Source of the DNA: Micrococcaceae bacterium
Lineage (GTDB): Bacteria > Actinomycetota > Actinomycetes > Actinomycetales > Micrococcaceae
Assembly: GCA_052084925.1 (NCBI GenBank)
Contig: JBQDEV010000015.1
Location: 7,795 to 71,794, forward strand
Reading direction: 5' to 3'
Length of the DNA stretch: 64,000 bases
This document shows, piece after piece, positions 1 to 64,000 of this stretch. Within the stretch, counting starts at the first letter, position 1, and each line of letters starts with the position of its first letter. A program made the position numbers and the translations under genes. The notes under the pieces are model-generated. The model had not been told where the DNA came from and searched no databases. It worked only from the letters and a program-made list of their open reading frames with translations.

Positions 1-239
1 GCGTGGACGCGCGGGTGCAGGGTCTTCACGCGCCCGTCCAGGCATTCCTGGAAGCCGGTGACCTCGGAGACCTCGGTGACGGGCACCCCGGCGCCAGCGA
101 TCCGCTTCGCCGTGGATCCGGTCGACACCAGCTCAACACCCGCCTCATGCAGGCCGCGGGCCAGCGGCTCCAGCCCGGTCTTGTCATACACCGAGATGAG
201 CGCGCGTTTGAAGGGGACGTGATCCAGAGTGATGCTCAC
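1..239 (-). CDS. purH: Bifunctional AICAR transformylase/IMP cyclohydrolase PurH, N-terminal fragment running off the window
   Basis: Own translation of the minus strand from GTG at 239: [79 protein letters not shown]. This is the MGS-like N-terminus of PurH. It lies 61 nt downstream of purN, as in purNH operons. Absent from the ORF track because it is truncated. Confidence 0.85.
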
Positions 240-300
240 GAGAAATTCTCCTGTGGGGTGAACGGGTGCGGGCGGAACAGCGTGTCCGCGAGTGCCGAAT

Positions 301-930
301 TCAGTCTATGCCAGGTCGGTGCGGCGTCAGGTCGAGCTCCCCGATCATGGCGGACGGGCGGTGCTGCTGGGCCCGGTGCAGCGCGGCGAGGGCGTCGAGC
401 ACCATCGCCCGCTCCTCGACCTTGATCCGCTCGTGCACCTCGGACTCGGACTCCCCCGGGTGAATGCGCACGGCACGCTGGTCCAGGATGCGCCCCGTGT
501 CGACTCCGGCGTCGACCAGGTGCAAGGTGGTGCCGGTGATCTTCACCCCGGCCGCGAGCGCATCGCGCACGCCGTGGGCCCCGGGGAAAGAGGGCAGCAG
601 AGCCGGATGGGTGTTCACGAATCGGCCGGCGAATCGGTCAATGAACTCCGAGCCCACGATCCGCATCAGCCCGGAACTCAGCACCAGGTCGGGATCATAT
701 TCGGCGACGGCGTCGCTCAGGGCTACCGTCCAGGCGGAGCGGTTCGGGTAATCTGCGTAGTCCAGCACGAACGTCTCCAGACCGGCGTCGCGGGCCCGCA
801 CCAGACCATAAGCGTCCGGGGTGTCCGATCCCACGGCGCTGATCTGAATCGGCAGAGCGCCAGAGGAGACGGCGTCGAACACCGCTTGGGCATTGCTGCC
901 CGAACCTGAGAGCAGAATCACGATACGCAT
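301..930 (-). CDS. purN: Phosphoribosylglycinamide formyltransferase
   Basis: Internal ATG at 930 gives [17 protein letters not shown]... with GART motifs [12 protein letters not shown] and [13 protein letters not shown]. The 243-nt upstream extension of the tracked ORF overlaps the divergent ABC gene and is not credible. Confidence 0.9.
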
Positions 931-1795
931 GGACCCTATGATCTCATTCGATGCCGTCAGCAAACGGTATCCCGCCCGGGGCGCCGCCCGCTCGGCTGAT
1001 GTGACCCGCCCCGCCGTCGATGATGTCAGCCTGCAGATTCCCCGCGGGCAGATCACGGTGCTGGCCGGATCTTCGGGCTCCGGGAAGACCACCCTGCTGC
1101 GGATGGTGAACCGCATGGTCGAGCCCAGCTCGGGCCGGGTGCTGGTCGACGGCGACGACGTGGCCGGGCTCAACCCGGTGTCCCTGCGGCGTCGGATCGG
1201 CTATGTCATGCAGAACGCGGGGCTACTCCCCCACCACACGGTGGCGCAGAACATCACGGTGGTTCCTCAGCTCACCGGCGCCGACCGGGCCGAGCAGCGC
1301 AGCATCGTGGCGGAGATGATGGAGCTGGTCGAGCTGGATCCGTCCTTATCTTCCCGCTACCCCAGCGAGCTCTCCGGTGGGCAGGCCCAGCGTGTGGGCG
1401 TGGCGCGCGGGCTGGCCGGGCGCCCCGAGATTCTGCTGATGGACGAGCCCTTCGGCGCGGTGGACCCGCTGGTGCGCTCCGGATTGCAAGCCCAGTTGCG
1501 GTCGTTGCAGCGCCGGCTGGGCACCACCGTCGTCTTCGTCACCCATGACATGGATGAGGCGCTGCGGCTGGGTGACCACATTGTGTTGTTGGGGGCCGCC
1601 GCCCAGATCGAGCAACAAGGCACGGGCGAGGAGTTCGTGACGCGTCCCGCCAACGATTTCGTCCGCGGGTTCTTGGGGTTGCAGGGTGGCGGCCGCGAGC
1701 TGTTCACCCGCACCGGAGCGGACGGGTCCGTCGTCGTCGTGGATGCGCACGGGCGCCCCGCCGGAGTGCTCGCCGCCGAACCGGAGACCTCATGA
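929..1795 (+). CDS. ABC transporter ATP-binding protein, osmoprotectant (glycine betaine/choline, OpuC/ProU-like) uptake system
   Basis: Walker A LAGSSGSGKTT, signature LSGGQAQRVGVARG, Walker B ILLMDEPFGAVD. Start is ATG 929 (alternative ATG 938). The stop overlaps the next start (ATGA at 1792). Confidence 0.85.
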   Translation: MDPMISFDAVSKRYPARGAARSADVTRPAVDDVSLQIPRGQITVLAGSSGSGKTTLLRMVNRMVEPSSGRVLVDGDDVAGLNPVSLRRRIGYVMQNAGLLPHHTVAQNITVVPQLTGADRAEQRSIVAEMMELVELDPSLSSRYPSELSGGQAQRVGVARGLAGRPEILLMDEPFGAVDPLVRSGLQAQLRSLQRRLGTTVVFVTHDMDEALRLGDHIVLLGAAAQIEQQGTGEEFVTRPANDFVRGFLGLQGGGRELFTRTGADGSVVVVDAHGRPAGVLAAEPETS

Positions 1796-2442
1796 GCTGG
1801 GTGCTCGACAACCTGGGGCTGATCGGCGAGCGCACCTGGGTGCACCTGCTGACGTCGCTGCCCGCTATCGGTGCGGCACTGCTGATTTCACTGCCGCTGG
1901 GGTGGCTGGCGCACCGGGTGCGACCCCTGAACTCCGGGATCCTCACCACCGCCGGACTCCTCTACGCCATCCCGTCGCTGCCGCTGTTCATCGCCCTGCC
2001 GGTGGTGCTGGGCACCGGACTGCGCGACGTCACCAACGTCATCATTGCCCTGACTCTGTACGGGGTGGCGCTGTTAGTGCGCTCGGTGGCGGAGGGCTTC
2101 GATTCGGTCCCGGCCGAGGCCCGGCTGGCGGCGGTGGCCCTGGGGTATCCGCCGCTGCGCCGGGTGCTCGCCGTTGAACTGCCCCTGGCCGCCCCGGTGA
2201 TCATCACCGGGCTGCGGGTGGTCTCCGTGTCCACCCTGTCGCTGTGCACGGTGGGTGCGGTGCTGGGCATCCCCTCACTCGGGATGCTGTTCACCGACGG
2301 CTTCCAGCGCTCCATCATCCCTGAACTACTCACCGGCATCGTGATGACCCTGGTGCTCGCCGCGCTCCTCGACGTCGCCCTGGTGCTGGCCGGCCGAGCG
2401 CTCACCCCCTGGCGTCGGACCGGATCGGGGGCGGCAGCATGA
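1792..2442 (+). CDS. ABC transporter permease (osmoprotectant uptake family)
   Basis: 216-aa polytopic protein. ATGA start/stop overlaps with both neighbours. Sits in an operon with the ATPase and the betaine-type binding protein. Confidence 0.8.
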   Translation: MSWVLDNLGLIGERTWVHLLTSLPAIGAALLISLPLGWLAHRVRPLNSGILTTAGLLYAIPSLPLFIALPVVLGTGLRDVTNVIIALTLYGVALLVRSVAEGFDSVPAEARLAAVALGYPPLRRVLAVELPLAAPVIITGLRVVSVSTLSLCTVGAVLGIPSLGMLFTDGFQRSIIPELLTGIVMTLVLAALLDVALVLAGRALTPWRRTGSGAAA

Positions 2443-3110
2443 TCAACGAGACCCTGGCCTGGCTGAGTGATCCGGACAACTGGACGGGAACCGGCGGCAT
2501 CGCCCGACGCAGTCTGGAACACCTGCAGTACACCGGCGCCGTCGTCGTGCTCGCCCTGCTCATCGCGGTGCCACTGGGCTGGTGGATCGGCCACACCCGA
2601 CGCTTCTCGGGCGTCGTCGTCGGGGTCTCCGCCGCCGCCCGCGCCCTGCCCACCCTGGGCCTGATCACCTTGTTCGCGGTGCTGATGGGTATCGGCGTGC
2701 TTCCGCCGCTGGCCGCTCTGGTGATCCTGGCGGTGCCCTCGGTGCTGGCCGGGGCGTTCAGCGGGTTCGACACGGTGGATCCGCGGGTGGTCGACGCCGC
2801 GCGCGCCCAGGGGTTCACCACCGCCCAGATCGTGCTGCGCATCGAGATCCCGCTGGGATTGCCGCTGCTGCTGGCCGGGATCCGCACCGCCACCCTCCAG
2901 GTGATGTCCACCGCCACCCTGGCTGCCTATGTCGGGGCCGGTGGGCTCGGGCGTTTCGTGTTCCTGGGACTGAACACCCAGCAGTACGCGATGATGCTCG
3001 GTGCCTCGGTGATGGTCATCGCGCTGACCCTGGTCATCGACCTGGCTCTGGCCGGGGTGCAGCGCGCCGTCTCCCCACACGGGGTACGACCGGCCCGCGC
3101 CGCGCGGTAG
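2439..3110 (+). CDS. ABC transporter permease (osmoprotectant uptake family), second subunit
   Basis: 223-aa polytopic paralogue of the preceding permease. ATGA overlap at 2439. Confidence 0.8.
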   Translation: MINETLAWLSDPDNWTGTGGIARRSLEHLQYTGAVVVLALLIAVPLGWWIGHTRRFSGVVVGVSAAARALPTLGLITLFAVLMGIGVLPPLAALVILAVPSVLAGAFSGFDTVDPRVVDAARAQGFTTAQIVLRIEIPLGLPLLLAGIRTATLQVMSTATLAAYVGAGGLGRFVFLGLNTQQYAMMLGASVMVIALTLVIDLALAGVQRAVSPHGVRPARAAR

Positions 3111-3175
3111 CGCTCAATATGCAGTGTCACTCGATCATGGCGTGACCGGTGCACCGAACCGTACAGTGGTTCACC

Positions 3176-4249
3176 ATGAGCCTCCACGACGTCGCCTCCT
3201 CCGTCACCGCTTCCGCCGCCGCATCGGCCCGGGCCGAAACTTCCGCACCACTGCGCTCCCGGAACCGGCGCCGGGTGCGCGCCTGGCAGCTGGTGACCGC
3301 CACGCTGGCCTCCGCCGCGCTGCTGACGGCGTGTGGCGGCGGTTCGGATCCCTTGGCCGACGACGACGCCGCGGGCACCGCCACCGCCGAGGCGACTGAC
3401 GCCAACGGCGAGGCCAACGGAGACGCCGGCGCCAGCAACGATCCGGATGCGATCGCGATCGGCTCGCAGGCGTACTATTCGAACGAGATCATCGCCGAGC
3501 TGTACGCCCAGGCACTGGAGGCCGGCGGCTTCACGGTGGACCGGCAGTACCAGATCGGCCAGCGCGAGGTGTACCTGCCCGAGCTGGAGTCCGGCGACAT
3601 CGACGTCATTCCCGACTACACCGGCAACCTGCTGCAGTACTACGACGAGGACGCCGCCGCCGAGGCGGGCTCCCCCGAGGATGTCTTCGCCGCACTCGAC
3701 GACGCCCTGCCCGAGGAACTGCGGGTGCTGCAGTACGCGGAGGCCACCGATCAGGATTCCTACACGGTCACCGCCGAGACCGCCGAAGAGTACGACCTGA
3801 GCAGCATCGGCGACTTGACCGCACTGGACCAGCCGGTCTCGATCGCCGCGAACTCCGAGTTCGAGTCGCGGCCCTACGGTCCCTCCGGCGCCGAGGAGGT
3901 CTACGGGGTGCAGCTGGAACTGACCCCGGTGGAGGACTCCGGTGGTCCGCTCACGGTTTCCGCGCTGACCGACGGCACGGTGCAGGTGGCCGACATCTAC
4001 ACCGCCTCCCCCGCCATCGCCGAGAATGATCTGGTCGTGCTGGAGGACCCCGAGAGCCTCATCCTGCCGCAGAACGTAGTTCCGGTCACCGGATCCGAGC
4101 TGGACCCGGATGCCGCCGCGATCATCGAGGATGTGCAGCGCCGCCTGACCGTGGAGGCCCTGATCGAGTTGAATGCGCAGTCGGTATCGGAGCAGGCTTC
4201 CTCAGCGGACCTGGCAACGCAGTGGCTGGACGAACAGGGGCTAAGCTGA
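3176..4249 (+). CDS. Glycine betaine/osmoprotectant ABC transporter substrate-binding lipoprotein
   Basis: Arg-rich leader (SRNRRRV) followed by the lipobox LLTAC-GGGS. OpuAC/OpuCC-like core: IGSQAYYSNEIIAELYAQALEAGGF ... DVIPDYTGNLLQYY. ATG 3176 is preferred; GTG 3149 is possible. Confidence 0.8.
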   Translation: MSLHDVASSVTASAAASARAETSAPLRSRNRRRVRAWQLVTATLASAALLTACGGGSDPLADDDAAGTATAEATDANGEANGDAGASNDPDAIAIGSQAYYSNEIIAELYAQALEAGGFTVDRQYQIGQREVYLPELESGDIDVIPDYTGNLLQYYDEDAAAEAGSPEDVFAALDDALPEELRVLQYAEATDQDSYTVTAETAEEYDLSSIGDLTALDQPVSIAANSEFESRPYGPSGAEEVYGVQLELTPVEDSGGPLTVSALTDGTVQVADIYTASPAIAENDLVVLEDPESLILPQNVVPVTGSELDPDAAAIIEDVQRRLTVEALIELNAQSVSEQASSADLATQWLDEQGLS

Positions 4250-4253
4250 GTCA

Positions 4254-4667
4254 ATGACGACTCCCGCGCCGCCCACGACTGAGCCCGCGTCGCCCCCAGA
4301 TGAGACCGTGCGCCGAGCGCGCACCCTGTTGCTGGCGCTCTTCGGCTGCCTGATCGGCACCTATTTCGCCTCCACCCTCACCCTGCCCGCCAAGGCGCTG
4401 GCGCTGCCCTTCGCCGTCGCCGGCATCGTGTTCGGGGTGCTGGCCTTGCGTCGGGTGGCCAAGGCCGGAGTGTCCATGCTGCTGCCCACCGCCGCCACCG
4501 CGGGCATGCTGGGCTGTCTGCTCTTCGCCGGGCTGGTGGTCGCGCAGATGGTGTTCTGGGAGGCCACCGTGGCCTTCGAGTCCTGTGTCAGTGGCGCGCT
4601 CACCGATCGCGCGCTGCACCAGTGCTCGGCGGAGTACAACACCGGGCTCGGCATCGGCGCTCCCTGA
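4254..4667 (+). CDS. Hypothetical small membrane protein
   Basis: 137 aa with 3-4 hydrophobic segments (LLLALFGCLIGTYFAS, LPFAVAGIVFGVLAL, MLGCLLFAGLVVAQMVF). No family recognised. Confidence 0.5.
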   Translation: MTTPAPPTTEPASPPDETVRRARTLLLALFGCLIGTYFASTLTLPAKALALPFAVAGIVFGVLALRRVAKAGVSMLLPTAATAGMLGCLLFAGLVVAQMVFWEATVAFESCVSGALTDRALHQCSAEYNTGLGIGAP

Positions 4668-4714
4668 GGTCACACTCTCGGAGATCACACGTCCTGGGAT
4701 CGCACTCCCCGAGA

Positions 4715-7597
<2,883 letters not shown>

Positions 7598-7635
7598 TCG
7601 GACACTCTGGGGCCATAGCTCTGGGAGCACACACA

Positions 7636-7684
7636 ACGACGTCGCCGCTCTCCCCTACACGGGAGGCGGCGACGTCGTCGTTTA
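7636..7684. terminator. Bidirectional intrinsic terminator between gdhA and the convergent thioesterase gene
   Basis: ACGACGTCGCCGC(T)CTCCC - CTACAC - GGGAGGCGGCGACGTCGT followed by CGTTT. About 18-bp GC-rich stem with one bulge. Confidence 0.7.
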
Positions 7685-7732
7685 AGAGAAAGACAGCGAC
7701 GGTCAGAGTAAGCCAGAGAAGGTCAGCGAAGG

Positions 7733-8191
7733 TCAGCCCGGCAGGTGCGGCTCAAGGGCGGCGCGCTGCTGCGGGCTCAGCCGCACCGGACGGCCGGAGG
7801 CGCCGTCAACGAAGACCATGGTGGTGGTCGCGCTCACGCACACCTGCTCGGTCACCGGGTCAACGAGGTCGTAGCCGATGACGACGGAGGCGCCCTTGAC
7901 GGCGAGCACCCGCACGCGCACCTGGACCGCCACCGTGCGGTACTCCAGCTGCCGGCGATAGCTCACCGTGTGCTCGGCGATCAGCGTCAGCACACCCTCG
8001 GGGACCCCGGCCAGCAGATCGATCGGCGCGGGCTGGCCGCCTGGTGCCCCGGTTCCGGCAGGCACCCCGAACACGGCGATGCGCGCTTCCTCGAGCACGG
8101 AGAGGATGCGCGCGTTGTTGATGTGGCCGTAGGCGTCCATGTCGCCCCACCGCAGCGGGATGGAGACCGTGAGGCCCGTATGCTCAACCAT
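7733..8191 (-). CDS. Acyl-CoA thioesterase, hotdog (4HBT) fold
   Basis: ATG 8191: MVEHTGLTVSIPLRWGDMDAYGHINNARILSVLEEARIAVFG. The RWGDxDxxGHVNN-type motif is typical of YbgC/4HBT thioesterases. Confidence 0.75.
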   Translation of the reverse strand: MVEHTGLTVSIPLRWGDMDAYGHINNARILSVLEEARIAVFGVPAGTGAPGGQPAPIDLLAGVPEGVLTLIAEHTVSYRRQLEYRTVAVQVRVRVLAVKGASVVIGYDLVDPVTEQVCVSATTTMVFVDGASGRPVRLSPQQRAALEPHLPG

Positions 8192-9341
8192 CGACGTCGG
8201 CCTCGGAGAAGTCCTGGGTGAACAGCGGGAAATCCATCTGCAGCCGCTCCACCGATTCGGTCTCCTCGGTGCGCACGCTGTGCGGCCAGGCCTGGGGCGA
8301 ACCCGTGCCATGGTCCGGGTTCAGGATGCCCAGTTCTTCGAGCTGCAGGGTCAGTGCGGCGCCGTCGGGTCCGTAAACCCAGGGCACGCCCGGAGTGGTG
8401 TGCCGGGTCTCGGCCGCGCGGCCACCGGCCAGCAGCGCCTCCGAGGGGGTAAGCTGCCGGATCACAATCGCCCGGACGCGGCCCGGGTGCCGCCGCGCGA
8501 AGGAGGCGTAGATCTCCGGGTCGTGCTGGCCGTCGTCGCCCACCAGAATCCACTGGGTCTCCGGGAAGTCCTCGCTGAGCCGGTCCAGCGCCTCGTGTTT
8601 GTGCTCCATGCCCGAACGGAACACCCGGTCCTCGGTGGGCCCCCAGCTGGTCAGCAGCAGCGGACCCAGCGGGTAGAGGTTGCGCGTCAGGAAGCGGGTG
8701 AGCGCCTGGGCCACATTCCACGCACCGGTGGACACGTAGAACGCCGGGGAGGAGTTCTCCAGGTCCAGCAGCCGGTTCAGCAGCACCGACATCCCGGGGG
8801 TGGGGGTGCGAGCGTGCTCGTCGAGCACGAAGGAGTTCCAGCTGGCCAGCAGCGGGCGCGGCAGCGCGGTGACCACGATCGTGTCGTCGATGTCGCAGAT
8901 CACGCCCTGCCGGGCCGCCTCGTCCACCACGATCACGTCGACGCTGGAGCTATCTCCACCGGCCACGTGCACCTGCGCCGTCGTCCAACCGGGGCTCAGC
9001 TGCGCCGGGATCACCGCGTCGATGACCCCGTTGCGGTCGGCGCGCACCGGATACCGATGCCCGGCAACCTCGACGTCGACCTGGTGGAACGCCAGCGGGG
9101 GCGAGATGAAGTTGCGCCAGCCACGCACGCCGTCTTTGATGACGGGGGCGAGCCGGCGGCCATTGACGAATTCCTCGCCCGGGGCCAGGATGACCCGGGC
9201 GAGGACGCGCACCCAGGAGGTGGTCCCGTACCCGGTGAAGGAGAGGATGGTCGGTTCATCGCCTGCGGCTTGGCGACGGCGACGACGGTAGCGCTGCCAA
9301 TGGCCATACACCCAGGCGGGCAGCTGATCAGGTCCGGGCAT
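8184..9341 (-). CDS. App1-family (DUF2183) phosphatase-like protein
   Basis: 385 aa with a HAD-like DxDxT motif (ICDIDDTIVVT) and LVGDDGQHDPEIY, as in the App1/DUF2183 family. Overlaps the thioesterase start by 8 nt. Confidence 0.6.
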   Translation of the reverse strand: MPGPDQLPAWVYGHWQRYRRRRRQAAGDEPTILSFTGYGTTSWVRVLARVILAPGEEFVNGRRLAPVIKDGVRGWRNFISPPLAFHQVDVEVAGHRYPVRADRNGVIDAVIPAQLSPGWTTAQVHVAGGDSSSVDVIVVDEAARQGVICDIDDTIVVTALPRPLLASWNSFVLDEHARTPTPGMSVLLNRLLDLENSSPAFYVSTGAWNVAQALTRFLTRNLYPLGPLLLTSWGPTEDRVFRSGMEHKHEALDRLSEDFPETQWILVGDDGQHDPEIYASFARRHPGRVRAIVIRQLTPSEALLAGGRAAETRHTTPGVPWVYGPDGAALTLQLEELGILNPDHGTGSPQAWPHSVRTEETESVERLQMDFPLFTQDFSEADVDG

Positions 9342-9399
9342 GCCTCCAGCCTATCGCGCCGGGGAGCCGGTCACCGACGACACACGTCGTTCGTTGACG

Positions 9400-10839
9400 C
9401 TAGACCGTGCGCCGCAACGGGACTTCCCGGATGAGCAGCACCGCAACCAGGGCGGGGGTGGCGATCAGCGCGGCCGCCAGGAACATGGGTCCGGCCCCGG
9501 CGGCGTAGCCGTCCATGAGCTGGGAGGCGGTGGCGGCCGTCGCCACGTGCACGGCCATCACCGCGCCCATCACCGAATTGCCCAGTGCCCCGCCCACGGT
9601 GCGGAAGAACGCGATGGCTGCTGACGCTGCCCCGATGTGGTGTACCGTCACCGTGTTCTGCACCGCGAGCATCAGGTTCTGGATGACCATGCCCACCCCG
9701 AGTCCGATCAGCGCGATCTTCACCCCGATCAGCCAGAACGGGGTGGTCGCGTCCACGGCGGAGAGCCAGTAGGCGGCGGCGATGGCCAGCCCGGAGCCCA
9801 GCACCAGGTAGATCTTCCACCGCCCGTAGCGGGTAATAAGCTGACCGGTCACGGTGGTGCCGATCAGGTTGCCGAAAATCAGCGGCAGCGTCAGCATCCC
9901 CGAGGCGGTCGGCCCCAGCCCACGCCCGTTCTGGAAATAGAGACCCAAATAAGCAGGGATCGAGATCATCAGCACGGCCAGGGTCAGCGAGGCGATGATG
10001 GCCAGCAGTGTGGTGCGGGAGCGGAAGATCCTGGGGTCCATCACCGGCTCGGCCACCCGGCGCTCCACCATGATCAGCCCGGTCACCCCCGCCAGTACGG
10101 TGAGCACCAGCAGGGCGGAGGGCCAGGAGACGACGTCGAAGAACGCCGGGTTGCCGGCGAAGGAGAGCCACAGCATTCCGGCGATGGTCGCCGCCGCCAG
10201 CAGGGTGGCGCCCAGCCAGTCGATGCGCACCGGACGCGGTGGTCGCGGCGCCAGGTTCAGCGTCTTGCCGATGATCACCATGGCCACCAGCGCCACCGGG
10301 ATCCCCGCCCAGAACGTCCAGCGCCAGCCGGCCGTCTCCACGAGGAGCCCGCCGATGAGCGGTCCGGCGGCGGTTGCCGTCGCCATGGTGGCTCCCATGT
10401 ATCCGGCGTAGCGGCCGCGCTCCCGCGGGGCGATGATGGTGCCCATGATGGCCATGGTCAGGGCGGCCAGCCCGCCCACACCGACCCCCTGGATCACCCG
10501 CCCCAGGATCAGCACGCCCATGGTGCCGCCGAGTCCGGCCACCAGGGAGCCGAGGGTGAAGATCCCCAGCGCCGTCTGGAACAACCGCTTCTTGTCGAAC
10601 AGGTCGGCCAGCTTGCCCCAGATCGGGGTGGTCGCCGCGTTCGCCAGGAGGGTGCCGGTGAGCACCCAGGAGTATTCCAGCTGCGTGCCGTCGAGTTCCC
10701 GGACGATCACCGGCAGCGCGGTGACGATGATGTTGATGGAGAGCATGGCGGCGAAGAAGCCGGCCAGCAGTCCGGTCAGCGCCCGCAGCACCTCCCGGTG
10801 GCTCATCGGTTCATCGGCGGAGGCAACGGCGTCAGCCAT
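9400..10839 (-). CDS. MFS transporter, DHA2 (14-TMS drug:H+ antiporter) type
   Basis: ATG 10839 (MADAVASADEPMSHREVLRALTGLLAGFFAAMLSINIIVTALP). About 479 aa with around 14 hydrophobic segments. 8-nt overlap with the upstream MarR gene. Confidence 0.8.
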   Translation of the reverse strand: MADAVASADEPMSHREVLRALTGLLAGFFAAMLSINIIVTALPVIVRELDGTQLEYSWVLTGTLLANAATTPIWGKLADLFDKKRLFQTALGIFTLGSLVAGLGGTMGVLILGRVIQGVGVGGLAALTMAIMGTIIAPRERGRYAGYMGATMATATAAGPLIGGLLVETAGWRWTFWAGIPVALVAMVIIGKTLNLAPRPPRPVRIDWLGATLLAAATIAGMLWLSFAGNPAFFDVVSWPSALLVLTVLAGVTGLIMVERRVAEPVMDPRIFRSRTTLLAIIASLTLAVLMISIPAYLGLYFQNGRGLGPTASGMLTLPLIFGNLIGTTVTGQLITRYGRWKIYLVLGSGLAIAAAYWLSAVDATTPFWLIGVKIALIGLGVGMVIQNLMLAVQNTVTVHHIGAASAAIAFFRTVGGALGNSVMGAVMAVHVATAATASQLMDGYAAGAGPMFLAAALIATPALVAVLLIREVPLRRTV

Positions 10840-11317
10840 GCAGCGCCCCCGCCGGTGGGGTGCCCTCGGCCCGATCGGCCAGGTTCGTCTGCACCGTGGC
10901 GATGAGCTCCTCCATCGCGGCCACGGTGGCGTGCACGGTGGCGTCGTCCAGGCCGGTGAGCGAGGAGCGCACGATCTCCACCCGGCGGGCGCGCAGCGCC
11001 AGGGCCAGCTCGACCCCGTCCTCGGTGAGACTGAGCCGCTGGGATCGGGCATCGTCCGGGTCCGTCTGTCGCCGCAGCAGGCCGCGGGCTTCCAGATCGG
11101 CCACCAGGCGCGAGGTGGGTGCCTTGTCGATGCCGAGCCAGACGGCCAGGTCCTTGGAGCGGCTCGGGCCCTGGCGGCGCAGGTAGAGCAGCATCATCTG
11201 CGCGGCCGGTCCAGGGTCGCCGTCCTCCTGATGTGTGCGGAACCCCCAGCGCAGCAGCCGGTGGAAGCGCGAGAGCGTGGTGAACAGCTCGTCGGCGGTG
11301 GATTCGGACACGGACAT
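10832..11317 (-). CDS. MarR family transcriptional regulator
   Basis: ATG 11317 (MSVSESTADELFTTLSRFHRLLR...). Winged-HTH segment SRSKDLAVWLGIDKAPTSRLVADLEARGLLRRQTDPDDARSQRLSLTEDG. Confidence 0.85.
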   Translation of the reverse strand: MSVSESTADELFTTLSRFHRLLRWGFRTHQEDGDPGPAAQMMLLYLRRQGPSRSKDLAVWLGIDKAPTSRLVADLEARGLLRRQTDPDDARSQRLSLTEDGVELALALRARRVEIVRSSLTGLDDATVHATVAAMEELIATVQTNLADRAEGTPPAGALHG

Positions 11318-11432
11318 GGTCGGTCTCCCCCTGCGGGTGGTCTCAGCGGCACGCATTGTCGGCAGTTTGGTTGCTCTTAGCAACTAACTCTAGGGGGTGG
11401 ACCCGTCGGTGGCAAGAGCCCGGACGAAGCCG

Positions 11433-12425
11433 ATGAGTAGACTGGGCGATGTGACCGACGACGCCGCATCCCCCGACATCCGCGCCACCGCGTTGATGGG
11501 CCTGGCACGCGAGGCCGCACGCAGCGCCGCCCCGGCACTGCTCGAGGCGTTCCGCGCTCCGCAGGACCACCTCGGCGTCACCACGAAGTCCAACGACCAC
11601 GACGTCGTCACGCTCCTGGATCGCGCCACCGAAGACCTCCTCGTCGCCCGGCTCACCGAGGCACTGCCCGGCTCCCGGGTCCTCGGCGAAGAAGGAGGGG
11701 TGCGCGGCGGGAAGCCCGCGGATGCCGACACGGCAGCCGACGGTGGAGCCGACCGCGCGGTCGACGTCGAATGGATCATCGACCCGATTGACGGCACCTC
11801 GAATTTCGTGCACGGCTTCGTCCCGTTCTCGATCTCCATCGCGGCGGCAGTGCACGGCACGGTGCGCGCCGGCGTGGTGCTGGATCCGGTGAACGGGCTG
11901 GAATTCTCGGCCGACGACGACGGCGCCTACCTCAATGGTGCCCCGCTGACCCCGCGGCCCGCCCCGGACAGCGAGCGCCGGTACAATCTGGTCACTTCCT
12001 TCCCCTCGGCGGAGAATCTCGCGCATCAGCCCGCCCGCTGCCTCGAGCTGTTCGGGCGGCTGGTGCAGGACTACGCCACGCTGCGCCGCACCGTCTCGGG
12101 TGCCATGGAGCTCTGCTACACCGCCGCCGGCTGGTCCGACGTCACCCTGGCGCTGGCCACCCATCCGTGGGACATCGCCGCCGGGCAGCTCATTCTGACC
12201 CGCGCCGGCGGCACCGTGCACGGGCGCGGATACCCCGCCGAGGTGGCCGGCCGTCTCGCACCGCATCTGGCCCCGCATCTGCTGGGTGTCGCCCCCGGAC
12301 GCACGACAGCAGCCGCGCTCGAGCAGTTCGAGCAGATCGTGGCCGCCGTCGAGCCCGCACCTGAACCCGCATCCTCAACCAGCCGCGCACTCGCGGACCT
12401 CACCCCGATCACGGAGGCACCATGA
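11433..12425 (+). CDS. Inositol monophosphatase family protein
   Basis: IMPase motifs WIIDPIDGTSNFVHG and WDIAAGQLIL. Start uncertain: ATG 11433 or the tracked 11397. Confidence 0.75.
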   Translation: MSRLGDVTDDAASPDIRATALMGLAREAARSAAPALLEAFRAPQDHLGVTTKSNDHDVVTLLDRATEDLLVARLTEALPGSRVLGEEGGVRGGKPADADTAADGGADRAVDVEWIIDPIDGTSNFVHGFVPFSISIAAAVHGTVRAGVVLDPVNGLEFSADDDGAYLNGAPLTPRPAPDSERRYNLVTSFPSAENLAHQPARCLELFGRLVQDYATLRRTVSGAMELCYTAAGWSDVTLALATHPWDIAAGQLILTRAGGTVHGRGYPAEVAGRLAPHLAPHLLGVAPGRTTAAALEQFEQIVAAVEPAPEPASSTSRALADLTPITEAP

Positions 12426-12865
12426 ACCTGATGTTTGACCACCCCGACGACGAGCCCGTGCTGATCCTCGACGACGAGCGCTCCTGGAAGCTGCTCACCC
12501 ACACCCGGCACGCCCGGGTGGCGTTCCAGGGCGAGGAGCGCCTGGAGATCTTCCCGGTGAATATCCTCGCCGAGGCGCCCGTGGTCTATTTCCGCACCGC
12601 CCCCGGCTCCAAGCTCACCGCTGCGGAGCACAGCACCGGCATCGCGCTGGAGGCCGACGGCATGCTGCCCGACCAGGGCTGGTCGGTGGTGGCGCGCGGC
12701 CTGGCGCGGGTGCTCACCGACGACGACGAGATCCGCCGGGTTCGTCGCCTCGGGCTCACCCCCTGGGTCCCCACTTACAAGGACTACATTGTGGCCGTGG
12801 AGGTCACCGAGATCAGCGGGCGCCACTTCCAGTTCGGCCCGCACCCCGAGCGCGAAGACGGTTAG
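12422..12865 (+). CDS. Pyridoxamine 5'-phosphate oxidase family (FMN-binding split barrel) protein
   Basis: 147 aa. The pattern SWKLLTHTRHARVAF ... IFPVNILAEAPVVYFRTAPGSKL ... is typical of the Pyridox_ox_2 family. ATGA overlap with the previous gene. Confidence 0.6.
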   Translation: MNLMFDHPDDEPVLILDDERSWKLLTHTRHARVAFQGEERLEIFPVNILAEAPVVYFRTAPGSKLTAAEHSTGIALEADGMLPDQGWSVVARGLARVLTDDDEIRRVRRLGLTPWVPTYKDYIVAVEVTEISGRHFQFGPHPEREDG

Positions 12866-12868
12866 TCT

Positions 12869-13201
12869 TCACAGCACCCAGACGGCCCCCAGTGCGCTCA
12901 GCGCCAGCACGATCACCAAGGTGGTCATCCACAGCACGGCCCAGACATCGGCGCGCACTCGTTCTGAGGTGATGCCGTGCGATTGCGTGGTGTACCGGGC
13001 CCGCTGCGAGAAATGAATGCCGCCAGCGGCCGCCGCGCACAACAGGGCCGGGGCGAACGTGATCAGGCCCTGCTCGGGGTACCAGCGCAGGAAGAACAGT
13101 GCGGTCACGCACAGCGCCATCAGGGTCCGCGACCAGCTCATCACGGTGCGCTCCGGTTGTAGCCCCGGATCCGCGTGCCGCGAGTGCGCCGTCGTCGTCA
13201 C
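12869..13201 (-). CDS. DUF202 (YidH-like) membrane protein
   Basis: The DUF202 signature PERTVMSWSRTLMAL lies upstream of the first ATG. I therefore place the start at GTG 13201, which overlaps the upstream stop as GTGA. 2-3 TM segments. Confidence 0.55.
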   Translation of the reverse strand: MTTTAHSRHADPGLQPERTVMSWSRTLMALCVTALFFLRWYPEQGLITFAPALLCAAAAGGIHFSQRARYTTQSHGITSERVRADVWAVLWMTTLVIVLALSALGAVWVL

Positions 13202-13584
13202 ACCATCACCATGATGAACACGACGGCGGCTGCCATCGCGGTGCCCAGGGCGAGCAGCGGGGCCAGCACCGGCAGCGGTAGCGCCCGCCCGCGGCGCATG
13301 GCCCGCTCCACGCGGATCCAACGGAACACCGCACTGAAGGCGATTACCGCGGCTAGCACCAGCAGGATCGAGCCCAGCACCCGGCGCGTCATCTCATCGA
13401 AGAGTGCCCCGGTGAAGGCCTCCACGGCGACGCCTCCGGCCAGCAGCGCCAGCGAGGTGCGGATCCAGGCGAGGAAGGTCCGCTCGTTGGCCAGGGTGAA
13501 GCGCGGGTCGGGTTCATCTCCCCCGGCCAGCAGCCGCTGCGCCACGGTGGACCGTGGCGGGGGCGTATCAGAGGACGTACTCAT
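13198..13584 (-). CDS. DUF202 (YidH-like) membrane protein
   Basis: 128 aa. Signature FTLANERTFLAWIRTSLALLAGGVAV followed by further TM helices. Confidence 0.65.
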   Translation of the reverse strand: MSTSSDTPPPRSTVAQRLLAGGDEPDPRFTLANERTFLAWIRTSLALLAGGVAVEAFTGALFDEMTRRVLGSILLVLAAVIAFSAVFRWIRVERAMRRGRALPLPVLAPLLALGTAMAAAVVFIMVMV

Positions 13585-13714
13585 GGCATCAGCCTACTCG
13601 TATCTCAGCATCCGAATCCCGACTGGGTCCCACGGCCGCGCGCGAGTAAACTCCGAGGTTGGCGGGGCCGGTTCCCCGTCGCCGTCTCCGATCGCTCCGA
13701 CGTCAGTGAGGACC

Positions 13715-14848
13715 ATGTCCACCCCCGATTCTTCCGCCGCCACCCCCGCTGCCCGTCAGCCGAGCCCGGAGCAGATCAAGCGCTGGCGGCGTTACCTCTC
13801 CGACGAGATCGTGGAGGGCCAGATCTACCGCGACATCGCCGCCCGCAAGTCCGGCCCCGACCGGGAGATCCTGCTGGGGCTGGCCGAGGCCGAGAAGCGG
13901 CACGAGAATCATTGGCGCACCCTGCTGGGCTCCCACGCCGAGCATCCGCCACGGCCCTCCCTGCGCAGGGTCCTGCTGCGCTGGCTGGCACGGCTCTTCG
14001 GCTCCGTGTTCGTGCTGGCACTCATCCAGCGCGCCGAATCCGATTCCCCCTACACCCGGGATAAGGACGCCCCCGAGGGCATGGCCGCCGATGAGGCCAT
14101 CCACGAGGAGGTGGTGCGCGGGCTGGCTGCCCGCGGACGCGAACAACTGGCCGGCAACTTCCGTGCCGCCGTCTTCGGGGCCAACGATGGGCTCGTCTCC
14201 AACCTGGCCCTGGTGATGGGCATCGGCGCGACCAGCGTCTCCACCGAAGTGGTGCTCTTCACCGGACTGGCCGGGCTGCTGGCCGGGGCGCTGTCGATGG
14301 GTGCTGGCGAATTCGTCTCCGTGCGCTCCCAGCGCGAGCTGCTGGAGGCCTCCGCTCCCACCCAGATCACCCTCGACGCCGCCAGTCATCTGGATTTGGA
14401 CCAGAACGAGTTGGAGCTGGTCTACCGGGCGCGCGGCATGAACGAGGCGGAGGCCCACCACCGTGCCCAGGAGCGACTCGGCTACTTCACCTGCGACTGC
14501 AACCCCAGCTACTCGGCCCGCCCCGACGGCTCCCAGGGACCGGTGGACCACTCGGACGAACACGCCGAGATCGGCAACGCCTGGGGTGCGGCCGCCTCCA
14601 GCTTCTGCTTCTTCGCCTCCGGAGCCATCATCCCGGTGCTGCCCTTCCTGCTCGGCGCCACCGGCATCACCGCCCTGCTGTGGGCGATGGCTTTGGTTTC
14701 CGTCGCACTGCTCGGAACCGGCGGTGTCGTCGGCCTGCTCTCGGGGGCGTCCCCGCTCAAGCGAGCCCTGCGGCAGCTGCTCATCGGCCTCGGCGCCGCC
14801 ATCGCCACCTATCTGCTGGGGCTGCTCTTCGACGTCTCCATCGCCTAG
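13715..14848 (+). CDS. VIT1/CCC1-family Fe/Mn transporter with N-terminal ferritin-like (rubrerythrin-type) domain
   Basis: ATG 13715 (MSTPDSSAATP...). N-terminal domain: EIVEGQIYRDIA ... EAEKRHENHW. C-terminal VIT1 membrane domain: FGANDGLVSNLALVMG ... GAGEFVSVRSQRE. Confidence 0.75.
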   Translation: MSTPDSSAATPAARQPSPEQIKRWRRYLSDEIVEGQIYRDIAARKSGPDREILLGLAEAEKRHENHWRTLLGSHAEHPPRPSLRRVLLRWLARLFGSVFVLALIQRAESDSPYTRDKDAPEGMAADEAIHEEVVRGLAARGREQLAGNFRAAVFGANDGLVSNLALVMGIGATSVSTEVVLFTGLAGLLAGALSMGAGEFVSVRSQRELLEASAPTQITLDAASHLDLDQNELELVYRARGMNEAEAHHRAQERLGYFTCDCNPSYSARPDGSQGPVDHSDEHAEIGNAWGAAASSFCFFASGAIIPVLPFLLGATGITALLWAMALVSVALLGTGGVVGLLSGASPLKRALRQLLIGLGAAIATYLLGLLFDVSIA

Positions 14849-14939
14849 GGAACCTGACCTACTCCCCCTGTTTTCCCCCCTGTTCATCTTGTGTCCTAAT
14901 GTTCCCTCGCTGGTTTTGCACCCCGTTAGAGTGGATCGC

Positions 14940-15974
14940 ATGACCATGATGATCACCGACCTGACTTCGCCGCGCCTGCTCGCCGGACGCCCGGTGCGCC
15001 CCATCGGCCTGGGCTGCATGAACCTCAACCACGGATACACCCGTTTTCTCGACGACGCCGCCGCCGTCGACCTGCTGGTACGGGCCGTCACGGAGGCCGG
15101 GGTCGACCACCTCGATACCGCGACCCTGTACGGGGGCGGGCGCAATGAGGAACTCGTCGGTCGGGCAGTGGCCACCACCACCTCGCAGGGTCGGCTCCGG
15201 GACCGGGTGCTGCTGGCCTCAAAGTGCGGGCTGACGAAAACCGGGGATCGGCGCATCGATGGCCGTCCGGAGACGCTGCGCGCCCAGGTCGACGCCTCAC
15301 TACAACGGTTACAGACCGACCACATCGACTTGTACTACCTGCACCGCCTGGACCCACAGGTTCCGGTGGAGGAATCGGCCGGGGCGCTGGCCGAGATGAT
15401 CCAGCAGGGCAAAATCGGCGCCTACGGGCTCTCCGAGGTGTCCGCCTCGACGCTGCGCCGGGCCCAGGAGGTGCATCCGGTCGCCGCCGTGCAGAACGAG
15501 TACTCGCTGTGGACGCGCAACCCGGAGTGGGGCTTGCTCGAGGCTTGCCGCGAAACCGGCACCGTGCTGGTGGCCTTCTCTCCGGTTGCTCGCGGTTTCC
15601 TGTCCGATGCACCCCCGCGGATCGAGGATTTCGCGCACACCGATGTGCGCCGCACCATGCCCCGGTTCTCGGAGGAGAACTATCCGCAGAACCTGCGCCT
15701 GCTCGAGTCCCTGACCGAGCAGGCCCGCCAGCACGGGACCTCCGTGGCCGCGCTCTCCCTGGCCTGGGTGCTCGCCCAGGGCGAGAACGTCGTCGCCATC
15801 CCGGGCACCACGAGCTGGGAGCACCTGCTCGAGGATCAGTCGGCGGAGCAGCTGAGCCTGAACCCGGTGGAGGTGCGGCGTCTGGGCGATATCGTGAACC
15901 ACTCCACGGTCCACGGGCACCGCTACGCCGAGAAGGCCCGGTCCACCATCGACACCGAGGACGCTCCGGCGTGA
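14940..15974 (+). CDS. Aldo/keto reductase
   Basis: ATG 14940. Motifs LDTATLYGGGRNEELVG, IDLYYLHRLDP and VQNEYSLW are typical of the AKR11/13 type. Confidence 0.85.
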   Translation: MTMMITDLTSPRLLAGRPVRPIGLGCMNLNHGYTRFLDDAAAVDLLVRAVTEAGVDHLDTATLYGGGRNEELVGRAVATTTSQGRLRDRVLLASKCGLTKTGDRRIDGRPETLRAQVDASLQRLQTDHIDLYYLHRLDPQVPVEESAGALAEMIQQGKIGAYGLSEVSASTLRRAQEVHPVAAVQNEYSLWTRNPEWGLLEACRETGTVLVAFSPVARGFLSDAPPRIEDFAHTDVRRTMPRFSEENYPQNLRLLESLTEQARQHGTSVAALSLAWVLAQGENVVAIPGTTSWEHLLEDQSAEQLSLNPVEVRRLGDIVNHSTVHGHRYAEKARSTIDTEDAPA

Positions 15975-16744
15975 GCCTGAACGACGCCGTGCGCTCGGCG
16001 CCCGCACATCCGGATCACGAAGATCCCTGGGCGCTGCAGTTGGTGGTCCACCGGGTCAAGGCCGACCCGGCACAGCATCGGGACGTGCTGGCCGCCGCCG
16101 CCACCGCGGTGGTCCGCCTCCTCGACGACACCCGCACCCACGACGGCGGTCTGTGGGCGTCAGCGGTGGCGCATTGGCGCGCGGGCTGGATCCGCAAGGT
16201 CACCCGCCGGGCCGAGAACAAGCGCTGGGAGGATGTTCAGGCGCTGCCCGGCGTCACCGTTTCCCTGGACACCGTGCCGCCCGCGGAAGTCCGTGCCATC
16301 GTGCCGGGACCGCTGGCTCCCCTGCCGCCGGAGCTGAAGAAGCTGCAGGTGGGCGGCACCGAGTTCCCGCGCACCGAGGAGTCAGCACCCGCCGAAGATC
16401 CCGCGGCGGGACCCACATCAGAACCGAGGCAGACCCACGACGACGCGGTCGTCACCGTGATGATGGCTCCCGTGCTGGGCCTGTCCACCGGCAAAGCCGC
16501 CGCGCAGGCCGGTCATGCCGCTCAGCTGGCCTACGAGCGACTGCGTACGGTCGCAGCCGGGCAGGGTCCTGAGGCGGAAACCGCGGCCTCGTTGCTGCAG
16601 CGCTGGCGAGACCAGGAGTTCCGGGTGCGGGTGCTGGAGGCCGATGAACTGCGCTGGGCGAGTACGACCGCCCCGGTCCAGGTCATCGATGCGGGACTGA
16701 CCGAGGTCAACGGGCCCACCGAAACCGCCCGAGCCCTCTGGTAG
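15971..16744 (+). CDS. Peptidyl-tRNA hydrolase PTH2-family protein (extended)
   Basis: GTG 15971 overlaps the AKR stop (GTGA). The C-terminal half has LSTGKAAAQAGHAAQLAYE and VIDAGLTEV, as in PTH2. A Pro-rich insert makes it about 257 aa. Confidence 0.5.
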   Translation: MSLNDAVRSAPAHPDHEDPWALQLVVHRVKADPAQHRDVLAAAATAVVRLLDDTRTHDGGLWASAVAHWRAGWIRKVTRRAENKRWEDVQALPGVTVSLDTVPPAEVRAIVPGPLAPLPPELKKLQVGGTEFPRTEESAPAEDPAAGPTSEPRQTHDDAVVTVMMAPVLGLSTGKAAAQAGHAAQLAYERLRTVAAGQGPEAETAASLLQRWRDQEFRVRVLEADELRWASTTAPVQVIDAGLTEVNGPTETARALW

Positions 16745-16768
16745 GTTTACAGATTCAGCCGATGTTGG

Positions 16769-17221
16769 GTGGTACTCACCATGCTAGGAAGAATGAAAGT
16801 AGCAACGATCGCCGTGTTGGGTTCGTTGATATGCCTCACTGTGGTGGCTTGCGCCCAGGGGAACCAAACGACCTCCGGTGCCAGTTCATCATCCCAACGT
16901 GACTCCGCATCCTCCAACAGTTCAGGGCGTTTCCAGCTCATGGAAACTCAGAGCGATCTCGAGAATCTCCGCAGCGTGCAGTGGGACGACTGGGAATTGC
17001 ACGAAACTGACACCATTCGGTTGTACTTCGTTGCCGAACCCCGGGAATGCTACGCCGTCATGCCAACGGTAGAAATGACCCAAGAGAGCGTCATCGTCAA
17101 CTTGCAGGTCGGAACAATACCCGGTGCAGGGGAATGCACCGCAGACCTCAAGGAATCTGCCGTTGACATCACACTTGATCAAGAACTAGGGAGTCGCAGC
17201 GTCGTGTCGTCTTCTCGATGA
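16769..17221 (+). CDS. Hypothetical secreted lipoprotein in a lower-GC patch
   Basis: Signal peptide plus lipobox (IAVLGSLICLTVVAC-AQGN). Codon usage is visibly more A/T-rich than the flanks. No family recognised. Confidence 0.55.
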   Translation: MVLTMLGRMKVATIAVLGSLICLTVVACAQGNQTTSGASSSSQRDSASSNSSGRFQLMETQSDLENLRSVQWDDWELHETDTIRLYFVAEPRECYAVMPTVEMTQESVIVNLQVGTIPGAGECTADLKESAVDITLDQELGSRSVVSSSR

Positions 17222-17326
17222 GGAATACTGTCGTCGATCGCGCCCTCCGCTCCTCCAAAAAGTCGAGTTCTCTCACCGGAGTAGCTTGCGGCGACGATCG
17301 TTGTACGGCATGCTGACTTCGCAGAA

Positions 17327-17381
17327 ACGACCGGGCGCCCGGGCCCGGCTCGTGATGAGCCAGTCCCGGGCGCCCGGTCGT
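17327..17381. terminator. Hairpin between the convergent lipoprotein gene and sucD
   Basis: ACGACCGGGCGCCCGGG ... CCCGGGCGCCCGGTCGT. 17-bp perfect arms around a ~21-nt loop, followed by TGT on the plus strand. Confidence 0.55.
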
Positions 17382-17393
17382 TGTCGCGGTGGA

Positions 17394-18314
17394 TCAGCCG
17401 CGGTTCTGCAGGATCTCGCGCATCAGCTGAGCGGTTTCGGAGGGGGTCTTACCCACCTTCACGCCCGCGGCCTCGAGAGCTTCCTTCTTGGCCTCCGCGG
17501 TGCCTGAGGAGCCGGAGACGATGGCGCCGGCGTGGCCCATGGTCTTGCCCTCGGGAGCGGTGAAGCCAGCCACGTAGCCGACGACCGGCTTGGTGACGTT
17601 GGCCTTGATGAAGTCCGCGGCACGCTCCTCGGCGTCGCCACCGATCTCGCCGATCATCACGATGGCTTCGGTCTCCGGGTCCGCCTCGAACGCAGCCAGG
17701 GCGTCGATGTGGGTGGTACCGATGACCGGGTCGCCGCCGATGCCGATGGCGGTGGAGAAGCCGAAGTCACGCAGCTCGTACATCATCTGGTAGGTCAAGG
17801 TCCCCGACTTGGACACCAGGCCGATGGGGCCGGATCCGGTGATGTTCGCCGGGGTGATGCCTGCCAGGGCCTGACCCGGAGTGATCACGCCGGGGCAGTT
17901 CGGGCCGATGATGCGGGTGGTGGGCTTGCCCTCGGCGTCGGTCTTGGACTCGGCCAGAGCGTAGAACTCAGCCGAATCCTGGACCGGGATGCCTTCGGTG
18001 ATGACGACGAGCAGCGGAATCTCTGCCTCGATCGCCTCCACGGCGGCGTCCTTGGCGAACTTCGGAGGCACGAAGGCCACCGACACGTCCGCGCCGGTCT
18101 TCTCCATGGCCTCGGCCACGGAACCGAAGACGGGCAGGTCAACCTCGTAGCCCTCGGAGTGGGTGTGGGTCACGGTGGTGCCCGCCTTGCGAGCGTTCAC
18201 GCCGCCCACAATGTTGGTCCCGGCCTTGAGCATCAGGGCGGTGTGCTTGGTGCCTTCGCCGCCGGTGATGCCCTGGACGATGACCTTGGAATCCTTGTTC
18301 AGGTAGATAGACAT
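17394..18314 (-). CDS. sucD: Succinyl-CoA synthetase subunit alpha
   Basis: [25 protein letters not shown] ... GHAGAIVSG (phospho-His loop). Confidence 0.95.
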
Positions 18315-18338
18315 GGGGTGTGGTCCGTCCTTACGTGC

Positions 18339-19502
18339 TTACTTGTTGGCCAGCTCGGCGGCCTTGTCGGCGCCTTCGTCCATCGTGGTGGCCAGGGTGA
18401 CGAGCGGGTGGTTGGCGTCGGCCAGGATCTGGCGGCCTTCCTCCACGTTGTTGCCGTCCAGGCGGACGACGAGCGGCTTGGTGGCGGAATCGCCGAGGAT
18501 CTCCAGCGCCTTGACGATGCCGTTAGCCACGGCGTCGCAGGAGGTGATGCCGCCGAAGACGTTGACGAACACGGACTTGACCTGCTCGTCGCCGAGGATG
18601 ACGTCGAGGCCGTTGGCCATGACCTCAGCCGAGGCACCGCCGCCGATGTCCAGGAAGTTGGCGGGCTTCACGTTGCCGTGGTTCTCGCCGGCGTAGGCGA
18701 CGACGTCGAGGGTCGACATCACCAGGCCTGCGCCGTTACCGATGATGCCCACCTGGCCGTCGAGCTTGACGTAGTTGAGGTCGCTCTCCTTGGCCTTGGC
18801 CTCCAGCGGATCCTCGGTGCGCTTATCAACCAGGGCGCCGTGGCCTTCCTGGCGGAATTCGGCGTTCTCGTCGAGGGATACCTTGCCGTCGAGGGCGAGG
18901 ATCTGACCGTCGCCGGTCTTCACCAACGGGTTCACCTCGACCAGGGTGGCGTCTTCGCCGTCGAACACGTCCCAGAGCTTGACGATGACGTCGGCCACCG
19001 GGCCGCGCAGTTCCTCGGGGAAGTTCGCCTCGGCCACGATCTTCGCGGCGGTGTCGGCGTCGATGCCAGTCAGGGCGGAGACGGGAACCTTGGCCAGGGC
19101 CTCAGGACGCTCCACTGCGAGCTGTTCGATCTCCATGCCGCCTTCCACCGAGCACATGGCCAGGTAGGTGCGGTTGGCGCGATCCAGGAGCACGGAGAAG
19201 TAGTATTCCTCCGCGATGTCGGCACCCTGGGCGATCATCACCTGGTGCACGGTGTGCCCCTTGATGTCCATGCCGAGGATGGCCTTCGCGTGCTCGTAGG
19301 CTTCGTCGGCGGTCTTCGCGACCTTGACGCCACCGGCCTTGCCGCGACCGCCGACTTTGACCTGAGCCTTCACGACGGTGACTCCGCCGATCTTCTCGGC
19401 CGCAGCCTTGGCTTCTTCCGGGGTTTGCGCCACGATGCCGGCCAGCACGGGTACACCGTGTGCCTCGAACATATCGCGTGCCTGGTACTCATACAGGTCC
19501 AC
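18339..19502 (-). CDS. sucC: Succinyl-CoA synthetase subunit beta
   Basis: GTG 19502: (M)[18 protein letters not shown] ... ATP-grasp domain plus ligase-CoA domain (NIFGGITRC-like [11 protein letters not shown]). Confidence 0.95.
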
Positions 19503-19525
19503 GGGAATTAAGTCCTTCTGCCTTG

Positions 19526-19531
19526 ACTATA
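19526..19531 (-). promoter_or_regulatory. Candidate -10 box (TATAGT) for sucCD
   Basis: The minus strand reads ...CCCTATAGTCAAGGCAGAAGGACTTAATTCCC-GTG. TATAGT lies 23 nt upstream of the start, with a GAAGGA RBS in between. No convincing -35. Confidence 0.3.
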
Positions 19532-19669
19532 GGGATGATGAGCGCTGGTTCGGGGAACGCCCCGAATCATGCGCGCTCAAGAAGGATCCGGACACGCCGG
19601 ATCGTCCTCTCCAACCTTAGACCAGACGGGCCGAGTTTGCAGGGTTTCGGCCGGGATGCGACGGATCGT

Positions 19670-22180
19670 TCAGGACTCGATCCGAGACAGCGGTGCGTAG
19701 CGCAGCAGCAGCCGCTTCTCGGTGCCACCGAAGACCACCGTGGCGACCGTCTTGTCGCCGGTTCCGGTCAGGGCTGTGACCTGGCCTTCTCCGAAGCTGA
19801 CGTGACTGACGCGGTCACCGACGGACAGCGAGATCATCTCCTTGCCTTCGTCGACACGACGCCGAGTTCCCCCGGTAGCAGAACGAGCCGCAGGACGGAT
19901 CACCTCGCGGTTGCCCTCCTCGTCGCGGGCGCCGCCGTAGTTCGATTTCGAGGTCGACGCTCCCCAATGCGAACCGGTGAACCGCTGGTTGTAGCGCGAG
20001 CCCGGTGAGGCGAAGCCACCGATGGAGCCGCCGCCGAAGGAACCCGGGTTCGTCCGGCCCACGCGTTCCCACTCGATGAGGTCTTCCGGGATCTCGCCGA
20101 GGAACTGGCTCGGCGGGTTGAACTGGTGCTGCCCCCACAGCGAACGCGCCTCGGCGCGGGAGAGGAAGAGCCGCTTCCGGGCCCGGGTCAGGCCCACGTA
20201 GGCCAGGCGGCGCTCTTCGGCGAGCTCCTTCTCATCGGTCATGGACCGGGCATGCGGAAACACCCCATGCTCCATGCCGGTGAGGAACACCACCGGGAAC
20301 TCCAGGCCCTTGGCGGTGTGCAGGGTCATCAGCGTGACCTGACCGAGTTGGTCTGCCAGGCGCTCCCCCTCGTCGTCAGGAGCGGAGGGCAGCTGGTCGG
20401 CGTCCGCTACCAAGGCCACCTGCTCGAGGAACTCACCCAGGGTGCCCTGGAGGTGGGTCTTCTCGAATTCGCGCACCACGGCCACGAGCTCACCGAGGTT
20501 ATCGGCACGGGATTCATCCTGCAGGTCCTCGGATTCGCGCAGGTTCTGCAGCATTCCGGTCTGCTCCAGCACCGCTTCCAGCACGGTGGCCGGCCCTTGC
20601 GTCGAGGCGATTTCCGTGAGGTCGTCCATCAGCTGCACGAACCCGACAATGGATTTCACCGACCGGGTGGCCACCCCGGGCGCCTCTTGGGCCCGGCGCA
20701 GTGCTTCCATGAACGTGATCCGTTCCCGCTGCTGCAGCGCCGCCACCGCACCTTCGGCACGGTCGCCGATGCCACGCTTGGGCTCGTTGAGGATCCGGCG
20801 CAGGTTCACGTCGTCGTCGGGGTTGTCGATCACCCGCAGATAGGCCAGCGCGTCCTTGATCTCCTTGCGATCGTAGAAGCGGGTGCCTCCGACGACGCGG
20901 TACGGGATGCCCTTGGCAATCAGGCGCTCTTCCAGTGAACGCGACTGGGCGTTGGTCCGGTAGAACACAGCAATATCGGCGGGACGGATCCCGTCGGAGT
21001 CCATCAGCTCATCGACTTTGCCGGCGATCCATTCCGCCTCCGAGGTCTCGGATTCGGCGGCATAGCCGACGATCTTCTCCCCCGGCCCCTCGGCGGTCCA
21101 CAGGTTCTTCTTGGTCCGTGCCGGGTTCTTCGAGATCACGGCGTTGGCCGCATCGAGGATCGTCTGGGTCGAGCGGTAGTTCTGTTCGAGTTTGATGGTG
21201 GTCGCATCCGTGTAGTCCTGCTCGAATTCGACGATGTTGCGGATGTCGGCACCACGGAAGGCATAGATGGACTGGTCGGAGTCACCGACCACGGTCAGTT
21301 GCCCGCCCGGGGTTTCCACGCCTTGTGGCTCCTGGGCCGGACCGGTGAGCAGGCGCACCAGTCGGTATTGGGCGTGGTTGGTGTCCTGGTACTCATCCAC
21401 GAGCACGTACCGGAACCGACGACGGTAGTTGTCCAGCACGCCGGGGAAGGCTTCAAACATGTGGACCGTGGTGGCGATCAGATCGTCGAAGTCCATCGCG
21501 TTGGCCTGACGCAGCCGGGAGGCGTACTCGGAATACACCGTAGCCACCGCCTGGTTGTATGGATCTGCCGCCGCGGTGGAGGCGAACGAGTCCGCGTCGA
21601 TGAGTTCGTTCTTCAACGCGCTGATCTTGTTCAGCAGTGCCTTGGGTGCGAAGCGCTTCGGATCCAGATCGTTGAGCTTGGCGATGGTGGTCACCAGGCG
21701 CAGCGAATCGGCCGAGTCGTAGATCGAGAAGTTCGATTTGAGTCCCACATTCGTGGCCTCGCGGCGCAGGATGCGCACGCAGGACGAGTGAAAGGTGGAG
21801 ATCCACATCTGCTGAGCCGCGGCACCAATGAGGGAGGTGATGCGCTCGCGCATCTCGGCGGCGGCCTTGTTGGTGAAGGTGATCGCCATGAACTCATGCG
21901 GACGCGCTGCCCCGGTGGCCAGTAACCAGGCGATGCGGTGTGTCAGCACGCGGGTCTTGCCCGATCCGGCCCCGGCGACGATCAGCAGCGGCCCGGCGGC
22001 ATGCTGCACCGCCTGGGCCTGCGGGTCGTTGAGACCCTGGACGAGCTCACCGTCCGGGGTCGACCGCGGCGCCGAGGCCGCCGGCTGCGCGGTGAACTCC
22101 GGGTCGGCCAGCGAGGCTCCCGGACGCGCGGTGAATGCGGGCAAGAAACCGGGCAATGAAGTTTGATGATCCTGAGCCAT
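19670..22180 (-). CDS. pcrA: ATP-dependent DNA helicase PcrA/UvrD1 (SF1)
   Basis: Walker A AGAGSGKTRVLTHR, VDEYQDTN, VGDSDQSIYAFRGA, and a C-terminal Tudor-like segment (GDRVSHVSFGEGQV). Start is ATG 22180 (alternative GTG 22189). Confidence 0.9.
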   Translation of the reverse strand: MAQDHQTSLPGFLPAFTARPGASLADPEFTAQPAASAPRSTPDGELVQGLNDPQAQAVQHAAGPLLIVAGAGSGKTRVLTHRIAWLLATGAARPHEFMAITFTNKAAAEMRERITSLIGAAAQQMWISTFHSSCVRILRREATNVGLKSNFSIYDSADSLRLVTTIAKLNDLDPKRFAPKALLNKISALKNELIDADSFASTAAADPYNQAVATVYSEYASRLRQANAMDFDDLIATTVHMFEAFPGVLDNYRRRFRYVLVDEYQDTNHAQYRLVRLLTGPAQEPQGVETPGGQLTVVGDSDQSIYAFRGADIRNIVEFEQDYTDATTIKLEQNYRSTQTILDAANAVISKNPARTKKNLWTAEGPGEKIVGYAAESETSEAEWIAGKVDELMDSDGIRPADIAVFYRTNAQSRSLEERLIAKGIPYRVVGGTRFYDRKEIKDALAYLRVIDNPDDDVNLRRILNEPKRGIGDRAEGAVAALQQRERITFMEALRRAQEAPGVATRSVKSIVGFVQLMDDLTEIASTQGPATVLEAVLEQTGMLQNLRESEDLQDESRADNLGELVAVVREFEKTHLQGTLGEFLEQVALVADADQLPSAPDDEGERLADQLGQVTLMTLHTAKGLEFPVVFLTGMEHGVFPHARSMTDEKELAEERRLAYVGLTRARKRLFLSRAEARSLWGQHQFNPPSQFLGEIPEDLIEWERVGRTNPGSFGGGSIGGFASPGSRYNQRFTGSHWGASTSKSNYGGARDEEGNREVIRPAARSATGGTRRRVDEGKEMISLSVGDRVSHVSFGEGQVTALTGTGDKTVATVVFGGTEKRLLLRYAPLSRIES

Positions 22181-22426
22181 GATGCCCACCAGTCTAGTGC
22201 CCCGCTGCGGTCGTCCGGCGCTGAGACCGCGTTGTCCACAGGAACGCTCGGACAGATCCCCGTAGAATGGTGGGGCAATGCGGATCGCGTTGCGGATCTT
22301 GCACCCGGAGGTACAGTGGCACGCTCGAAGGACAACCGACCGAATCGGCCCGAACGGCCCCGAGTCACGGTGTCACAGGCGCGGGACGACCTGCAGCGCT
22401 CAGGTCAGCAGCAAGGTAGCCCCGGG

Positions 22427-22921
22427 ATGCTCATCATTGCCCTGTTGGGCACCTTGGCGTTCATCGCGTTCTATTATCACGGTCTCGTCCTGGACCAGAT
22501 GACGCAGCTCAGCAACGGGCTGCCCATGCTCGATCACCGCTTCACCGGATACTCGCTCGACGACGTCACCGCCCTGGCCACCGTGATGGACGAGGATGCC
22601 CTGGGCCAGCTGAATTGGGTGCACAAGACCGCGGGGATCATCTTCCCCCTAACCGTCGCGCTGGCCGTCTCCGTGGTGGGCGCCTGGTCGCTGCGCAGCG
22701 TGCCGCTGCGGTGGGTGACTCTGGGTGCTGGTGTTATCTTCGCCGTCGTGGATATCTGGGAGAACGCGGCCATCGAGCGCGCTCTGCACGAGCTGACGGC
22801 CGACGCCGTCGCCACAGCCAGCCTGCTGACGCAGCTCCGCTGGGTCCTCTTGGTGGTGCTGATGGTCTGGCTCGTGCTCCTGCTCATCCGGCGCTTCCAA
22901 CAGCGCGGTTCTGTAGACTAG
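22427..22921 (+). CDS. Hypothetical membrane protein
   Basis: ATG 22427 (MLIIALLGTLAFIAFYYHG...) with four hydrophobic segments. The upstream part of the tracked ORF overlaps the pcrA 5' region and is unlikely to be coding. Confidence 0.5.
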   Translation: MLIIALLGTLAFIAFYYHGLVLDQMTQLSNGLPMLDHRFTGYSLDDVTALATVMDEDALGQLNWVHKTAGIIFPLTVALAVSVVGAWSLRSVPLRWVTLGAGVIFAVVDIWENAAIERALHELTADAVATASLLTQLRWVLLVVLMVWLVLLLIRRFQQRGSVD

Positions 22922-22929
22922 TGCGGTGC

Positions 22930-23002
22930 GCCTCAGTAGCTCAGGGGATAGAGCAACCCTCTCCTAAAGGGTAGGTCGTAGGTTCGAATCCTATCTGGGG
23001 CA
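22930..23002 (+). tRNA. tRNA-Arg (anticodon CCT)
   Basis: Hand-folded. Acceptor GCCTCAG/CTGGGGC (one G-U pair). D arm GCTC-AGGGGATA-GAGC. Anticodon stem ACCCT/AGGGT with loop CTCCTAA. T arm GTAGG-TTCGAAT-CCTAT. Discriminator A. No encoded CCA. Confidence 0.85.
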
Positions 23003-23082
23003 CGACCGATCACTCCTGCCGTAGACAGCCCCGACGCTGATCCACCCCGCAGGTTGCTGACCGCAACGATGAGGTAGAGAAG

Positions 23083-24804
23083 TTGTCTTCACGGCCCAAC
23101 GTTCACCAGACCACACCGCTGAGCTCTTACGATCCCGTCTCCGAGATCGATGCCCTCTTCGGCGACATTATCCAGGACGGTCCCGGCGCTGCCATCGGGG
23201 TCTACCATCAGGGCCGCTTGGTCTACTCGCAGGGATACGGACAGGCGAACCTGGAATCCGGCCAGCACATCACCGCACAAACCCAGTTCCACGCGGCCAG
23301 TCTCTCGAAGCAGTTCACGGCGTTCGCCATCTCGATCTTGGCCCGAGAAGGCGCCCTCAGCCTCGACGATGAGGTTCACCACTACCTGCCCTTCGTTCCC
23401 AACGTCGGACACCGGATCACCCTTCGGCATCTGCTGTTCCACACCAGCGGATTGCGCGATTACCTCATGCTGGCACTCCTGAGCGGACATGGCTCTGAGA
23501 GCCGCATCAGCCAGCAACAGGTCCTGAATCTGGTGGCACGCCAGCGCACACTCAATTTCACTCCCGGATCCGAGTACGGGTACAGCAACACCGGGTACAC
23601 CCTACTTGCCGAAATCGTCCGTCTCGTCAGTGGCAGGACGCTGAGAGAGTTTACAACCGAGCAGATCTTCACTCGCCTGGGGATGCACCGTACGTTCTTC
23701 TTCGACGACGTCACCGAGATCGTGCCGGGACGAGCGCTCTCCTACAGTGTGCAACGGGATGCGGGCGGGCAATCCAGGGACACGTGGTCGGCGTCTGCAC
23801 TCATGTTGGACAATGTCGGATCCACTGGCCTCTATACGACAGTGACGGATCTGGCTCGCTGGGCAGGACACCTCACCGCGCCCACGATCGGTATCGAAGG
23901 ACTGATGGACCAGTTCCGGTCTGCTGGCGCCCTCGACGACGGCACGCCCATCTCCTATGGGTTCGGTCTCGAGCACTCGGAGCTTGCCGGACGTCGGATG
24001 CTCAGCCACAGCGGAGCCGACGCCGCGTTCCGCTCCATTTTCGCGTACCTACCCGATCATGATTTCGCCGTGGCGATTCTGGCGAATACCGAGCTCAATC
24101 TCATGAATCAGGTCCTAGCCGTGACCGAAATGAATTTGCCATCAGGCCCGTCCGTGCCGGAGAGTGTTGTCCTTCCTCCGGATCCAGACGCCGATCTCCA
24201 CCAATTTGTGGGGACCTATCGCCAGGACCACGGCGTCTCATGCCGACTTACTGTTCAAGACGACCAGCTCATGTATCAAGTCGGGTCCCGAGCTCCTCAA
24301 GCACTTGTCATCCGGGCTGATGGCTCAGTCGATTTCGGTGAACCTGCCGGAATTCGCATGAGCCCTGTGCGGGATACGAAGCGGGACATCATCGGGCTGG
24401 ACGTACCGCGCCCCGGATTCGGTCGGCCTCTTCGGCTGTCGCGTGTCACGACACCTCAGACCGCTGTCACCGACCTGAATGAATACGTTGGAGATTATCG
24501 CAGTCCAGAACTGGACACGATTTACAGCATCAACGCGGACGACCATCAGCTCGTGGTTCATCACCTGTGGTCGCATCGGCCTAAGCGTCTCGCCTTGGTC
24601 CAGCCCGATCGTTTCGAGGCCGAAGGTGACCGATTCAAACGCGAGTTGAGATGGGTCCTTCACTTTCAACGGGACCGTGACAACACCATCACGGGGTTGG
24701 TCTTGCACACGGCAGGCGAACGGAATATTCGCTTTGACCGGTTGAACACCGCACATCCGGTTCTTCCTACGGCGAGTACGCCGGCGTGGGGTGCATGGAC
24801 CTAA
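23083..24804 (+). CDS. Serine hydrolase, beta-lactamase/PBP4*-like family (class C fold)
   Basis: S-x-x-K nucleophile motif AASLSKQFTAF and YSNTGY (Y-x-N). 573 aa with a C-terminal extension. TTG 23083 is preceded by GAGG. Lower GC than the flanks. Confidence 0.75.
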   Translation: MSSRPNVHQTTPLSSYDPVSEIDALFGDIIQDGPGAAIGVYHQGRLVYSQGYGQANLESGQHITAQTQFHAASLSKQFTAFAISILAREGALSLDDEVHHYLPFVPNVGHRITLRHLLFHTSGLRDYLMLALLSGHGSESRISQQQVLNLVARQRTLNFTPGSEYGYSNTGYTLLAEIVRLVSGRTLREFTTEQIFTRLGMHRTFFFDDVTEIVPGRALSYSVQRDAGGQSRDTWSASALMLDNVGSTGLYTTVTDLARWAGHLTAPTIGIEGLMDQFRSAGALDDGTPISYGFGLEHSELAGRRMLSHSGADAAFRSIFAYLPDHDFAVAILANTELNLMNQVLAVTEMNLPSGPSVPESVVLPPDPDADLHQFVGTYRQDHGVSCRLTVQDDQLMYQVGSRAPQALVIRADGSVDFGEPAGIRMSPVRDTKRDIIGLDVPRPGFGRPLRLSRVTTPQTAVTDLNEYVGDYRSPELDTIYSINADDHQLVVHHLWSHRPKRLALVQPDRFEAEGDRFKRELRWVLHFQRDRDNTITGLVLHTAGERNIRFDRLNTAHPVLPTASTPAWGAWT

Positions 24805-24807
24805 GAC

Positions 24808-25092
24808 TCAGCGATCAGCTGAGAACTGCGTCAAGTAGGTCAGTGCCGCCCGTTGCGACCGTTCGAAATCGGCCTGGCCGCTCCCCTCAGCACGCCCGAT
24901 AGCGTAGCCGGCCAGGAACCCGGCGAGGGCGTGCTGGTCCTCCACAGGGGAGCCTTCCGGCGCGTCCTCGTCAGAGCGCTCGTCGAGGACGGCCAGCAGC
25001 TGGGCAAGTCGTTGGCGGTCGACAGTCACGTCACCGAGCTCCATCGCCGATGCTGCCTCGGTGAACCAGGTAGGAAGATCCGTCATAACCAC
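24808..25092 (-). CDS. Small acidic hypothetical protein (DUF6457-like, tentative)
   Basis: 94 aa. The pattern ...ELGDVTVDRQRLAQLLAVL ... LAGFLAGYAIGRAEG... resembles DUF6457, recalled from memory only. Confidence 0.4.
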   Translation of the reverse strand: MVMTDLPTWFTEAASAMELGDVTVDRQRLAQLLAVLDERSDEDAPEGSPVEDQHALAGFLAGYAIGRAEGSGQADFERSQRAALTYLTQFSADR

Positions 25093-25108
25093 AGTCTACG
25101 GCGGACAG

Positions 25109-25146
25109 CGAAAGACCCCCTCCACAGAGTGGAGGGGGTCTTTCGT
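25109..25146. terminator. Intrinsic terminator hairpin downstream of the NlpC/P60 gene
   Basis: CGAAAGACCCCCTCCAC-AGA-GTGGAGGGGGTCTTTCG. Perfect 17-bp stem. Confidence 0.7.
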
Positions 25147-25192
25147 GCAGTCGTCACCCGGCCATCATTCCGGGGTGTTGGCTGTCGTCAGA

Positions 25193-26041
25193 TCAGCCAA
25201 CGTAGGTGTAGTAACCCATCAGAGGGTTGCGGTTCACGGAGTGCAGGATGGTGCCCACGGAGGGGTTCTGTGCGCCGATCATCTGGCCATTGCCGACGTA
25301 GATGCCCACGTGGCTGCCGCCGTTCTGGAAGACCAGGTCACCGGGCTGCGGGTTCGAGGTACGCACGAACTGGCCTGAGTTGCGGATCGCGGAAGTCTGC
25401 GAGGGGATGCTGATGCCGGCCTGGGCGTAGGCCCACGCGGTGAATCCGGAGCAGTCCCAGCCGCCGGGGCCCTTGCCGCCGAAGACATAAGGCTGGCCGA
25501 CGCCCGAGTAAGCGGCCGACACGACGGCGCCGAGGCTACCGGAGGCGCTGGAGGCCGGAGCTTCCTGCTCGACGGTCTCAGCAGCTTCGTTGGAGGAAGT
25601 CTGAACGGTCTCTTCCGACTGCTGAGTCGAGGAAGAGGTGGTGTTGTTCGAGGTGGTGGCCTGCTGACCAACGTTCTCGTTGGTGACCGGGGTCAGGTCC
25701 TCTTCCGGCTCCGGCTCGGGAGCGGGAGTGGAGGACACGGAGGCGCGCTCGATGGTGATTTCGGCGTCGGCCTCGGCCACGGTGAGGGTGGTTGCTTTGG
25801 AAGCGCGCTCCAGGTCTACGTTGGCAGCCGGCAGGATGCTGGTGTCGCGTGCGGTCGGCGCCGGTGCGGCGTTGACGGCAGGAGCGCCGAGGGTCAGGAC
25901 CATGGTCGATGCGGCAGCAACGACAGCGGTCTGGCGCCCGAAGTTACCGGCGTTAGCGGTCACGGCCTTGGACATGGCGTCCAGGGTGAAGTTCGACGCG
26001 GGGGTTGCGCGGTGGCGGGCGACAGAAGAGCGCTTCGACAC
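25193..26041 (-). CDS. Secreted NlpC/P60 (C40) peptidoglycan endopeptidase
   Basis: N-terminal signal/TM, a Ser/Thr/Glu-rich linker, and a C-terminal catalytic domain WDCSGFTAWAYAQAGISIP ... GDLVFQNGGSHVGIYVGNGQMIGA (Cys-His dyad). Confidence 0.85.
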   Translation of the reverse strand: MSKRSSVARHRATPASNFTLDAMSKAVTANAGNFGRQTAVVAAASTMVLTLGAPAVNAAPAPTARDTSILPAANVDLERASKATTLTVAEADAEITIERASVSSTPAPEPEPEEDLTPVTNENVGQQATTSNNTTSSSTQQSEETVQTSSNEAAETVEQEAPASSASGSLGAVVSAAYSGVGQPYVFGGKGPGGWDCSGFTAWAYAQAGISIPSQTSAIRNSGQFVRTSNPQPGDLVFQNGGSHVGIYVGNGQMIGAQNPSVGTILHSVNRNPLMGYYTYVG

Positions 26042-26441
26042 GATGGGGACCTCTCTCAGGTGCTCTCAGGCCATAGGCCTGCCCCCGCCATGATGGTGAT
26101 TGACGACTGCTTTTTCATCGTGAGCCGCGGGGGTTCAGCAAGCTCGTGATGCTCGGCCCGGGAACGTCTCCGGCCTGGGCACCGCTTCAGCGTATATCAA
26201 ACCGATACCGTATGTCACGTTGAGATAACGGCGCGGTGGAAAAACATCACCGCCGACTGCCAACTTCCGCAGAATTCCGCCAGTATTCGGCAGTTATCAA
26301 TCGTGATCTTTGTCGTGATCTTCGTGGCGGAAGGGCGTGTCGGCCGGGTCAGATCCTCCGAAAACACGGCACCGGCGCCGCATAAAGCGACGCCGGTGAG
26401 AGGTGCTTCGCTCCCCTGTGGGCGAGCTTGCCGAGCTGGAG

Positions 26442-27176
26442 TTAGGCGCGCACTACGCGAATGTGATGAGCCGTCTCCTCCGAGATCTCCAGACCTTCGT
26501 CGGAGAAGTCCTCGCGAGAATCGTCCAGAGCGACCGCAGGTCCGGGTTCGATCGTGCGCACTGCGACGTAACCATCGGAGGGGCTGGCCTTGATGACGGC
26601 CCCGGGGCGGATGCCGGCCGCAGCCAGCTGAGCCAACAGCTCGGGATCGGTCTGGATCGCTTCGGTGAGCAGCAGAATGCGAAAGGTGCCGGGGGTGGTG
26701 AGCGCGACGGTTAGGTGCTCGCCTTCGTAGCGGGTGGGGCCTTCCCCGGTGTCGGGTCCGCCGATTTCGCCCAGACCGGGGATCGGGTTACCGAAGGGCG
26801 AGTAGATCGGCTGCTTAAGCAGATCGACGAGTCGACGCTCGACCTGATCGCTCATGACGTGTTCCCAGCGGCATGCCTCTTCGTGGACGTAGGGCCAGTC
26901 CAGTCCGATGACGTCTGAGAGCAGGCGCTCGGCGAGACGGTGCTTGCGCATAACCTTCGATGCGGTGTCCAGGCCGGTGTCCGTTAGCTCCAGATGTCGA
27001 TCGCCCGCAACCTTGACCAGTCCGTCTCGCTCCATGCGGGCGATCGTCTGAGACACAGTGGGACCGGAATGATCCAGGCGCTCCGCGATGCGAGCGCGCA
27101 GGGGGGTGATGCCTTCCTCCTGCAACTCGTAGATCGTGCGCAGGTACATCTCGGTTGTGTCGATCAAGTCGGTCAT
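26442..27176 (-). CDS. DtxR/IdeR-family metal-dependent transcriptional repressor
   Basis: MTDLIDTTEMYLRTIYELQEEGITPLRARIAERLDHSGPTVSQTIARMERDGLV. Metal-site residues are in HRLAERLL ... EEACRWEHVMS. Has a C-terminal SH3-like/FeoA domain. Confidence 0.85.
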   Translation of the reverse strand: MTDLIDTTEMYLRTIYELQEEGITPLRARIAERLDHSGPTVSQTIARMERDGLVKVAGDRHLELTDTGLDTASKVMRKHRLAERLLSDVIGLDWPYVHEEACRWEHVMSDQVERRLVDLLKQPIYSPFGNPIPGLGEIGGPDTGEGPTRYEGEHLTVALTTPGTFRILLLTEAIQTDPELLAQLAAAGIRPGAVIKASPSDGYVAVRTIEPGPAVALDDSREDFSDEGLEISEETAHHIRVVRA

Positions 27177-27282
27177 GGTCGCCTATGCTCCTCGTCACCG
27201 TGGGAACCCCGGGTGTGGTGGTTCCGAGAACGACCGCCGTCCGACCTTCAGGGGGTCAGTCGGCGGCCAAATAGTATCGTGA

Positions 27283-28605
<1,323 letters not shown>

Positions 28606-28654
28606 ACGGATCCGGGCTGACCGGCCCGCGCGCGGGCCGAGAGAAGTCCTCAAC

Positions 28655-28700
28655 GCGAAGGGGGTCGAACGCCACTTCAACGGGCGTTCGACCCCTTCGC
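28655..28700. terminator. Bidirectional terminator hairpin between serC and the convergent DUF3027 gene
   Basis: GCGAAGGGGGTCGAACGCC-ACTTCAAC-GGGCGTTCGACCCCTTCGC. About 17-18 bp stem with one bulged G. Confidence 0.65.
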
Positions 28701-28723
28701 TGTGTGGAGACACGGTTGCTTCG

Positions 28724-29590
28724 CTACTCGGCGGCCACGTCCCCGACGGGCTCAGCAGCGTCGGCGTTCTGGGATTTCTGGGCCTTCTCGGCTTTTCGCG
28801 CAGCCTTCTGCTCGGCCTTCTTCTTTGCCTTCTTGGCAGCCTTCTTCTTCGCAGCCTTCGCAGCCTTCTTCGCGGCCTTGGCTGCCTCGTCGTCCGGTTC
28901 CTCAGCGGCGAGATCAGCGTCGGCGGAGCGAGGGGCGTCGGCAGAGGAGTCCTTCTTCTTGCTCCGACCGCCCTTGCCCTGTCCCTTGCCGTCCCGGGAC
29001 TTGTTCTTCTTGCCCTTGTTCTTGCTCTGATCGCTCTTGCCGCGGCCGGGACCGTCGGCAGACTCTCCCGACGGCGATTCTTCGGAGTCGGAATCGGAGC
29101 CAGCGTCGGAGTCGGCAGTATCGGCGTCGGCGTCATCGGTTTCACCGCGGAACTCGGCCAGTGCCTTCTCCGGGTCTTGCCCCTCGGCGATCGCACGCAG
29201 TCGCACGCGCTCCTCCTCGGAGGCGCGCTCGGACCACGGCACCCACGGGGGCGAGAGCAGCGCGCCCTCGCCGGGCAGCATGCCCAGCTCGCACACGGTC
29301 AGCGTCTTGCTGCGCGGGGCCCGGGCCAGGGTGCAGAACCACTCCCAGCCGCGGTAGCCGCGCACATGGGCGACGAAACGGTGGGTGACCACCCGGTCGT
29401 CGTCGGCGACGGCACTGACGTGTTCGCCGATCTCGGCCGGATCGATCGTCTCGAGCAGCGCCCCGCGGGCTGTTTCGACCGCCTCGGCCAGCATCTCGTC
29501 GAGTTTGGGACGACGGCGACCGGAGCGGACCGGACCCAGGGTCGGGTTCTCCAGGACGGCGGTGTCAGTGGTCTCTGCGGGTTCAGGCAT
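28724..29590 (-). CDS. DUF3027-domain protein with acidic and Lys/Ala-rich low-complexity C-terminal tail
   Basis: Core: HVSAVADDDRVVTHRFVAHVRGYRGWEWFCTLARAP ... SPPWVPWSER. Tail: AKAAKKAAKAAKKKAAKKAKKKAEQKAARKAEKAQK. ATG 29590 overlaps the csp stop by 8 nt (alternative TTG 29605). Confidence 0.7.
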   Translation of the reverse strand: MPEPAETTDTAVLENPTLGPVRSGRRRPKLDEMLAEAVETARGALLETIDPAEIGEHVSAVADDDRVVTHRFVAHVRGYRGWEWFCTLARAPRSKTLTVCELGMLPGEGALLSPPWVPWSERASEEERVRLRAIAEGQDPEKALAEFRGETDDADADTADSDAGSDSDSEESPSGESADGPGRGKSDQSKNKGKKNKSRDGKGQGKGGRSKKKDSSADAPRSADADLAAEEPDDEAAKAAKKAAKAAKKKAAKKAKKKAEQKAARKAEKAQKSQNADAAEPVGDVAAE

Positions 29591-29966
29591 CGAGATCGTC
29601 CGCAACCTTCCTCAGGACTTGAGCGAGTTTCTCGGACTGCGAGCGCGGCGGGTACTTGCCCTTGCGTAGCGAGGTGGACGCGGAATCCAGCCAGCGGATC
29701 AGGTCATCCATCATGGTGGCCATGTCCTGTGGCTGGGGTCGCTGGTTGCGCACCACCGAGGTGCCGCGATCGATCACCGTGGCGGACAGCGCCTGCAGGC
29801 CGCGACGACCTTCGGCGATGCCGAACTCCATGCGGGTGCCGGCACGCAACTCGGTCACCCCGCTGGGCAGGGCCGAGGAGGGCAGGTGTACTTCCTGACC
29901 TTCGTCGCTCTGCAGAAATCCGAAACCCTTCTTCGAATCGTAGAACTTCACTTTGCCGGTGGGCAT
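29583..29966 (-). CDS. Cold-shock-domain protein with C-terminal extension (CspB-like)
   Basis: ATG 29966 with GAGGAA 9 nt upstream. MPTGKVKFYDSKKGFGFLQSDEGQEVHLPSSAL contains the RNP-1-like KGFGF motif. Confidence 0.85.
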   Translation of the reverse strand: MPTGKVKFYDSKKGFGFLQSDEGQEVHLPSSALPSGVTELRAGTRMEFGIAEGRRGLQALSATVIDRGTSVVRNQRPQPQDMATMMDDLIRWLDSASTSLRKGKYPPRSQSEKLAQVLRKVADDLDA

Positions 29967-30167
29967 CTTCTTCATTTCCTCTGACGTACTTGTGGTGACA
30001 CGGTCCACCGTCAGCGCGCGCGGGACTGAGCTGCGCCGGTGGCCGGCACCCTGCGTCGCGCCGCAGTGGCCGCTGGCTGAGGCGGAATCGTCGTCACGCC
30101 CCGCAGCGGGAGAGTCTGTAGTTCAGACAAGGATACCCCCTGGCAGGGTTCGGCGTAGACTGAACAG

Positions 30168-30455
30168 ATGACCACACCGACCACACCACGCCACAGCACC
30201 ACCCCGGCCATGCCCTCCGCGGCAGCCCCCAGCGCCACCCCGGTGCCGCTGGCACTGCGGGTGCTGCTCTGGGTCGGCGTCGTGATCACGTTGGCTTCCT
30301 TCGCGGCCACCCTGACACTGCTGGTGGTCTACTTCGTGGGTACTGCGCAGCTTCCCGCGCTGTTCTGGCTGGCGCTGTTCGCCTTCCCCGTCGGTTTCAC
30401 GCTGATCCTCATCTACCTCGTGGCGGCCGCGCTGCTGCGCCGTCGGCAGGCGTGA
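30168..30455 (+). CDS. Hypothetical small membrane protein
   Basis: 95 aa. Pro/Thr-rich N-terminus followed by three hydrophobic helices. No family recognised. Confidence 0.45.
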   Translation: MTTPTTPRHSTTPAMPSAAAPSATPVPLALRVLLWVGVVITLASFAATLTLLVVYFVGTAQLPALFWLALFAFPVGFTLILIYLVAAALLRRRQA

Positions 30456-30507
30456 GACGGATTCCGACCCGTTTCCTCGCCACATTGGCCGTCGTGCCAC
30501 CGGCCTC

Positions 30508-32916
30508 GTGATGACCACCCTGCTGGAGCATCTGACAGCACTCAGCGACGGCCAGCTGCGCTTGCTGTTCCGCCATCGCCCCGACCTGGGCATTCCGGGT
30601 GTGGCCGATTTCTCGGGGCTGGCCACCCGCGCCTCGACGCAGATCTCCGTGTTGCGGGCCCTGGAGCGGCTCAACGAACCACAGCTGCAGGTGCTCACGG
30701 CCGCCGTGGTGCATTCGGCCGGATCCGCGAGTGTGACCGACCTGAGCGCGCTGCTCGCCCCGGAGCCCGCGGAGCACCAGGAGCAGGTGGCCGCCACGGT
30801 GGCAGAGTTGCTGGAGCGCGCCCTGCTGCTGCCCGCGACGGATCAGGCTGGCTCCGAGCACTGGGCGGTGCCCGGTCCGGTGCGCCGCGCACTGGGACCG
30901 TACCCCGGGGACCTGGGTCGCCCGGCCGCTGCGTTAGGCGTGAATAAGCCGGTGTGCTCCCGTGAGGAGATCGACCAGCGGATCACCGAGCACCCTGCGG
31001 TGGAGCCCGACGACGTCGCCCGACTCCAGCACGCTCTCGAGGTGCTCGCCCACTCCCCCGTGGCGCGGGTACCGGACCCGGCGGGCCAGGTGCTCACCGT
31101 GTTGCTCGACACCGGGATCCTGGTGCCCACCGAAACCCACGGCACCGCCGAACTGCCGCGCGAAACGGGGCTGGCGGCCCGAGGCGGCACCCTGCATCGT
31201 TCGTTCTCCACGACGCCGCCGTCCACCGGGGTGACTGCGGTGCTGCCGATGCTGATCGCCAACGCCGCCGCCGCGTCCATCTCCGACCTGCTGCGGGCGA
31301 TGACCGCTCTGGTACGGGTGGTCGGCGCGGGGCGCGGAGTGCCCACCCTGCGCACCGGCGGGATCGGGGTGCGGGAGGTCCAGAACGTGGCGCGCCGGCT
31401 CGACACCGACGTCGAAGACGCCGCCTGGTTGCTCGAAGCGGCCGCGGCCTCCGACATCATCGCTCTGAACCCCGACACTTCGCACTGGGAGTCCCGCTAC
31501 ACCACCGCCACCTGGTCCCGGTTGCCGCGGCACCGACAGTGGCAGCTACTGGTCGCCGGCTGGCTGAGCAGTCAGCGCGCGCCGTGGTCGGCACCGGTGA
31601 TCGCTCCGGCTCCACAGGGGTCGTCGTCAGCCTCAGCGTCAGCAACGTCAACAGCAACAGCAGCCACGCCCGGGCGCGCACTGGCCCCGGATCGCACCCG
31701 AGCCGACGCGCCGCGACTGCGCCAGGGGCTGCTCGAGGCCGCCGGGCTCCTCGACGCCCGCCACCCGAACACCGCGGTGGTCGACGGGTTGGAGGCCTTC
31801 CGCCACTGGCAGGCCCCGCGCGCCGCCGCCCGCACCCAGGCCTTCACCGCACCACTGGCCACCGAGGCCACCCGACTGGGGCTGTTCGGCGCTCAGGCCC
31901 TCACTGCGCCCGGCCGGGCGCTGGCCCTCGCCGACACCGCGAGCCCCGCCGTCACCGAGGATGCTTCCGGGCTGGAGGCGGCCGCCGCCGCGGTGGCCGA
32001 GCTGCTGCCGGCCCCGATCCGCACGCTGCGTCTGCAGGCCGATCTCACCGCCGTGGCCCCGGGGTTCCTCGACCCCGAACTGACAGCCCGGCTGGAGCGC
32101 TTCGCCGACGACGAGGGCGATGGCACCGCCGCCGTCTTCCGCTTCTCCGCCAACACGATCCGCCGGGGACTCGACGCCGGCCTGAGTGCGGATGCCATGC
32201 TGGAGCTGCTCACCGACCATTCCGGGGACCCGGTGCCGCAGACTCTGCGCTATCTCATCGACGACACCGCCCGGCGCCATTTGGCCCTGGCCGTGCACCG
32301 CGGCGGTGCGGTGCTGACGGTGGAGGACCCGGCCACGCTGACCACCCTGCTCGCCCTGCCCGAGCTGGCGCCCGCCGGACTGCGCCGCCTCAGCGACACG
32401 GTGGCGCTCAGTCGACTCGACGACGGCGACCTCCATGACCTGCTCGCCGAGACCGGGCATCGGGCGGCCCGTCCCACCGCGGCGCCCCAGACCCTGCGCC
32501 CGGCGCCGTCCCCGGACCCGAGCGGACCGGTGGCCGCCCCCAGCTTCCCCGCCTCCTCGGCGGTCACCATCACCACCCAGCGGCTCACCGACGACGATCT
32601 CGACGCCCAGATCCGGCAGCTGCGCACCGCCCCGCACCGGCCCACCCCCTCCGGTTCCGGCCCCGAGGAACTCATCGCCGGACTCACCGAGGCCGCCCAT
32701 CAGCGCCGCGAGCTCACCGTGACCACCGCCGACCGCCACGGCGCCCACCTGACCCGCAGGCTGCTGCCCACCGCGGTCAGTGAGGGGCGGCTGCGCGGTC
32801 GGGATCTGCAGCACGACACCGACGTCGTCGTCCCGCTACACCGCGTGGTCTCGGCCGAGCCCACCGCTGCACCCACCACCGTGTCCCCGTCCGTCCCCGT
32901 CGAGGAGAACCCGTGA
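30508..32916 (+). CDS. Helicase-associated domain protein, conserved upstream partner of actinobacterial XPB
   Basis: 802-aa Ala/Leu/Pro-rich protein. Its stop overlaps the XPB start (GTGA at 32913). The arrangement matches the mycobacterial XPB locus (Rv0862c-Rv0861c, from memory). Confidence 0.6.
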   Translation: MMTTLLEHLTALSDGQLRLLFRHRPDLGIPGVADFSGLATRASTQISVLRALERLNEPQLQVLTAAVVHSAGSASVTDLSALLAPEPAEHQEQVAATVAELLERALLLPATDQAGSEHWAVPGPVRRALGPYPGDLGRPAAALGVNKPVCSREEIDQRITEHPAVEPDDVARLQHALEVLAHSPVARVPDPAGQVLTVLLDTGILVPTETHGTAELPRETGLAARGGTLHRSFSTTPPSTGVTAVLPMLIANAAAASISDLLRAMTALVRVVGAGRGVPTLRTGGIGVREVQNVARRLDTDVEDAAWLLEAAAASDIIALNPDTSHWESRYTTATWSRLPRHRQWQLLVAGWLSSQRAPWSAPVIAPAPQGSSSASASATSTATAATPGRALAPDRTRADAPRLRQGLLEAAGLLDARHPNTAVVDGLEAFRHWQAPRAAARTQAFTAPLATEATRLGLFGAQALTAPGRALALADTASPAVTEDASGLEAAAAAVAELLPAPIRTLRLQADLTAVAPGFLDPELTARLERFADDEGDGTAAVFRFSANTIRRGLDAGLSADAMLELLTDHSGDPVPQTLRYLIDDTARRHLALAVHRGGAVLTVEDPATLTTLLALPELAPAGLRRLSDTVALSRLDDGDLHDLLAETGHRAARPTAAPQTLRPAPSPDPSGPVAAPSFPASSAVTITTQRLTDDDLDAQIRQLRTAPHRPTPSGSGPEELIAGLTEAAHQRRELTVTTADRHGAHLTRRLLPTAVSEGRLRGRDLQHDTDVVVPLHRVVSAEPTAAPTTVSPSVPVEENP

Positions 32917-34601
32917 ACGAGTCCACCGGCGCCCTGATCGTCCAGTCCGACAAGACCGTGCTGCTGGAGGTCGACCACCCGGTTGCCAGCGAGGCACGGG
33001 GCGAACTCGCCAGCTTCGCCGAGCTCGAGCGCGCCCCCGAGCATGTGCACACCTACCGGATCACCGATCTGGGGCTGTGGAATGCCCGCGCCGCCGGGGT
33101 CGACGCCGAGCAGGTGCTGGACGTGCTGTTGCGCCACTCCCGCTATCCCGTCCCGCATTCACTGCTGATGGACATTGCCGACGTCATGTCCCGCTACGGG
33201 CGGCTGCGGCTGGAGCGCGACGAGCAGCATGGGCTGGTCATGCGCACCACCGACTATCCGGTGCTCGAAGAAGTGCTGCACGCCAAGAAGACGGCTGATC
33301 TGTTCGGACCGCGCATCGACGCGCACACCGTGGTCGTCCACTCCGCCGCCCGCGGCCAACTCAAGCAGGCGCTCATCAAGATCGGCTGGCCCGCCGAGGA
33401 TCTCGCCGGCTACGTGGACGGCACCCCGCACCCCATCGGGCTCACCGCCAGTACCCCGGACACCGAAAGCACCTCAGGCAGTTCAGAATCCGGCTGGCAG
33501 CTACGCCCCTACCAGCAACTCGCCGTCGAGAACTTCTGGGCGGGCGGCTCCGGCGTCGTCGTGCTGCCCTGCGGCGCAGGCAAGACCCTGGTCGGTGCCG
33601 CCACCATGGCCACCTCCTCGACCACCACGCTGATCCTGGTCACCAACACCGTCTCCGCCCGTCAGTGGAAAGCGGAACTATTAGCCCGCACCACGCTCAC
33701 CGAATCCGAGATCGGTGAATACTCGGGCTCCGTCAAAGAGGTCCGCCCCGTCACCATCGCCACCTACCAGGTGCTCACCACCAAGCGCGGCGGTATGTAT
33801 CCGCACCTGGAGCTCGTCGACGGCAACGACTGGGGGCTGATCATCTACGACGAGGTGCACCTGCTGCCCGCCCCGATCTTCCGGATGACCGCGGACCTCC
33901 AAGCCCGACGACGCCTCGGCCTGACTGCAACGCTCGTCCGCGAGGACGGCCGTGAGGCCGAGGTGTTCTCGCTGATCGGCCCCAAGCGCTACGACGCCCC
34001 GTGGAAGGACATCGAGGCGCAAGGCTATATCGCCCCGGCCGTGTGCACCGAGGTGCGGGTGGACCTGCCGAATGATGAGCGGGTCACCTACGCGATGGCC
34101 GAAGACGCCGACAAATACCGGCTCGGCGCCACCTCCGAGGTGAAACTGCCCCTGGTGCGTGCCCTGGCCGAACGTCACTCCGGCGAACAGCTGCTCGTCA
34201 TCGGGCAGTATCTGGACCAGCTGCGCGAGATCGCCGAGCTGCTCGATGCCCCGCTCATCACCGGGGACACCTCGGTGAAGGTCCGCCAGCAGCACTTCGA
34301 CGCGTTCCGCGACGGTGACGAGCAGGTGCTGGTGGTCTCCAAGGTGGCGAACTTCTCCCTGGACCTGCCCGAGGCCACCGTCGCCATCCAGGTCTCCGGC
34401 GCCTACGGCTCCCGCCAAGAAGAAGCGCAGCGGCTAGGTCGGCTGCTGCGTCCGAAACAGGACGGTCGCTCCGCGCACTTCTACACCGTCGTCACCCGCG
34501 ACACCCTCGACCAGGAGTACGCCGCCAAGCGCCAGCGGTTCCTCGCCGAGCAGGGGTACGCCTACTCGATCGTCGACGCCGACGACGTCACCAGCGCCTG
34601 A
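32913..34601 (+). CDS. XPB/Ercc3-type SF2 DNA helicase
   Basis: Walker A LPCGAGKTLVGA, DEVH box IIYDEVHLLPAP, LGLTATLVRED. The N-terminal damage-recognition-like domain includes YRITDLGLWNARAAG. Confidence 0.88.
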   Translation: MNESTGALIVQSDKTVLLEVDHPVASEARGELASFAELERAPEHVHTYRITDLGLWNARAAGVDAEQVLDVLLRHSRYPVPHSLLMDIADVMSRYGRLRLERDEQHGLVMRTTDYPVLEEVLHAKKTADLFGPRIDAHTVVVHSAARGQLKQALIKIGWPAEDLAGYVDGTPHPIGLTASTPDTESTSGSSESGWQLRPYQQLAVENFWAGGSGVVVLPCGAGKTLVGAATMATSSTTTLILVTNTVSARQWKAELLARTTLTESEIGEYSGSVKEVRPVTIATYQVLTTKRGGMYPHLELVDGNDWGLIIYDEVHLLPAPIFRMTADLQARRRLGLTATLVREDGREAEVFSLIGPKRYDAPWKDIEAQGYIAPAVCTEVRVDLPNDERVTYAMAEDADKYRLGATSEVKLPLVRALAERHSGEQLLVIGQYLDQLREIAELLDAPLITGDTSVKVRQQHFDAFRDGDEQVLVVSKVANFSLDLPEATVAIQVSGAYGSRQEEAQRLGRLLRPKQDGRSAHFYTVVTRDTLDQEYAAKRQRFLAEQGYAYSIVDADDVTSA

Positions 34602-34678
34602 TCGCGTTCAGCTGAAGTCACAGCTTCGACCAGCTGACATCTAGCCAATGCACAGCTTTCACCGTCACACTTAACGAC

Positions 34679-35386
34679 ATGAACACAGACAATCCCGAAG
34701 CCAAGCTGCTCGTCGTCGATGACGAACCCAATATCCGCGAGCTGCTCTCCACATCCCTGCGCTTCGCCGGGTTCGAGGTGGTCGCCGCCGCCAACGGTCG
34801 CGAGGCACTTGCCGCGGCCGAGCAGGAGCAGCCCGATCTGGCCGTGCTCGACGTGATGCTGCCCGACATGGACGGTTTCACCGTCACCCGCAAGCTGCGC
34901 GCCGCCGGCAAGCACTTCCCAGTGCTCTTCCTCACCGCCCGCGATGACACCGAAGACAAGGTCACCGGACTGACCGTGGGCGGCGACGACTACGTCACCA
35001 AGCCCTTCTCCCTCGACGAGGTCGTGGCCCGCATCCGCGCGGTGCTGCGCCGCACCGCCTCGCTGGAAGACGACGAGGCCATCCTGCGCGTGGACGATCT
35101 GGAGCTCGACGACGACGCCCACGAGGTGCGCCGGGCCGGGGAGATCATCGATCTCTCCCCCACCGAGTTCAAGCTGTTGCGCTACCTGATGATGAACCCG
35201 AACCGGGTGCTCTCGAAGTCGCAGATTCTCGACCATGTCTGGGAGTACGACTTCAACGGGGATGCCTCGATCGTGGAGTCCTACATCTCCTACCTGCGGC
35301 GCAAGATCGACCGTAAGGACCTGCCGAACATGATCCAGACCAAGCGCGGCGTGGGCTATCTGCTGCGGTCGGCGGACAAACGCTAG
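34679..35386 (+). CDS. OmpR-family two-component response regulator
   Basis: Receiver domain: LLVVDDEPNIRELL ... DLAVLDVMLPDMDG ... LFLTARD ... DDYVTKPF. Winged-helix output domain: ELDDDAHEVRRAGEIIDLSPTEFKLLRYLM. Confidence 0.9.
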   Translation: MNTDNPEAKLLVVDDEPNIRELLSTSLRFAGFEVVAAANGREALAAAEQEQPDLAVLDVMLPDMDGFTVTRKLRAAGKHFPVLFLTARDDTEDKVTGLTVGGDDYVTKPFSLDEVVARIRAVLRRTASLEDDEAILRVDDLELDDDAHEVRRAGEIIDLSPTEFKLLRYLMMNPNRVLSKSQILDHVWEYDFNGDASIVESYISYLRRKIDRKDLPNMIQTKRGVGYLLRSADKR

Positions 35387-35388
35387 TC

Positions 35389-37068
35389 TTGGCGTCCTCC
35401 ACCAAGCAGATTCCGGCGCGCCCGAGCCGTCCACCTCGGGTGCGCCGTGGTTTTGCGCCCCTGCGCTGGGTCACCACCACCTGGCGTGCGGCCTCGCTGC
35501 GCACCCAGCTGGTGGTCATCACCTCCGTGCTGATGATGGCCACGGTGTTTATCACGGCCCTGCTCACCAGCTCCCTGTACCGACAGGAGCTGATGCGCCA
35601 GATCGACGAGGACATCCACGCCAACGCCGGAGCCGTCTCCACCTTCCTGATCACCCTGGGCAGCTCCAGCCAGCTCGACAGCGAGTCCGTGCAGCAGTCC
35701 ATCGTCCGGTTCTACGCTGAGGCCTGGGACAACGAGGGCAACGTCACCGTCGCCATCCGCACCCGGGCCGACTCCCCGGAGATCCCGCCGCTCACCGAAG
35801 AACAAGTCAATGCTCACGGCACCGAGGCCTACAACGTGCCCGGCACCACCGACGACTCCCGCGGCTGGCGCGTGCAGCTCTACCGTCTGGAATCCGGGGC
35901 CGGTTCCATCGCCATCGCCCTGCCGCTGGACACCGTCTATGAGTCCGCCGACCGGGTGACGACCCTGGTGGTGACCATCGGCCTGCTCGCCACCCTGGGC
36001 GCCTCCCTGATCGCCTACACGGTGGTGACCCGCGCCTTCGGCCCCTTTAACCGGGTGGAGCGCACCGCGGCAGCCATTGCGGCCGGGGACCTCTCCCAGC
36101 GCATCACCAACGGCCCACCCGACACCGAGGTCGGGCGCCTCTCCCGCTCCTTGAACGCCATGCTCGCCCGCATCGAGACGGCCTTCCGCGCCAAGGAGGT
36201 CTCCGAGGACAAGATGCGCCGGTTCATCCAGGATGCCTCCCACGAGCTGCGCACCCCGCTGGTCACCATCCGCGGCTACTCCGAGCTGTACCGGCACGGC
36301 GGCATCGTCAAACCCGACGACGTCGCCACCGCGATGAGCCGCATCGAGTCCGAATCCACCCGGATGACCCAGCTGGTGGAGGACCTGCTGACCCTGGCCC
36401 GCCTCGACGAGCAGCGCCCGCTGAACCGCGACCCGCTGGACCTGCTGATGCTGGCCACCGACGCCGTTGTCGACACCCGGGTCAACGCCCCGGAGCGGAC
36501 GATCTCCCTGGTGGGCATCGACTCCGACCTCCCCGCCTCCGCTCCCACCAGCGGCGATGAGCACAAGCTGCGCCAGGTGATCGTCAACCTGGTCACCAAC
36601 GCCCTGCGCTACACCCCGGAAGGCACCCCGTTGGAGATCGCGGTCGGCACCGTGGACGTGCTCTCGGGACTCGACGGCGACGGCTCCGCCGGCGCGCTGA
36701 GCGCGGATCGCGGGGTGGCCCGGGACGCGGTCATCGAGATCCGAGATCATGGCCCCGGCATCTCGGAGGAGGACGCCAACCGGATCTTCGAACGGTTCTA
36801 TCGCGCCGACACCTCCCGGCACCGCGAGACCGGCGGCACCGGGCTCGGCCTGGCGATTGTCGCTGCCATCATCGCCCAGCACGACGGTTCCGTCCGGCTC
36901 AGCGAGACCTCCGGAGGCGGTGCCACCATGTCGGTGCGTTTGCCCTGGCACCCCATAGACGATGCCGACGATTCCGACGACCTTGACGACACAGACGATC
37001 CGGATGACGCAGACGATCCGGATGAAGCTGGCCAGACTCCCCGGAACGGCTCTTCCACAGGGTCCTGA
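35389..37068 (+). CDS. Sensor histidine kinase (TM-HAMP-HisKA-HATPase) with poly-Asp tail
   Basis: H-box FIQDASHELRTPL, N-box VNLVTNALRYTP, G-boxes IRDHGPGI and GGTGLGLAIV. Start is TTG 35389, 2 nt after the response-regulator stop (uncertain). Confidence 0.88.
   Translation: MASSTKQIPARPSRPPRVRRGFAPLRWVTTTWRAASLRTQLVVITSVLMMATVFITALLTSSLYRQELMRQIDEDIHANAGAVSTFLITLGSSSQLDSESVQQSIVRFYAEAWDNEGNVTVAIRTRADSPEIPPLTEEQVNAHGTEAYNVPGTTDDSRGWRVQLYRLESGAGSIAIALPLDTVYESADRVTTLVVTIGLLATLGASLIAYTVVTRAFGPFNRVERTAAAIAAGDLSQRITNGPPDTEVGRLSRSLNAMLARIETAFRAKEVSEDKMRRFIQDASHELRTPLVTIRGYSELYRHGGIVKPDDVATAMSRIESESTRMTQLVEDLLTLARLDEQRPLNRDPLDLLMLATDAVVDTRVNAPERTISLVGIDSDLPASAPTSGDEHKLRQVIVNLVTNALRYTPEGTPLEIAVGTVDVLSGLDGDGSAGALSADRGVARDAVIEIRDHGPGISEEDANRIFERFYRADTSRHRETGGTGLGLAIVAAIIAQHDGSVRLSETSGGGATMSVRLPWHPIDDADDSDDLDDTDDPDDADDPDEAGQTPRNGSSTGS
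36991..37026 (+). repeat. 18-nt tandem duplication inside the kinase poly-Asp tail
   Basis: ACAGACGATCCGGATGAC | GCAGACGATCCGGATGAA, 16/18 identical. Encodes TDDPDD / ADDPDE. Confidence 0.8.
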
Positions 37069-37182
37069 ACCGGGGGGCTTCTCCCCCGCTCGTCCCCTGC
37101 CTCCCCGACGGTGCGCCCGCCGCCTCTAGCGTGGTGGTGAGAACGGACAGCCCGTTCCGCGACGACGTTTCAGGAGAGACTC

Positions 37183-37473
37183 ATGGCACTGGTTCAGATC
37201 GACACCGACGACCTTCTCGCAAAATCCTCCGCCGTGGAGGGTTCCATCGGCCGCCTGCAGACCGAGGTGAACACGATGGAAGCGCACCTGCGTCAGCTGC
37301 AGGACACCTGGCGGGGCCAGGCCTCGAACAATTTCCAGTCGGTGCTCACCCAGTGGCGGGCCACCCAGGCACGAGTCGAGGAATCCCTGACCCAGATCCG
37401 GCAGGCGATGGGCCATGCCGCGGACCAATACCTGCAGACGGAGACCGCGAACGCCTCCATGTTCCGCGGATAG
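37183..37473 (+). CDS. WXG100-family (ESAT-6-like) protein
   Basis: 96-aa helical hairpin with a central W-R-G (LQDTWRGQASNNF) and a C-terminal YxxxD/E-like motif (ADQYLQTETANASMF). Confidence 0.8.
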   Translation: MALVQIDTDDLLAKSSAVEGSIGRLQTEVNTMEAHLRQLQDTWRGQASNNFQSVLTQWRATQARVEESLTQIRQAMGHAADQYLQTETANASMFRG

Positions 37474-37560
37474 CGTCATCGGGGCGCCACCGACGCCCTG
37501 ATTGCCCCGCGCTGGGGCGAACGCCATGGTTCCGGCCTGCAACCTCGGTAGGCTGGGACC

Positions 37561-38574
37561 ATGGCAGTTCTCATCGATCCAGCACGGTGGCCGGCACACG
37601 GCACCGTCTTCTCCCATCTGGTCTCAGATGAATCGCTGGACGAGCTGCACCGCTTCGCCCGCGCCAATGACGTCGCCCTGCGCGCCTTCGACGGCGACCA
37701 CTACGACGTGCCCGTGGAAATGTACGGGGATCTCGTCGCTGCCGGCGCCCTGGAGGTCTCCGGCGGCGAGCTGGTTCGCCGCCTCGTCGCCTCCGGTCTG
37801 CGCATCCCCGCCGCACAGCGGCCCAGCAAGCTGCAGAAGATCCTGCACCAGCGCTTCGATCGGCTCTTCCCCGGCACCTCGGAGCTGGACCGCGATCCGA
37901 TCGCCACAGGGCTGATCGAGCGCTGGCGCGAACCGCACCGGCACTACCACGACCTCTCCCACCTGCTCGCCGTGCTCAAAGCGCTGGACGTCCTGGAGCG
38001 ACAGGGCGAATCGTTCGGCCCCTACCCGCGGGCCGTCAAGCTTGCGGCGTGGTTTCACGATGCGATCTACCTGGGCAGTCCGGCCCGGCCCCCGGGACAG
38101 GATGAGGAGGACTCCGCCCGGCTGGCCGAGCGCACCTTGCCCGAACTGGGGCTGCCGGCCGCCGAGCTCATCGAGACGGCCCGGCTGGTGCGGCTGACCT
38201 TCACCCACGACCCTCACGAAGACGATCCTGGTGGCCAGGTGCTCTGTGACGCTGACCTGGAGGTGCTGGGACGCAACCCGGGCGCCTACGGCCGCTACCG
38301 CGATGCCGTCCGGCAGGACTTCGCCCATATCCCCGACGACCAGTTCTTCGCAGGCCGGGAGAAGGTGCTGCGCTCATTGCTGGCGCAGAACCCGATCTTC
38401 AACACCCGCACCGGGATCAAGCGCTGGGAGCGACAGGCGCGCAAGAATCTCATCGCCGAGCTCTACCCCAGCGGCAAGGCCCGGAAGAAGTCGGACGAAC
38501 CCACGGCGACCGTCCCGGAATCCGAGTCTGGGGACACACCGAGCGACGCGCCTCAGCAGGACGACAACGACTAA
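37561..38574 (+). CDS. DUF4031-domain protein fused to an HD-type phosphohydrolase-like domain
   Basis: N-terminus MAVLIDPARWPAHGTVFSHLVSDESLDELHRFA ... FDGDHYDVP (DUF4031). C-terminus HYHDLSHLLAVL ... AAWFHDAIY ... CDADLEVLG (His/Asp metal ligands). Confidence 0.6.
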   Translation: MAVLIDPARWPAHGTVFSHLVSDESLDELHRFARANDVALRAFDGDHYDVPVEMYGDLVAAGALEVSGGELVRRLVASGLRIPAAQRPSKLQKILHQRFDRLFPGTSELDRDPIATGLIERWREPHRHYHDLSHLLAVLKALDVLERQGESFGPYPRAVKLAAWFHDAIYLGSPARPPGQDEEDSARLAERTLPELGLPAAELIETARLVRLTFTHDPHEDDPGGQVLCDADLEVLGRNPGAYGRYRDAVRQDFAHIPDDQFFAGREKVLRSLLAQNPIFNTRTGIKRWERQARKNLIAELYPSGKARKKSDEPTATVPESESGDTPSDAPQQDDND

Positions 38575-38631
38575 GTCGTCCCGGCCGCACCGGGTGCCCG
38601 ACGGCGGCTTCACAACGATGGTTTAACGACG

Positions 38632-38664
38632 GTGGCCCGCACTCCGTTCAGGAGTGCGGGCCAC
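38632..38664. terminator. Bidirectional terminator hairpin between the DUF4031-HD gene and groEL
   Basis: GTGGCCCGCACTCC-GTTCA-GGAGTGCGGGCCAC. Perfect 14-bp stem. Confidence 0.75.
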
Positions 38665-38710
38665 TGTTGGTGATCCTCGGGTCAGCGAGGCGTCATCCGT
38701 GATCAGCTGA

Positions 38711-40517
<1,807 letters not shown>

Positions 40518-40547
40518 TGCCTGGGGCTGAGAGCGAACCCTCGCAGA

Positions 40548-41231
40548 TCAACCGGAGTAATCGTCGCCGAGCACCACAACGATGTTGGCGAACGAGGGTT
40601 CCTGAACGGCGGTGATACCCAGCTGATCCGCAATCGCCTGGGCGGTGGCTTCGTCGTCGGCGTAGAACACCACCGAGGAGGTGATGGCGGAGCCCTGCCA
40701 GTTCGCGGTGACCGGCACATTGAATCCCGCCGCGGTCAGTTCTTGGGAAGCCAGTCCGGCCAGGCCCTGGGTCATGGTCGCGTTGTAGACCTCGATGCCT
40801 TGGCTGTAATCGACATCGGCGGCACCGGTCGGGTCCGGATCCTCTCCACCCTCGGGATCCTCCACGCTGCCCTCGGGGGCGCTGGCGTCGTCGCCGGCGT
40901 CGCCCTCGAGATCTGTCTCGTTCTCGTCGGTGGTGCCAGCGTCGCCGGTCTCGCCTGCGTCATCAGCGTCGGCGTCGGCGGACGCTGAGGGGTCGGCCGG
41001 GGCCTCTGTGGTCTGGTCGTCGCCCGGGGAGGCGGCGCCGAACCAGTCGGTGCGTAGTTGGGGCAACAGCAGGAAGGCAACGATGCCGACCACCAGTGCC
41101 AGAGCCGCCGCGATGATCAGCACATTGAGCCCGGTGTTGGACTCGGGCTTGGCGACGGCGGCGCGGTGGGCACCGACCTGGTCGGTGTATTCCGGGACGT
41201 CATCGTAGTGGTCCTGCGGATACTTGGTCAT
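40548..41231 (-). CDS. LytR_C-domain membrane-anchored protein
   Basis: N-terminal cytoplasmic segment, one TM helix (LNVLIIAAALALVVGIVAFLLL), an acidic linker, and a C-terminal LytR_C-like domain (IEVYNATMTQGLAGLASQELTAAGFNV ... VVFYADDEATAQAIADQLGI). Confidence 0.7.
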   Translation of the reverse strand: MTKYPQDHYDDVPEYTDQVGAHRAAVAKPESNTGLNVLIIAAALALVVGIVAFLLLPQLRTDWFGAASPGDDQTTEAPADPSASADADADDAGETGDAGTTDENETDLEGDAGDDASAPEGSVEDPEGGEDPDPTGAADVDYSQGIEVYNATMTQGLAGLASQELTAAGFNVPVTANWQGSAITSSVVFYADDEATAQAIADQLGITAVQEPSFANIVVVLGDDYSG

Positions 41232-41485
41232 GAGCTCCCCTGCTCTGGACTGCCGTGGGCACGGAATCGGGTCGATCTGAGTCTACGCAATCGTCGCACC
41301 ACGAGGGGTTTATAGGCCAGGGCGCGTTCGTCGTCGAGCAATCGGGCGAGAATCTGATAGTAGGTGGTCGCCGAGAGTCCGAATGTATCGCGAATGGCCT
41401 GGTCCTTGGCCCCTTGGTAGGTGAAACGCTGTTCCTCGAAGGCGAGGATGCTCCGGTCCCGCTCAGAGAGCTCAGAGCCGGGCAT
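41228..41485 (-). CDS. DUF3263-domain protein
   Basis: ATG 41485: MPGSELSERDRSILAFEEQRFTYQGAKDQAIRDTFGLSATTYYQILARLLDD. The stop overlaps the LytR_C gene start (ATGA). This gene pair is conserved in Actinobacteria. Confidence 0.7.
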   Translation of the reverse strand: MPGSELSERDRSILAFEEQRFTYQGAKDQAIRDTFGLSATTYYQILARLLDDERALAYKPLVVRRLRRLRSTRFRAHGSPEQGSS

Positions 41486-41596
41486 GGGTCGCTCCTCGGA
41501 GAATCGGTGATCAGCATATCGACTGGTGTCGGTGATCCTCCATTTTACGCGCTCGGGCCGAGGACACCGTCCCGAGTGCTTCGCTACGCTGGACGG

Positions 41597-42283
41597 ATGC
41601 TGATCTCTGACGTGCGCGAACCCTTGGACCCGGGCTGGGATGCGGCCCTGGCGGAGCAGACCGAGACCTTCGCCACCCTGGCCGAGTCGCTCCGAGAACG
41701 CCATGAGGCCGGAGAGCAGGTGCTGCCCGCTCCGGAGAACATTCTGCGCGTTTTCCGGCAGCCCTTCGATGAGGTCAAGGTGCTGATCCTGGGACAAGAC
41801 CCCTACCCCACCCCGGGGCATCCGGTGGGGATGAGCTTCTCGGTGGCCCGCAATGTGCGGCCGCTGGCACGATCGCTGACGAATATCTACCGGGAGCTCA
41901 ACGATGATCTGGGCATTGCTCCGGCCGAGCACGGGGACCTCATCTCGTGGGCGCAGCAGGGGGTAGCCCTGCTGAACCGGGTACTGACCGTGCAGGCCGG
42001 TGCACCGGGCTCGCACCGTGGCCTGGGGTGGGAACAGATCACCGAGGCGGCCGTGCGCGCGCTGGCGGCTCGCGAGCGGCCGCTGGTGGCCCTGCTGTGG
42101 GGCAACGACGCCCGCAAGATGGCCCCGCTCTTGAACGCTGGCGCCCGCACGCTGGTGATCGAGTCGGCGCACCCGTCGCCGCTGTCGGCGCGCCGCGGAT
42201 TCTTCGGCTCGCGACCATTCTCGCGGGCCAACGAGTTCCTTTCGGCCCAGGGCGTGGATCCCGTGGACTGGCAGGTGCACTGA
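41597..42283 (+). CDS. ung: Uracil-DNA glycosylase (family 1)
   Basis: ATG 41597. Motifs VLILGQDPYPTPGHPVGMSFSV, LLNRVLTV and the HPSPLSA loop. Confidence 0.9.
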   Translation: MLISDVREPLDPGWDAALAEQTETFATLAESLRERHEAGEQVLPAPENILRVFRQPFDEVKVLILGQDPYPTPGHPVGMSFSVARNVRPLARSLTNIYRELNDDLGIAPAEHGDLISWAQQGVALLNRVLTVQAGAPGSHRGLGWEQITEAAVRALAARERPLVALLWGNDARKMAPLLNAGARTLVIESAHPSPLSARRGFFGSRPFSRANEFLSAQGVDPVDWQVH

Positions 42284-42291
42284 GGCGCGGC

Positions 42292-44115
42292 TCAGCGACG
42301 CCCGATGCGGCGGCGCTCGTTACCCTGCAGCTTCGAGGTGAGCGGGCGGGCCAGAGTGTCACCCAGCACCGACCCGGCAGCCACGGCCAGGATGACGATG
42401 GAGGCCATCACCATTCCGACGATGCCGCTGACCGCGCCGGTGTTCATCGCGATTTCGTACATGGAGCGGAAGATCGCCAGACCGGGTAGCAGGAACAGCA
42501 CCGAGGGCACGGCGATCACCAGCTGGGGCGCGCCAAGCCGCAGCGCGACCATACGGGCCAGGAAGCCGATGATCACGGCAGCCGCCGCCGGAGAGATCAC
42601 CGGTCCCAGTCCCAGGAAGAGCGCGAATTCGTAGCCGATGAAGCCCAGGGTGGACACGATGCCGGTGGGCAGCAGCAGTCGCCATTCGGATTGTTCGGCT
42701 GCGGCCACGCCGGCGGAGGCGAAGAACACCAGGATGCCGAGCATCCACACCGGGTACCAGTAGTTCGGCGCGGCGGTGACGTCTACCTCGGGCACGCCCA
42801 ACTGGGAGGCGGAGACGGCGGCGAAAACGATGCCGCCGACCATGGCCACGTAGGTGAGCACGGCGGAGACGAAACGACCGGCGGCCGTGATCGGGAAGCC
42901 GTTGATACCGTCCTGCACGGCCGAGACGAAGCGACCCGAGGGCAGCATAATCATCAGGATCCCGGCCACCACGGTGGCGGGGTCCTTGAACACGTCCATC
43001 GAGAACAGACCCAGGGAAATCACGGTGGCCATGAAGCCACCAAGCATCGTGGTGAAGAATTCCGGGGCACGCAGCCGGGCCATCCCGTACATCGAGACCA
43101 CCACGACCACGGTCGACACCAGGGTGACGAGCCCGGCGAGCGGGCTGCCACCGATGTAGAGCACGAACAGGGCAGCGAACACCGCATTAGCAGCTACCGT
43201 CATCCACGGCCGGAAGGGCTTGCGCCGGTGCCGAATCTCGGCCAGCTGGCGCTCAGCGTCTTCTCGGGTCGTGTCGCCGGCGGCGATGGAGGAGACGAGC
43301 CGGTGCAGGAATGCCAGACCCGCGTAGTTCTGCGACCAGGAGCGCACCACGCGCTGCAGCGTGTACGGCGTCTCCCCCGGAGGCGCGTAGTTCAGCGAGA
43401 AGGCCTGGTTGGTGATGTCGATTTCGGTCTCGTGCACCCCGTAGGCCTGGGTGACCACGATGATCGAGGTCTCTACCTCCAGCGCGCCGGCGCCGAAACG
43501 GAACATGGTCTCCCCCAGCTTCATGGCGAAGTCGAGGGTGTTGCGAATATCGGCCGCTTCAGCAGCTTTCTGATATTCCTTACGGGCGGCCGCGGCGAAC
43601 GGGCTGGTTTCCAGTCGGCTCACCAGGTTCATCACCTGAGTCGGCATCCGCTCCCGGTACGGTGCGGTCGCCGGTTCGTCGCGACGGCGAGGTCGGCGCT
43701 CGGGCAGACGTAGCCCGCGGGACCTACGGGTGCCGTTCGGCTCAGTGGGGGTCTGCGTTTTGCGCGTCCGTGACCGGCCCGGGGTGGGCAGCTCGGGGGC
43801 GGGAATCACCGGCAGCGCGCCCACGGTGGGCGTCGGTTCTGGGGCGGCGCTCGGCAGGGTGTAGAGGTCGTGGGGTTCCGTGGTCGGCGTCTCCGTCGTC
43901 GACAGTGCAGCCGTCGGTGCCGGCTCCGGGCCGAATCCGTCGGAGGGGTCCATCTGGGGGGCCTGAGCATCCGGGTTGGGCAGGGTGACGGCCGGACGGA
44001 TGACGGGCACGGTGATCTGCCCGGTGGACGGCTCCGGCTCCGGGGCGGCCTCGGTCGTCAGACCGAACGGCCCCTCGTCGTTGGACGCTGCTGTGGGGTG
44101 CTCTTCGCGGGTCAT
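42292..44115 (-). CDS. Threonine/serine exporter (ThrE) family protein with Pro-rich disordered N-terminus
   Basis: About 200 aa of Pro/Thr/Glu-rich sequence, then a DUF1212-type domain (TLDFAMKLGETMFRFGAGALEVETSI) and a ten-TM region including a DUF3815-like C-terminus. Confidence 0.75.
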   Translation of the reverse strand: MTREEHPTAASNDEGPFGLTTEAAPEPEPSTGQITVPVIRPAVTLPNPDAQAPQMDPSDGFGPEPAPTAALSTTETPTTEPHDLYTLPSAAPEPTPTVGALPVIPAPELPTPGRSRTRKTQTPTEPNGTRRSRGLRLPERRPRRRDEPATAPYRERMPTQVMNLVSRLETSPFAAAARKEYQKAAEAADIRNTLDFAMKLGETMFRFGAGALEVETSIIVVTQAYGVHETEIDITNQAFSLNYAPPGETPYTLQRVVRSWSQNYAGLAFLHRLVSSIAAGDTTREDAERQLAEIRHRRKPFRPWMTVAANAVFAALFVLYIGGSPLAGLVTLVSTVVVVVSMYGMARLRAPEFFTTMLGGFMATVISLGLFSMDVFKDPATVVAGILMIMLPSGRFVSAVQDGINGFPITAAGRFVSAVLTYVAMVGGIVFAAVSASQLGVPEVDVTAAPNYWYPVWMLGILVFFASAGVAAAEQSEWRLLLPTGIVSTLGFIGYEFALFLGLGPVISPAAAAVIIGFLARMVALRLGAPQLVIAVPSVLFLLPGLAIFRSMYEIAMNTGAVSGIVGMVMASIVILAVAAGSVLGDTLARPLTSKLQGNERRRIGRR

Positions 44116-44300
44116 TCGACCACCTCCTGTCGGGTCACTTGCGGCCGTCGTCGGGCCGCGGGTCCGTGAGGGACCATCTCTGATTTCTGTGTCGTGACGC
44201 CATCGCGGCTATGAACCACGAGCGACGGGGAATGGAATATTCACGGGCTGACGACCCGCTCTTAACGAGATCAGGACCCCTTGTAAAGGGCCCTGATGGG

Positions 44301-44377
44301 TGGTGGATCTTACTGGACTCGAACCAGCGACCTCTCGCGTGTGAAGCGAACGCTCTAACCAACTGAGCTAAAGATCC
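44301..44377 (-). tRNA. tRNA-Val (anticodon CAC), CCA encoded
   Basis: The reverse complement reads GGATCTTTAGCTCAGTTGGTTAGAGCGTTCGCTTCACACGCGAGAGGTCGCTGGTTCGAGTCCAGTAAGATCCACCA. Acceptor GGATCTT/AAGATCC, anticodon loop TTCACAC, T loop TTCGAGT. Confidence 0.9.
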
Positions 44378-44480
44378 AAGCGACTTAGTGAGTTTAGCAG
44401 AGAACTAAGGCCTGCAGAAAATCCGCGGCGTCCAAGAAACGCGTCCGTCATCACCCCGAGCACACGCATAGGATGACGCT

Positions 44481-45233
44481 ATGCCCGCAACCCCCTCCGA
44501 GCTCGAACGGAACCCGGACGAGCCTTCGCTGTGGTCCCATCCTGCTTTCCGCACCGGAGCCTCCGTCGCCGTGGCCACCGGACTCTACGGCATCTCCTTC
44601 GGTGCGCTGGCCGTGGCCGCCGGATTGACGGTGTGGCAGACCATCGCCCTGAGCGCGCTGATGTTCACGGGCGGATCCCAGTTCGCGTTCATCGGGGTCC
44701 TCGCCGGGGGCTCCGGGGCCCAACTCGGCGGGGCGGCCACCGGTGCCGCCTCACTGCTGGGCGTGCGCAACGCCGTCTACGGCATGCAGATGAAGGCCCT
44801 GCTCCGGCCCCGCCCGGCGCTGCGCCCGGTGGCAGCGCACGTGACCATTGACGAGTCAGCCGCCACCGCCGCCGCACAGTCAGACCGGCGCGGAACCGCC
44901 ATCGGATTCTGGAGCGCCGGAGTCGGCGTCTACATACTGTGGAACGCTTTCACCATCGTCGGAGCACTGGCCGGCACCGCACTCGGCGACCCGGCCAGCT
45001 GGGGCCTGGATGGGGCAGCCACCGCGGCGATGCTCGGGCTGCTCTGGCCCCGACTGCGCAGCGGGAACACCTGGGCCCTGGCCGTCACCGCCGCGCTGGT
45101 CACCTCCATCACTCTGCCCATGCTTCCGGCAGGACTGCCGATTCTGATCGCCGCCGCGATCGCCGGTGCCTGGGGTTGGTTCATCTCCGAGCCCCGGCCC
45201 CGGGCCGAAATTTTGCGGGAGGAGACCTCATGA
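44481..45233 (+). CDS. azlC: Branched-chain amino acid exporter, AzlC family
   Basis: 250-aa polytopic protein (GISFGALAVAAGLT ... FTGGSQFAFIG), followed by a small AzlD-like gene with an ATGA overlap. Confidence 0.75.
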   Translation: MPATPSELERNPDEPSLWSHPAFRTGASVAVATGLYGISFGALAVAAGLTVWQTIALSALMFTGGSQFAFIGVLAGGSGAQLGGAATGAASLLGVRNAVYGMQMKALLRPRPALRPVAAHVTIDESAATAAAQSDRRGTAIGFWSAGVGVYILWNAFTIVGALAGTALGDPASWGLDGAATAAMLGLLWPRLRSGNTWALAVTAALVTSITLPMLPAGLPILIAAAIAGAWGWFISEPRPRAEILREETS

Positions 45234-45541
45234 GCCTCTGGTTCTGGATTCTGTTGGCCAGTGCGATCGCCTTCGCCACCAAATTGGTGGGCTATCTGAT
45301 GCCGCAGTCCTGGCTCGAGCACGAGCGCGTGCTGCGCACCGCGAACGCGGTCACGATCGGGCTGCTCGCCGCCCTGGTCGCCATGAATGCCCTGGGCGAT
45401 GGCACCTCGTTGAGCGCGGATTCCCGGATCGGCGCCCTCATTGCCGCGGCCGTGGCTCTGATCCTCCGGGCGCCATTCCTGGTGGTCGTGCTCGTCGGTG
45501 CGATCGCGGCAGCCGGGCTGCGCCTGCTCGGCTTCCCCTAA
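45230..45541 (+). CDS. azlD: Branched-chain amino acid exporter small subunit, AzlD family
   Basis: ATG 45230: MSLWFWILLASAIAFATKLVGYLMP... 103 aa, 3-4 TM helices. Confidence 0.7.
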   Translation: MSLWFWILLASAIAFATKLVGYLMPQSWLEHERVLRTANAVTIGLLAALVAMNALGDGTSLSADSRIGALIAAAVALILRAPFLVVVLVGAIAAAGLRLLGFP

Positions 45542-45583
45542 TTCTCGGCCAGCTCAGGGAGACCAGCTCAGCGAGAAACGGCG

Positions 45584-46948
45584 TCACCCCTTGCGGCGGC
45601 GTGAGCCTCCGGTCGAGTGCGACGGCAACCAGTCCTGGCCGAAAACCCGGCCCCGCAGGGTCTTCAGCCCTGCTGCGTCGTCACTGATCAGCCCGCGAGC
45701 GCGCAGCTCCGGGCTAACGTGTTCGGCGAAGGCACGCAGGTCCACATGGCGCAGGGCGTAGTCGACATTGAACCCGTCCACCCCGGCCTCAGTGATCCAC
45801 CGTTCCAGCTCGTCGACAACGGTCTTTCCCGAGCCGATGATCACCGGCCCGCGAGCACCGATAGCCATGTACGCAGCCAGGTCCGCGACCGTCCACTGGC
45901 GGTCGGGATCCATGGAGGTGAACGACTGCAGCGCGGAGCGGTTCCCCTCGATGTGGACTTCCTCAATCACGTCGTCCGGGGACAGCTGCGCGAGATCGAG
46001 CCCCGTCCACCCGGCGAACAGGGCCAAGGCGGCGTCTTCGTCGACGTAGCGGGTGTAGTCACGGTAGCGGTGCTGCGCTTCTTCGTCGGTTTCGGCGGCG
46101 ATCACGGTGATCGAGGTGATCAGCCGCACCTCGTCCCGGCTGCGGCCCGTGGTCGCCAACCGCTGCTCAACCTGGTCCACGAGTTGGCGCACATTGGCCG
46201 GCGAGGTACCCGAGAAGAACAGCGCTTCGGCGTGCTTGACGGCGAAGTCCAGTCCTCGCGGGGAGGATCCGGCTTGGAAGATCAGCGGGGTCCGTTGCGG
46301 GCCGGGAGTGACCAGTGCGGGCCCGGGCACGGAGAACCACTGCCCTTGGTGGTCGATCGCGTGCACCTTGTCCGGGTCGAGAAAGGTGTTCGTGGCGGCA
46401 TCGTTCACCACGGCGTCGGGTTCGATGGAGGCTTCCCAGAGCCCGTAGACGACGTCCATGTACTCGTCTGCCCGGTCATAGCGCTCGTCGTGGCGCATCA
46501 GCTCCTCGGCCCCCAGATTGCGCAGGGCCGACTGCTGGTAGCCGGTGACGATGTTCCAGCCGATCCGGCCACCGGTGAGATGGTCGAGGGTGGCAAAGGT
46601 GCGTGCCAGCAAATAAGGCGGCAGATAGGACACGTTCGCCGTCACGCCAAAGCCGATCCGTTCCGTGGCCGCGGCCAGAGCGCTAATCAGCAGCAGCGGA
46701 TCGAGCGCCGGATACTGCATGCCGGCCTGGATCGCGGTACGTCCGGAGCCGTCGTAGACGTCGTAGACCCCGGCCACATCGGCGAAGAACACCGTGTCGA
46801 ACCCTGCGGATTCCAGCAAACGCACGTGGTCGACCCAGAAACTCAGGTCGGTGAACTGGTCGGGGCGAGCATCGGGGTGCCGCCAGAGTCCAGAGGTCTG
46901 ATGGGTGGGGACCATCATGTCGAGCGCACTGAGGAACATGGCTCTCAT
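45584..46948 (-). CDS. LLM-class FMN-dependent monooxygenase (NtaA/SnaA/DszA family)
   Basis: ATG 46948. Sequence: PTHQTSGLWRHPDARPDQFTDLSFWVDHVRLLESAGFDTVFFADV ... GRIGWNIVTGY ... GSSPRG. Confidence 0.8.
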   Translation of the reverse strand: MRAMFLSALDMMVPTHQTSGLWRHPDARPDQFTDLSFWVDHVRLLESAGFDTVFFADVAGVYDVYDGSGRTAIQAGMQYPALDPLLLISALAAATERIGFGVTANVSYLPPYLLARTFATLDHLTGGRIGWNIVTGYQQSALRNLGAEELMRHDERYDRADEYMDVVYGLWEASIEPDAVVNDAATNTFLDPDKVHAIDHQGQWFSVPGPALVTPGPQRTPLIFQAGSSPRGLDFAVKHAEALFFSGTSPANVRQLVDQVEQRLATTGRSRDEVRLITSITVIAAETDEEAQHRYRDYTRYVDEDAALALFAGWTGLDLAQLSPDDVIEEVHIEGNRSALQSFTSMDPDRQWTVADLAAYMAIGARGPVIIGSGKTVVDELERWITEAGVDGFNVDYALRHVDLRAFAEHVSPELRARGLISDDAAGLKTLRGRVFGQDWLPSHSTGGSRRRKG

Positions 46949-47329
46949 TGTCACACGGTGACTCACCTGACCAGCACACGCGCTCGCTAGTGACGGCTCC
47001 GATCGGCCTAGAATGGCGGTGCACCCTATGGACTCGCACGGAGGAGGAACGATGACGGATTCCCGTCGCGACGACCGTTCCGACCGTGCCGCGCATCGTG
47101 CCTGGCAGCACCGGTACGGCCAGCTCGTCGAAGAGCTGCTCGCCTCCGAGACGTGCACGTGCACCTGGGCCACGCAGCGCATCCGGCAGTGGGGCGGAAC
47201 ATATCTGGATCACCACTACCGGACCGAGTCCGACCCGCAATGCCCGCAGCACGGACATGAGCACGCCTCATGGTGGCTGCGCTGAGTCCAGCATGAGGCG
47301 TGCTCGGTGGTGATGATTCCGGCCGGTGC

Positions 47330-48691
47330 TTAGAGCAGCACGGCCCCGAGGATCCACACGGTGATGAACGCGGCAATGCCTTCGAGCCCGGAGGCCACGG
47401 TCAGCGTGCGGTATGCGGTGCCCACAGGGATCCGGCTGAGCTGCGAGACCACCCAGAAGAACGAATCGTTGGCGTGGGAGACCACCATCGACCCGGCTCC
47501 GATCGCCAGCACGGTCAGCACCATCCCGAGGTCGGAGTCGAGACCCAGCGACGGCAGCAGCGGCGCGAGCATTGCGGAGGTCGTGACCAGGGCAACGGTG
47601 GACGAACCTTGTGCGGTCTTCAGGGCCGCGGCGATCAGGAACGGCACCAGCAGTCCCAGTCCCAGCGAGCTCAAACCGTCCGCCAGGAAGTCGGTGAGTC
47701 GCGAGCCGCCGAGCACCGCACCGAAGGCAGCACCGGCACCGGTGATGAAGATGATGGGACCGGAAACGGTGATGGCCTCGGAGATCTGCGTGTTGAACTG
47801 TTCGAGTTTGCCCTTGCCGCGCAGCAGCAACACCGCAGCGGCGGTACCCAGGATGAGCGCGATCAGCGGGGTACCGACGAAGACGATAATCTCGGTCGCC
47901 AGGTTATCGCCGAATGGCTGGGAGGGCAGCTTCGCGATCGAGGACAGCATGATGAGGACCAGAGGCAGCACGATCGGGAAGAACGACGCCGCTGCCGAGG
48001 GCAGCCGTCCGTAGCTGGCGCGCAGTTCCTCATAAGTCTTGTTGTCCAGATCGGCGTCGGTCTTCGGTTCCAGCAGCGGCAACTCGCTCTTCGAGAAGCG
48101 CTGGGCGTAAAGCAAACCCACCATGGCGGCCACCAGGGCGACGGGCAGACCGACCAGGATCAGGAAACCGAGATTGTCCGAGATGCCGATATTCTCCGCT
48201 GCGGCCAACGGACCGGGTGTGGGCGGCACCAGCGTGTGAGTGGCATACAGGCCGGTCATCAGCGCGATCGAGGTGGCGATGTGTGAGACCCCGGTGCGCA
48301 CGGTGATGGCTTTACGCAGCGAATTCAGGATCACGTAACCGGAGTCGCAGAACACCGGGATGGAAACGATGTAACCCACGAGGCTCATCGTGAGGTTGGG
48401 GAATCGCGGCCCCAAGACGCGCACGAGGAAATCGGCCATGGCAATCGCCGCGCCGGAGCGCTCCAGGATCGCGCCGAGCATCGTACCGATCAGGATCACC
48501 AGACCGATGTTGCCGATGGTGCTGCCGAAGGCGCCGCCGATGGTGGTGAAGACTTCGTCCATCGGCACGGAGTAGGCGAAGGCGGCGATGATGGCGGCGC
48601 CGAGCAGGGCGAGGAAGGGGCTGACCTTCCAGCGTGCGGTGACCAGCACGATGCCGATCACCAACAGGATCAGAACAATGAGTTCGTACAT
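47330..48691 (-). CDS. GntP-family gluconate/glycerate:H+ symporter
   Basis: 453-aa polytopic protein. MYELIVLILLVIGIVLVTARWKVSPFLALL ... PPTPGPLAAA ... is typical of GntP permeases. Confidence 0.85.
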   Translation of the reverse strand: MYELIVLILLVIGIVLVTARWKVSPFLALLGAAIIAAFAYSVPMDEVFTTIGGAFGSTIGNIGLVILIGTMLGAILERSGAAIAMADFLVRVLGPRFPNLTMSLVGYIVSIPVFCDSGYVILNSLRKAITVRTGVSHIATSIALMTGLYATHTLVPPTPGPLAAAENIGISDNLGFLILVGLPVALVAAMVGLLYAQRFSKSELPLLEPKTDADLDNKTYEELRASYGRLPSAAASFFPIVLPLVLIMLSSIAKLPSQPFGDNLATEIIVFVGTPLIALILGTAAAVLLLRGKGKLEQFNTQISEAITVSGPIIFITGAGAAFGAVLGGSRLTDFLADGLSSLGLGLLVPFLIAAALKTAQGSSTVALVTTSAMLAPLLPSLGLDSDLGMVLTVLAIGAGSMVVSHANDSFFWVVSQLSRIPVGTAYRTLTVASGLEGIAAFITVWILGAVLL

Positions 48692-48768
48692 CTCGGGTTC
48701 CTTACTTCAAGGGGTACTTCACGAAGGTGGTCGTTCGAGTGATGGAGTGCGGGCGGATCAGGTTTCTG

Positions 48769-49935
48769 TCAGGGCGTGAGCAGTAGTCGCGTGACCTGAT
48801 AGGCGGTCCAGGTCAGGTTCTCGGCGGTCTGGGGAGCCATATCTTCCAGCGACCCTGGCCCGCGTCCGATGGAGAAGGCCGCGGTGACTCCGCTCGCCCG
48901 GAGCGCGTCGTCGTCGACGGCGACCTGGCCCGCCAGGACAACCAGAGGCACTCCGGGCGCGGTGAGCTGGCGGACGCCGTGAATCACTTTCCCGTCCAGG
49001 GACTGAGTGTCGAATCGCCCTTCACCCGTGAACACGAGGTTGGCTTGACTGACCTTCTCGGCGGCCGAGAGCGCGTCGCTGACCATCTCCCATCCGGGAA
49101 CCAGCTCCACCGTGAAGAAGGCGTAGAGCAGGGCCGCCATGCCCCCGGCGGCGCCGAGGCCGGCGACACCGTCGAGGTTCTTGCCGCCGGCACCAGTGAC
49201 GACCTCGGCCAGGTGCTCCAGACACCGATCGAGATGCTCGACGACCCCTGGGGTCGCGCCTTTCTGCGGCCCAAAAATATGGGCCGCGCCGTGGAGTCCG
49301 GTCAACGGATTCGTCACGTCGGTGGCGATCCGCCACGTCACCGTCTTCACGCGAGGGTCCACCTCGGAGAGATCAATGGTGGCCAGGTCGAGCAATGCTC
49401 CGCCGCCATCCGGCAGTTCTTCGCCGGAGGCATCGAGGAATCGGGCACCCAACTCACGCAGCAGACCGGTTCCGGCGTCGGTGGTAGCCGAGCCTCCGAT
49501 AGTCAGCAGAATCTCGTCAACGCCCTGATCGAGAGCTGCGAGTACCAGGGTGCCCACGCCTCTCGTCGTTGCTTCCGCTGGCCGCAGCGGCACATCGCTC
49601 ACGGCCGCTAACCCGTTGGCTTGTGCGGCTTCGATCAGTCCGGTGCGGCTATCGGGCGAGATCGCGTATTCGGCATCGCAGGGCCGTCCGATCGCGTCGG
49701 TGGTTGCGCAAGCGTGGGCCGGGGTCCCCCACGCGGCGAGCACCGCGTCCAGCGTGCCCTCTCCCCCATCGGCGAAAGGCAGTTCATCGACGATAACTTC
49801 CCGCTGGACCTCAGCGGCCGCGCGCGTCACCCCGCGCGCGATGGCAGCAGCGACGCGACGTGCGTCGAGCGTGCCTTTGAAGGAATCCGGAATGACCGCA
49901 ACGCGCTGCGGTGATCGTCGGTCGGCATAGTTCAT
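48769..49935 (-). CDS. Glycerate kinase
   Basis: VAVIPDSFKGTLDA ... PFADGGEGTLDAV ... GGSATTDAGTGLL ... TGEGRFDTQSLDGKV. Confidence 0.88.
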   Translation of the reverse strand: MNYADRRSPQRVAVIPDSFKGTLDARRVAAAIARGVTRAAAEVQREVIVDELPFADGGEGTLDAVLAAWGTPAHACATTDAIGRPCDAEYAISPDSRTGLIEAAQANGLAAVSDVPLRPAEATTRGVGTLVLAALDQGVDEILLTIGGSATTDAGTGLLRELGARFLDASGEELPDGGGALLDLATIDLSEVDPRVKTVTWRIATDVTNPLTGLHGAAHIFGPQKGATPGVVEHLDRCLEHLAEVVTGAGGKNLDGVAGLGAAGGMAALLYAFFTVELVPGWEMVSDALSAAEKVSQANLVFTGEGRFDTQSLDGKVIHGVRQLTAPGVPLVVLAGQVAVDDDALRASGVTAAFSIGRGPGSLEDMAPQTAENLTWTAYQVTRLLLTP

Positions 49936-50000
49936 CCCGGCAGGCTATGACACAGCTCACACACATTTCGACGTGCGAATAGACCATATCTACTCGCACG

Positions 50001-51131
50001 TCAGCGACCGAATATGTGCACATCGCCTACAGCGGCTCGGGCATAGACCCCCATGAGCAAGGCCGTCAGATCGGCACCAATCCGGGGATCGTATCCCGTT
50101 CTGTTGACGATCTGCTCGACCCGCTGAGCCATGGTGTTGCGATGGATATACAGCCCCACGGCAGCGGCGTGGGTGGATGAGTGCTCGCCCAGGGCGAGAA
50201 CCGTCAAGCACTGTTCCAGAGTCAGCGCCTCGACCGATTCGGCGCGGTCCTTCACCGCGGCTCGAGGCATGTGCGCCACGGCGGAAGCGATCTCCCACCG
50301 CCAGCCAGGCGATTCGACCGCGTCAGCGGACTCGACGTTTTCGACCGAGGAGGCCATCGCCGGAAAGAGTCCAGGAAATGCGCAAGCATGGCGCAACATC
50401 ACGGCCTGCGCCTGGAGACGCTTGATCGAGGTGGTGGCAGGGAGCGCGATGAGCCGCTCCTGAACTGGTTTTGTCTTCGGTGACTTCGCGGCACCGGATC
50501 GCACCGTCCACACCGCGCCATAGAGTTCGGCGACCACCACGCCCTTTGCCCGGTTCAGGCGTCGGAGCTGCCCACGAGACGTTGCCGGAGGAACAGTGCT
50601 CATCGGATCCGATGGGTCAATGGTCAGTTCGACGGCGAGTGTCCACGGCGGGTGCATCGACAGAGCCGAGATGCGCGTGGTGAGTAGTTCTTCGTCCGTA
50701 GCGCCAGAGCTGAGCGCGGCGATAAAGTCGTGCGCCAACGTCTCCCGCTGCATATCGTCGTCGATCTGCCGTTCCTGGGTCAGCAGCAGCTCCACCGTCA
50801 AGGCGATCAACTCGGCCGTCGAACGAACATCATCAGGGTTACCGGTCAGCCCCACCACCCCACGCACAGCACCGTCGTACCAGAGTGGGATGTTGACGCC
50901 AGGACGGACTCCCGAGGTGTCATCTCGGTCCCAAATCTCGACGGGCTCTTGGGCAACCACAGCATCGAGTGCTCCCGCATGATGAGTGCCAACCCGCTCA
51001 GGGTCCACGGCGGCGATGATCACCCCGTGCGAGTCCATGATGTTGATGTTGTGACGCACCGTGGGCTTGATCGTGTCGATCACGTGCTGCGCCATGTCAC
51101 GAGTCATCAGCTCCGAAGCATGCTTCTTCAT
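50001..51131 (-). CDS. CdaR/PucR-family sugar-diacid regulator
   Basis: ATG 51131 (MKKHASELMTRDMAQHVIDTIKPTVRHNINIMDSHGVIIA = diacid_rec domain). C-terminal PucR HTH (LYIHRNTMAQRVEQIVNRTGYDPR). Confidence 0.8.
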   Translation of the reverse strand: MKKHASELMTRDMAQHVIDTIKPTVRHNINIMDSHGVIIAAVDPERVGTHHAGALDAVVAQEPVEIWDRDDTSGVRPGVNIPLWYDGAVRGVVGLTGNPDDVRSTAELIALTVELLLTQERQIDDDMQRETLAHDFIAALSSGATDEELLTTRISALSMHPPWTLAVELTIDPSDPMSTVPPATSRGQLRRLNRAKGVVVAELYGAVWTVRSGAAKSPKTKPVQERLIALPATTSIKRLQAQAVMLRHACAFPGLFPAMASSVENVESADAVESPGWRWEIASAVAHMPRAAVKDRAESVEALTLEQCLTVLALGEHSSTHAAAVGLYIHRNTMAQRVEQIVNRTGYDPRIGADLTALLMGVYARAAVGDVHIFGR

Positions 51132-51924
51132 TTCATGAACGGTATCAGCGCACGATGCGAGCAACAGTGATCGACCGCAGAATTGCCAATAGTCGGTTGA
51201 ACAGCGAATCACACTGTGTTTTCGACCCTGCACCACATCCCGTTAAGGAGTTGTCGAGAACAATTGCTACCGCGATTGACCCCCAGGTAGACGGTTCACC
51301 CCAGATCCTTGATTTTCCGGGCATCTCTGCCCCTCACACGGCCCGATTTCACGTCAAGGATTGCATGGTTTGCATGTATCAGGTCCCGGCCAGGTTCCTG
51401 CTCTTGATAGCCGACCGCAGATCCGTCAGGGGTTTACGTGGGGTTTATGAGAGGCTCGTCGCGCTCCCTCCCCCATCGTCAGGTACGACTCGAATCAAGA
51501 GCTCGGGAACACCGCCTTGAACGATGACGGCACGCGTGAATCGTTGAGACCCTTGGGCGAAGACGGAGCGAGAGACTCGGTCGAGTCCTGCCCCGCCCTT
51601 CCGATGTCACGGCATGATCTCAGACTCGATGCGCCCAACGTTCACAAGAAAGCTTGTGAACCGGTTCGCGGGAAAAGTTGTTGAGTGACGAGAAGTCGGA
51701 ACGTGAAGAGTAACGACCTGGCGTGACGTGAGCTCGTTGATGTTGCCGTCATGCGAGAGCAACGCCAGTGGGATCCGTCAATTCCTTAGCAAAAAGTGAG
51801 GGTATTGACGCATGTCAGGATCGGCGTCTTTGAACCTTTGGAAGCACTGCCACAGCGAAGTGGCGTAACACCTAATGCACCCCGTGATGACTTGCTTATC
51901 TCAGGTTGATGCAGAGTCTCTAGC

Positions 51925-52755
51925 TCAGACAGCATCCCATGCCGTGAGAAAAATAGGTTCTACCGCCTTAGACGAAAGCCCGGCTTCCTTCAGTAATTCC
52001 GCAGCCAGTGTTCCCACAAGCAACGCGACCATGTGATGCGTGCTGAGATCTCCATGCTGTATTGGCGGTGTGTCCAGACCGACCCGATCAGCTTCGGTCT
52101 TCGGCGCGTAGGCAACTGCCAGGTGTGCTGTCGCATGCGTGTACTGAGTCTCCTCACGCCAAGCGGTGTACAAGCCGAGCGTGATGGGCACTGCTTTCGC
52201 TGCGTCGGTGACGGCTTTCACCTGTTGCTTCAGGTCCTTGTCTTCCATCATGTCTGCTACGACGCTCTCCATTGCACTGAGATCGATATCGTGGTCGTAA
52301 CCCATCTCTTTAAGCGTGTCGAAGAAGCCGCTTGTGAGGTTCTTTTCTCGGGCAATGAACGTTTCGAGCACCGCCCCGCGCTTGTCTACTTCCAGCGTTC
52401 GGAGCCAGAGCAGGCGGAACGCGATCTCTGCGAATGCGCGACGGTTCGGCGCGGCCGCGTGAGCGAGCCCCTGAGCTGTCAGCGTTGCGATCACGCGGGA
52501 TTGGTCATACGCTGCCCGCATCCAGCCGATAATGAACTGAGAGTCGTACGCTGCTGGAACATAGGAGAGGTCAAGGGCCAACATTTGCTCGGCCGTCGCG
52601 ATGATGCGGGCTGCCTCTTGTTGCAGCGGGCTCAGGCGCGCCGCTCGCCGTTCCGCTTTTGCTCGCCGTCCGCTCATGCTTTCAACGTTACCCGTAGGCT
52701 GGTGCTCAGCGGGGCTTCCCCAGTTCAGTCTCCTGGCTGTTATCCGTGATGACAT
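51925..52755 (-). CDS. Hypothetical all-alpha protein, first gene downstream of the RT pair
   Basis: 276 aa (249 aa if ATG 52677 is used). No catalytic motif recognised. A helical core with GLAHAAAPNRRAFAEIAFRLLWL is vaguely reminiscent of DUF5677/AbiV-type proteins, from memory and unverified. Confidence 0.5.
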   Translation of the reverse strand: MSSRITARRLNWGSPAEHQPTGNVESMSGRRAKAERRAARLSPLQQEAARIIATAEQMLALDLSYVPAAYDSQFIIGWMRAAYDQSRVIATLTAQGLAHAAAPNRRAFAEIAFRLLWLRTLEVDKRGAVLETFIAREKNLTSGFFDTLKEMGYDHDIDLSAMESVVADMMEDKDLKQQVKAVTDAAKAVPITLGLYTAWREETQYTHATAHLAVAYAPKTEADRVGLDTPPIQHGDLSTHHMVALLVGTLAAELLKEAGLSSKAVEPIFLTAWDAV

Positions 52756-52962
52756 CGACAGCTGAGAACCCGATGCCTACCTGCACTTTGGATAGGGCCT
52801 CGACCGGTAGGGCTGAACGGATCGACCGGATCCGGGCGTTGTCAGATCTGACTCGCACCGGATTCCGTCGTATGAGAATTAGTCGGGAGTTCGATGCCGC
52901 TCGCTCCCGTGCGCCCGTGTGTCGAAGTCAATGACTCCGTGATTGCGGTCATGGCTGCGCCT

Positions 52963-55011
52963 CTAGTATACGAACTGGATCGACTTCAGGAGCAACCGTT
53001 CGTAGTAGTGCTCGCTTGCGTCCCAGGAAAACATGGACGGTGTCCTTTGGCTCGATCTGAGACTCTCAACCTGCCTCTTGGAGGCTTCCCCACCCATCGC
53101 CTTCGAGATTTCCTTCGTCGAGGCCCCGGGGAACATGGGGAGGCTAAGTAGAAGAATCGCACGAGCTGTCTCGTGCTCGGGTTGGTGACCGCCTTGCTCG
53201 ATCAGCACCCTTGCCCGATCCAGAAGCCCACGTTTTAGGGCGCTATTCGAGTCAGGGTTCTGGAACCTGCGAAGTAGAGTGAGTACGCCAAATACATCAA
53301 GGTCGCCGATCTTCTTCCCTCGACGCTCGAGGAACGATAGCAAGGTCTCCTCGGGGATCTTCGGATCTACGAATATGAGGCAGTCCAGGAGGAGTAAGGT
53401 GTGCGCTCCGAATGAAGCCTCGTCCTGCACCGCATTAAGCTGCGCAATGATCTCTCGGGCAACTTTGTCGGAAAACTGATCGGTCTCAAGCTTTCCCAAC
53501 CCGTTCACCTTCAGCTCACCCATAGAAGCTGCCACCATCCGTGTCAGTTTCACACTGTGCGACACCGAAGGAGCACCCGAGTAGATGAAGATTGCAACGT
53601 CCAAGACAGCCACAAGGTACTGAACGAGCTTCAACCGAGTTGCATGGATCGTTTTGGGATCTCCGGCTTCGACCGCCGCGTTCAGACACTTCCGGAACGC
53701 TCGGACACTCTTGTCCCTACGACGCCCGAGTTCGTACAGGTAGGAGTTTGCCAACTCACCGTGCTCAAGACCCGTATCCATGAGGAGAGCCTTGTAGTCA
53801 AGGATCGCTTTGCCGGACGGAAAGTACAGGCTGGCTTTCGTCGGTCCAATGTCGGGATCGTACTCATAGTGCGTACGCCGTTTGAGATCCTCGCGGATTC
53901 TCACCTTCGCAACAGACATATGGGATTGCAGCGGCGTATCGAAGTGACGCTGCTTCTGTTCGTTAAGGTGCAGTTTGAAGGTAGACAGCTGCGCAGCAAG
54001 AATCTCCTCGACGCGAGAAGCCATGTGAGGATCAGCCAGGAAGACGAAATAATCGTCCACGTATCGCATGACTTCGTAATTGGTCCCACGATTCAGACCA
54101 ATACTTGCCAGCTCTCGTTCGATCCTTACGTCTACTTCTTGCAGGATGATCTCAGCGAATACTCGCGAAAGCTCAGGTCCGATGATGATCCCGCTGGTCT
54201 CGGCATAGTTGACGTACTGCATGAGGTGATCAAATTTGTCGCCAAACGTTTCCTTGGTACCACGCCTATTTTTGCTGGCGCGGACGCCGTTGGTGACCCA
54301 TGAGACGGTGTGTGTATAAACGCTGTCGAAGCACTTGGAGACGTCTGCGCGCATAAGGTGGGGATATTTGCGTTCGCAGGCCTGGAATTCCGGCGACGAG
54401 TAGAAGCGGTTGATGTTGTTGTATCTACGGTAGCTGAAGTATGAGGAAACGTGCGTGTACTCGAGGTCGGATTGCTCGACGCCGTATGATTCTCGATCGA
54501 TGATGCCGTCAAAAATCGAGCTTGTCTTGGCTTGAAGTCTTGCGACCCTGTGAGGGTGCCTGATTGAGAAGCTACTTCGGTTCGTGTAATAAAGGATCGA
54601 GTCTCGGTGCTCGTGAATAAATGACGCCATTTGCACCATCGAGTGAGGGTGCGGGACCGATAGCTCTCGCGACTTTCCGTTGTTGCGTCGTGATCGGAAC
54701 TTGTAGGGGTGCCGAAGGTCGCAGTTTTTCTTGCCGCCACCACTGAGGTTGAACTCGATTGTCTTGTTGTCGTCAAGGAGGCAGCCCGAGCCTAGGCTGA
54801 TCGGATCGAAGATGAACTCGAGCCAGGATTTCTCAGCCTCACTGAGCCTCGATTTCAGTACGGTGAACTTGTTCTCTCCGGTCCAGTTGAATTTGAGCCA
54901 CCGAAGAAATTCGTATAGTCGCGTGATGTCGAATGGGATCGGCACCTCGTAGGGCAGAATCTCGGATGTCAGCGCACGTAGCGGGTCGCGCTTGGCTACG
55001 CGATACTTCAT
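52963..55011 (-). CDS. Defence-type reverse transcriptase with long helical C-terminal domain (UG/Abi class; UG8-like candidate)
   Basis: RT motifs RADVSKCFDSVYTH, SGIIIGPELSRVFAEIIL, catalytic MRYVDDYFVF, and HLNEQKQ. About 330 aa of alpha-helical C-terminus. No intron maturase or endonuclease domain. Its ATG overlaps the stop of the upstream RT (ATGA). Confidence 0.8.
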   Translation of the reverse strand: MKYRVAKRDPLRALTSEILPYEVPIPFDITRLYEFLRWLKFNWTGENKFTVLKSRLSEAEKSWLEFIFDPISLGSGCLLDDNKTIEFNLSGGGKKNCDLRHPYKFRSRRNNGKSRELSVPHPHSMVQMASFIHEHRDSILYYTNRSSFSIRHPHRVARLQAKTSSIFDGIIDRESYGVEQSDLEYTHVSSYFSYRRYNNINRFYSSPEFQACERKYPHLMRADVSKCFDSVYTHTVSWVTNGVRASKNRRGTKETFGDKFDHLMQYVNYAETSGIIIGPELSRVFAEIILQEVDVRIERELASIGLNRGTNYEVMRYVDDYFVFLADPHMASRVEEILAAQLSTFKLHLNEQKQRHFDTPLQSHMSVAKVRIREDLKRRTHYEYDPDIGPTKASLYFPSGKAILDYKALLMDTGLEHGELANSYLYELGRRRDKSVRAFRKCLNAAVEAGDPKTIHATRLKLVQYLVAVLDVAIFIYSGAPSVSHSVKLTRMVAASMGELKVNGLGKLETDQFSDKVAREIIAQLNAVQDEASFGAHTLLLLDCLIFVDPKIPEETLLSFLERRGKKIGDLDVFGVLTLLRRFQNPDSNSALKRGLLDRARVLIEQGGHQPEHETARAILLLSLPMFPGASTKEISKAMGGEASKRQVESLRSSQRTPSMFSWDASEHYYERLLLKSIQFVY

Positions 55012-56393
55012 CGAGCTCTTCCTTTCCAGATGCTCACGATCTGCTCGATTCGCTTCTGTCGGAACCTGAGAAATGTGTGGTTTGCAAACATCTCAACGAA
55101 CGAGATTTGCGCCATACGATCATTCATCTTCTTGGGCATCTTCGAGGCGTTGCTCTCGAGGAACGTTTGAAGAATCTCATCGAGTTCTGAGAGCTCATCT
55201 GCATCGGGAGCGAGCGCGCTGTTGGAGAAGTAAAGTCCGATAGCGACGTTACTCTTCGAGTTCAGGAGTTTGGTGTTTCCCGCGAGATACCGCACGCGAT
55301 CGAGGAGCAGGCCGTTGTGCCCATCGTTGGGAGAGGCTGGGTTCGGCGAGGTGTCTAACCAGACTTGCAGTGCCTTCTCAAGCCTCAAAACACGTCGCGC
55401 CTTGCGCTTTGTTGTCAGACCGGTAGTGAGACTGCCTCCGGCACGACAGAAGCGGTATCCGAGGTATTCGAGCTCCGTATTCGAAGGATAGTCTCCGCTC
55501 TCGCTGGTGACGAAATCCATCGTCTTTTCTTCGTTGAGAGCAAGCTGGAGCTCGTTCAACTCGGTAACGACTGCGTTCTTCACCTCAATGAGATGGTTCT
55601 CGCTTTCGAGGACCATGATCACGTCGTCTACATAACGTGCGTAGAACAGAACCCCTGGGTGCGTTTTTAGCTTGGAGTCGAAACGACTGAGATACAGCTC
55701 TGCGAGGTGTGAGCTGAGTCCGACGCCTCGCGGTAGCCCGATATTGGACCCTTGAAGTGCTTCGTATTCACTGAGCAAGCGATTGACAAGCTGGATGGTG
55801 ACTCTGTCGAGATCGGCATAAATGGCAAGGCGTTCAGTGAGCACGCTGTGGGGTATGGACTCGAAGAACTCCTTGACATCAACTTTGTAGATGGCATGGA
55901 GATACCCCTTACCGAGAGCTGCCTGGAGTGCTCGCACGATGCTGTTGCGGCTGGGGGCGTCTAATCGTGCAGCGCGCTTGACAGCATCTGCCGCTTGCTT
56001 CGCAGGGTAAGCGATGTACGTCTCAGGGGCGATGCGATAGGTGCGTCTCTGCTTGGGCCCAACCCGGGGACCTTCTCTTAGAGCAAATGTGAACTCGTCT
56101 GCGGACAGCCGTTCTTCAAATTCGAGAAGAGCCTTTTGCATGGCCGCTTCAACAGCCTCGTCGCGTTCTTTACGCAGTTCTTGCCTGTCTTCGCTGTAGT
56201 TTTTTCGTGCGTCGTCGCGAGCCTGTTTGTCTTCAAGTCGAGTGATCTCCTCCAGAAATCGCTCGCGCCTCTCTCGTAACGCCCGGGTCACACGTCGAAC
56301 GTGCGGGTCAATGCGGCTGATGTCCCGCCCACGGCGGTTCTCACTCTCGGCCAGCTCGATGAAGCTGCGAAGCGTGTACGGGATTTTCTTCAC
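55008..56393 (-). CDS. Defence-type reverse transcriptase (UG/Abi class; UG3-like candidate)
   Basis: RT motifs KVDVKEFFESIPH, IGLPRGVGLSSHLAELYL, catalytic YARYVDDVIMV, and ALNEEKT. Charged coiled-coil-like N-terminus. I prefer GTG 56393 (GAGG 7 nt upstream) over the tracked 56486. Confidence 0.8.
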   Translation of the reverse strand: MKKIPYTLRSFIELAESENRRGRDISRIDPHVRRVTRALRERRERFLEEITRLEDKQARDDARKNYSEDRQELRKERDEAVEAAMQKALLEFEERLSADEFTFALREGPRVGPKQRRTYRIAPETYIAYPAKQAADAVKRAARLDAPSRNSIVRALQAALGKGYLHAIYKVDVKEFFESIPHSVLTERLAIYADLDRVTIQLVNRLLSEYEALQGSNIGLPRGVGLSSHLAELYLSRFDSKLKTHPGVLFYARYVDDVIMVLESENHLIEVKNAVVTELNELQLALNEEKTMDFVTSESGDYPSNTELEYLGYRFCRAGGSLTTGLTTKRKARRVLRLEKALQVWLDTSPNPASPNDGHNGLLLDRVRYLAGNTKLLNSKSNVAIGLYFSNSALAPDADELSELDEILQTFLESNASKMPKKMNDRMAQISFVEMFANHTFLRFRQKRIEQIVSIWKGRAR

Positions 56394-56537
56394 GAAGCTA
56401 CCTCGATCCTCGATCTGCCCCCAGGAACACAGATGTGGACGTGAGCGAACAGAGACTCTCGCCGCTGTTGCTTGGCGTCCCACCACTCTGCACTGGGTGC
56501 TTCCGTCCCAGCGCTCCTCAACTCAACCGCTGCGGGC

Positions 56538-57509
56538 TCAGTCATCGACGTCCTCCTTACGGCTACGGTGAGACCGGTCATCGCGCACGCTCTCAGCGCT
56601 TATTGCACCCGCAGCTTCCCAGGCGTGAGAGGCAGGGATCCATCGCAGATCAGAGACGTCGTCCACGATGGCGGGCTCCGCGAAGGCCACACACGTTTTG
56701 AGCAGATCGTCAAATCTCTCTGGCGTGGACTGTTCAAGCCGCTGTTTCCTTCGCCAGATCCCCCACTTCCGCTGCGCCAGGGCAGGCATCCCCGAAAGGA
56801 GCAGGGAGAGTTCCTCAAGCTCAACCTGACGATAGCGAGCAACAACACCGATCGCCTCTTGGAGGTCCGTACCTTCAACGGTTCGGCTCCGGGCGATCGC
56901 GGCGATGTCGGTGAATTCGCGCCAACGTGTGTTCTGCTCACCGCGTTCGAGCGCGGTGACGATCTTCTCCGCGAGCACCATGTGATCGGGATATCCCAGG
57001 AGCCGCAGTGTCCCACCCAAAAGGAGTGGGAGGACCGCTTCTGTGGGTGCAGGCCAGATCGGGTCACCGAAGTTCACATCAATGTGCAGCGCAACCTGTG
57101 CTGTTGACAGCCGGGCAGTTATCTTGACCCGCACGCCGTTGTAGTCTGCTTCGTCACGGATCTGCTCTCCGCTGACGGAGTTCTCATCGAATTCGAGCCC
57201 GTCGTTACGCTGGACCGCGAGGATGTTGCAGACGCGCTGTTCGACCTCGGAGATGTCGTTCGTGAACCCTCGCGCGGCGAAATCGATGTCTCGCGTCGGT
57301 CGGCGTTCGGCGAACGCTGCCAAGAGCACGCCGCCCTTGAGGACAAAGTCTGCGGCGGACTCCGATGCTGCCAGCCGTGCGAGAAAACCTTCCAGCGCAT
57401 AGAGGGTGATGTATTCAGCAGGGTCACGGTTCTGCCGCCGGGCGAGGTTGCGCAGATCGTTGTATGCGCGCCCTGCTGGTGTATCTCTGGAGGGTGTCGG
57501 GGGCGTCAC
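56538..57509 (-). CDS. AbiEii/AbiGii-family nucleotidyltransferase toxin (type IV TA, DUF1814)
   Basis: LKGGVLLAAFAERRPTRDIDFAA ... YNGVRVKITARL ... HIDVNFGDP. GTG 57509 overlaps the AbiEi stop (GTGA). An alternative start is the internal ATG at 57560. Confidence 0.8.
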   Translation of the reverse strand: MTPPTPSRDTPAGRAYNDLRNLARRQNRDPAEYITLYALEGFLARLAASESAADFVLKGGVLLAAFAERRPTRDIDFAARGFTNDISEVEQRVCNILAVQRNDGLEFDENSVSGEQIRDEADYNGVRVKITARLSTAQVALHIDVNFGDPIWPAPTEAVLPLLLGGTLRLLGYPDHMVLAEKIVTALERGEQNTRWREFTDIAAIARSRTVEGTDLQEAIGVVARYRQVELEELSLLLSGMPALAQRKWGIWRRKQRLEQSTPERFDDLLKTCVAFAEPAIVDDVSDLRWIPASHAWEAAGAISAESVRDDRSHRSRKEDVDD

Positions 57510-58084
57510 AGGAGCACCTCCAGTGCTTGACGTATCCGAGGCAATGCTTTCGGGAACCATCCTGCAACCTTGAGTAGCCGCGCGGGCGTGTTTCCTCTCC
57601 GGCGAAGCCACCGTCTCAACGCCTCGTGTGCGACATCGCTGCCTTCTTGGTGCATGAGCCGGAAGCAGTCGACGATGGTCCGCTCCGCCGAATAGATAGC
57701 AACCCCTGCTCCTTCTCCGGCGTCAACGTGTTCTCGTCCGATCTGAAAGGTCTTCGGGTCGAAGCTATGCCAACTTACGTTCTTCAGCCCGGCTGGCTGG
57801 TGGGTTCCGCGTGGCAACGCGATGTCGGAAGCGAAAGGGATCGCATCGCTCAGATCATGGTGCACGAGAGCGCTCGTCAGGCACAGTGTCGCGTCGTCGC
57901 GCAACGCGGTCGCAGCGGCGAGCGCAGTGAAGGCTGGCGGGATGGCCTCAGGTCGCACGTAGACGCCACGCCCCACGCGCTCGATCTCGTCACGGTCGAG
58001 CAGCGAGTAGACCTGGTCCTTGCTGAGCCCCGCTGCGCGCGCGTCCTCCAGCGTGAACGCAGCAGCAAGCTCGTTCTTCGACAC
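57506..58084 (-). CDS. AbiEi-family antitoxin/transcriptional regulator
   Basis: N-terminal wHTH (FTLEDARAAGLSKDQVYSLLDRDEIERVGRGVYV) plus an AbiEi_4-type C-terminal domain. GTG 58084 is preceded by AGGAGG. Confidence 0.8.
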   Translation of the reverse strand: MSKNELAAAFTLEDARAAGLSKDQVYSLLDRDEIERVGRGVYVRPEAIPPAFTALAAATALRDDATLCLTSALVHHDLSDAIPFASDIALPRGTHQPAGLKNVSWHSFDPKTFQIGREHVDAGEGAGVAIYSAERTIVDCFRLMHQEGSDVAHEALRRWLRRRGNTPARLLKVAGWFPKALPRIRQALEVLL

Positions 58085-58090
58085 GGCATC

Positions 58091-58135
58091 CTCCTAACTC
58101 CCAACACATCAAGCGTATCTGTTGGCAGTTAGGAG
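58091..58135. promoter_or_regulatory. 16-bp inverted repeat spanning the AbiEi ribosome-binding site (candidate AbiEi operator or SD-sequestering hairpin)
   Basis: CTCCTAACTCCCAACA-N13-TGTTGGCAGTTAGGAG, 15/16 complementary. One arm contains the complement of the AGGAG Shine-Dalgarno. Confidence 0.55.
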
Positions 58136-58257
58136 AGCAAGAGGATCTATCGTTGGCGCGTCCAGCTTCCGCGACGGAAAGCGCCGTTAAAGGCAGTGGC
58201 ACGCGGGCGGACGCGGGTGAGCCCTGCCCCGGGCAGTGTTTCAACCCCGAGCGTCAG

Positions 58258-58971
58258 TCAGTTGAACTGGAACGTCCGGTAAGAGCTCTGCACGTTGAAA
58301 CGGCGACCCTCCTTCCGTCGCTGAAGGAACCCCGCGACTGTGTCAATGTCTCTCGGGCGCATGCCCAATTCCCGGCACTTTGCGCGCACTTGCTCGACGG
58401 TGATCGGAACCCAGCGATCCGGCCGATTCATCATGTCCGCCTTGAGCTTGTGTTCTTCGTTCCACTTCAATCCTGACGAGTACCCAGCCGCCATAGAGGC
58501 AATGTGCTCGAGAATTCCCTCGACCCCGTTCGGTAGAGGCTCTCGCTCCTGAGCATCGGCTTCCCGAGTCGTCGGCGGCAGAGTTGAGTCGCGCAGAAGT
58601 TGCGCGGGGTTGGCATCTTCGACCCATTCCACTGTCTCTTCCTCGTTCCACTCAATAACGGCAAGCGCATCCGCCTCAACACCCCACAGTTCGTTCAGGT
58701 GCTTACGATCAGGCCAGGCATAGAGGACTCGATGTCCAGCAAGAGCCCCAGTCGAGAGTCCTCGCCAGCTCAGGTGCAGCACCCCAGGTCGGGTGACCAA
58801 GCGTTTCAGGCTGTCGCCGTGGAACTGCTTCTGCGGTGTGACAACCACGACCGACCCGCCGGGCTGCTCGAGCAGCCATTTGATCGCGCGCATGTTCTGT
58901 GGTTCGCGGGATGTCTCACCTTCACTCAATCGAGAGATAGCTACGGGAAACTGGTAAGCGCTGGAAGTCAT
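58258..58971 (-). CDS. Hypothetical protein (no recognisable family)
   Basis: 237 aa. Good RBS (AAGGAG 7 nt upstream of ATG 58971). Two-domain appearance separated by an acidic Pro/Thr linker. Confidence 0.55.
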   Translation of the reverse strand: MTSSAYQFPVAISRLSEGETSREPQNMRAIKWLLEQPGGSVVVVTPQKQFHGDSLKRLVTRPGVLHLSWRGLSTGALAGHRVLYAWPDRKHLNELWGVEADALAVIEWNEEETVEWVEDANPAQLLRDSTLPPTTREADAQEREPLPNGVEGILEHIASMAAGYSSGLKWNEEHKLKADMMNRPDRWVPITVEQVRAKCRELGMRPRDIDTVAGFLQRRKEGRRFNVQSSYRTFQFN

Positions 58972-59089
58972 TGCGCATCTCCTTACGTCGGGTTTGGAAT
59001 GCCCACGCTAATTGCAGCCTCCGACATTCCCTGACAGGAGGATCATCACTCAACGCTGATAGGTCAATCGCTTGTCGATCCTATTGCCA

Positions 59090-60271
59090 TCAGCTTGCCT
59101 TCCCGAATGCTTGTTCCAGGAACTCGGCTGTGATCGGGTTCACTGCCTCGTTGCGGCGAATGTAGTGCTCTCTCGTGATCGATGGGTCGCTGTGGCCGAG
59201 GAGTTCGGAGGCAAGCTGCAGTCCTCCGATTTCGTTGATCGCTGTTGCGGCGGTCCGGCGGAAGCGGTGCGGGGTCACGTCTGCGACCCCGGCTTTATCC
59301 ATGACGTCGCGGAGCTGCCTGCGGACGTTGTTGGTCGTGTGCGGCGTCCCGACACGGGTCGCGAACAGCAGCGCGTCCGGGTGTGTGAAGCGGATCTTCT
59401 TGAGTCGCGCTTTGATCGCACGGAGCGCGAACCCTGGTAGGGCGACTCGTCGAACAGAGCGGGCCGTCTTGGGGTGATCCTGTCGGTGCGTGGGCTCGCC
59501 TTTACGACTCACGATCGTTCCCGAGATCCGCACGGACGGGATCGGAGCGTCCAGATCAAGGTCTCCGAGTCGGATCGCGAGGAGCTCTCCGATGCGGGCG
59601 GAGGTACCGAGCATGACTTCGACGATCTGCCCCAGTTGCCCATCCGGCTTCGGGCCTGCCTTGATCAGGCGTTGCTCCCACGCGCTGATGCCAGTGCGGA
59701 TGGCTTTGAGCTCGTCCCAGGTGAAGATGTCCGGGGTGCGTGCGGGGCGGCGGAGCCGGGAGACATGGTCCATCGGGTTGCGCGGGATGACTTCGTGCCG
59801 CACCGCGAGCGAAAGGACGAGGCGGAGAACGACTCGGGCTTGACGTGCCCGGTTGTAGCTCTTCTTCGCGAGTTGCTTGAGGAAGTAGTCGCAGCGTGCC
59901 ACTCCGATCTCGCGGAGCGTGACCTCTTTGAAGAACGGCAAGACGAGGGTGCGCATGTTGCGCTCGTAGAGCAGCCTGGTCGTTGGCGAGAGCCGATCCT
60001 CGAGATGCATGTCTTCAAGCCAATAGGACACGAGCGCCGGGAAGGAACTGTCTGCGCTCATCCCCGAGAACCCTGGATGGAAGAGATCTCGTTCGGAGAG
60101 CTTCTTCTTCAGCGCGCGCTCCGCGCTGGGCCTGGTCGCACCGGTGACTTGGACGTGTCGCCCCTTCCCATCCCAGTCGCGGTATCGCGTGCGAGCGACG
60201 TATCGTCCACCGTCGGTGCGGCGGGTGGTGATGATGCCGAAGGTTCCGATCGGAGTGCGGGGTCTAGCCAC
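59090..60271 (-). CDS. Tyrosine-type site-specific integrase
   Basis: Arm-binding-like N-terminus (GRYVARTRYRDWDGKGRHV), SAM-like core-binding domain, and catalytic residues in TSARIGELLAIR ... HRFRRTAAT ... LGHSDPSITREHYIRR. GTG 60271 with GGAGG upstream. Confidence 0.88.
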   Translation of the reverse strand: MARPRTPIGTFGIITTRRTDGGRYVARTRYRDWDGKGRHVQVTGATRPSAERALKKKLSERDLFHPGFSGMSADSSFPALVSYWLEDMHLEDRLSPTTRLLYERNMRTLVLPFFKEVTLREIGVARCDYFLKQLAKKSYNRARQARVVLRLVLSLAVRHEVIPRNPMDHVSRLRRPARTPDIFTWDELKAIRTGISAWEQRLIKAGPKPDGQLGQIVEVMLGTSARIGELLAIRLGDLDLDAPIPSVRISGTIVSRKGEPTHRQDHPKTARSVRRVALPGFALRAIKARLKKIRFTHPDALLFATRVGTPHTTNNVRRQLRDVMDKAGVADVTPHRFRRTAATAINEIGGLQLASELLGHSDPSITREHYIRRNEAVNPITAEFLEQAFGKAS

Positions 60272-60394
60272 GAACGCGCACCTCCGCGACCTCGTGAGGG
60301 ATCGGCCAACCTGGAGACTCTGCGCTGTGGAGTTGCTGTTGCATCATTCAATTTTGGGATGCTGCCCATACTTCCTGCGCGCGCCCCTCGCTGA

Positions 60395-60532
60395 GAGGAG
60401 CAGATCGCTGAGGTGGTGCAGCACTACCTCGACGGCCGCAGCAGGCACGATATCGCAGCCGAGTTCAGGGTCAGAACAGCGACAATCTGGCGAACGCCCA
60501 AAGGTGAGAGCGGCGAGTCACGACCGTTAACC
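60395..60532 (+). pseudogene. Start-less remnant resembling a recombinase/transposase HTH domain
   Basis: The frame following a TGA reads EEQIAEVVQHYLDGRSRHDIAAEFRVRTATIWRTPKG... This has an HTH_7/resolvase-like pattern (G-x-S-x-x-x-IA-x-x-F-x-V-x-x-x-T-I-x-R). It lacks a start codon and a catalytic domain. Confidence 0.3.
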
Positions 60533-60642
60533 TGCAGGAGGAAGGCCGACCGGTGAAATTGCGCATACCTCTATTCTTCGCGGGTCGACCGGGCGAAGCT
60601 CGGAGTTCCTCAACGATGAACCGAAAGACGTGTGGCGTGCTC

Positions 60643-62397
60643 TTAACCTTCGTCGAGATCGATAGAAAAGTGTAGTCGTTGACCAAGGATGCTGCCGGTT
60701 TCGTCACCATCGTGGAGTCTGAGCACGATCGCGTCATCGAAGATCGCTCGGTCAGTGAACTCGCCCCAGGGAACGTGATCGCTATTTACTGTGAGGAGGT
60801 GCTGGTAGCCATACTCAGTCGCTGACGCAGCAGCAATTTCAATGGCTCGAGCGGTCTGTCTCTCATCGACGTCGGCGAAGATCGCGCTGTCATGGATGAG
60901 GAAGCCAGGGCCTCGGTCGTCGCTCGCGAGATCTTCGCTCAATGCGATGTCGTAAGCGAAGATGGCCATCAGGTGGACGCCCCCCGATCCGGTCTTCGGG
61001 AGCACCACCTTGAACTGCATGCCGCTCTTTCCTGGGGACACGCGTAGGTCGGCAGGTTCGCCGTAAAGAGCTTCCATGATCTCGCCGAACCGGGCAACGA
61101 TCCCTGCGCGACGCTCGAATCTCTCCTGCATGTCGAGTTTCGTCCGAGTGACAAGGTCGAGTTCGTCAGATTTCAGCTTGGACTTACGGTCGCTCAGATC
61201 GCGGAGGGTTTGGATCTGCTCTTCCACCTGGGCAACTTCAACTTGTGATTCGGCGAGGCTGCGCTGCAGTGCAACGAGGTCGTCGAGCGCTCCACCGGTT
61301 CGCAGAAGCTGCATGTCTTGCTCTTGCTGCTCAGCGAGACGTGCTTGCTCGCTCTCACGCTGCAGGATTCGTTCACGGAGCCGACGGGTCTCTTCTGCGA
61401 GGTAGGCCGCGCGGTTTGTAGTGATCTGCCCCTGGAACTCCGCTGCTTCATCAAGGCTACGGACGATTGCGTCGCCTAGGACGATGCCAGCTTCGGCGAA
61501 GAGCCGTTCGACGTTGAGGTCGCTCGAGGTGAACTCGTCCTGCACCTGCGACTCATACAGTGCGAGCTGCTGCCGATCCGCAAAGTTCTCATTGCCGAGG
61601 GCTTTGATTCGCTGGGTGCTGTCCTGAACCCGCGACTCAATGTCTCGGTATTCGGGTAGGACTGAGAAGGTACTGATGTCCTTCGTCAGTCTTTCTGCGC
61701 GACGTTGGAGCCGCACGAGCTGCGGTTCCAACGCTGCGATGCGCGATTCAATCGAGTTGTCTGGATCGTCGGCGAGCGCGACGCGTGCCTTGCGGTCCCG
61801 GAGGTTCGCCCATTCCTTTGCGAATCGCCAGTCGAGGTTCAGCAGGTAGGCGTTTTCTGCCTGCACTGCTTCGGCGGCCTGGTTCGCGAGGGTGCTGAAC
61901 GGTCCGAGCAGGGAGTCAGCACGAAACCGAGCGAAGTGGCGTATGAGGCTGCGGAACGTGGGCGGGTCCGCAGGCATCCCGTCGCGAACGAAGCATTCAC
62001 GTCCAAGCCAGTTGGTCCACTTGCGAGTGCCCACTGTTGCGGTGCCGTCGTCAGCGAGATCCTTCTGCTCGACAATCCCTGCAGCGACCACGCCGCCTTC
62101 GAGGTGGATCTGACCGGAGGTATCTGGGCTGCGCGATGCCAGCACAGTGACCCCGGCTCGGGTAGTTAAGGACAGCGTGAAGTACCAGTTGTTGCCCCTC
62201 ATCTGTTCGAGGCGGTCGCTCATATTCGCGCCCAGGCAAAAGTCGATGAGCGCGATGGCGGTAGTCTTACCGAGCCCGTTTCGCGAGTCGGTCTTCGTGG
62301 CTTCTTTGGCGCGATCTGCAACGACGATGTTGAGTCCATCGTTGAAGCTGATTGACCGGAACCCCGAGAAACTCGCAGTGAGCGAATTCAAGCGCAT
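60643..62397 (-). CDS. ABC-three-component (ABC-3C) system ATPase, DUF2326-type
   Basis: ATG 62397 (MRLNSLTASFSGFRSISFNDGLNIVV). Walker A SRNGLGKTT, a long coiled-coil insert, and a C-terminal PGFLIHDSAIFADVDERQ (Walker B/D-loop region). Confidence 0.75.
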   Translation of the reverse strand: MRLNSLTASFSGFRSISFNDGLNIVVADRAKEATKTDSRNGLGKTTAIALIDFCLGANMSDRLEQMRGNNWYFTLSLTTRAGVTVLASRSPDTSGQIHLEGGVVAAGIVEQKDLADDGTATVGTRKWTNWLGRECFVRDGMPADPPTFRSLIRHFARFRADSLLGPFSTLANQAAEAVQAENAYLLNLDWRFAKEWANLRDRKARVALADDPDNSIESRIAALEPQLVRLQRRAERLTKDISTFSVLPEYRDIESRVQDSTQRIKALGNENFADRQQLALYESQVQDEFTSSDLNVERLFAEAGIVLGDAIVRSLDEAAEFQGQITTNRAAYLAEETRRLRERILQRESEQARLAEQQEQDMQLLRTGGALDDLVALQRSLAESQVEVAQVEEQIQTLRDLSDRKSKLKSDELDLVTRTKLDMQERFERRAGIVARFGEIMEALYGEPADLRVSPGKSGMQFKVVLPKTGSGGVHLMAIFAYDIALSEDLASDDRGPGFLIHDSAIFADVDERQTARAIEIAAASATEYGYQHLLTVNSDHVPWGEFTDRAIFDDAIVLRLHDGDETGSILGQRLHFSIDLDEG

Positions 62398-62398
62398 G

Positions 62399-62626
62399 TC
62401 AAACTTCCCATCGGAGAACGCCAGAATTGATGGTGACTGCACCGATCATGAAGAGCAGCGTCAGCGCTTCGGTGAACGAGTCGAAAGATGCATCCGTTGC
62501 GCTGCTTCGGTAGGCGTGCCAGAGCTCGCTAACCGTCGGGTTGCTGTCGCGTAGGGGCAGGATAGTCGCTGCGCGACCGAGGATGCTATCCGAAGCGGGC
62601 ACGTATTTGGTCGGGAGGATCATCAT
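62399..62626 (-). CDS. ABC-3C middle component
   Basis: 75 aa: MMILPTKYVPASDSILGRAATILPLRDSNPTVSELWHAY ... LTLLFMIGAVTINSGVLRWEV. The start overlaps the effector stop (ATGA). Its stop lies 1 nt before the ATPase ATG. Confidence 0.65.
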   Translation of the reverse strand: MMILPTKYVPASDSILGRAATILPLRDSNPTVSELWHAYRSSATDASFDSFTEALTLLFMIGAVTINSGVLRWEV

Positions 62627-63498
62627 GCCGGTGCCTCGAAGACATCGCACACCTGGAACAAGTGGCAGAGGACTGCTGCGGCCGCTGCATGCAACACGAA
62701 GAGCCGACCTCCATCTGTCTGGGGAGAGATGGCGCTGCTGGCACCGAAGTCAATCAGTGAGAGGAAAAGTGCGTCACCCTTCGCGCCGCTGGCAACGAGT
62801 CGGTCATACTCGCTAACAAATCCTGCTCGCAGCCGTTCCGGGAAGCGTGAGGAGAGCTGTGCCTGACGGCGGATGTACTCGGCTACCTGAGGAGCCTGAG
62901 CGAGCCCGATGTTCATTGTGGGGCGAATAGCGTCAGTGAGCTCGTTCGTGTCCATCTTCGTCTGCGGTGGCACTGCGATCATCGGAGTCGATGGAAGGTC
63001 GATGTCGCCGTCCGCGAAGGCGTTGCAGACGATCTGTAGCTCCGCGAACGACACCTGCGTCGCCCCAGCCGACAGCCGATCAGTGACTGCTTTTTCGGCT
63101 GCGCGCTTCCACTCTTTGAGCGTCTCGACCGGATAGTCCGAATCGATCTTGTCGACGAGGCTGTGATGGTGCGCGCAGAGGACGAGCAGATTCGGATAGC
63201 TATCTCGCTGTGCGGGGGTGAGTGCGGGATTAGGACGAGGTCCGTCGTCTGAGGATCCTTCGATGTGCGCAATCTGACCGAGGATCACAGGGCCGTCAGT
63301 CTTGAACTCAACGATAGCCGAGCCGCAGTTCGGGTACGGGCAGAAGTGACCCGACGTGAGGAACAGTTGTTTCAAGGTCAAGTGCGAGTAGTTCCGTGCC
63401 ACCTGACCTCCCCGTCTGGTTGCGTGATTCTGGTACGACGCGGCGAGCCCACGTAGGGACTCGCCATGTCCCATCCTCTCATGTGTCCGAACTCGCAA
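62623..63498 (-). CDS. HNH endonuclease fused to an ABC-3C C-terminal (CTD) adaptor domain: predicted effector
   Basis: CPYPNCGS ... IAHIEGSSDDGPRPN ... YPNLLVLCAHHHSLVD (HNH with Zn-ribbon Cys/His). About 170 aa of helical C-terminus. First gene of a three-gene overlapping operon. Confidence 0.7.
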   Translation of the reverse strand: MRVRTHERMGHGESLRGLAASYQNHATRRGGQVARNYSHLTLKQLFLTSGHFCPYPNCGSAIVEFKTDGPVILGQIAHIEGSSDDGPRPNPALTPAQRDSYPNLLVLCAHHHSLVDKIDSDYPVETLKEWKRAAEKAVTDRLSAGATQVSFAELQIVCNAFADGDIDLPSTPMIAVPPQTKMDTNELTDAIRPTMNIGLAQAPQVAEYIRRQAQLSSRFPERLRAGFVSEYDRLVASGAKGDALFLSLIDFGASSAISPQTDGGRLFVLHAAAAAVLCHLFQVCDVFEAPA

Positions 63499-63598
63499 GA
63501 GCCACGCTCTGGTACTGTCCGCGTGTGATTCCTCGGTGACGAGCGCGCCGCAGGAATCCGTCGGGTATGGAGCTTACAAGCCGTTCGACTGCGGAGCC

Positions 63599-63925
63599 TC
63601 AATCGGCGACGCGAGCTTGCCGCACCTCGCGGAGGCGAGCGCTGGCGAGAAGGGCGAGGCTGACGGGGCCGATCCAAAGAAACTTCAGCCCGTTCCAGAG
63701 CAGCAGGAGGAAAAGCGGGTAGAGCCACTTACTCCAGCCCTGCTCGATGAGTCCGGTGCAGGTGGCTGCGATCATCAGGTAGACGACCCCGAGGAACATC
63801 GCGGGGATTCCCCATTTGAGGCCGCGTCGGGTGCGCAGCGTGTCGAGCAAGATGTTGGTGGGCATCCAGCGGCGCATGAAGATGCGGGTGTGGATGCTGG
63901 CGTTCCAGAGCCGGTTCAGGAGCAT
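63599..63925 (-). CDS. Hypothetical small membrane protein
   Basis: 108 aa with two or three TM helices (WGIPAMFLGVVYLMIAATCTGLI, LYPLFLLLLWNGLKFLWIGPVSLALLA). Lies 100 nt upstream of the ABC-3C operon. Confidence 0.45.
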   Translation of the reverse strand: MLLNRLWNASIHTRIFMRRWMPTNILLDTLRTRRGLKWGIPAMFLGVVYLMIAATCTGLIEQGWSKWLYPLFLLLLWNGLKFLWIGPVSLALLASARLREVRQARVAD

Positions 63926-64000
63926 GATGTGGGCCTCACTTTCGCACGCAGGACTATCGCGGTGTGGCTGGTCCTGAGTGGTTGAGTGCCCGAGATACCT

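Follow-up and report, generated by a model that had tools for sequence, protein, structure and literature searches.

A cdaR-adjacent defence island in a Micrococcaceae genome is probably the cargo-bearing end of a decayed TrwC-relaxase mobile element

Results

Composition and gene content of the island

The window (the whole 64,000-nucleotide stretch of contig JBQDEV010000015.1 that was analyzed) changes in character past cdaR. From a G+C content of 66.9% in its chromosomal part (1–51131) it drops to 58.6% in 51132–64000, and in 1-kb windows the mean is 0.670 for the chromosome (sd 0.028, minimum 0.602) and 0.584 for the island (sd 0.033). The lowest values within the island are those of the DRT3 genes (0.54–0.55), the rest of it being at 0.58–0.64. 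The minus strand encodes all 12 intact genes (Table 1). These results bear out a preliminary description of this DNA, which had reported a drop in composition and accessory genes after cdaR, all intact genes on a single strand, and gene identities and an order that agree with our Pfam and PADLOC profile results.

The genome analyzed here is probably that of a Citricoccus. Two related Citricoccus genomes are syntenic with the window up to cdaR and then have different content. At this site C. muralis has a tRNA-Thr gene, a DUF6308 gene, and, adjoining cdaR, an orphan AbiEi (75% identical to the island AbiEi) with a 7-codon AbiEii stub, and Citricoccus sp. NR2 has GmrSD and IS elements. The block is thus neither conserved and syntenic in all relatives nor free of compositional deviation; it is a real accessory defence island, encoding three known anti-phage systems. 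Just past the window's right end an IS3 copy truncates a TrwC relaxase gene, of which the last ~51 codons are left, and an IS110 copy follows. The right boundary lies outside the window, as had been proposed; copies of IS3 and IS110 terminate every available contig.

Table 1. Features of the island and its cdaR-proximal flank, in order of transcription of the minus strand.
Feature	Position	Strand	Evidence or remark
unk108, small membrane protein, 108 aa	63599..63925	-	Follows TrwC relaxase; hydrophobic segment at ~ residues 36-61
HNH nuclease with CTD10, ABC-3C effector, 252 aa	62623..63381	-	PADLOC PDC-M68A E 5.5e-92
ABC-3C middle component MC6, 75 aa	62399..62626	-	Pfam MC6 E 3.7e-11
ABC-3C/Lamassu-like SMC-type ATPase, 584 aa	60643..62397	-	PADLOC PDC-M68B E 2.3e-191; LmuB E 1e-15; Pfam DUF2326
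HTH-like remnant, 47-aa ORF	60413..60556	+	Translation EEQIAEVVQHYLDGRSRHDIAAEFRVRTATIWR; recognized by eye
Conserved region upstream of integrase	60272..60402	-	CCAGACTTGAAGGATGCA-like motif; DNA homology with L030 and L040 reaches 60357-60402
Tyrosine integrase, 393 aa	59090..60271	-	Pfam Phage_integrase E 9.5e-20; PHROG 1 E 1.9e-50
unk237, 237 aa	58258..58971	-	Putative mobile cargo, strongly conserved across Actinomycetota
AbiEi antitoxin and regulator, 192 aa	57506..58084	-	PADLOC AbiEi E 4e-52; Pfam AbiEi_4
AbiEii nucleotidyltransferase toxin, 323 aa	56538..57509	-	Pfam AbiEii E 2.1e-31; PADLOC E 7.6e-79
Drt3a, UG3 class 2 reverse transcriptase, 461 aa	55008..56393	-	PADLOC Drt3a E 1e-86; YVDD
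Drt3b, UG8 class 1 reverse transcriptase, 682 aa	52963..55011	-	PADLOC Drt3b E 9e-148
DRT3 non-coding RNA candidate, 207-nt spacer	52756..52962	-	ACACAC template at 52917-52922, unpaired between two hairpins
unk250, all-helical, 250 aa	51925..52677	-	Distant DUF5677 relative; putative mobile cargo
Element terminal segment, ~190 bp	51276..51464	-	Arm-type repeat CAGGAACCTGGCCGGGACCTG at 51380-51400
att core CTGGGGGTCAA, 11 nt	51276..51286	-	Anticodon-loop sequence of tRNA-Pro(GGG); three-way homology breakpoint
Flank between cdaR and att core, chromosome side	51153..51275	.	G+C 0.507

Three known defence systems

A PADLOC run on the block matched ABC-3C (PDC-M68), AbiE, and DRT3 genes. At least four independent modules had been counted previously; the number of known systems is three, as the two reverse transcriptases represent two halves of DRT3. 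The HNH-CTD10, MC6, and ATPase genes are assigned by their profile matches to a Lamassu-like ABC-3C system (PADLOC PDC-M68). The effector's Pfam CTD10 match (E 0.0018) is below the curated cut-off; its gene and that of MC6 share an ATGA overlap, and the ATPase has the Walker A motif GLGKTT. As in the three-component Lamassu/ABC-3C systems, a DUF2326 SMC-like ABC ATPase, a small MC6 protein, and an HNH-CTD10 effector are encoded in one operon, but the ATPase matches LmuB models weakly and PADLOC lists PDC-M68 as a candidate system. In the literature we found no experimental test of this ABC-3C subtype. The AbiE genes share a GTGA overlap and resemble the AbiE type IV toxin-antitoxin pair, with AbiEi (N-terminal winged helix) and the AbiEii nucleotidyltransferase both giving strong profile matches; there is no notable difference from that family.

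The drt3a and drt3b genes share an ATGA overlap and, with the downstream RNA candidate, make up one complete DRT3 system. Both enzymes have the YVDD motif, and Drt3b has E22 (in LPYEVP), an invariant R283, Y317VDD, and the C-terminal Y682, matching E22, R241, YVDD, and the C-terminal priming tyrosine Y666 of EcoDRT3b (PMC13174585). The position of the RNA candidate and its ACACAC motif agree with the described DRT3 RNA, in which the motif also lies in a downstream non-coding region between hairpins (PMC13174585). This motif, expected 0.02 times per 208 nt, occurs ≤260 nt downstream of drt3b in all seven of the plasmid DRT3 loci compared. The candidate (52756–52962) had no Rfam match and folded no more stably than shuffled sequence (z-score -0.76, not significant). 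The island system differs from known DRT3 in that its Drt3b is 25–32% identical to proteobacterial and Bacteroides plasmid copies and its ACACAC lies 44 nt past the drt3b stop codon.

Cargo proteins unk237 and unk250

Two further proteins behave as mobile cargo. Homologs of unk237 number 462, with identities of 66–92% among the 120 matches listed, yet it had no match in Pfam, PADLOC, NCBIfam, or PHROGs. Its AlphaFold2 model (pLDDT 82) has an N-terminal alpha/beta domain and a C-terminal helical domain, the latter resembling PDB 2es9 (function unknown). The unk237 gene is near tRNA-Pro(GGG) in two other loci (L010 and L012), where it has a methyltransferase or GmrSD gene as neighbor, and is absent from the other integrase-bearing relatives.

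There are 49 homologs of unk250, all those with a named source being from Microbacteriaceae; a search of 1.84 billion representative proteins gave 85 clusters. A DUF5677 match was obtained for 13 of 23 family members, that of the window protein itself being below the curated cut-off. The family has the invariant motifs APNRR and WREETQYTH, and the AlphaFold2 model (pLDDT 75) had no match in the PDB. A 276-aa version of this protein (extending to 52755) was rejected as the real start is M27, giving 250 aa. Elsewhere unk250 is found beside CBASS, a type I R-M system and helicase, or IS21.

Conserved backbone

The third gene lacking an assignment, unk108, has 769 homologs and lies directly 3' of TrwC in L017, L019, L021, L030, and L040 and near it in L022 and L034 (L numbers denote related loci); DNA identity of its region to relatives is 82–89%. 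Because at least eight loci have it after the TrwC relaxase, whatever their cargo, we consider it a backbone gene rather than a defence candidate. The preliminary description had proposed defence or anti-defence roles by association for all three genes. That proposal does not hold for unk108, but association is still reasonable for unk237 and unk250 (51925–52677) as candidates; in other islands each turns up again, beside defence systems that differ.

The tyrosine integrase has 93% amino acid identity (tblastn) to the L. tardus copy (L006), with almost no differences in the C-terminal ~295 residues, and 91–94% identity to a Changpingibacter pseudogene (L022). Its cluster at ≥90% identity spreads across families, covering Pseudoclavibacter, Rarobacter, and Leucobacter, and it was found in 17 metagenome loci. 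The region upstream, whose CCAGACTTGAAGGATGCA-like motif is present in nine loci, is probably the integrase promoter or operator. A Pfam search of ORFs overlapping the adjacent HTH-like remnant gave no match. The location of the integrase inside the element, not at its end, is unusual and could mean that two elements have fused in tandem.

The terminal segment has 87% identity to L006 (13873–14059) and L040 (19195–19368) and 77% to L031, and the 3' half of tRNA-Pro adjoins it in L006, L031, L035, and L040. At 51276–51286 homology to the element relatives (L006, L031, L040) stops and homology to Citricoccus sp. NR2 begins. In L006 a 48-bp attL/attR direct repeat at tRNA-Pro(GGG), the first 11 nt of which are CTGGGGGTCAA, encloses a 13.6-kb island. 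Based on these alignments we place the cdaR-proximal boundary at the att core, instead of at 51132 as previously proposed. The flank from there to cdaR is common to NR2 (L055), is absent from the element relatives, and could represent the degraded 3' half of a tRNA gene, although its match to that of tRNA-Pro is weak (14/29 positions identical, compared by eye).

Two observations count against a mobile-element origin: the far-side gene in C. muralis is tRNA-Thr, not tRNA-Pro, and a search of the window and a 2.8-kb extension of it for attL or a tRNA-Pro gene gave neither.

Cargo slots in relatives

The integrase, unk108, terminal segment, and att core are kept at 80–90% DNA identity in distant genera while the cargo differs. 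Slot 1, between unk108 and the integrase, holds the Lamassu-like ABC-3C system here, ShosA (ShosTA) and Gabija in L040, and PDC-S06 in L030; it is empty in L031, L033, and L034, leaving a gap of 150–230 bp. Slot 2, between the integrase and the terminal segment, holds unk237, AbiE, DRT3 with its RNA candidate, and unk250 here, QatACD and PDC-S53 in L040, a type II R-M methyltransferase locus in L031, IetAS and SIR2-HerA in L035, and AAA_21/RloB and CBASS III in L006 and L022. The modules, previously pictured as independently stacked, fill two defined slots, one on each side of the integrase, in a recurring mobile-element backbone.

Discussion

We believe that the block is probably the cargo-bearing end of a decayed integrative TrwC-relaxase mobile element (ICE- or IME-like) circulating among Actinomycetota. 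On the minus strand its backbone would run from the TrwC relaxase through unk108, slot 1, the promoter and tyrosine integrase, slot 2, and the ~190-bp terminal segment with arm-type repeats to the att core. A point against this reading is that the ~3–10 kb upstream of TrwC in relatives, where genes for conjugation or coupling proteins might be expected, had none of these but MFS, AraC, and TetR genes instead.

It is conceivable, though unlikely, that two elements lie in tandem, a relaxase element that ends at unk108 and gained ABC-3C at its edge, and an independent island running from integrase to att, so that it is their adjacency that recurs and not a backbone. Consistent with this, an integrase in L039 (65% identical) directly follows tRNA-Pro(GGG) and is followed by AbiE, with neither relaxase nor unk108; the L006 island begins at tRNA-Pro with integrases and lacks unk108; and in L017–L021 the gene after unk108 encodes 395 aa and chromosomal DNA comes next, without such an integrase. 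However, unk108 and the integrase are separated by neither an att core nor a tRNA fragment in the window, L022, L030, L031, L033, L034, L040, or L044, their adjacency recurs in at least nine independent contigs from different families, and an empty slot 1 leaves a gap of just 150–230 bp.

The picture in the preliminary description, a purely chromosomal island assembled through independent insertions at a tRNA-adjacent hot spot without a coherent backbone, seems improbable. The modules do differ in G+C, the three Citricoccus genomes have three different contents at one site, and IS elements flank the block, but backbone conservation in distant genera largely contradicts this reading, and a relaxase remnant is present. 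Phage satellites carry defence hot spots, and the integrase matches phage integrase families (PHROG 1), but a prophage remnant or satellite (PICI- or P4-like) with defence genes is the least credible origin, given that none of the tested genes matched capsid, terminase, primase, or other phage families, IMG/VR had no relatives of the integrase or Drt3b, and the mobility gene linked to the block encodes a TrwC conjugative relaxase.

Hotspot 5 of the SXT/R391 ICEs in Vibrio (bioRxiv 10.1101/2020.12.16.423150) and the modular hot spots of Pseudomonas genomic islands (PMC12629846) resemble this element in having a conserved backbone with fixed slots, anti-phage systems that differ per slot among related elements, and tRNA-linked integration by a tyrosine integrase. 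Our element differs in its hosts (Micrococcales and Actinomycetales), in its backbone of TrwC relaxase, 108-aa membrane protein, and integrase between two slots, in its att core in the tRNA-Pro(GGG) anticodon loop, and in the decay of the island copy.

If the block is the end of a TrwC-relaxase element, that element would once have transferred by conjugation or mobilization, and cargo would have been exchanged in its slots. The copy described here is probably no longer mobile, because IS3 cuts the relaxase and IS110 lies next to it. Its three known systems are self-contained, translationally coupled operons predicted to act as their families do. AbiE would function as a type IV toxin-antitoxin/abortive-infection pair, and in ABC-3C the sensing of foreign DNA by the SMC-like ATPase would release the HNH nuclease. 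In DRT3, Drt3a would synthesize poly(dT-dG) on the ACACAC RNA template, while protein-primed poly(dC-dA) would come from Drt3b, the two annealing to double-stranded DNA and leading to abortive infection; the RecBCD/Gam trigger logic of E. coli DRT3 may not apply here, because the host is an actinobacterium.

Gene content and composition of the island

The G+C content is 66.9% in the chromosomal part of the window (1–51131) and 58.6% in 51132–64000. A plot in 1-kb windows (chromosome mean 0.670, sd 0.028; island mean 0.584, sd 0.033) places the fall directly after cdaR, where the preliminary description had put it, and the lowest values within the island (0.54–0.55) belong to the DRT3 genes. 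All of the genes named in that description were found, in the order and on the minus strand as given there, with the HTH-like remnant on the plus strand. Start and stop codons overlap at Drt3a-Drt3b (ATGA), AbiEi-AbiEii (GTGA) and HNH-MC6. An Rfam scan of 49000–64000 at E ≤ 1 returned no match and a promoter and terminator scan gave nothing exceeding the shuffled expectation.

Features of the island and the adjoining chromosomal gene (window coordinates)
Feature	Coordinates	Strand	Assignment or remark
cdaR	50001–51131		Diacid_rec + HTH_30
unk250	51925–52677	-	true start M27, hence 250 aa, not 276
Spacer	52756–52962	-	207 nt
Drt3b	52963–55011	-	PADLOC E 9e-148
Drt3a	55008–56393	-	PADLOC E 1e-86
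AbiEii	56538–57509	-	PADLOC E 7.6e-79; Pfam AbiEii E 2.1e-31
AbiEi	57506–58084	-	PADLOC E 4e-52; Pfam AbiEi_4 E 2.7e-8
unk237	58258–58971	-	no family match
Tyrosine integrase	59090–60271	-	Pfam; PHROG 1
HTH-like remnant	60413–60556	+	
ABC-3C ATPase	60643–62397	-	PDC-M68B E 2.3e-191; DUF2326
MC6 middle component	62399–62626	-	Pfam E 3.7e-11
HNH-CTD10 effector	62623–63381	-	PDC-M68A E 5.5e-92; CTD10 E 0.0018, under the Pfam cut-off
unk108 membrane protein	63599–63925	-	no family match

Three defence systems are recognized. The ABC/SMC-like ATPase, middle component and effector with an ABC-3C C-terminal domain correspond to PDC-M68, a candidate system in PADLOC, the AbiEi antitoxin followed by the AbiEii nucleotidyltransferase toxin to AbiE, and the adjacent UG3 (Drt3a) and UG8 (Drt3b) reverse transcriptases (RTs) in a single operon to DRT3. 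At least four independent modules had been counted previously; however, since the two RTs are halves of one DRT3, there are three, and a count of four would require unk237 or unk250 to be a separate system.

The G+C content also dips, though less, at 23000–25500 (0.60–0.61), beside tRNA-Arg(CCT) (22930–23003), where a beta-lactamase-family protein and an NlpC/P60 hydrolase are encoded. We rejected this dip as a second island because its genes look ordinary.

A conserved backbone with two cargo slots

Related loci (L-numbers), found via homologues of the unassigned genes and of the integrase, revealed DNA-level conservation of four pieces of the block in distant genera, with different genes between them. 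Identity to relatives is 82–89% for the unk108 region (63620–64000) and 74–90% for the integrase plus its ~130-bp upstream region (59085–60402), and the terminal segment (51276–51464) is 87% identical to those of Leucobacter tardus (L006) and L040; for unk250, DNA-level conservation is restricted to L. tardus. A TrwC relaxase of 1100–1176 aa lies upstream of unk108 in relatives. In a same-strain contig that extends 2.8 kb past the window (L014), TrwC is reduced to its last ~51 codons (L014 2482–2634; window-equivalent 64131–64283), which abut an IS3-family copy (orfA/orfB) followed by an IS110 transposase, within L014 19–2371, and all available contigs of this strain end at IS3/IS110. The window element has its integrase, a 51-codon remnant of a relaxase that is intact in relatives, and an identified attR and core. 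An attL was looked for without success, and none of the compared loci extends to the element's far end.

The pieces delimit two cargo slots, one between unk108 and the integrase (slot 1) and one between the integrase and the terminal segment (slot 2), whose contents vary among the loci. About 95 bp ahead of the start codon of the integrase, at 60340–60372, lies a conserved CCAGACTTGAAGGATGCA-like motif that recurs at the equivalent position in L030, L031, L033, L034, L035, L036, L040, and L044. This motif, probably the promoter or operator of the integrase gene, delimits slot 1 on its inner side.

Cargo of the two slots in the window and in related loci
Locus	Slot 1	Slot 2
Window	ABC-3C (PDC-M68)	unk237, AbiE, DRT3, unk250
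L040/L042	ShosA + partner, Gabija	QatA, 250-aa ORF without assignment, QatC, QatD, PDC-S53
L030	PDC-S06	
L031	empty	type II methyltransferase, 871-aa protein (weakly REase-like, with GHKL-ATPase domains), two unknowns
L033, L034	empty (150–230 bp)	
L035		IetA/IetS, SIR2-HerA
L006 (L. tardus)	absent	AAA_21/RloB, type III CBASS, 423-aa unknown, unk250, ApeA
L022 (Changpingibacter)	two small ORFs	AAA_21/RloB, CBASS operon start (locus end)
L039 (integrase 65% identical; tRNA-Pro directly upstream)		AbiE

Several other slot proteins are further candidates for undescribed defence genes. Two in L006 have no Pfam match (8552–9823, 423 aa; 12328–13473, 381 aa), and two others have neither a Pfam nor a PADLOC match (L040 13352–14104, 250 aa; L031 5655–7532, 625 aa). 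TrwC and unk108 of Changpingibacter are separated by an Erm-like rRNA adenine dimethylase gene (RrnaAD; L022 3911–4720) and an IS3 copy, and resistance cargo may therefore also enter the element here.

We favour a single element made up of all these pieces, but the relaxase-unk108 and integrase-att parts could instead form a stable tandem, and this is the main uncertainty. No att copy lies between the two parts in nine loci; however, the integrase part stands alone at tRNA-Pro in L006 and L039. A prophage or satellite was rejected, as no phage gene was found among the genes tested, and neither the integrase nor Drt3b had relatives in IMG/VR. Neither a coupling protein nor a T4SS or FtsK-like translocase, the conjugation machinery that sets an ICE apart from an IME, was seen in the 3–10 kb upstream of TrwC in L030, L034, and L017–L021, a stretch too short to exclude such genes. 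In the Microbacterium-type loci L017–L021, a conserved 395-aa protein (6617–7804, minus strand) without a Pfam match comes after the relaxase and unk108 homologue, and different chromosomal genes lie beyond it; it could be the recombinase of a variant of the element, or that variant's end gene.

Members of the integrase cluster at ≥90% identity include proteins of Pseudoclavibacter, Rarobacter, and Leucobacter, and the host GntP clusters at ≥90% with those of Citricoccus muralis and Citricoccus sp. NR2, which marks the host as Citricoccus-like. Together these relationships indicate that the backbone has crossed family boundaries recently. The clustering of defence genes would then be a product of slot-wise exchange of cargo on a transferable backbone, and the window copy would have decayed afterwards, with IS3 cutting the relaxase and no attL found.

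Integration site

The 13.6-kb island of L. tardus has a 48-bp direct repeat at both ends. The repeat corresponds to the 3' portion of tRNA-Pro(GGG), with CTGGGGGTCAA as its first nucleotides, and in L031, L035, and L040/L042 this tRNA half likewise comes after the terminal segment. Similarity between the window and the element relatives stops exactly at CTGGGGGTCAA (51276–51286), and similarity to Citricoccus sp. NR2, which has a different island there, starts at the same 11 nt. Because these breakpoints coincide, the cdaR-proximal boundary is fixed and the recombination core is identified; the sequence past the core, 51153–51275, is chromosomal flank. In a comparison of this flank with the tRNA 3' half, 14 of 29 positions agree, which may reflect a decayed tRNA remnant or chance. 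Att-like repeats within 50800–64000 were limited to short ones at chance level, and neither the window nor L014 contained 3' fragments of tRNA-Pro or tRNA-Thr. In Microbacterium aurantiacum (L009 20017–20150), an intact tRNA-Pro(GGG) has a second 5' tRNA-Pro fragment 90 bp off, a sign of repeated integration there.

The same site was compared in other genomes through members of the host's GntP cluster. C. muralis (CP121252) is syntenic with window 37256–51152 at 83–89% DNA identity, and beside cdaR (L054 6003–7560) it has tRNA-Thr(UGU), DUF6308, an AbiEi 75% identical to that of the window, and an AbiEii stub consisting of the first seven codons only. This site is a deletion derivative without the equivalent of 51153–57492. 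Here the AbiEi antitoxin has outlived its toxin, and DUF6308 may be an alternative partner of the orphan. Citricoccus sp. NR2 is syntenic as far as the att core, past which it has GmrSD and IS elements. Rather than being conserved and syntenic in all relatives, the region past cdaR differs in both Citricoccus genomes, which bears out the earlier view of the block as an accessory island. Exact look-ups of cdaR and unk250 found the island on every identical-cdaR contig that extends over the site, so that no empty site is available and the island is fixed within the strain cluster; a cdaR search of genome contigs gave unrelated Firmicutes HTH matches only.

The DRT3, AbiE and ABC-3C systems

In EcoDRT3, an ncRNA downstream of drt3b presents a conserved ACACAC template within a loop, poly(dT-dG) is the Drt3a copy of this template, and poly(dC-dA) is made by Drt3b without a nucleic-acid template, with nucleotides selected by E22 and R241 of EcoDRT3b and priming by Y666 (PMC13174585, a 2026 study). 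The window locus has ACACAC at 52917–52922, 44 nt past the drt3b stop, where a predicted MFE fold leaves it unpaired between two hairpins. The chance expectation is 0.02 occurrences per stretch of the spacer's length, and all seven plasmid DRT3 loci compared have ACACAC ≤260 nt downstream of drt3b. The fold of the candidate RNA is no more stable than that of shuffled sequence (z = -0.76), and no Rfam model matched it. YVDD is present in both RT translations (Y317-D320 in Drt3b). Drt3b also retains E22, within LPYEVP, an invariant C-terminal Y682, and an invariant R283, which is 34 residues ahead of YVDD (35 in EcoDRT3b) and is equated with R241 on the basis of this spacing.

Judged from its sequence, the DRT3 locus appears complete, having both RTs, a candidate ncRNA with template, and the key residues. 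Although the window Drt3b is only 25–32% identical to the plasmid copies compared, the window DRT3 shares with EcoDRT3 the ACACAC template and those residues that, according to the EcoDRT3 study, enforce protein-templated synthesis. By analogy, this DRT3 would be expected to act as reported for EcoDRT3 (PMC13174585).

The modes of action of the AbiE and ABC-3C families are established, and the two systems here would similarly be expected to act as their families do. No experimental report of anti-phage or anti-plasmid activity of PDC-M68 was found in the literature searched.

Genes without assigned function

Three genes had been put forward as candidates for defence or anti-defence functions. 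This no longer holds for unk108, which has 769 homologues and at least one strong hydrophobic segment: because it follows TrwC whatever the cargo, it is part of the element backbone. For unk237 and unk250, which by sequence comparison behave as mobile cargo, such a role is still plausible.

The unk250 family is narrow (49 close homologues; 85 clusters among 1.84 billion representative proteins). A match to DUF5677 (PF18928) at E ≤ 0.01 was obtained for 13 of 23 members (best E 1.3e-5). As unk250 itself scores 17 bits, below the gathering cut-off of 27.1 bits, it is a distant DUF5677 relative and not a member by the Pfam rule; a DUF5677 literature search found nothing usable. Its invariant motifs are APNRR and R174-x6-H181, and its predicted structure is all-helical. 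HEPN nucleases are defined by a four-helix fold and a catalytic Rx4-6H motif. Assignment of unk250 as a HEPN nuclease is neither supported nor excluded, as the R-x6-H stretch is modeled at pLDDT <50 and Foldseek gave no HEPN or other PDB match. Homologues of unk250 sit at the tail of various defence operons with no constant partner. We rejected unk250 as a DRT3 accessory, since its homologues adjoin CBASS, type I R-M with a helicase, or IS21, and never DRT3.

There are 462 homologues of unk237, with 66–92% identity across many genera among the matches listed (120). It had no family match in four libraries and no sequence relative in the PDB. A confident model predicts an alpha/beta domain and a C-terminal helical domain similar to a Salmonella protein without known function; Foldseek suggests weak P-loop-like alpha/beta similarity, and no Walker A motif was evident by eye. 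The gene is found in tRNA-Pro-linked islands, beside GmrSD or a methyltransferase, and the other integrase relatives lack it.

It is possible, if rather doubtful, that at least one of unk237 and unk250 has an undescribed single-gene anti-phage or anti-defence function and has been spread among Actinomycetota by relaxase-and-integrase elements with two dedicated defence slots that target the anticodon-loop core of tRNA-Pro(GGG). No description of such an element family was found in the literature searched. The general kind, a defence hot spot on a mobile element, is already known, with SXT ICE hotspot 5 and Pseudomonas genomic islands as parallels; the Actinomycetota example is a new member of it.

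Implications

The divergent DRT3 is a useful test of the generality of the reported mechanism, and of whether it depends on RecBCD in another host. The list of candidate genes is narrowed, with unk108 out and unk237 and unk250 retained. Actinomycetota are under-sampled for immunity, and searches of the slots in relatives offer a practical route to new defence genes in this phylum.

Follow-up and report, generated by a model that had tools for sequence, protein, structure and literature searches.

Recent interest in the DRT3 anti-phage systems comes from their two reverse transcriptases (RTs), of which one writes DNA from a protein template and the other copies a six-nucleotide RNA template. 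To our knowledge, all mechanistic work on DRT3 to date has been carried out on the Escherichia coli system, with its RNA of 161 nt. The source of this system (EcoDRT3) was E. coli ECOR12 (Gao et al. 2020; Wang, Yoneyama et al. 2026; Deng et al. 2026 via PMC13314766). The essential non-coding RNA (ncRNA) of DRT3 is cis-encoded directly downstream of drt3b (bioRxiv 10.64898/2026.05.04.722794; PMC9226505). In E. coli it is 161 nt long and carries ACACAC at nt 113–118 (Table S3, bioRxiv 10.64898/2026.05.04.722794); this conserved 5'-ACACAC-3' loop is the template from which Drt3a produces poly(dTdG), and both defence and product were lost when it was mutated (bioRxiv 10.64898/2026.05.04.722794). 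Drt3b produces poly(dCdA) by a protein-primed and protein-templated route, and the poly(dTdG) and poly(dCdA) strands anneal to double-stranded DNA (bioRxiv 10.64898/2026.05.04.722794; review PMC13314766). In the published DRT3 work, E22 and R241 of E. coli Drt3b are the protein-templating residues and the C-terminal Y666 is the priming tyrosine. The E. coli ncRNA, as defined by RIP-seq, starts at the first base of its closing helix P1, 15 nt past the drt3b stop codon, and the published covariance model of the E. coli-type DRT3 ncRNA was derived from 41 systems.

Downstream RNAs in other groups were surveyed by Mestre et al. 2022 (PMC9226505). In the searched text of that paper, a 'CACACA'-like motif is described downstream of UG8 in groups of Proteobacteria and Firmicutes (groups 1–17), the Terrabacteria UG8 groups are given as lacking downstream conservation, with the RNA placed upstream of UG8, and actinobacteria are not named among the CACACA groups. 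For the phylum of the element described here, the same text, which belongs to the sole published survey, reports no conserved downstream RNA. Neither the DRT3 review (PMC13314766) nor the preprint of Wang, Yoneyama et al. (bioRxiv 10.64898/2026.05.04.722794) speaks of pseudoknots, and the matches listed by a literature search for DRT3 with 'pseudoknot' concern DRT2 and DRT10.

The locus compared here lies on the minus strand of the window, by which is meant the whole stretch of 64 kb that was analysed. The gene order on this strand is AbiEii (56538–57611), a UG3-type RT, a UG8-type RT, a spacer of 207 nt and an ORF of 276 aa (51925–52755). The two RT genes are as follows.

55008–56486, minus strand: drt3a (UG3, class 2 RT), coordinates of the longest ORF, probable start near 56393; PADLOC Drt3a 1e-86, Pfam RVT_1.
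52963–55011, minus strand: drt3b (UG8, class 1 RT), 682 aa, ending in ...FVY-stop; PADLOC Drt3b 9e-148 over its full length, Pfam RVT_1.

In these coordinates both genes overlap by 4 nt. The active site of Drt3a is intact, its RYVDD aligning with SRYVDD of E. coli, and in Drt3b the residues E22, R115 (R71 of E. coli), R283 (R241 of E. coli) and YVDD are all aligned with those of E. coli Drt3b. Among 26 Drt3b homologues E22, R115, R283 and the C-terminal tyrosine Y682 are invariant, and the ending VY* is present in 14/14 Drt3b proteins of the clade to which the window belongs. The locus is a canonical DRT3 system, encoded on the minus strand as Drt3a/UG3 followed by Drt3b/UG8.

The stop codon of drt3b occupies positions 52965–52963 and the next minus-strand ORF begins at ATG 52755 or, alternatively, at ATG 52677; the earlier note on this DNA had given the gap as 207 or 285 nt, respectively, with coordinates that are correct. 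It had also seen no credible ORF in the gap, in agreement with our results, as only short, unconserved ORFs of 36–62 aa cross the spacer. One of them, an ORF of 36 aa starting at the ATG of CCATGACC, was rejected because this ATG is missing in the relatives L097, L099, L100 and L101. The downstream ORF of 276 aa was considered as a third DRT3 component and discarded, since tblastn found no homologue of it in 104 DRT3 loci; it has no match in Pfam or PADLOC. The third component of the DRT3 system is the ncRNA, and in this genome the spacer, instead of the downstream ORF of unknown function, can be annotated as such.

The hexamer ACACAC, overlooked in the earlier note, is found 40 nt past the drt3b stop codon, within the minus-strand sequence GACACACGGG.

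52917–52922, minus strand: template 5'-ACACAC-3', invariant in 18/18 loci of the clade and unpaired in the minimum free energy (MFE) fold.

The hexamer is rare in the window, with 12 occurrences on both strands versus 26.7 expected, and by our estimate the chance of finding it on the right strand 31–45 nt after the drt3b stop codon is about 0.001. In each of the 14 loci examined from genomes and plasmids it follows drt3b, at 40–221 nt from the stop codon; among them are those of E. coli, Vibrio, Bacteroides, Zymomonas, Enterobacter, Novosphingobium, Acetobacter and Phaeobacter. Among metagenomic DRT3 loci it was found in 75/78, at 24–117 nt past the stop codon, and the three loci lacking it have only 78–111 nt of downstream sequence. 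The offset is 24–43 nt in 69/75 of these metagenomic loci, many of them near-duplicates, so that the E. coli model system, with its offset of 128 nt, is the unusual one.

The spacer had been described as structured, a statement that holds for local hairpins but not for the whole, as the energy of the entire spacer is within chance and the last 65 nt are unstructured. The fold z-scores against shuffled sequences were −0.76 for 52756–52965 and −1.57 for 52815–52962. Since folding of the whole spacer as a single sequence was no better than that of the shuffles, structure was judged comparatively. The three local structures cited in the earlier note are present in the sequence: CGGGAG-CGAGCGGCATCGAA-CTCCCG at 52909–52884 (dG −12.4 kcal/mol, z −2.3); the palindrome GTCAGATCTGAC at 52852–52841, which caps a long imperfect hairpin (52870–52823); and CGGATC..GATCCG at 52834–52818. 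The last one overlaps the 3' arm of the long hairpin and is therefore an alternative pairing and not a third element. As parts of an ncRNA they fared differently: the first is a stem-loop of the conserved RNA (SL-B, below), and the palindrome and the CGGATC repeat belong to a hairpin that is not conserved.

Conservation was assessed in 17 related actinobacterial loci and is restricted to the first ~80 nt past the drt3b stop codon (about 52958–52884). Five of these loci are genome relatives (L001–L005: two Microbacterium, Aurantimicrobium, Brevibacterium and Gulosibacter) with Drt3b proteins 73–82% identical, in which similarity extends from the stop codon through GCAGCCATGA..., ACACACGGGCGC and GGGAGCGAGCGGCATCGAACTCCC and is absent thereafter. 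Eleven more loci, obtained via exact-protein look-ups (Drt3b 39–71% identical), and the metagenomic locus L014 (41%) have the same plan of the block; more distant actinobacterial homologues (30–38% identity), from Leifsonia, Nocardiopsis, Agromyces and Cellulosimicrobium, lie outside the alignment. Members of the clade are actinobacterial, from Microbacterium, Brevibacterium, Aurantimicrobium, Gulosibacter, Scrofimicrobium and Actinomycetaceae.

A covariance model (R1) was built from 13 loci with nested helices only. Its sole match in the window was 52875–52965 on the minus strand, with 86 bits and an E value of 2e-18, and it recovered five loci absent from its seed, giving an alignment of 18 sequences. 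The model matched neither the E. coli locus (L006) nor any non-actinobacterial locus or other DRT3 subfamily. The covariation analysis of homologous loci that had been suggested in the earlier note was carried out on this alignment: 97.9% of the cells are paired, changes on both sides occur at 12/19 pairs, and none of 500 shuffles reached the observed values (0/500). When the registers were slid, only 29–51% of the cells of the whole fold were paired. Twelve G–U cells fit the minus strand only.

These results support the proposal that the spacer 3' of the second RT is the cis ncRNA locus of DRT3, since ACACAC lies inside a block of ~80 nt that is conserved and covaries across the 18 loci; the position that the earlier note gave for the DRT3 ncRNA, 3' of the second RT, agrees with the literature (bioRxiv 10.64898/2026.05.04.722794; PMC9226505). 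As for the extent, the first ~80 of the 207 nt are conserved and the remainder of the spacer is outside the conserved RNA. The weaker alternative offered by the same note, the region upstream of the first RT gene (56394–56537), was not borne out: it contains no ACACAC and the covariance model has no second match in the window. A permissive Rfam scan of 51500–57000 gave only four matches, all at chance level and none of them in the spacer, Rfam 15 having no matching family. No promoter-like site was detected in a sigma-70 scan.

The elements of the fold predicted from the comparative data are listed below, from 5' to 3' on the minus strand; the template lies between SL-A and P1b.

52953–52958, minus strand: P1a, GCAGCC, 5' strand of the closing helix, with A52956 bulged; pairs with GGCGC at 52915–52911.
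52945–52952, minus strand: PKa box, ATGACCGC, directly 3' of P1a; complementary to the SL-B loop GCGGCAT.
52924–52938, minus strand: SL-A, GGAGTC-ATT-GACTTC, predicted template-boundary hairpin, adjoining the template on its 5' side.
52911–52915, minus strand: P1b, GGCGC, 3' strand of the closing helix, 1 nt past the template; conserved in 17/18 loci of the clade.
52884–52909, minus strand: SL-B, CGGGAG-CGA-GCGGCA-TCG-AA-CTCCCG, outer stem of 5–6 bp, inner stem of 3 bp, AA bulged.

In this fold the P1 ring holds SL-A and the single-stranded ACACAC, and a pseudoknot between ATGACCGC and the SL-B hexaloop locks the ring. The template is placed in a loop, has a stem-loop on its 5' side and is enclosed by a helix that links the 5' end with sequence lying past the template; the fold of the E. 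coli ncRNA has this topology as well. The 5' end of the ncRNA is predicted at or just before P1a, near 52958–52962.

P1 (GC-N-GCC with GGCGC) has 98.9% of its cells paired over the 18 loci; its paired bases are near-invariant and the bulged base is A, G or T. In L102, P1b is GGCC and the upstream strand is GGCT, so that pairing is preserved. Because P1 is almost invariant, covariation gives no proof of this helix within the clade. An alternative P1, in which GCGC (52960–52957) pairs with GCGC as in the MFE fold, was rejected because the upstream GCGC is unconserved (GATGC in L002 and L004, TAGC in L005). A hairpin ending 0–4 nt before the template is present in 16/18 loci, with different sequences (GAAGCC/GGCTTC, GGATCC/GGATCC), and SL-A is replaced by a 7-nt linker in the other two (2/18). 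SL-B has 99.3% of its cells paired, with compensatory changes at 8/8 modelled pairs.

The hexaloop of SL-B (PKb, 52900–52894) and the PKa box form 7 bp and leave A52949 bulged. This pseudoknot, of an ATGACGC-like box with the SL-B hexaloop, played no part in fitting the alignment; it is 94.8% paired and has compensatory changes at 3/6 pairs. There are 9 compensatory cells versus 2.0 ± 1.1 in the shuffles, and the paired fraction, the compensatory-cell count and the covariation score were each reached by 0/500 shuffles; with slid registers, 13–72% of the cells were paired. In L097 one nucleotide has been lost in the box and in the loop alike, a correlated change, and within the clade the SL-B loops bind their own upstream box better than the boxes of other loci (p about 0.009, duplex-energy permutation). 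T52894 is common to the pseudoknot and to the inner 3-bp stem of SL-B; this, and the possible steric strain of a fully paired hexaloop, suggest that pseudoknot and inner stem may alternate.

The helices also bear on the possibility that no functional RNA is encoded at all, the block being a 3' UTR, a terminator or the cassette boundary of a mobile DRT3 module, with ACACAC incidental. Conservation does end where the flanking genes change, as would be expected at the edge of a cassette, but two helices are maintained by compensatory changes and by a correlated indel, ACACAC is an invariant feature of this position across phyla, the hexamer is rare in the window, and it is experimentally required in E. 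coli. This explanation is regarded as very improbable.

On these grounds we consider, with a probability of about 0.85, that the region at about 52958–52884 on the minus strand encodes the ncRNA of a canonical DRT3 (UG3 + UG8) anti-phage system, in a ring fold locked by a pseudoknot. The predicted element is thus a DRT3 ncRNA, that is, an RNA of a known and experimentally characterised kind, in a compact and structurally distinct actinobacterial variant.

Beyond SL-B, the spacer contains three further segments.

52871–52883, minus strand: ACTAATTCTCATA, pyrimidine-rich tail past SL-B and one candidate for the 3' end of the ncRNA.
52823–52870, minus strand: long imperfect hairpin of 48 nt with GTCAGATCTGAC and one CGGATC arm; dG −25.5 kcal/mol, z −2.8 and −2.4.
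52756–52822, minus strand: remainder of the spacer, unstructured and unconserved; fold z +0.57 (52820–52756).

A weakly conserved AATTCTY-like tract is shared by the window and the loci L094, L095 and L104. The hairpin at 52870–52823 was not called in a simple terminator scan because it has no T run, and its sequence is not conserved in L001–L005. It lies outside the conserved core and probably terminates the operon or provides another 3' end for the ncRNA, and the remainder of the spacer presumably serves the downstream ORF as leader or promoter region.

This region is where a different extent of the RNA has to be weighed, namely a single long structured ncRNA made up of all 207 nt of the spacer, with the hairpin and the palindrome (52870–52823) as scaffold domains. 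The long hairpin does fold better than its shuffles (z −2.8 and −2.4), the E. coli ncRNA reaches 161 nt with a hairpin at its end, and a strong hairpin follows directly after SL-B in seven loci of the clade. However, these seven loci are the more distant ones and their hairpins (z −3 to −5.3) resemble ordinary, canonical terminators with T runs, whereas the five closest relatives, in which conservation stops at the end of SL-B, have nothing significant at this position (z −0.35 to −1.9). Furthermore, 52820–52756 is unstructured (z +0.57), and in L098 and in the other DRT3 subfamily described below the T run follows the pseudoknot-bearing hairpin itself. An ncRNA of the whole spacer is therefore considered unlikely. 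For the compact RNA, the terminal hairpin of the other subfamily and the ATTTTTT located directly 3' of SL-B in L098 suggest that it may end shortly after 52884, in which case the long hairpin would act as a terminator or as a back-up for one. The RNA may also reach about 52871, or the end of the hairpin at 52823.

At the opposite end, the RNA could be as large as that of E. coli if it reached 5' into the coding sequence of drt3b, making the 3' end of the gene dual-coding. The E. coli RNA has about 112 nt before the template, compared with 40 nt from stop codon to template here, and the share of identical codons at same-amino-acid pairs is slightly higher over the last 20 codons (0.49 vs 0.40 ± 0.05). 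This rise is weak (about 2 SD), it is equalled elsewhere in the gene (0.52–0.54 at codons 181–210), and it could also stem from the invariant ...VY priming tail at the C-terminus; codon-level conservation being barely raised, an extension into the gene is unsupported and was rejected. Moreover, P1a lies 4–8 nt past the stop codon in both subfamilies, the E. coli RNA starts at the first base of its P1, and a complete closed fold is possible with no coding sequence. A dual-coding 3' end is accordingly held to be quite improbable, even less probable than an ncRNA of the whole spacer, and the compact RNA beginning near P1a is preferred.

By analogy with the E. coli system, Drt3a would bind the compact ncRNA and copy ACACAC repeatedly into poly(dTdG), and SL-A would keep it from reading past the template's 5' edge. 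Drt3b would make poly(dCdA), primed on Tyr682 and with the conserved E22 and R283 as templating residues. Both strands would then anneal to a poly(GT/AC) duplex DNA, the accumulation of which would underlie defence; the duplex is expected to build up when a phage disables duplex degradation. The trigger in E. coli, inhibition of RecBCD by Gam, may not transfer to an actinobacterium. More speculatively, P1 and the pseudoknot ring might position the template as in the template-pseudoknot core of telomerase.

With respect to EcoDRT3, the window RNA is likewise cis-encoded on the same strand directly after drt3b and has an invariant single-stranded 5'-ACACAC-3', a stem-loop right 5' of this template, a helix P1 in which the 5' end of the RNA pairs with sequence just past the template, a hairpin that follows on the 3' side, and protein partners whose catalytic, templating and priming residues agree with those of E. 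coli. They differ in size (161 nt in E. coli, a core of about 80 nt here), in the position of the template (128 nt versus 40 nt past the stop codon), in the length 5' of the template (about 112 nt versus about 36 nt) and in the stem-loops inside the ring, three in the E. coli MFE fold and one, sometimes none, here. The loop of the 3' hairpin forms a covarying pseudoknot in the window RNA, whereas the GAAA loop of the E. coli terminator has no such partner, and there is no alignable sequence similarity between both RNAs. By eye, UGCGA past P1a of the E. coli RNA and the UCGCG loop of the stem-loop preceding its template form a candidate pairing that may be an equivalent tertiary contact. Four features set the element apart from the E. 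coli RNA, namely its size, the number of internal stem-loops, the pseudoknot and the unalignable sequence.

The 'CACACA' RNAs of Mestre et al. 2022 (PMC9226505) share with the window RNA, in the searched text of that paper, the order UG3–UG8–ncRNA, an exposed CACACA-like motif, and a group-specific sequence with conserved structure. In that text the canonical architecture is one of Proteobacteria and Firmicutes, whereas the actinobacterial clade of the window also has a canonical downstream RNA; this clade is either absent from the set of Mestre et al. or contradicts the statement on Terrabacteria found there.

A second, larger metagenomic subfamily of DRT3 loci shows the order P1 (GGCGCT/AGCGCC), hairpin, ACACAC, P1', extra hairpin and terminal hairpin, the latter often followed by a T run. 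P1 covaries in this subfamily (independent MAFFT alignment of 17 loci). The strand directly after P1a (for example CCGCTC or CCGTCT) forms with the terminal-hairpin loop (GAGCGG or AGACGG) a pseudoknot that is 98% paired, with 4/6 pairs compensatory, in the 17 loci. In addition, an alignment-free test of 50 non-redundant loci, with own partners set against swapped ones, supports a complementarity specific to each locus that links the first 30 nt past the stop codon with the region 3' of P1b; the p values were 0.027 and 0.006 after GC stratification, with 0.12 for the reversed-sequence control. The unstratified result (p < 5e-5) was discarded as partly an artefact of GC content. Given this shared layout, SL-B of the window is the counterpart of the 3'-terminal hairpin with which other DRT3 RNAs form their pseudoknot. 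The homology of the window RNA with the E. coli and other-subfamily RNAs rests on position, motif and layout and not on alignable sequence.

On balance, we favour the view that most DRT3 ncRNAs share a compact, telomerase-like template core that the E. coli model RNA does not represent. The proposed core consists of P1, a pseudoknot strand directly after P1a, and, as the partner of this strand, the loop of a 3'-terminal hairpin that is often a terminator. If so, the actinobacterial RNA of ~80 nt would be the minimal natural form, the 161-nt RNA of E. coli would be an atypical, expanded version, and the published claim that Terrabacteria DRT3 have no conserved downstream RNA would be overturned.

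Telomerase RNA possesses a template-pseudoknot core. It resembles the window RNA, as do the ncRNAs of DRT10 and DRT9, in a short template loop copied repeatedly into tandem-repeat DNA, in a 5' stem-loop acting as template boundary, and in a closing helix and a pseudoknot around the template. They differ in the RT partner, which is UG17, UG28 or TERT and not UG3, and DRT3 is further distinguished by its dinucleotide repeat and by a second, protein-templated RT. This likeness is functional and no membership is claimed.

The actinobacterial DRT3 loci present the same ACACAC template in a predicted RNA of about half the E. coli size, with a layout of closing helix and covarying pseudoknot that recurs in the commonest metagenomic DRT3 subfamily. 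Structural and biochemical studies could use the compact RNA as a minimal natural scaffold, it offers concrete base pairs for compensatory mutagenesis, and its alignment could be used as the seed of a covariance model for DRT3 RNAs missed by current models (Rfam and E. coli-based).

Sequencing runs were also searched for the locus. None of the RNA runs contains the spacer, two of them matching only about 200 nt inside drt3b; the metatranscriptomes of the same study gave no match, and a search for RNA runs with the Brevibacterium relative (L003) returned none. The runs that contain the window are DNA metagenomes, mostly labelled as food or food fermentation.

In the commonest DRT3 subfamily (alignment A6, a MAFFT alignment of 17 loci of the second, larger metagenomic subfamily, with L071, L025, L031, L054 and L040 among them), the loop of the terminal hairpin was complementary to the strand directly 3' of P1a, the 5' strand of the closing helix P1. 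This pairing was 98% complete, and compensatory changes were present in 4 of its 6 pairs. The terminal hairpin was often followed by a T run, for which reason it is probably a terminator, and its loop would thus double as the pseudoknot partner.

A possible counterpart of the pseudoknot was noticed by eye in the following RNA.

L006:4001-4161, ncRNA of the E. coli DRT3 locus

In this RNA, UGCGA adjoins the 3' side of P1a and could form 5 bp with UCGCG, a stretch of the apical loop that caps the stem-loop before the template; this pair might be the E. coli equivalent. The ACACAC template of the E. coli model system lies 128 nt past the drt3b stop, whereas this offset was 24-43 nt in 69 of 75 metagenomic DRT3 loci from the L014-L093 set, numerous near-duplicates being included in the 69, which indicates that the RNA of the model system is atypically long.

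A DRT3 RNA from the window's own clade retained the layout with different sequences.

L102:3238-3350, DRT3 RNA of an Actinomycetaceae locus

Its P1 is GGCT/GGCC and its pseudoknot pairs CTGAGGC with GCCTCAG (7 bp). It was not detected by R1, the covariance model of the ncRNA in the actinobacterial clade, showing how fast the RNA drifts in sequence with its predicted fold retained.

Where paired codons specify the same amino acid, their identity was slightly higher over the last 20 codons of drt3b (window 52963-53022, minus strand) than across the gene as a whole, 0.49 vs a mean of 0.40. VY directly precedes the stop codon in each of the 14 clade Drt3b proteins, in agreement with the priming Tyr reported at the C terminus in E. 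coli DRT3. A simple terminator scan returned one site, which lies within the drt3b coding sequence; one such site is in the range expected by chance (0.6 ± 0.9).

Window 53159-53176, minus strand, terminator-like site, GCACGAG-ACAG-CTCGTGC then GATTCTTCTA

The locus is bordered by two genes.

Window 51925-52755, minus strand, 276-aa ORF 3' of the spacer
Window 56538-57611, minus strand, AbiEii toxin gene (PADLOC 7.6e-79, Pfam PF08843)

The 276-aa ORF had no match in Pfam or PADLOC, and its homologues were absent from the flanks of all 104 DRT3 loci; judged by these comparisons, it is not a conserved DRT3 component. The AbiEii gene adjoins drt3a on the upstream side in the same orientation, and the DRT3 locus is situated in a defence island. 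DNA identical to window 52400-56600 was present in about 10 public metagenome runs, mostly labelled as food or food fermentation, and therefore the host is probably a fermented-food or cheese-associated actinobacterium.

Follow-up and report, generated by a model that had tools for sequence, protein, structure and literature searches.

A probable DRT3 locus with two reverse transcriptases and a compact downstream template RNA in a Micrococcaceae bacterium

Two adjacent reverse transcriptase (RT) genes lie on the minus strand of a 64-kb stretch of Micrococcaceae DNA (hereafter the window), and the question they raise is whether they belong to a known defence system or to something new. An earlier note on this DNA offered both answers, namely a DRT3 (UG3+UG8) two-RT defence module or a new two-RT family. 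We conclude, with a probability of roughly 0.88, that the locus is a complete, canonical DRT3 consisting of Drt3a, Drt3b and a template RNA, arranged in the order drt3a, drt3b, ncRNA and all on the minus strand. The reference throughout is the E. coli system (Gao et al., 2020; Wang et al., 2026, PMC13174585; Deng et al., 2026; PDB 9z6y and 26cz).

Both RTs fall within curated families when searched with the NCBIfam and PADLOC profiles, as the earlier note had advised. Drt3a (UG3, a class 2 UG/Abi reverse transcriptase) scores 269.8 bits against NF041747 (equivalog cut-off 200), its top PADLOC model is Drt3a (1e-86, the next family being UG17 at 1.4e-28), and its best solved relative is Drt3a in the PDB (9z6y_A, 1.7e-17). 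Drt3b (UG8, a class 1 UG/Abi reverse transcriptase with a C-terminal alpha-helical repeat domain) scores 442 bits against NF041748 (equivalog cut-off 350), with residues 12–682 aligned to profile positions 1–647; its top PADLOC model is Drt3b (9e-148), and its best solved relatives are the Drt3b chains 9z6y_H, from the Drt3a/Drt3b complex, and 26cz_A, from EcoDRT3b, both at about 1e-56. These sequence comparisons establish membership in the Drt3a and Drt3b families, the first of the two identities proposed earlier. A protein identical to this Drt3b is already named Drt3b in NCBI, and the same protein sequence is present on at least 24 public contigs.

The six RT motifs listed previously are all present, and both YVDD active sites are intact. 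For drt3a, the longest open reading frame (55008..56486, 492 aa, counted from GTG 56486) exists as described, but the gene most likely starts further in, at GTG 56393, so that drt3a spans 55008..56393 (minus strand) and encodes 461 aa: GAGG stands 7 nt upstream of this GTG, similarity to relatives starts there, and public gene calls place the start at the same codon. Its motifs are KVDVKEFFESIPH (aa 201), GLPRGVGLSSHLAELYL (aa 250) and YARYVDDVIMV (aa 282), with the catalytic YVDD encoded at 55623–55634 (aa 285 in the 492-aa numbering). The 682-aa Drt3b is encoded at 52963..55011 (minus strand) and carries RADVSKCFDSVYTH (aa 221), GIIIGPELSRVFAEIIL (aa 274) and MRYVDDYFVF (aa 315), its YVDD (aa 317, codons 54052–54063) corresponding to E. 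coli Y276–D279.

Drt3b keeps every residue that is experimentally important in its E. coli counterpart. Specifically, comparison with E. coli Drt3b and the PDB chains, with residue roles taken from PMC13174585, matches E22 (codon 54946–54948) to E. coli E22, R115 (54667–54669) to R71, D223 (54343–54345) to D182, F228 to F187, R283 (54163–54165) to R241 and the terminal Tyr682 (52966–52968) to the priming Y666. These residues, together with YVDD, are present here and in 80 or 81 of 81 Drt3b sequences. The AlphaFold model of Drt3b (pLDDT 81.5) has an RT and helical-repeat fold, and its C-terminal c. 330 aa are predicted to be nearly all helix, in agreement with the earlier reading of this region. 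Its full-length Foldseek matches are to DRT4, DRT6 and AbiK, in a PDB library older than the DRT3 entries.

The two genes are ordered as in other DRT3 loci. The drt3a stop and drt3b start overlap in an ATGA at 55008..55011 (minus strand), which direct reading of the sequence upholds and which points to translational coupling; the same junction is found in related loci L001–L005 and L007. In 79 of 80 related species loci drt3a immediately precedes drt3b, and adjacency, co-orientation and the order drt3a then drt3b all hold here, as they do in E. coli.

The third component is a candidate ncRNA of roughly 75–85 nt that starts a few nucleotides past the drt3b stop, with its core at 52885..52958 on the minus strand. 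The earlier note had seen no RNA context around the pair; this is true for retron msr/msd, but the DRT3 RNA directly downstream of drt3b was missed. A covariance model of this RNA finds a single match in the window (52868–52965, 93.3 bits), and the RNA is conserved at 17/17 actinobacterial drt3b loci. The putative Drt3a template, 5′-ACACAC-3′ at 52917..52922 (minus strand), lies unpaired between hairpin P3 and the 3′ strand of helix P1, and is likewise unpaired in the minimum free energy (MFE) fold. It begins 40 nt past the drt3b stop, compared with 27–49 nt in all 17 actinobacterial loci, and ACACAC occurs within 120 nt of that stop in 74 of the 80 species loci.

Covariation among relatives supports four helical elements in this RNA, a pseudoknot included, with 88.4% of cells paired overall and 11 compensatory pairs against 4.0 ± 1.3 in shuffles (0/500 had as many; slid controls gave at most 4). 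P1 would close the template-containing domain by pairing GC[A]GCC (52953..52958) with GGCGC (52911–52915). Since P1, with 96% of cells paired, hardly varies within the close clade, its support rests on comparison across phyla, where the template-enclosing helix recurs in very different sequences (GGCGCT/AGCGCC, GAAACTGC/GCGGTTTC, GAATAAAC/GTTTATTC), with a weak shuffle statistic of 5.6 versus 4.7 bp. P2 (ATGaCCGC, 52945..52952) would pair with GCGGCAT (52894–52900) in the P4 loop to form the pseudoknot; 90% of its cells are paired, 3/7 pairs change on both sides, and when cognate and swapped partner strands were compared among relatives, contiguous Watson–Crick pairs averaged 5.46 for cognate and 4.17 for swapped strands, with 0/5000 random reassignments as good. 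P3 (CGGAGTC-att-GACTTCG, 52923..52939), immediately 5′ of the template, shows both-side changes in 5/6 pairs across the clade, and P4 (GGGAG...CTCCC, 52885..52908), whose loop holds the P2 3′ strand, has 88% of cells paired and both-side changes in two pairs; both hairpins also appear in the MFE fold. Fold energy by itself is not significant for the ncRNA (z = −1.45) or for the remaining intergenic region (z = −0.38), and no Rfam family matches the ncRNA. The matches listed from a metagenome scan with a degenerate ncRNA pattern are all attributable to chance, none of them scoring as this RNA with the covariance model.

It might be argued that such a locus is merely a remnant, a decayed or silenced DRT3 riding passively in its island, and a scan with the E. 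coli-type sigma-70 consensus does yield no useful promoter-like or terminator-like signal, although that consensus does not cover actinobacterial promoters. We regard this as improbable: the two reading frames are uninterrupted and coupled in translation, no catalytic, gating or priming residue has been lost, compensatory changes among relatives maintain the RNA helices, and the protein recurs unchanged on the public contigs counted above.

The earlier note implied that such systems are rare in Actinobacteria, which was an overstatement, as relatives annotated Drt3b occur in Microbacterium, Brevibacterium, Cryobacterium, Salinibacterium, Leifsonia, Nocardiopsis, Agromyces, Arthrobacter and others, and grade without a break into the DRT3 of Proteobacteria and Bacteroidota. 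Each of the 17 sampled actinobacterial loci has the canonical layout (same strand, adjacent genes, ACACAC RNA downstream), and the conservation of ACACAC and of the templating and priming residues (E22, the two arginines and the tyrosine) extends over Actinobacteria, Proteobacteria, Bacteroidota and other phyla. Mestre and colleagues (2022, PMC9226505) described a ‘Terrabacteria’ UG3/UG8 variant in which the genes are often on opposite strands, the RNA lies upstream of UG8 and downstream conservation is absent. Our locus comes from the same host superphylum, to which Actinobacteria belong, but it and the 17 sampled loci depart from that variant. We lean, with some reserve, towards the view that Actinobacteria carry a canonical DRT3 lineage with a minimal template RNA of about 75–85 nt (one pre-template hairpin, one 3′ hairpin whose loop takes part in a pseudoknot, and a closing helix), contrary to the published picture of Terrabacteria UG8 without conserved downstream RNA.

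Set beside the E. coli system, the locus shares its gene order with ACACAC downstream of drt3b, YVDD in both RTs, the full set of Drt3b residues listed above, and carriage by a mobile element with a tyrosine integrase. The differences are of sequence and scale. Identity is just 34% to E. coli Drt3b (WP_062891751.1, RT domain) and 27% to E. coli Drt3a (WP_000934358.1, E 4e-32); Drt3b has a c. 44-aa insertion near its N-terminus relative to E. coli; and Drt3a is 461 rather than 398 aa long, its first c. 95 residues falling outside the region that BLAST aligns with the E. coli protein. The priming tyrosine is the last residue of Drt3b here and the penultimate one in E. coli, an ATGA overlap replaces a 3-nt gap between the genes, and the template stands 40 nt rather than c. 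130 nt past the drt3b stop, within an RNA that is shorter than the E. coli RNA, downstream of which there is an intrinsic terminator. The covariance model, built narrowly on actinobacterial sequences, fails to pick up the E. coli ncRNA and gives there a single weak match, inside the ogr/delta gene; the two RNAs cannot be aligned with it, and the case for their homology is therefore one of position, template motif and topology.

These differences are what might suggest a new two-RT family, similar to DRT3 in appearance only and with a different product or mechanism: pairwise identity to both E. coli proteins is low, the Drt3a N-terminal region lacks a counterpart in the E. coli alignment, the RNA is much more compact, and atypical UG3/UG8 arrangements are on record in Terrabacteria (Mestre et al., 2022). 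We think this very unlikely, and the corresponding alternative in the earlier note falls away, as both proteins match Drt3a and Drt3b over their full length above curated equivalog cut-offs, the template-gating and priming residues and ACACAC are all conserved, and the series of relatives leading to proteobacterial and Bacteroidota DRT3 is unbroken. That the RTs belong instead to a mobile group II intron or a retron, rather than to a defence pair, scarcely merits credence, for beyond generic RVT_1 matches there are only weak, sub-threshold scores to group II intron RT (TIGR04416, 80.5 and 40.1 bits for the two RTs, cut-off 300) and retron St85 RT (NF038233, 43.8 bits, cut-off 235), AbiA, Drt2, Drt4 and Drt5 are likewise far below their cut-offs, Pfam gives RVT_1 only, bearing out the noted lack of a maturase/X or endonuclease domain, and no Rfam family, group II intron included, matches 50.5–64 kb at E ≤ 1 apart from one chance IRES match. 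Retron identity in particular was rejected, with no Rfam msr/msd match and an RNA that instead bears the DRT3 ACACAC template.

If the locus is indeed a canonical DRT3, its mode of action may be sketched by homology with E. coli, following Wang et al. (2026, PMC13174585) and the summary of Deng et al. (2026) in PMC13314766. The RNA would come from the transcript of the operon or from a processed 3′ end of it, and Drt3a would bind it and copy ACACAC repeatedly into poly(dT-dG), for which this motif has been shown to be the template in E. coli (PMC13174585). Drt3b would assemble as a hexamer via its alpha-repeat domain, prime on the hydroxyl of the C-terminal Tyr682 and, without a nucleic-acid template, add dC and dA alternately to give poly(dC-dA), with E22 serving as dA gate, R283 serving as dC switch and R115 stacking against the base that comes in. 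Both products would then anneal into poly(GT/AC) duplex DNA, leading to abortive infection. A canonical DRT3 would moreover be expected to form a 6:6:6 assembly and to protect its host from phage. In E. coli both RT active sites are needed (PMC13174585), and RecBCD restrains the duplex DNA until it is released by Gam or another RecBCD inhibitor of the phage and abortive infection follows (PMC13174585; Deng et al., 2026, via PMC13314766).

Each half of the pair has further relatives among single-RT systems. Drt3b shares its RT and alpha-helical repeat fold with the class 1 RT-alphaRep enzymes DRT4 (UG15), DRT6, AbiK and Abi-P2 (Foldseek TM 0.60–0.68, target-normalised, over full-length alignments) and, by homology, may share protein-primed, template-independent synthesis with them. 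In contrast to these single RTs, which make random or untemplated ssDNA, Drt3b has the E22/R283 gates specifying alternating dC and dA, and a partner RT; it reaches 134.6 bits against the Drt4 profile (cut-off 450), and Drt6, Drt4 and AbiK fall far below Drt3b in PADLOC, which places it outside the single-RT class 1 families. Drt3a is a class 2 RT, as are those of DRT9 (UG28), DRT10 (UG17) and DRT2 (UG2), and its expected activity, as in DRT9 and DRT10, is the repeated copying of a short template within a structured ncRNA. Those systems have their ncRNA upstream of a single RT and make poly-dA, other tandem repeats or concatemeric cDNA, whereas here the RNA lies downstream of the second RT and its template is ACACAC.

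What makes DRT3 topical is Drt3b, as no polymerase before it had been shown to rely on amino-acid side chains in place of a nucleic-acid template. Our locus brings no new principle, standard annotation already recognising a canonical DRT3, and its value is modest and comparative. The conservation of template and residues across phyla bears on a question raised in a 2026 review, namely whether there are DRT3 subtypes with other repeat outputs; none was seen among the 80 species loci. The compact RNA variant could simplify structural or engineering work and, if the minimal actinobacterial RNA is real, could be the smallest natural scaffold for Drt3a repeat synthesis. DRT3 would then also operate in hosts whose RecBCD/Gam control circuit may be wired unlike that of E. 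coli.

The setting of the locus is, as earlier described, a low-GC island in a high-GC actinobacterium, with GC of 0.547 in drt3a and 0.538 in drt3b against 0.67 for window positions 1–50000. A direct-repeat search at the island ends gave short repeats only, probably due to chance. The downstream neighbour is a 276-aa protein of unknown function, again as noted before, and was rejected as a third protein component of DRT3 because it is absent from all 80 related loci. Upstream lie AbiEii and AbiEi (PADLOC 7.6e-79 and 4e-52, with Pfam in agreement), the AbiE pair that the earlier note had named; E. coli DRT3 is accompanied instead by P4-satellite genes. The low-GC island bears an integrase and carries AbiE as well as the DRT3 locus, which was probably acquired horizontally with this mobile defence island.

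The two adjacent minus-strand reverse transcriptase (RT) genes, drt3a (55008–56486; 492 aa from the first GTG) and drt3b (52963–55011; 682 aa), were found where the earlier note had placed them, with all six of its quoted RT motifs at their expected positions and the drt3a stop and drt3b start sharing the ATGA at 55008–55011. Its DRT3 interpretation of the pair is likewise supported by profile searches, as the upstream protein is a Drt3a equivalog (269.8 bits against an NCBIfam cut-off of 200) and the downstream protein a Drt3b equivalog (442 bits against 350, matched over residues 12–682). PADLOC also returned Drt3a (1e-86) and Drt3b (9e-148), with all other RT families far weaker. Group II intron, retron, AbiA, Drt2, Drt4 and Drt5 identities were rejected, their NCBIfam models all scoring well under cut-off. 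Among solved structures, PDB 9z6y (its Drt3a and Drt3b chains) and the Escherichia coli Drt3b chain 26cz come closest. Moreover, an identical Drt3b protein is already present in NCBI under that name, as are dozens of actinobacterial homologs, and a public contig (GCA_052095675.1 JBQDKA010000014.1) carries the matching gene order. The locus is a canonical DRT3, already recognised by routine annotation; we add here an ncRNA with a putative template and a pseudoknotted compact fold, a revised start for Drt3a, and the finding that the sampled Actinobacteria share the canonical layout.

The residues on which DRT3 function depends in E. coli were mapped onto the window Drt3b by aligning it with phmmer and BLAST to its E. 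coli counterpart (WP_062891751.1; ‘Eco’ numbering below), with roles taken from Wang et al. (2026; PMC13174585). The window protein retains E22 (the dA gate), R115 (Eco R71, base stacking), D223 and F228 (Eco D182 and F187), R283 (Eco R241, the dC switch) and Y317-V-D-D, as well as the priming tyrosine Tyr682 (Eco Tyr666), which is the final residue here and the penultimate one in E. coli. These positions are kept in at least 80 of the 81 sequences compared (the window plus 80 related loci), the YVDD of Drt3a is also intact, and, judged from sequence, the window DRT3 is apparently intact. An AlphaFold model of Drt3b (pLDDT 81.5, pTM 0.82) places a long helical domain after the RT domain, and in Foldseek, whose library predates DRT3 entries, it aligns over its full length with the class 1 UG/Abi RT-alphaRep proteins DRT4, DRT6 and AbiK.

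The components listed in the earlier note were incomplete, as an ncRNA following drt3b had been overlooked. DRT3 of E. coli cannot do without an ncRNA encoded downstream of drt3b, whose 5′-ACACAC-3′ loop serves Drt3a as the template for poly(dT-dG) (PMC13174585). Here, ACACAC occurs on the minus strand at 52917–52922, 40 nt past the drt3b stop codon, and is the putative Drt3a template. The ten closest sequences yielded a covariance model that identified a single site in the 64-kb window (52868–52965, 93 bits), and no Rfam family matched the RNA. In the structure we propose, helix P1 (GC[A]GCC with GGCGC) closes the template domain, P3 is a hairpin immediately 5′ of the template, P4 is a 3′ hairpin, and P2 is a pseudoknot in which the segment following the P1 5′ strand pairs with the P4 loop (ATGACCGC, 52945–52952, with GCGGCAT, 52894–52900, minus strand).

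Several lines of evidence bear on this structure. Pairing holds in 88.4% of cells of the model-guided alignment, and 11 pairs changed on both sides, as compared with 4.0 ± 1.3 in shuffled alignments (0/500) and no more than four in slid controls. For the pseudoknot, the 5′ segments form a mean of 5.46 contiguous Watson–Crick pairs with the 3′ region of their own RNA versus 4.17 with those of other clades, and the cognate pairing was equalled in none of 5000 random reassignments; the P2 variants themselves diverge widely (ATGACGC/GCGTCAT, CTGAGGC/GCCTCAG, CCGGGC/GCCCGG and CTCTCGGG/CCCGAGAG). The minimum free energy fold leaves ACACAC unpaired, and fold energy alone is not significant (z = −1.45). 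In some gene calls a 36-aa ORF overlies the ncRNA (L202, 12060–12170, and L206, 10956–11066, equivalent to ∼52842–52952 in the window), which is probably an annotation artefact arising from the unannotated RNA.

The arrangement is widely shared among 80 species-level loci encoding Drt3b relatives, sampled from 430 genomes with a match: drt3a lies directly upstream of drt3b in 79, and ACACAC occurs within 120 nt of the drt3b stop in 74. All 17 actinobacterial loci sampled (L001–L015, L019 and L076) carry ACACAC 27–49 nt past the stop in a conserved context, and in these as in the window the layout is canonical, with both genes on the same strand and the ACACAC RNA downstream. In contrast, the UG8 systems of ‘Terrabacteria’, as described by Mestre et al. 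(2022; PMC9226505), often have the two genes on opposite strands, with the RNA lying upstream and nothing conserved downstream. Template position varies beyond the Actinobacteria, with CACACA only, ∼77 nt past the stop codon, in Gilliamella and Schmidhempelia (L024, L033), and the template ∼130 nt past it in Flavobacterium (L031, L042, L071) and E. coli (L208); a different repeat template was seen in none of the 80 loci. One acidobacterial locus (L065) lacks both the C-terminal tyrosine and ACACAC, and its DRT3 may therefore be degenerate.

Compared with the reference E. coli locus (NZ_AP027487.1, drt3b WP_062891751.1), the window has identical gene order and a downstream ACACAC, but in E. coli the template lies ∼130 nt past the stop in a longer RNA ending in an intrinsic terminator, and drt3a and drt3b are 3 nt apart rather than overlapping. 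Protein identity is 34% for the Drt3b RT domain and 27% for Drt3a. The actinobacterial covariance model did not detect the E. coli ncRNA, which fits the finding of Mestre et al. (2022; PMC9226505) that CACACA is the only motif the RNA subgroups have in common.

Our analysis establishes that the proteins belong to the DRT3 families, that their residues for catalysis, gating and priming are intact, and that a structured RNA exposing ACACAC is conserved. By homology to the E. coli system, Drt3a with the ncRNA would synthesize poly(dT-dG), and a Drt3b hexamer would synthesize poly(dC-dA) in a reaction that protein both primes and templates. The two products would then anneal into GT/AC duplex DNA, the build-up of which would lead to abortive infection; in E. 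coli such build-up is restrained by RecBCD and released by phage Gam.

The drt3a start is more likely an internal GTG at 56393, yielding 461 aa in place of 492, since GAGG precedes this codon, similarity to relatives begins at about residues 18–36 of the long ORF, and public gene calls agree. E. coli Drt3a is shorter (398 aa versus 461 aa), and its BLAST alignment omits the first ∼95 residues of the window protein (461-aa numbering). The N-terminus (56105–56393, minus strand) includes a highly charged stretch (e.g. RERRERFLEEITRLEDKQARDDARKNYSEDRQELRKERDEAVEAAMQKALLEFEERL) that is conserved among the close actinobacterial relatives.

As the earlier note had it, the RT pair is low in GC; our values are 54–55% for the pair versus 67% over window positions 1–50000. 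The pair belongs to a low-GC stretch running from ∼51.2 kb to the window end. The neighbours were also correctly described, with AbiEi and AbiEii upstream and a 276-aa protein without significant family match downstream. On the minus strand, the island reads PDC-M68 A/B, tyrosine integrase, 237-aa protein, AbiEi and AbiEii, drt3a, drt3b, ncRNA and 276-aa protein, beyond which lie host genes for a CdaR-like regulator and a glycerate kinase. The AbiEi–AbiEii–Drt3a–Drt3b block recurs at 75–88% protein identity in Microbacterium sp. YY-01 (L001), Aurantimicrobium minutum (L002) and a Gulosibacter MAG (L004), and a match to the integrase (59090–60271, minus strand, upstream of AbiE–DRT3; 86% identity) occurs only in the Microbacterium locus. 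This recurrence, together with the integrase match, suggests a mobile element common to different actinobacterial families. No att sites or repeats were identified for the island, and the tRNA-Arg(CCT) (22930–23003) and tRNA-Val(CAC) (44301–44377) genes are not obvious integration sites, as neither adjoins it.

Immediately following the ncRNA, the 276-aa ORF (51925–52755, minus strand) is unmatched in PADLOC, NCBIfam and PHROGs, and its one similarity, to DUF5677 (E = 0.0079), falls below threshold. We rejected it as a DRT3 component because none of the 80 related loci has it, and regard it as island cargo. Beyond the integrase lies a second defence-type module, reported by PADLOC as a candidate PDC-M68 A/B system of ABC-3C type (60643–63498, minus strand) and comprising a 599-aa DUF2326 ATPase (PDC-M68B, 2.3e-191) and a 291-aa nuclease-like partner (PDC-M68A, 5.5e-92) with a weak ABC-3C CTD10 domain match; on public contigs it is also accompanied by a small middle component (MC6/MC7) and, further along, by an IS (rve) transposase. 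The 237-aa ORF (58258–58971, minus strand), which separates the integrase from AbiEi, matches no family in Pfam, NCBIfam, PADLOC or PHROGs; in the equivalent place, the Gulosibacter locus encodes a partial relative with 51% identity across 76 aa.

Follow-up and report, generated by a model that had tools for sequence, protein, structure and literature searches.

Type II Lamassu, DdmABC and the ABC-3C systems are one and the same class (PMC10586767; 10.1101/2025.06.23.660979; 10.1101/2025.03.14.643221), and its general mechanism is already known. In the characterised Lamassu systems the effector is sequestered, DNA ends are sensed and the effector is released to form a tetramer. HNH nucleases are already among the listed effector types of short Lamassu (PNAS 2025), and in the SPARHA paper the ABC-3C effectors were placed in the same HNH clade and predicted to be activated by oligomerisation. 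For the Walker B motif of short Lamassu ATPases the pattern hhhhD[Q/S/T/E] has been reported. The LmuC protein of Vibrio has at least 149 residues, of which K87 and K149 contact DNA. In the original prediction for the locus studied here, the class was said to have very little experimental characterisation. This is outdated, as phage assays, mutants and several cryo-EM structures have been published (PMC12663957). For the subtype with an HNH effector, a CTD10 tail and an MC6 middle component, no experimental report was found in the literature.

Here we describe an intact and very compact HNH-subtype Lamassu from a high-GC actinobacterium. The window, i.e. the whole stretch of DNA that was analysed, has 64,000 nucleotides. 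With a probability of about 0.8 we regard the cassette, which is located in a defence island, as a complete and intact abortive-infection system of the short (type II) Lamassu / ABC-3C class. It is not a new class, since the type has already been catalogued (Krishnan et al. 2020; PADLOC PDC-M68; short-Lamassu HNH subtype, PNAS 2025).

Gene organisation of the cassette

Three co-directional genes with coupled junctions were found on the minus strand, encoding a nuclease, a middle component and an ATPase (Table 1). All three reading frames of the predicted operon are present where they had been placed. The cassette is a discrete unit of 2.8 kb with a total of 918 codons and the gene order lmuA-lmuC-lmuB. 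The stop codon of lmuA overlaps the start codon of lmuC in an ATGA ('GCATGATGATC'), and the TGA stop of lmuC is followed by a single C and then by the ATG of lmuB. Both junctions had been foreseen, and the A-C-B order with its tight coupling by an overlap and a 1-nt gap is that of type II Lamassu / ABC-3C. In related loci, 4-nt overlaps were observed between the cassette genes.

The lmuA reading frame is open up to a TTG at 63498, which would give a protein of 291 aa and was the start chosen originally. This codon was rejected, and the GTG at 63402 is very probably the true start, giving 259 aa. Three observations argue for it: the Shine-Dalgarno sequence GGGGAGG is located 4 nt upstream of the GTG, nearly all of the 105 homologues have 259-266 aa and begin with M[AP]R[NS]Y, and the DNA homology to four related loci starts at 63395-63413. 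The predicted fusion of an HNH domain to a C-terminal domain was retained with the shorter coordinates.

Scanning the operon for promoters and terminators revealed nothing beyond the shuffled expectation. The inverted repeats of the 5' leader amount to a single weak 14-nt pair at 63437-63470. Weak evidence of transcription came from short contigs of a relative with about 97% identity in one freshwater metatranscriptome, and no RNA run from the source organism itself was found. This copy of the cassette was met repeatedly, with full word share, in metagenomes from food fermentations.

Table 1. Features of the lmuA-lmuC-lmuB cassette, with positions in the window
Feature	Position	Strand	Basis
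lmuA effector, HNH + helical CTD10-type tail, 259 aa	62623..63402	-	ORF; PADLOC PDC-M68A 5.5e-92; AF2 model pLDDT 82.8
Shine-Dalgarno GGGGAGG, 4 nt upstream of GTG 63402	63407..63413	-	direct sequence reading
LmuA nuclease domain of the HNH (beta-beta-alpha-metal) type, residues 1-115	63058..63402	-	homologue alignment, 9OM4/Cap5 matches
Helical C-terminal domain of LmuA with about 6-7 helices, residues 117-259	62626..63054	-	CTD10 + AF2 model
lmuC middle component, MC6 family, 75 aa	62399..62626	-	Pfam MC6 2.6e-11, above cut-off
lmuB SMC/Rad50-like ABC ATPase, DUF2326/YydD family, 584 aa	60643..62397	-	Pfam DUF2326 1.4e-24
LmuB Walker A / P-loop SRNGLGKTT, residues 38-46	62260..62286	-	alignments of 19 and 80 homologues
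LmuB antiparallel coiled-coil arm, residues about 191-445, apex around 291-308	61063..61827	-	model secondary structure + sequence
LmuB variant Walker B + D-loop GFLIHDSAIFADVDERQ, residues 498-514	60856..60906	-	alignments of 19 and 80 homologues

The ATPase LmuB

LmuB scored 86.8 bits with the Pfam family DUF2326 (cut-off 28.7). It was also matched by the PADLOC LmuB models (1e-15, 5e-9 and 6e-9), more weakly than by PDC-M68B. The AF2 model (pLDDT 87.4) shows a head and a short antiparallel coiled coil of about 250 residues, which is the architecture of the Lamassu ATPases, i.e. an SMC/Rad50-like ABC ATPase with a coiled-coil insert between the N-terminal and the C-terminal half of the head. 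The best Foldseek match of this model was YydD (9A6C_A, 1.7e-26, TM 0.61), where 9A6C is an integrative/AI model and not an experimental atomic structure; according to the entry title, cross-linking mass spectrometry data were used to model the pairing of YydD with YydB. YydD was followed by the LmuB of a type I Lamassu (9UX7_A, 4e-12) and by Salmonella LmuACB (9HQX_B, 6.6e-12), and both of these rank among Rad50, SMC and JetC chains in the list. The TM-scores to the solved Lamassu proteins were modest (0.37-0.39); such scores are depressed by the coiled-coil geometry. When the PDB was searched by sequence and profile, LmuB (alone and as a profile of 19 sequences), LmuC (alone and as a profile of 9) and the CTD yielded chance matches only, and the link to the solved Lamassu systems therefore rests on the PADLOC LmuB profiles and the fold comparison. 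The SMC/Rad50-like fold does not speak against the ABC-3C reading, since the ABC-3C/LmuB ATPases have that fold. The adjacent genes are the cognate ABC-3C partners and not unrelated neighbours.

Walker A, Q-loop, signature, Walker B and D-loop are all conserved, and the two motifs that had been pointed out in the ATPase, NGLGKTT and FLIHDSAIFADVDERQ, are both present. In Walker A, the residues N40, G43 and K44 are invariant in the alignments of 19 and 80 homologues, and H502, D503 and Q514 are likewise invariant in the segment of Walker B and D-loop, where the Walker B has the motif FLIHDS. S504 is invariant among the 19 sequences and nearly so among the 80. The Walker B has this serine in place of the catalytic glutamate (IHDS) and is predicted from its sequence to be weakened in hydrolysis. 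An intact Walker A together with the short-Lamassu variant of Walker B was thus found in LmuB. No CxxC zinc hook was detected anywhere in its 584 residues.

The effector LmuA

The HNH domain was recognised with PADLOC, 9OM4 and Cap5. The HNH of SPARHA (9OM4) was the closest relative with 3.6e-17, compared to 1e-7 for Cap5 (7RWK), and among the PADLOC models of CBASS endonuclease effectors the best match had 2e-19. With the LmuA model, Foldseek found Cap5 (8FMF) at 1.4e-4. The catalytic and zinc-binding residues H46, N71, H79, H80, D84, C21, C26 and C76 are all present and are invariant or nearly so in 28 homologues.

The tail of LmuA is helical in the AF2 model and ends in the conserved motif FxxCDVFExP. 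With 19.7 bits, it remained below the Pfam cut-off of 28.1 for CTD10. The assignment was made at the family level because CTD10 matches 17 of the 28 homologues and because the tail is homologous by BLASTP (1e-7) to the tail of a Vibrio effector, which itself reaches 57 bits on CTD10. LmuA has the composition of a Lamassu effector, with an N-terminal enzymatic domain followed by an ABC-3C-type helical CTD, and this domain is presumed to serve in docking and oligomerisation. In the Foldseek comparison the tail weakly matched YydB of the cross-linking-based model (9A6C_B, prob 0.77, 143 columns), and the top 50 matches of the LmuA model included no solved LmuA C-terminal domain. The effector domains are interchangeable on this chassis, and the Vibrio copy has no HNH domain.

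The Pfam CTD10 model also matches the coiled coil of LmuB above the cut-off. Homology between the effector tail and this coiled coil was rejected, as hhalign of the family alignments gave a probability of 0.7% and BLASTP found nothing. The Pfam CTD10 model looks heterogeneous.

The middle component LmuC

LmuC was recognised by Pfam MC6 with 43.8 bits (cut-off 27.2), whereas none of the PADLOC models matched it. At E<=1e-3, 780 cluster representatives were counted for the MC6 family, and among the 150 listed almost all have 73-85 aa. A small middle component is thus located between the effector and the ATPase genes, as in Lamassu, and the proposed layout of effector-CTD, middle component and DUF2326 ATPase was borne out, with DUF2326 and MC6 above their Pfam cut-offs and CTD10 at the family level.

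The small reading frame had been expected to be conserved in homologous loci, and it was present in every locus inspected. It was found in 10 out of 10 related loci at the sequence level, two of them missed by the gene callers, and in two further loci the middle gene was called as MC6. The comparison with the Nocardia copy gave a pN of 0.16 and a pS of 0.73, and by this measure lmuC is under strong purifying selection. A natural CTD10-MC6 fusion protein (P0323) exists, which fits a physical contact between LmuA and LmuC.

Genomic context and mobility

The cassette of effector, small reading frame and ATPase recurs in loci where the ATPase is just 30-79% identical. Together with the pN and pS values of lmuC, this shows that the arrangement is not due to chance. 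The DNA homology to the relatives ends at the cassette boundaries. The cassette occurs patchily, and each relative has it in a different genomic context. In the window, the island that holds the cassette has a lower GC content, and the neighbours of the cassette are DRT3, AbiE and an integrase. Defence or mobile-element genes also flank it in four related loci, namely DISARM-like genes in L005, methyltransferase/helicase genes and an integrase in L009, a TrwC relaxase and DUF87 conjugation genes in L011, and Wadjet with a RES toxin in L013. The cassette is a mobile unit inside a defence island. When att-like direct repeats were sought at the borders of the island, just short chance matches turned up within 50500-64000, and the right-hand edge of the island is probably beyond the window.

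Proposed mechanism and alternatives

From the Vibrio and Salmonella systems we infer, by homology, the stoichiometry, the trigger, the oligomerisation and the abortive outcome. In the uninfected cell, a dimer of LmuB together with LmuC would grip one LmuA by its CTD and keep it monomeric and inactive. Indirect hints of such a complex are the natural CTD10-MC6 fusion and the cross-linking-based model of YydD with YydB. The complex of LmuBC and LmuA would sense DNA ends, hairpins or replication intermediates of phages or plasmids, and an ATP-dependent engagement of the heads would set LmuA free. The freed LmuA would then oligomerise via its tail, probably to tetramers, and the HNH domains would meet to form a composite active site, comparable to the activated Cap5 and the modelled SPARHA. 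Non-specific cutting of DNA would lead to death or arrest of the cell ahead of the spread of the phage or plasmid.

The three proteins might mainly exclude plasmids and other mobile elements and act in competition, similar to DdmABC with the plasmids of Vibrio cholerae and in the service of the island that carries them. Lamassu/DdmABC eliminates plasmids besides phages, the L011 cassette adjoins conjugation genes (the TrwC relaxase and DUF87), and an integrase adjoins the cassette in the window and in L009. We consider such a main role unlikely, since anti-phage systems (DRT3, AbiE, DISARM-like, Wadjet) make up most of the neighbours. The two roles are also not mutually exclusive, as the characterised Lamassu systems do both. 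The Rad50/SbcC-like fold of LmuB, the SbcCD origin that has been proposed for Lamassu and the many restriction-enzyme HNH domains that are targeted dimers would be consistent with direct immunity, where the HNH nuclease stays on LmuBC and its cutting is confined to the foreign DNA end or replication intermediate that has been sensed, as with Rad50-Mre11/SbcCD or Wadjet, with no release, oligomerisation or killing. This is very improbable. In the characterised Lamassu systems the effector is set free, forms tetramers and is toxic when strongly expressed, the nearest HNH relatives Cap5 and SPARHA cut indiscriminately and are activated by oligomerisation, and the interchangeable effector domains, including the Vibrio copy devoid of HNH, are better explained by the release of a generic toxin.

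The similarity to Rad50/SMC heads and coiled coils would also suit a housekeeping complex for DNA repair or chromosome maintenance, with the HNH protein replacing Mre11/SbcD. Membership in Rad50-Mre11/SbcCD would imply a CxxC hook and an Mre11 or SbcD partner, and here the hook is absent and the partners are an HNH-CTD10 protein and an MC6 protein. A housekeeping complex is hardly credible for genes that have a patchy distribution and another context in each relative, that share DNA homology with their relatives only within the cassette and that are part of an integrase-bearing island of lower GC. We therefore favour the short Lamassu with a sequestered and released HNH effector.

Comparison with known systems

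The locus matches the PADLOC candidate PDC-M68. Its two components are encoded by adjacent genes here and are matched end to end, A with 5.5e-92 and B with 2.1e-191, and the relatives match as well. PDC-M68 is a computational candidate with two-gene models that do not include the 75-aa middle gene.

The order of effector, middle component and ATPase is the same in Vibrio cholerae DdmABC / Lamassu Vc-Cap4 and in Salmonella enterica LmuACB (9NY5, 9NYG, 9HQX). Both also have an SMC-like ATPase of roughly 600 aa in which Walker A is intact and Walker B is devoid of the catalytic glutamate, and an effector with an N-terminal nuclease and a helical CTD. The LmuB fold matches that of the Salmonella protein, and the zinc hook is missing in Vc-Cap4 as well. 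However, the effector nuclease is an HNH (His-Me finger) enzyme here and a Cap4 PD-(D/E)xK enzyme there, the tail and the middle component belong to CTD10 and MC6 (75 aa) instead of CTD7 and MC3 (at least 149 aa), and the Walker B has D-S instead of D-Q. LmuB, LmuC and the CTD have no detectable sequence similarity to the solved chains of these systems.

Since LmuC has 75 aa, compared to the at least 149 residues with the DNA-touching K87 and K149 in Vibrio, its role may differ from that of the Vibrio protein. Tentatively, and with more doubt than confidence, we suggest that the clade with HNH, CTD10, MC6 and DUF2326 could be a structurally distinct minimal Lamassu. LmuC would be too small to contain the DNA-contacting globular domain of the Vibrio and Salmonella proteins, so that LmuB alone would sense the DNA and LmuC would be just a latch for the effector tail, and CTD10 would drive the formation of a Cap5/SPARHA-like HNH tetramer. 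If this were true, one ATPase chassis would control unrelated effector folds by a different sequestration geometry. The role of the minimal LmuC is a reasonable target for further work, as is the question of whether the sequester, release and oligomerise mechanism of Cap4-Lamassu extends to HNH effectors.

Bacillus subtilis YydB-YydC-YydD belongs to the same DUF2326 family. YydD is the best fold match of LmuB over the full length, with just 16% identity, and YydB weakly resembles the helical tail of LmuA. The effector domain of YydB is presumably of a different, non-HNH type.

With CBASS Cap5 and SPARHA, LmuA shares an HNH domain of the same clade, including the catalytic histidines and the Cys/His zinc site, and both of these enzymes become active when they assemble into tetramers or filaments. 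A Cap5 protein would be an HNH-SAVED fusion accompanied by a CD-NTase. In LmuA the HNH part alone (about residues 1-115) matches and no CD-NTase is encoded nearby, so it is not a member of the Cap5 family. LmuA is devoid of SAVED, of cyclic-nucleotide sensing and of an Argonaute partner, and its HNH domain is tethered to a CTD10 tail. In conclusion, where SAVED or Argonaute is the control module in Cap5 and SPARHA, we propose that LmuB and LmuC take this function for LmuA.

Organisation of the operon

All three ORFs are on the minus strand and follow one another in the same direction. The start of the middle gene overlaps the effector stop (…GCATGATGATC…), and the ATPase ATG is separated from the TGA stop of the middle gene by one C. 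The predicted overlapping or abutting junctions were confirmed; the one coordinate to correct is the effector start. The effector frame is open from the TTG, but translation almost certainly starts at the GTG at 63402, giving 259 aa, because three lines of evidence agree: the GTG is preceded, at a distance of 4 nt, by the ribosome-binding site GGGGAGG, nearly all of 105 homologues are 259-266 aa long with the N-terminus M[AP]R[NS]Y, and the nucleotide homology to four related loci begins at 63395-63413.

Features of the window and of related loci
Feature	Coordinates	Strand	Remarks
HNH effector ORF (lmuA)	62623-63498	minus	291 aa counted from TTG
Middle component ORF (lmuC)	62399-62626	minus	75 aa
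ATPase ORF (lmuB)	60643-62397	minus	584 aa counted from ATG
Small membrane-protein gene upstream of lmuA	63599-63925		75% DNA identity to L011:10011-10361
Integrase	59090-60271		
Drt3b, Drt3a and AbiEi/AbiEii	52963-58084		GC 52-56% vs about 60-63%
Island ORF	58258-58971		237 aa
Island ORF	51925-52755		276 aa
38-nt imperfect inverted repeats	L011:6598-6635 / 10048-10085		flank the cassette
Arthrobacter cassette and jetABC	L013:5249-10427		divergent
Vibrio metoecus effector	L009:2849-3763		
CTD10-matching ATPases	L009:4001-5740, L007:4001-5749		residues ~280-400, also in P0103 and P0111

The middle component and the ATPase

The 75-aa protein matched the Pfam family MC6 with 43.8 bits (cut-off 27.2). 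Conservation of the small ORF, on which the original prediction had been staked, was borne out in 10 of the 10 loci first examined, in two of which the gene caller had missed it; an MC6 gene was also called in L011-L013. Compared with the Nocardia copy, pN was 0.16 and pS 0.73, and the small ORF is therefore a real, constrained gene. A profile of the small ORF found 780 cluster representatives at E<=1e-3, and among the 150 listed almost all were stand-alone proteins of 73-85 aa. One profile match, P0323 (392 aa), has an N-terminal domain of unrelated type, then CTD10 at residues 181-301 and MC6 at residues 313-382. Either LmuA and LmuC have fused naturally in this protein, or the stop codon at the usual ATGA junction has been lost; in both cases it hints at a direct contact of the effector tail with the middle component.

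The ATPase matched the Pfam family DUF2326 with 86.8 bits (cut-off 28.7). The PADLOC candidate model PDC-M68B spanned the whole protein (2e-191), and several LmuB models matched more weakly (1e-15 to 6e-9). Both motifs named in the prediction, NGLGKTT and FLIHDSAIFADVDERQ, were found. In alignments of 19 and 80 homologues, with identity down to 28%, the Walker A residues N40, G43 and K44, the Q-loop glutamine Q179, the signature S471-G-G473, the Walker B FLIHDS (H502, D503, S504) and the D-loop DERQ were conserved. Walker B has a serine in place of the catalytic glutamate, consistent with the pattern hhhhD[Q/S/T/E] published for short Lamassu. Inspection of the 584-aa sequence revealed no zinc hook of the CxxC type. 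A split ABC head and ~250 residues of antiparallel coiled coil were seen in the AlphaFold2 model (pLDDT 87.4). In a Foldseek search of the PDB, B. subtilis YydD was the top match (9A6C_A, 1.7e-26, TM 0.61), followed by LmuB of a type I Lamassu (9UX7_A, 4e-12) and LmuB of the Salmonella LmuACB complex (9HQX_B, 6.6e-12), the LmuB chains being interleaved with Rad50, SMC and JetC.

Two freshwater metatranscriptome contigs (run X25; 151 nt and 519 nt) were ~97% identical to the ATPase gene within 60995-61640. They are a weak sign of lmuB transcription in a close relative, with DNA carry-over a possible source.

The effector

The effector matched PDC-M68A (5.5e-92), and its first ~115 residues matched the PADLOC CBASS endonuclease-effector, SAVED-HNH and Shedu SduA models. 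By sequence, the HNH part resembled the SPARHA HNH of 9OM4 (3.6e-17) and Cap5; by fold, it resembled activated Cap5 (8FMF, 1.4e-4). Among 28 homologues H46, N71, H79, H80 and D84, as well as the zinc ligands C21, C26 and C76, were invariant or nearly so. Residues 117-259 were modelled as a bundle of six to seven helices. CTD10 scored 19.7 bits on this tail, under the Pfam cut-off of 28.1, and was matched in 17 of the 28 homologues; the tail is homologous to that of the Vibrio metoecus effector (BLASTP, 1e-7), which scored 57 bits, and weakly like YydB in 9A6C (Foldseek, prob 0.77). The two effectors share only the tail and differ in the N-terminal domain, which shows effector swapping on one chassis. 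The ~170-aa Vibrio domain was matched by no Pfam or PADLOC model and may be an uncharacterised effector domain of Lamassu.

PF20275 (CTD10) also scored above the gathering cut-off, with up to 65.7 bits, on DUF2326 ATPases of proteobacteria, where the match falls on the coiled-coil arm. Since hhalign and BLASTP found no similarity between effector tail and ATPase, the model appears to combine two regions that are not related, and database CTD10 labels on ATPases are probably misleading.

Spread and neighbourhood of the cassette

The effector/MC6/DUF2326 cassette with its coupled junctions recurred in many hosts. ATPase identity to the window was 75-79% in Nocardia, Rathayibacter and Arthrobacter, 42-94% in actinobacterial metagenome contigs, 35% in Hyphobacterium and 30% in Vibrio metoecus; several food-fermentation metagenomes contained the identical operon. 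Nucleotide homology to relatives did not extend past the cassette (60659 to 63395/63413), and the three genes therefore move as one unit. With the closest relative, L011, it spanned 60626-63685. There, the homologue of the small membrane-protein gene is found at the other end of the cassette and is reversed relative to it, and inverted repeats flank the cassette, an arrangement that suggests an inversion or duplication around it.

The flanks differed at every locus and were rich in defence or mobility genes: DISARM-like genes in L005, a methyltransferase/helicase pair and an integrase adjoining smpB in L009, Wadjet jetABC and a RES toxin in L013, and a TrwC relaxase in L011. In the window, DNA of lower GC content just past the integrase encodes the reverse transcriptases Drt3b (9e-148) and Drt3a (1e-86) together with an AbiEi/AbiEii pair, and Lamassu is thus stacked with at least two other defence modules. 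Neither island ORF matched PADLOC at E<=0.001, nor did the 237-aa ORF match Pfam at E<=0.01. In L013 the cassette sits immediately upstream of a complete jetABC, with a short DUF3375 (JetA-like) fragment and then the RES-domain toxin gene on its other side, as though it had landed in or next to a Wadjet locus that had been duplicated.

Proposed mechanism and relation to known systems

ABC-3C has been equated with type II Lamassu/DdmABC in reviews and primary papers (PMC10586767; 10.1101/2025.06.23.660979; 10.1101/2025.03.14.643221). For the Cap4 systems of Vibrio and Salmonella, a single LmuA is sequestered via its C-terminal domain by a complex of two LmuB and one LmuC; DNA ends are sensed, an ATP-dependent rearrangement frees LmuA, and the freed protein assembles into a tetramer whose nuclease site is composite. 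Defence is lost in these systems when Walker A or the nuclease is mutated. The HNH relatives Cap5 and SPARHA are activated by tetramer or filament formation, and the SPARHA authors explicitly assign ABC-3C effectors to this clade. Taken together, these precedents suggest the same logic for the window system: LmuA would be sequestered as in Cap4 Lamassu, released after a sensing step and then oligomerise, with the HNH domains as executioner. By this analogy we infer stoichiometry, trigger, oligomerisation and abortive outcome; what the analysis showed directly is the set of genes, their intact motifs, the folds and the context.

The resemblance of the HNH part to Cap5 does not extend to the whole system: Cap5 was ruled out because the effector lacks a SAVED domain and a CD-NTase gene is absent from its vicinity. 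SbcCD was likewise ruled out, since the zinc hook and an Mre11-type partner are missing. All defining features of Lamassu type II/ABC-3C open to computational test were present, and the operon is an ordinary, intact member of this known defence family. The prediction of an ABC-3C system with an HNH effector was correct, with DUF2326 and MC6 above cut-off, a CTD10-type tail and an intact HNH. HNH is already on the published list of short-Lamassu effector types, and PADLOC carries the effector-ATPase pair as candidate PDC-M68. The remark on little experimental characterisation is outdated for the class but holds for the HNH/CTD10/MC6 subtype, for which the literature searchable here contained no experimental paper. 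Its compactness makes the system a test case of modest interest. Characterised Lamassu effectors are Cap4 or lipase with CTD7/MC3 or CTD12, whereas the window has HNH with CTD10/MC6, and its LmuC of 75 aa contrasts with at least 149 aa in Vibrio and 242 aa in a lactococcal system. It is conceivable, though unlikely, that this minimal architecture uses a sequestration and DNA-sensing geometry unlike that of the solved Cap4 systems.
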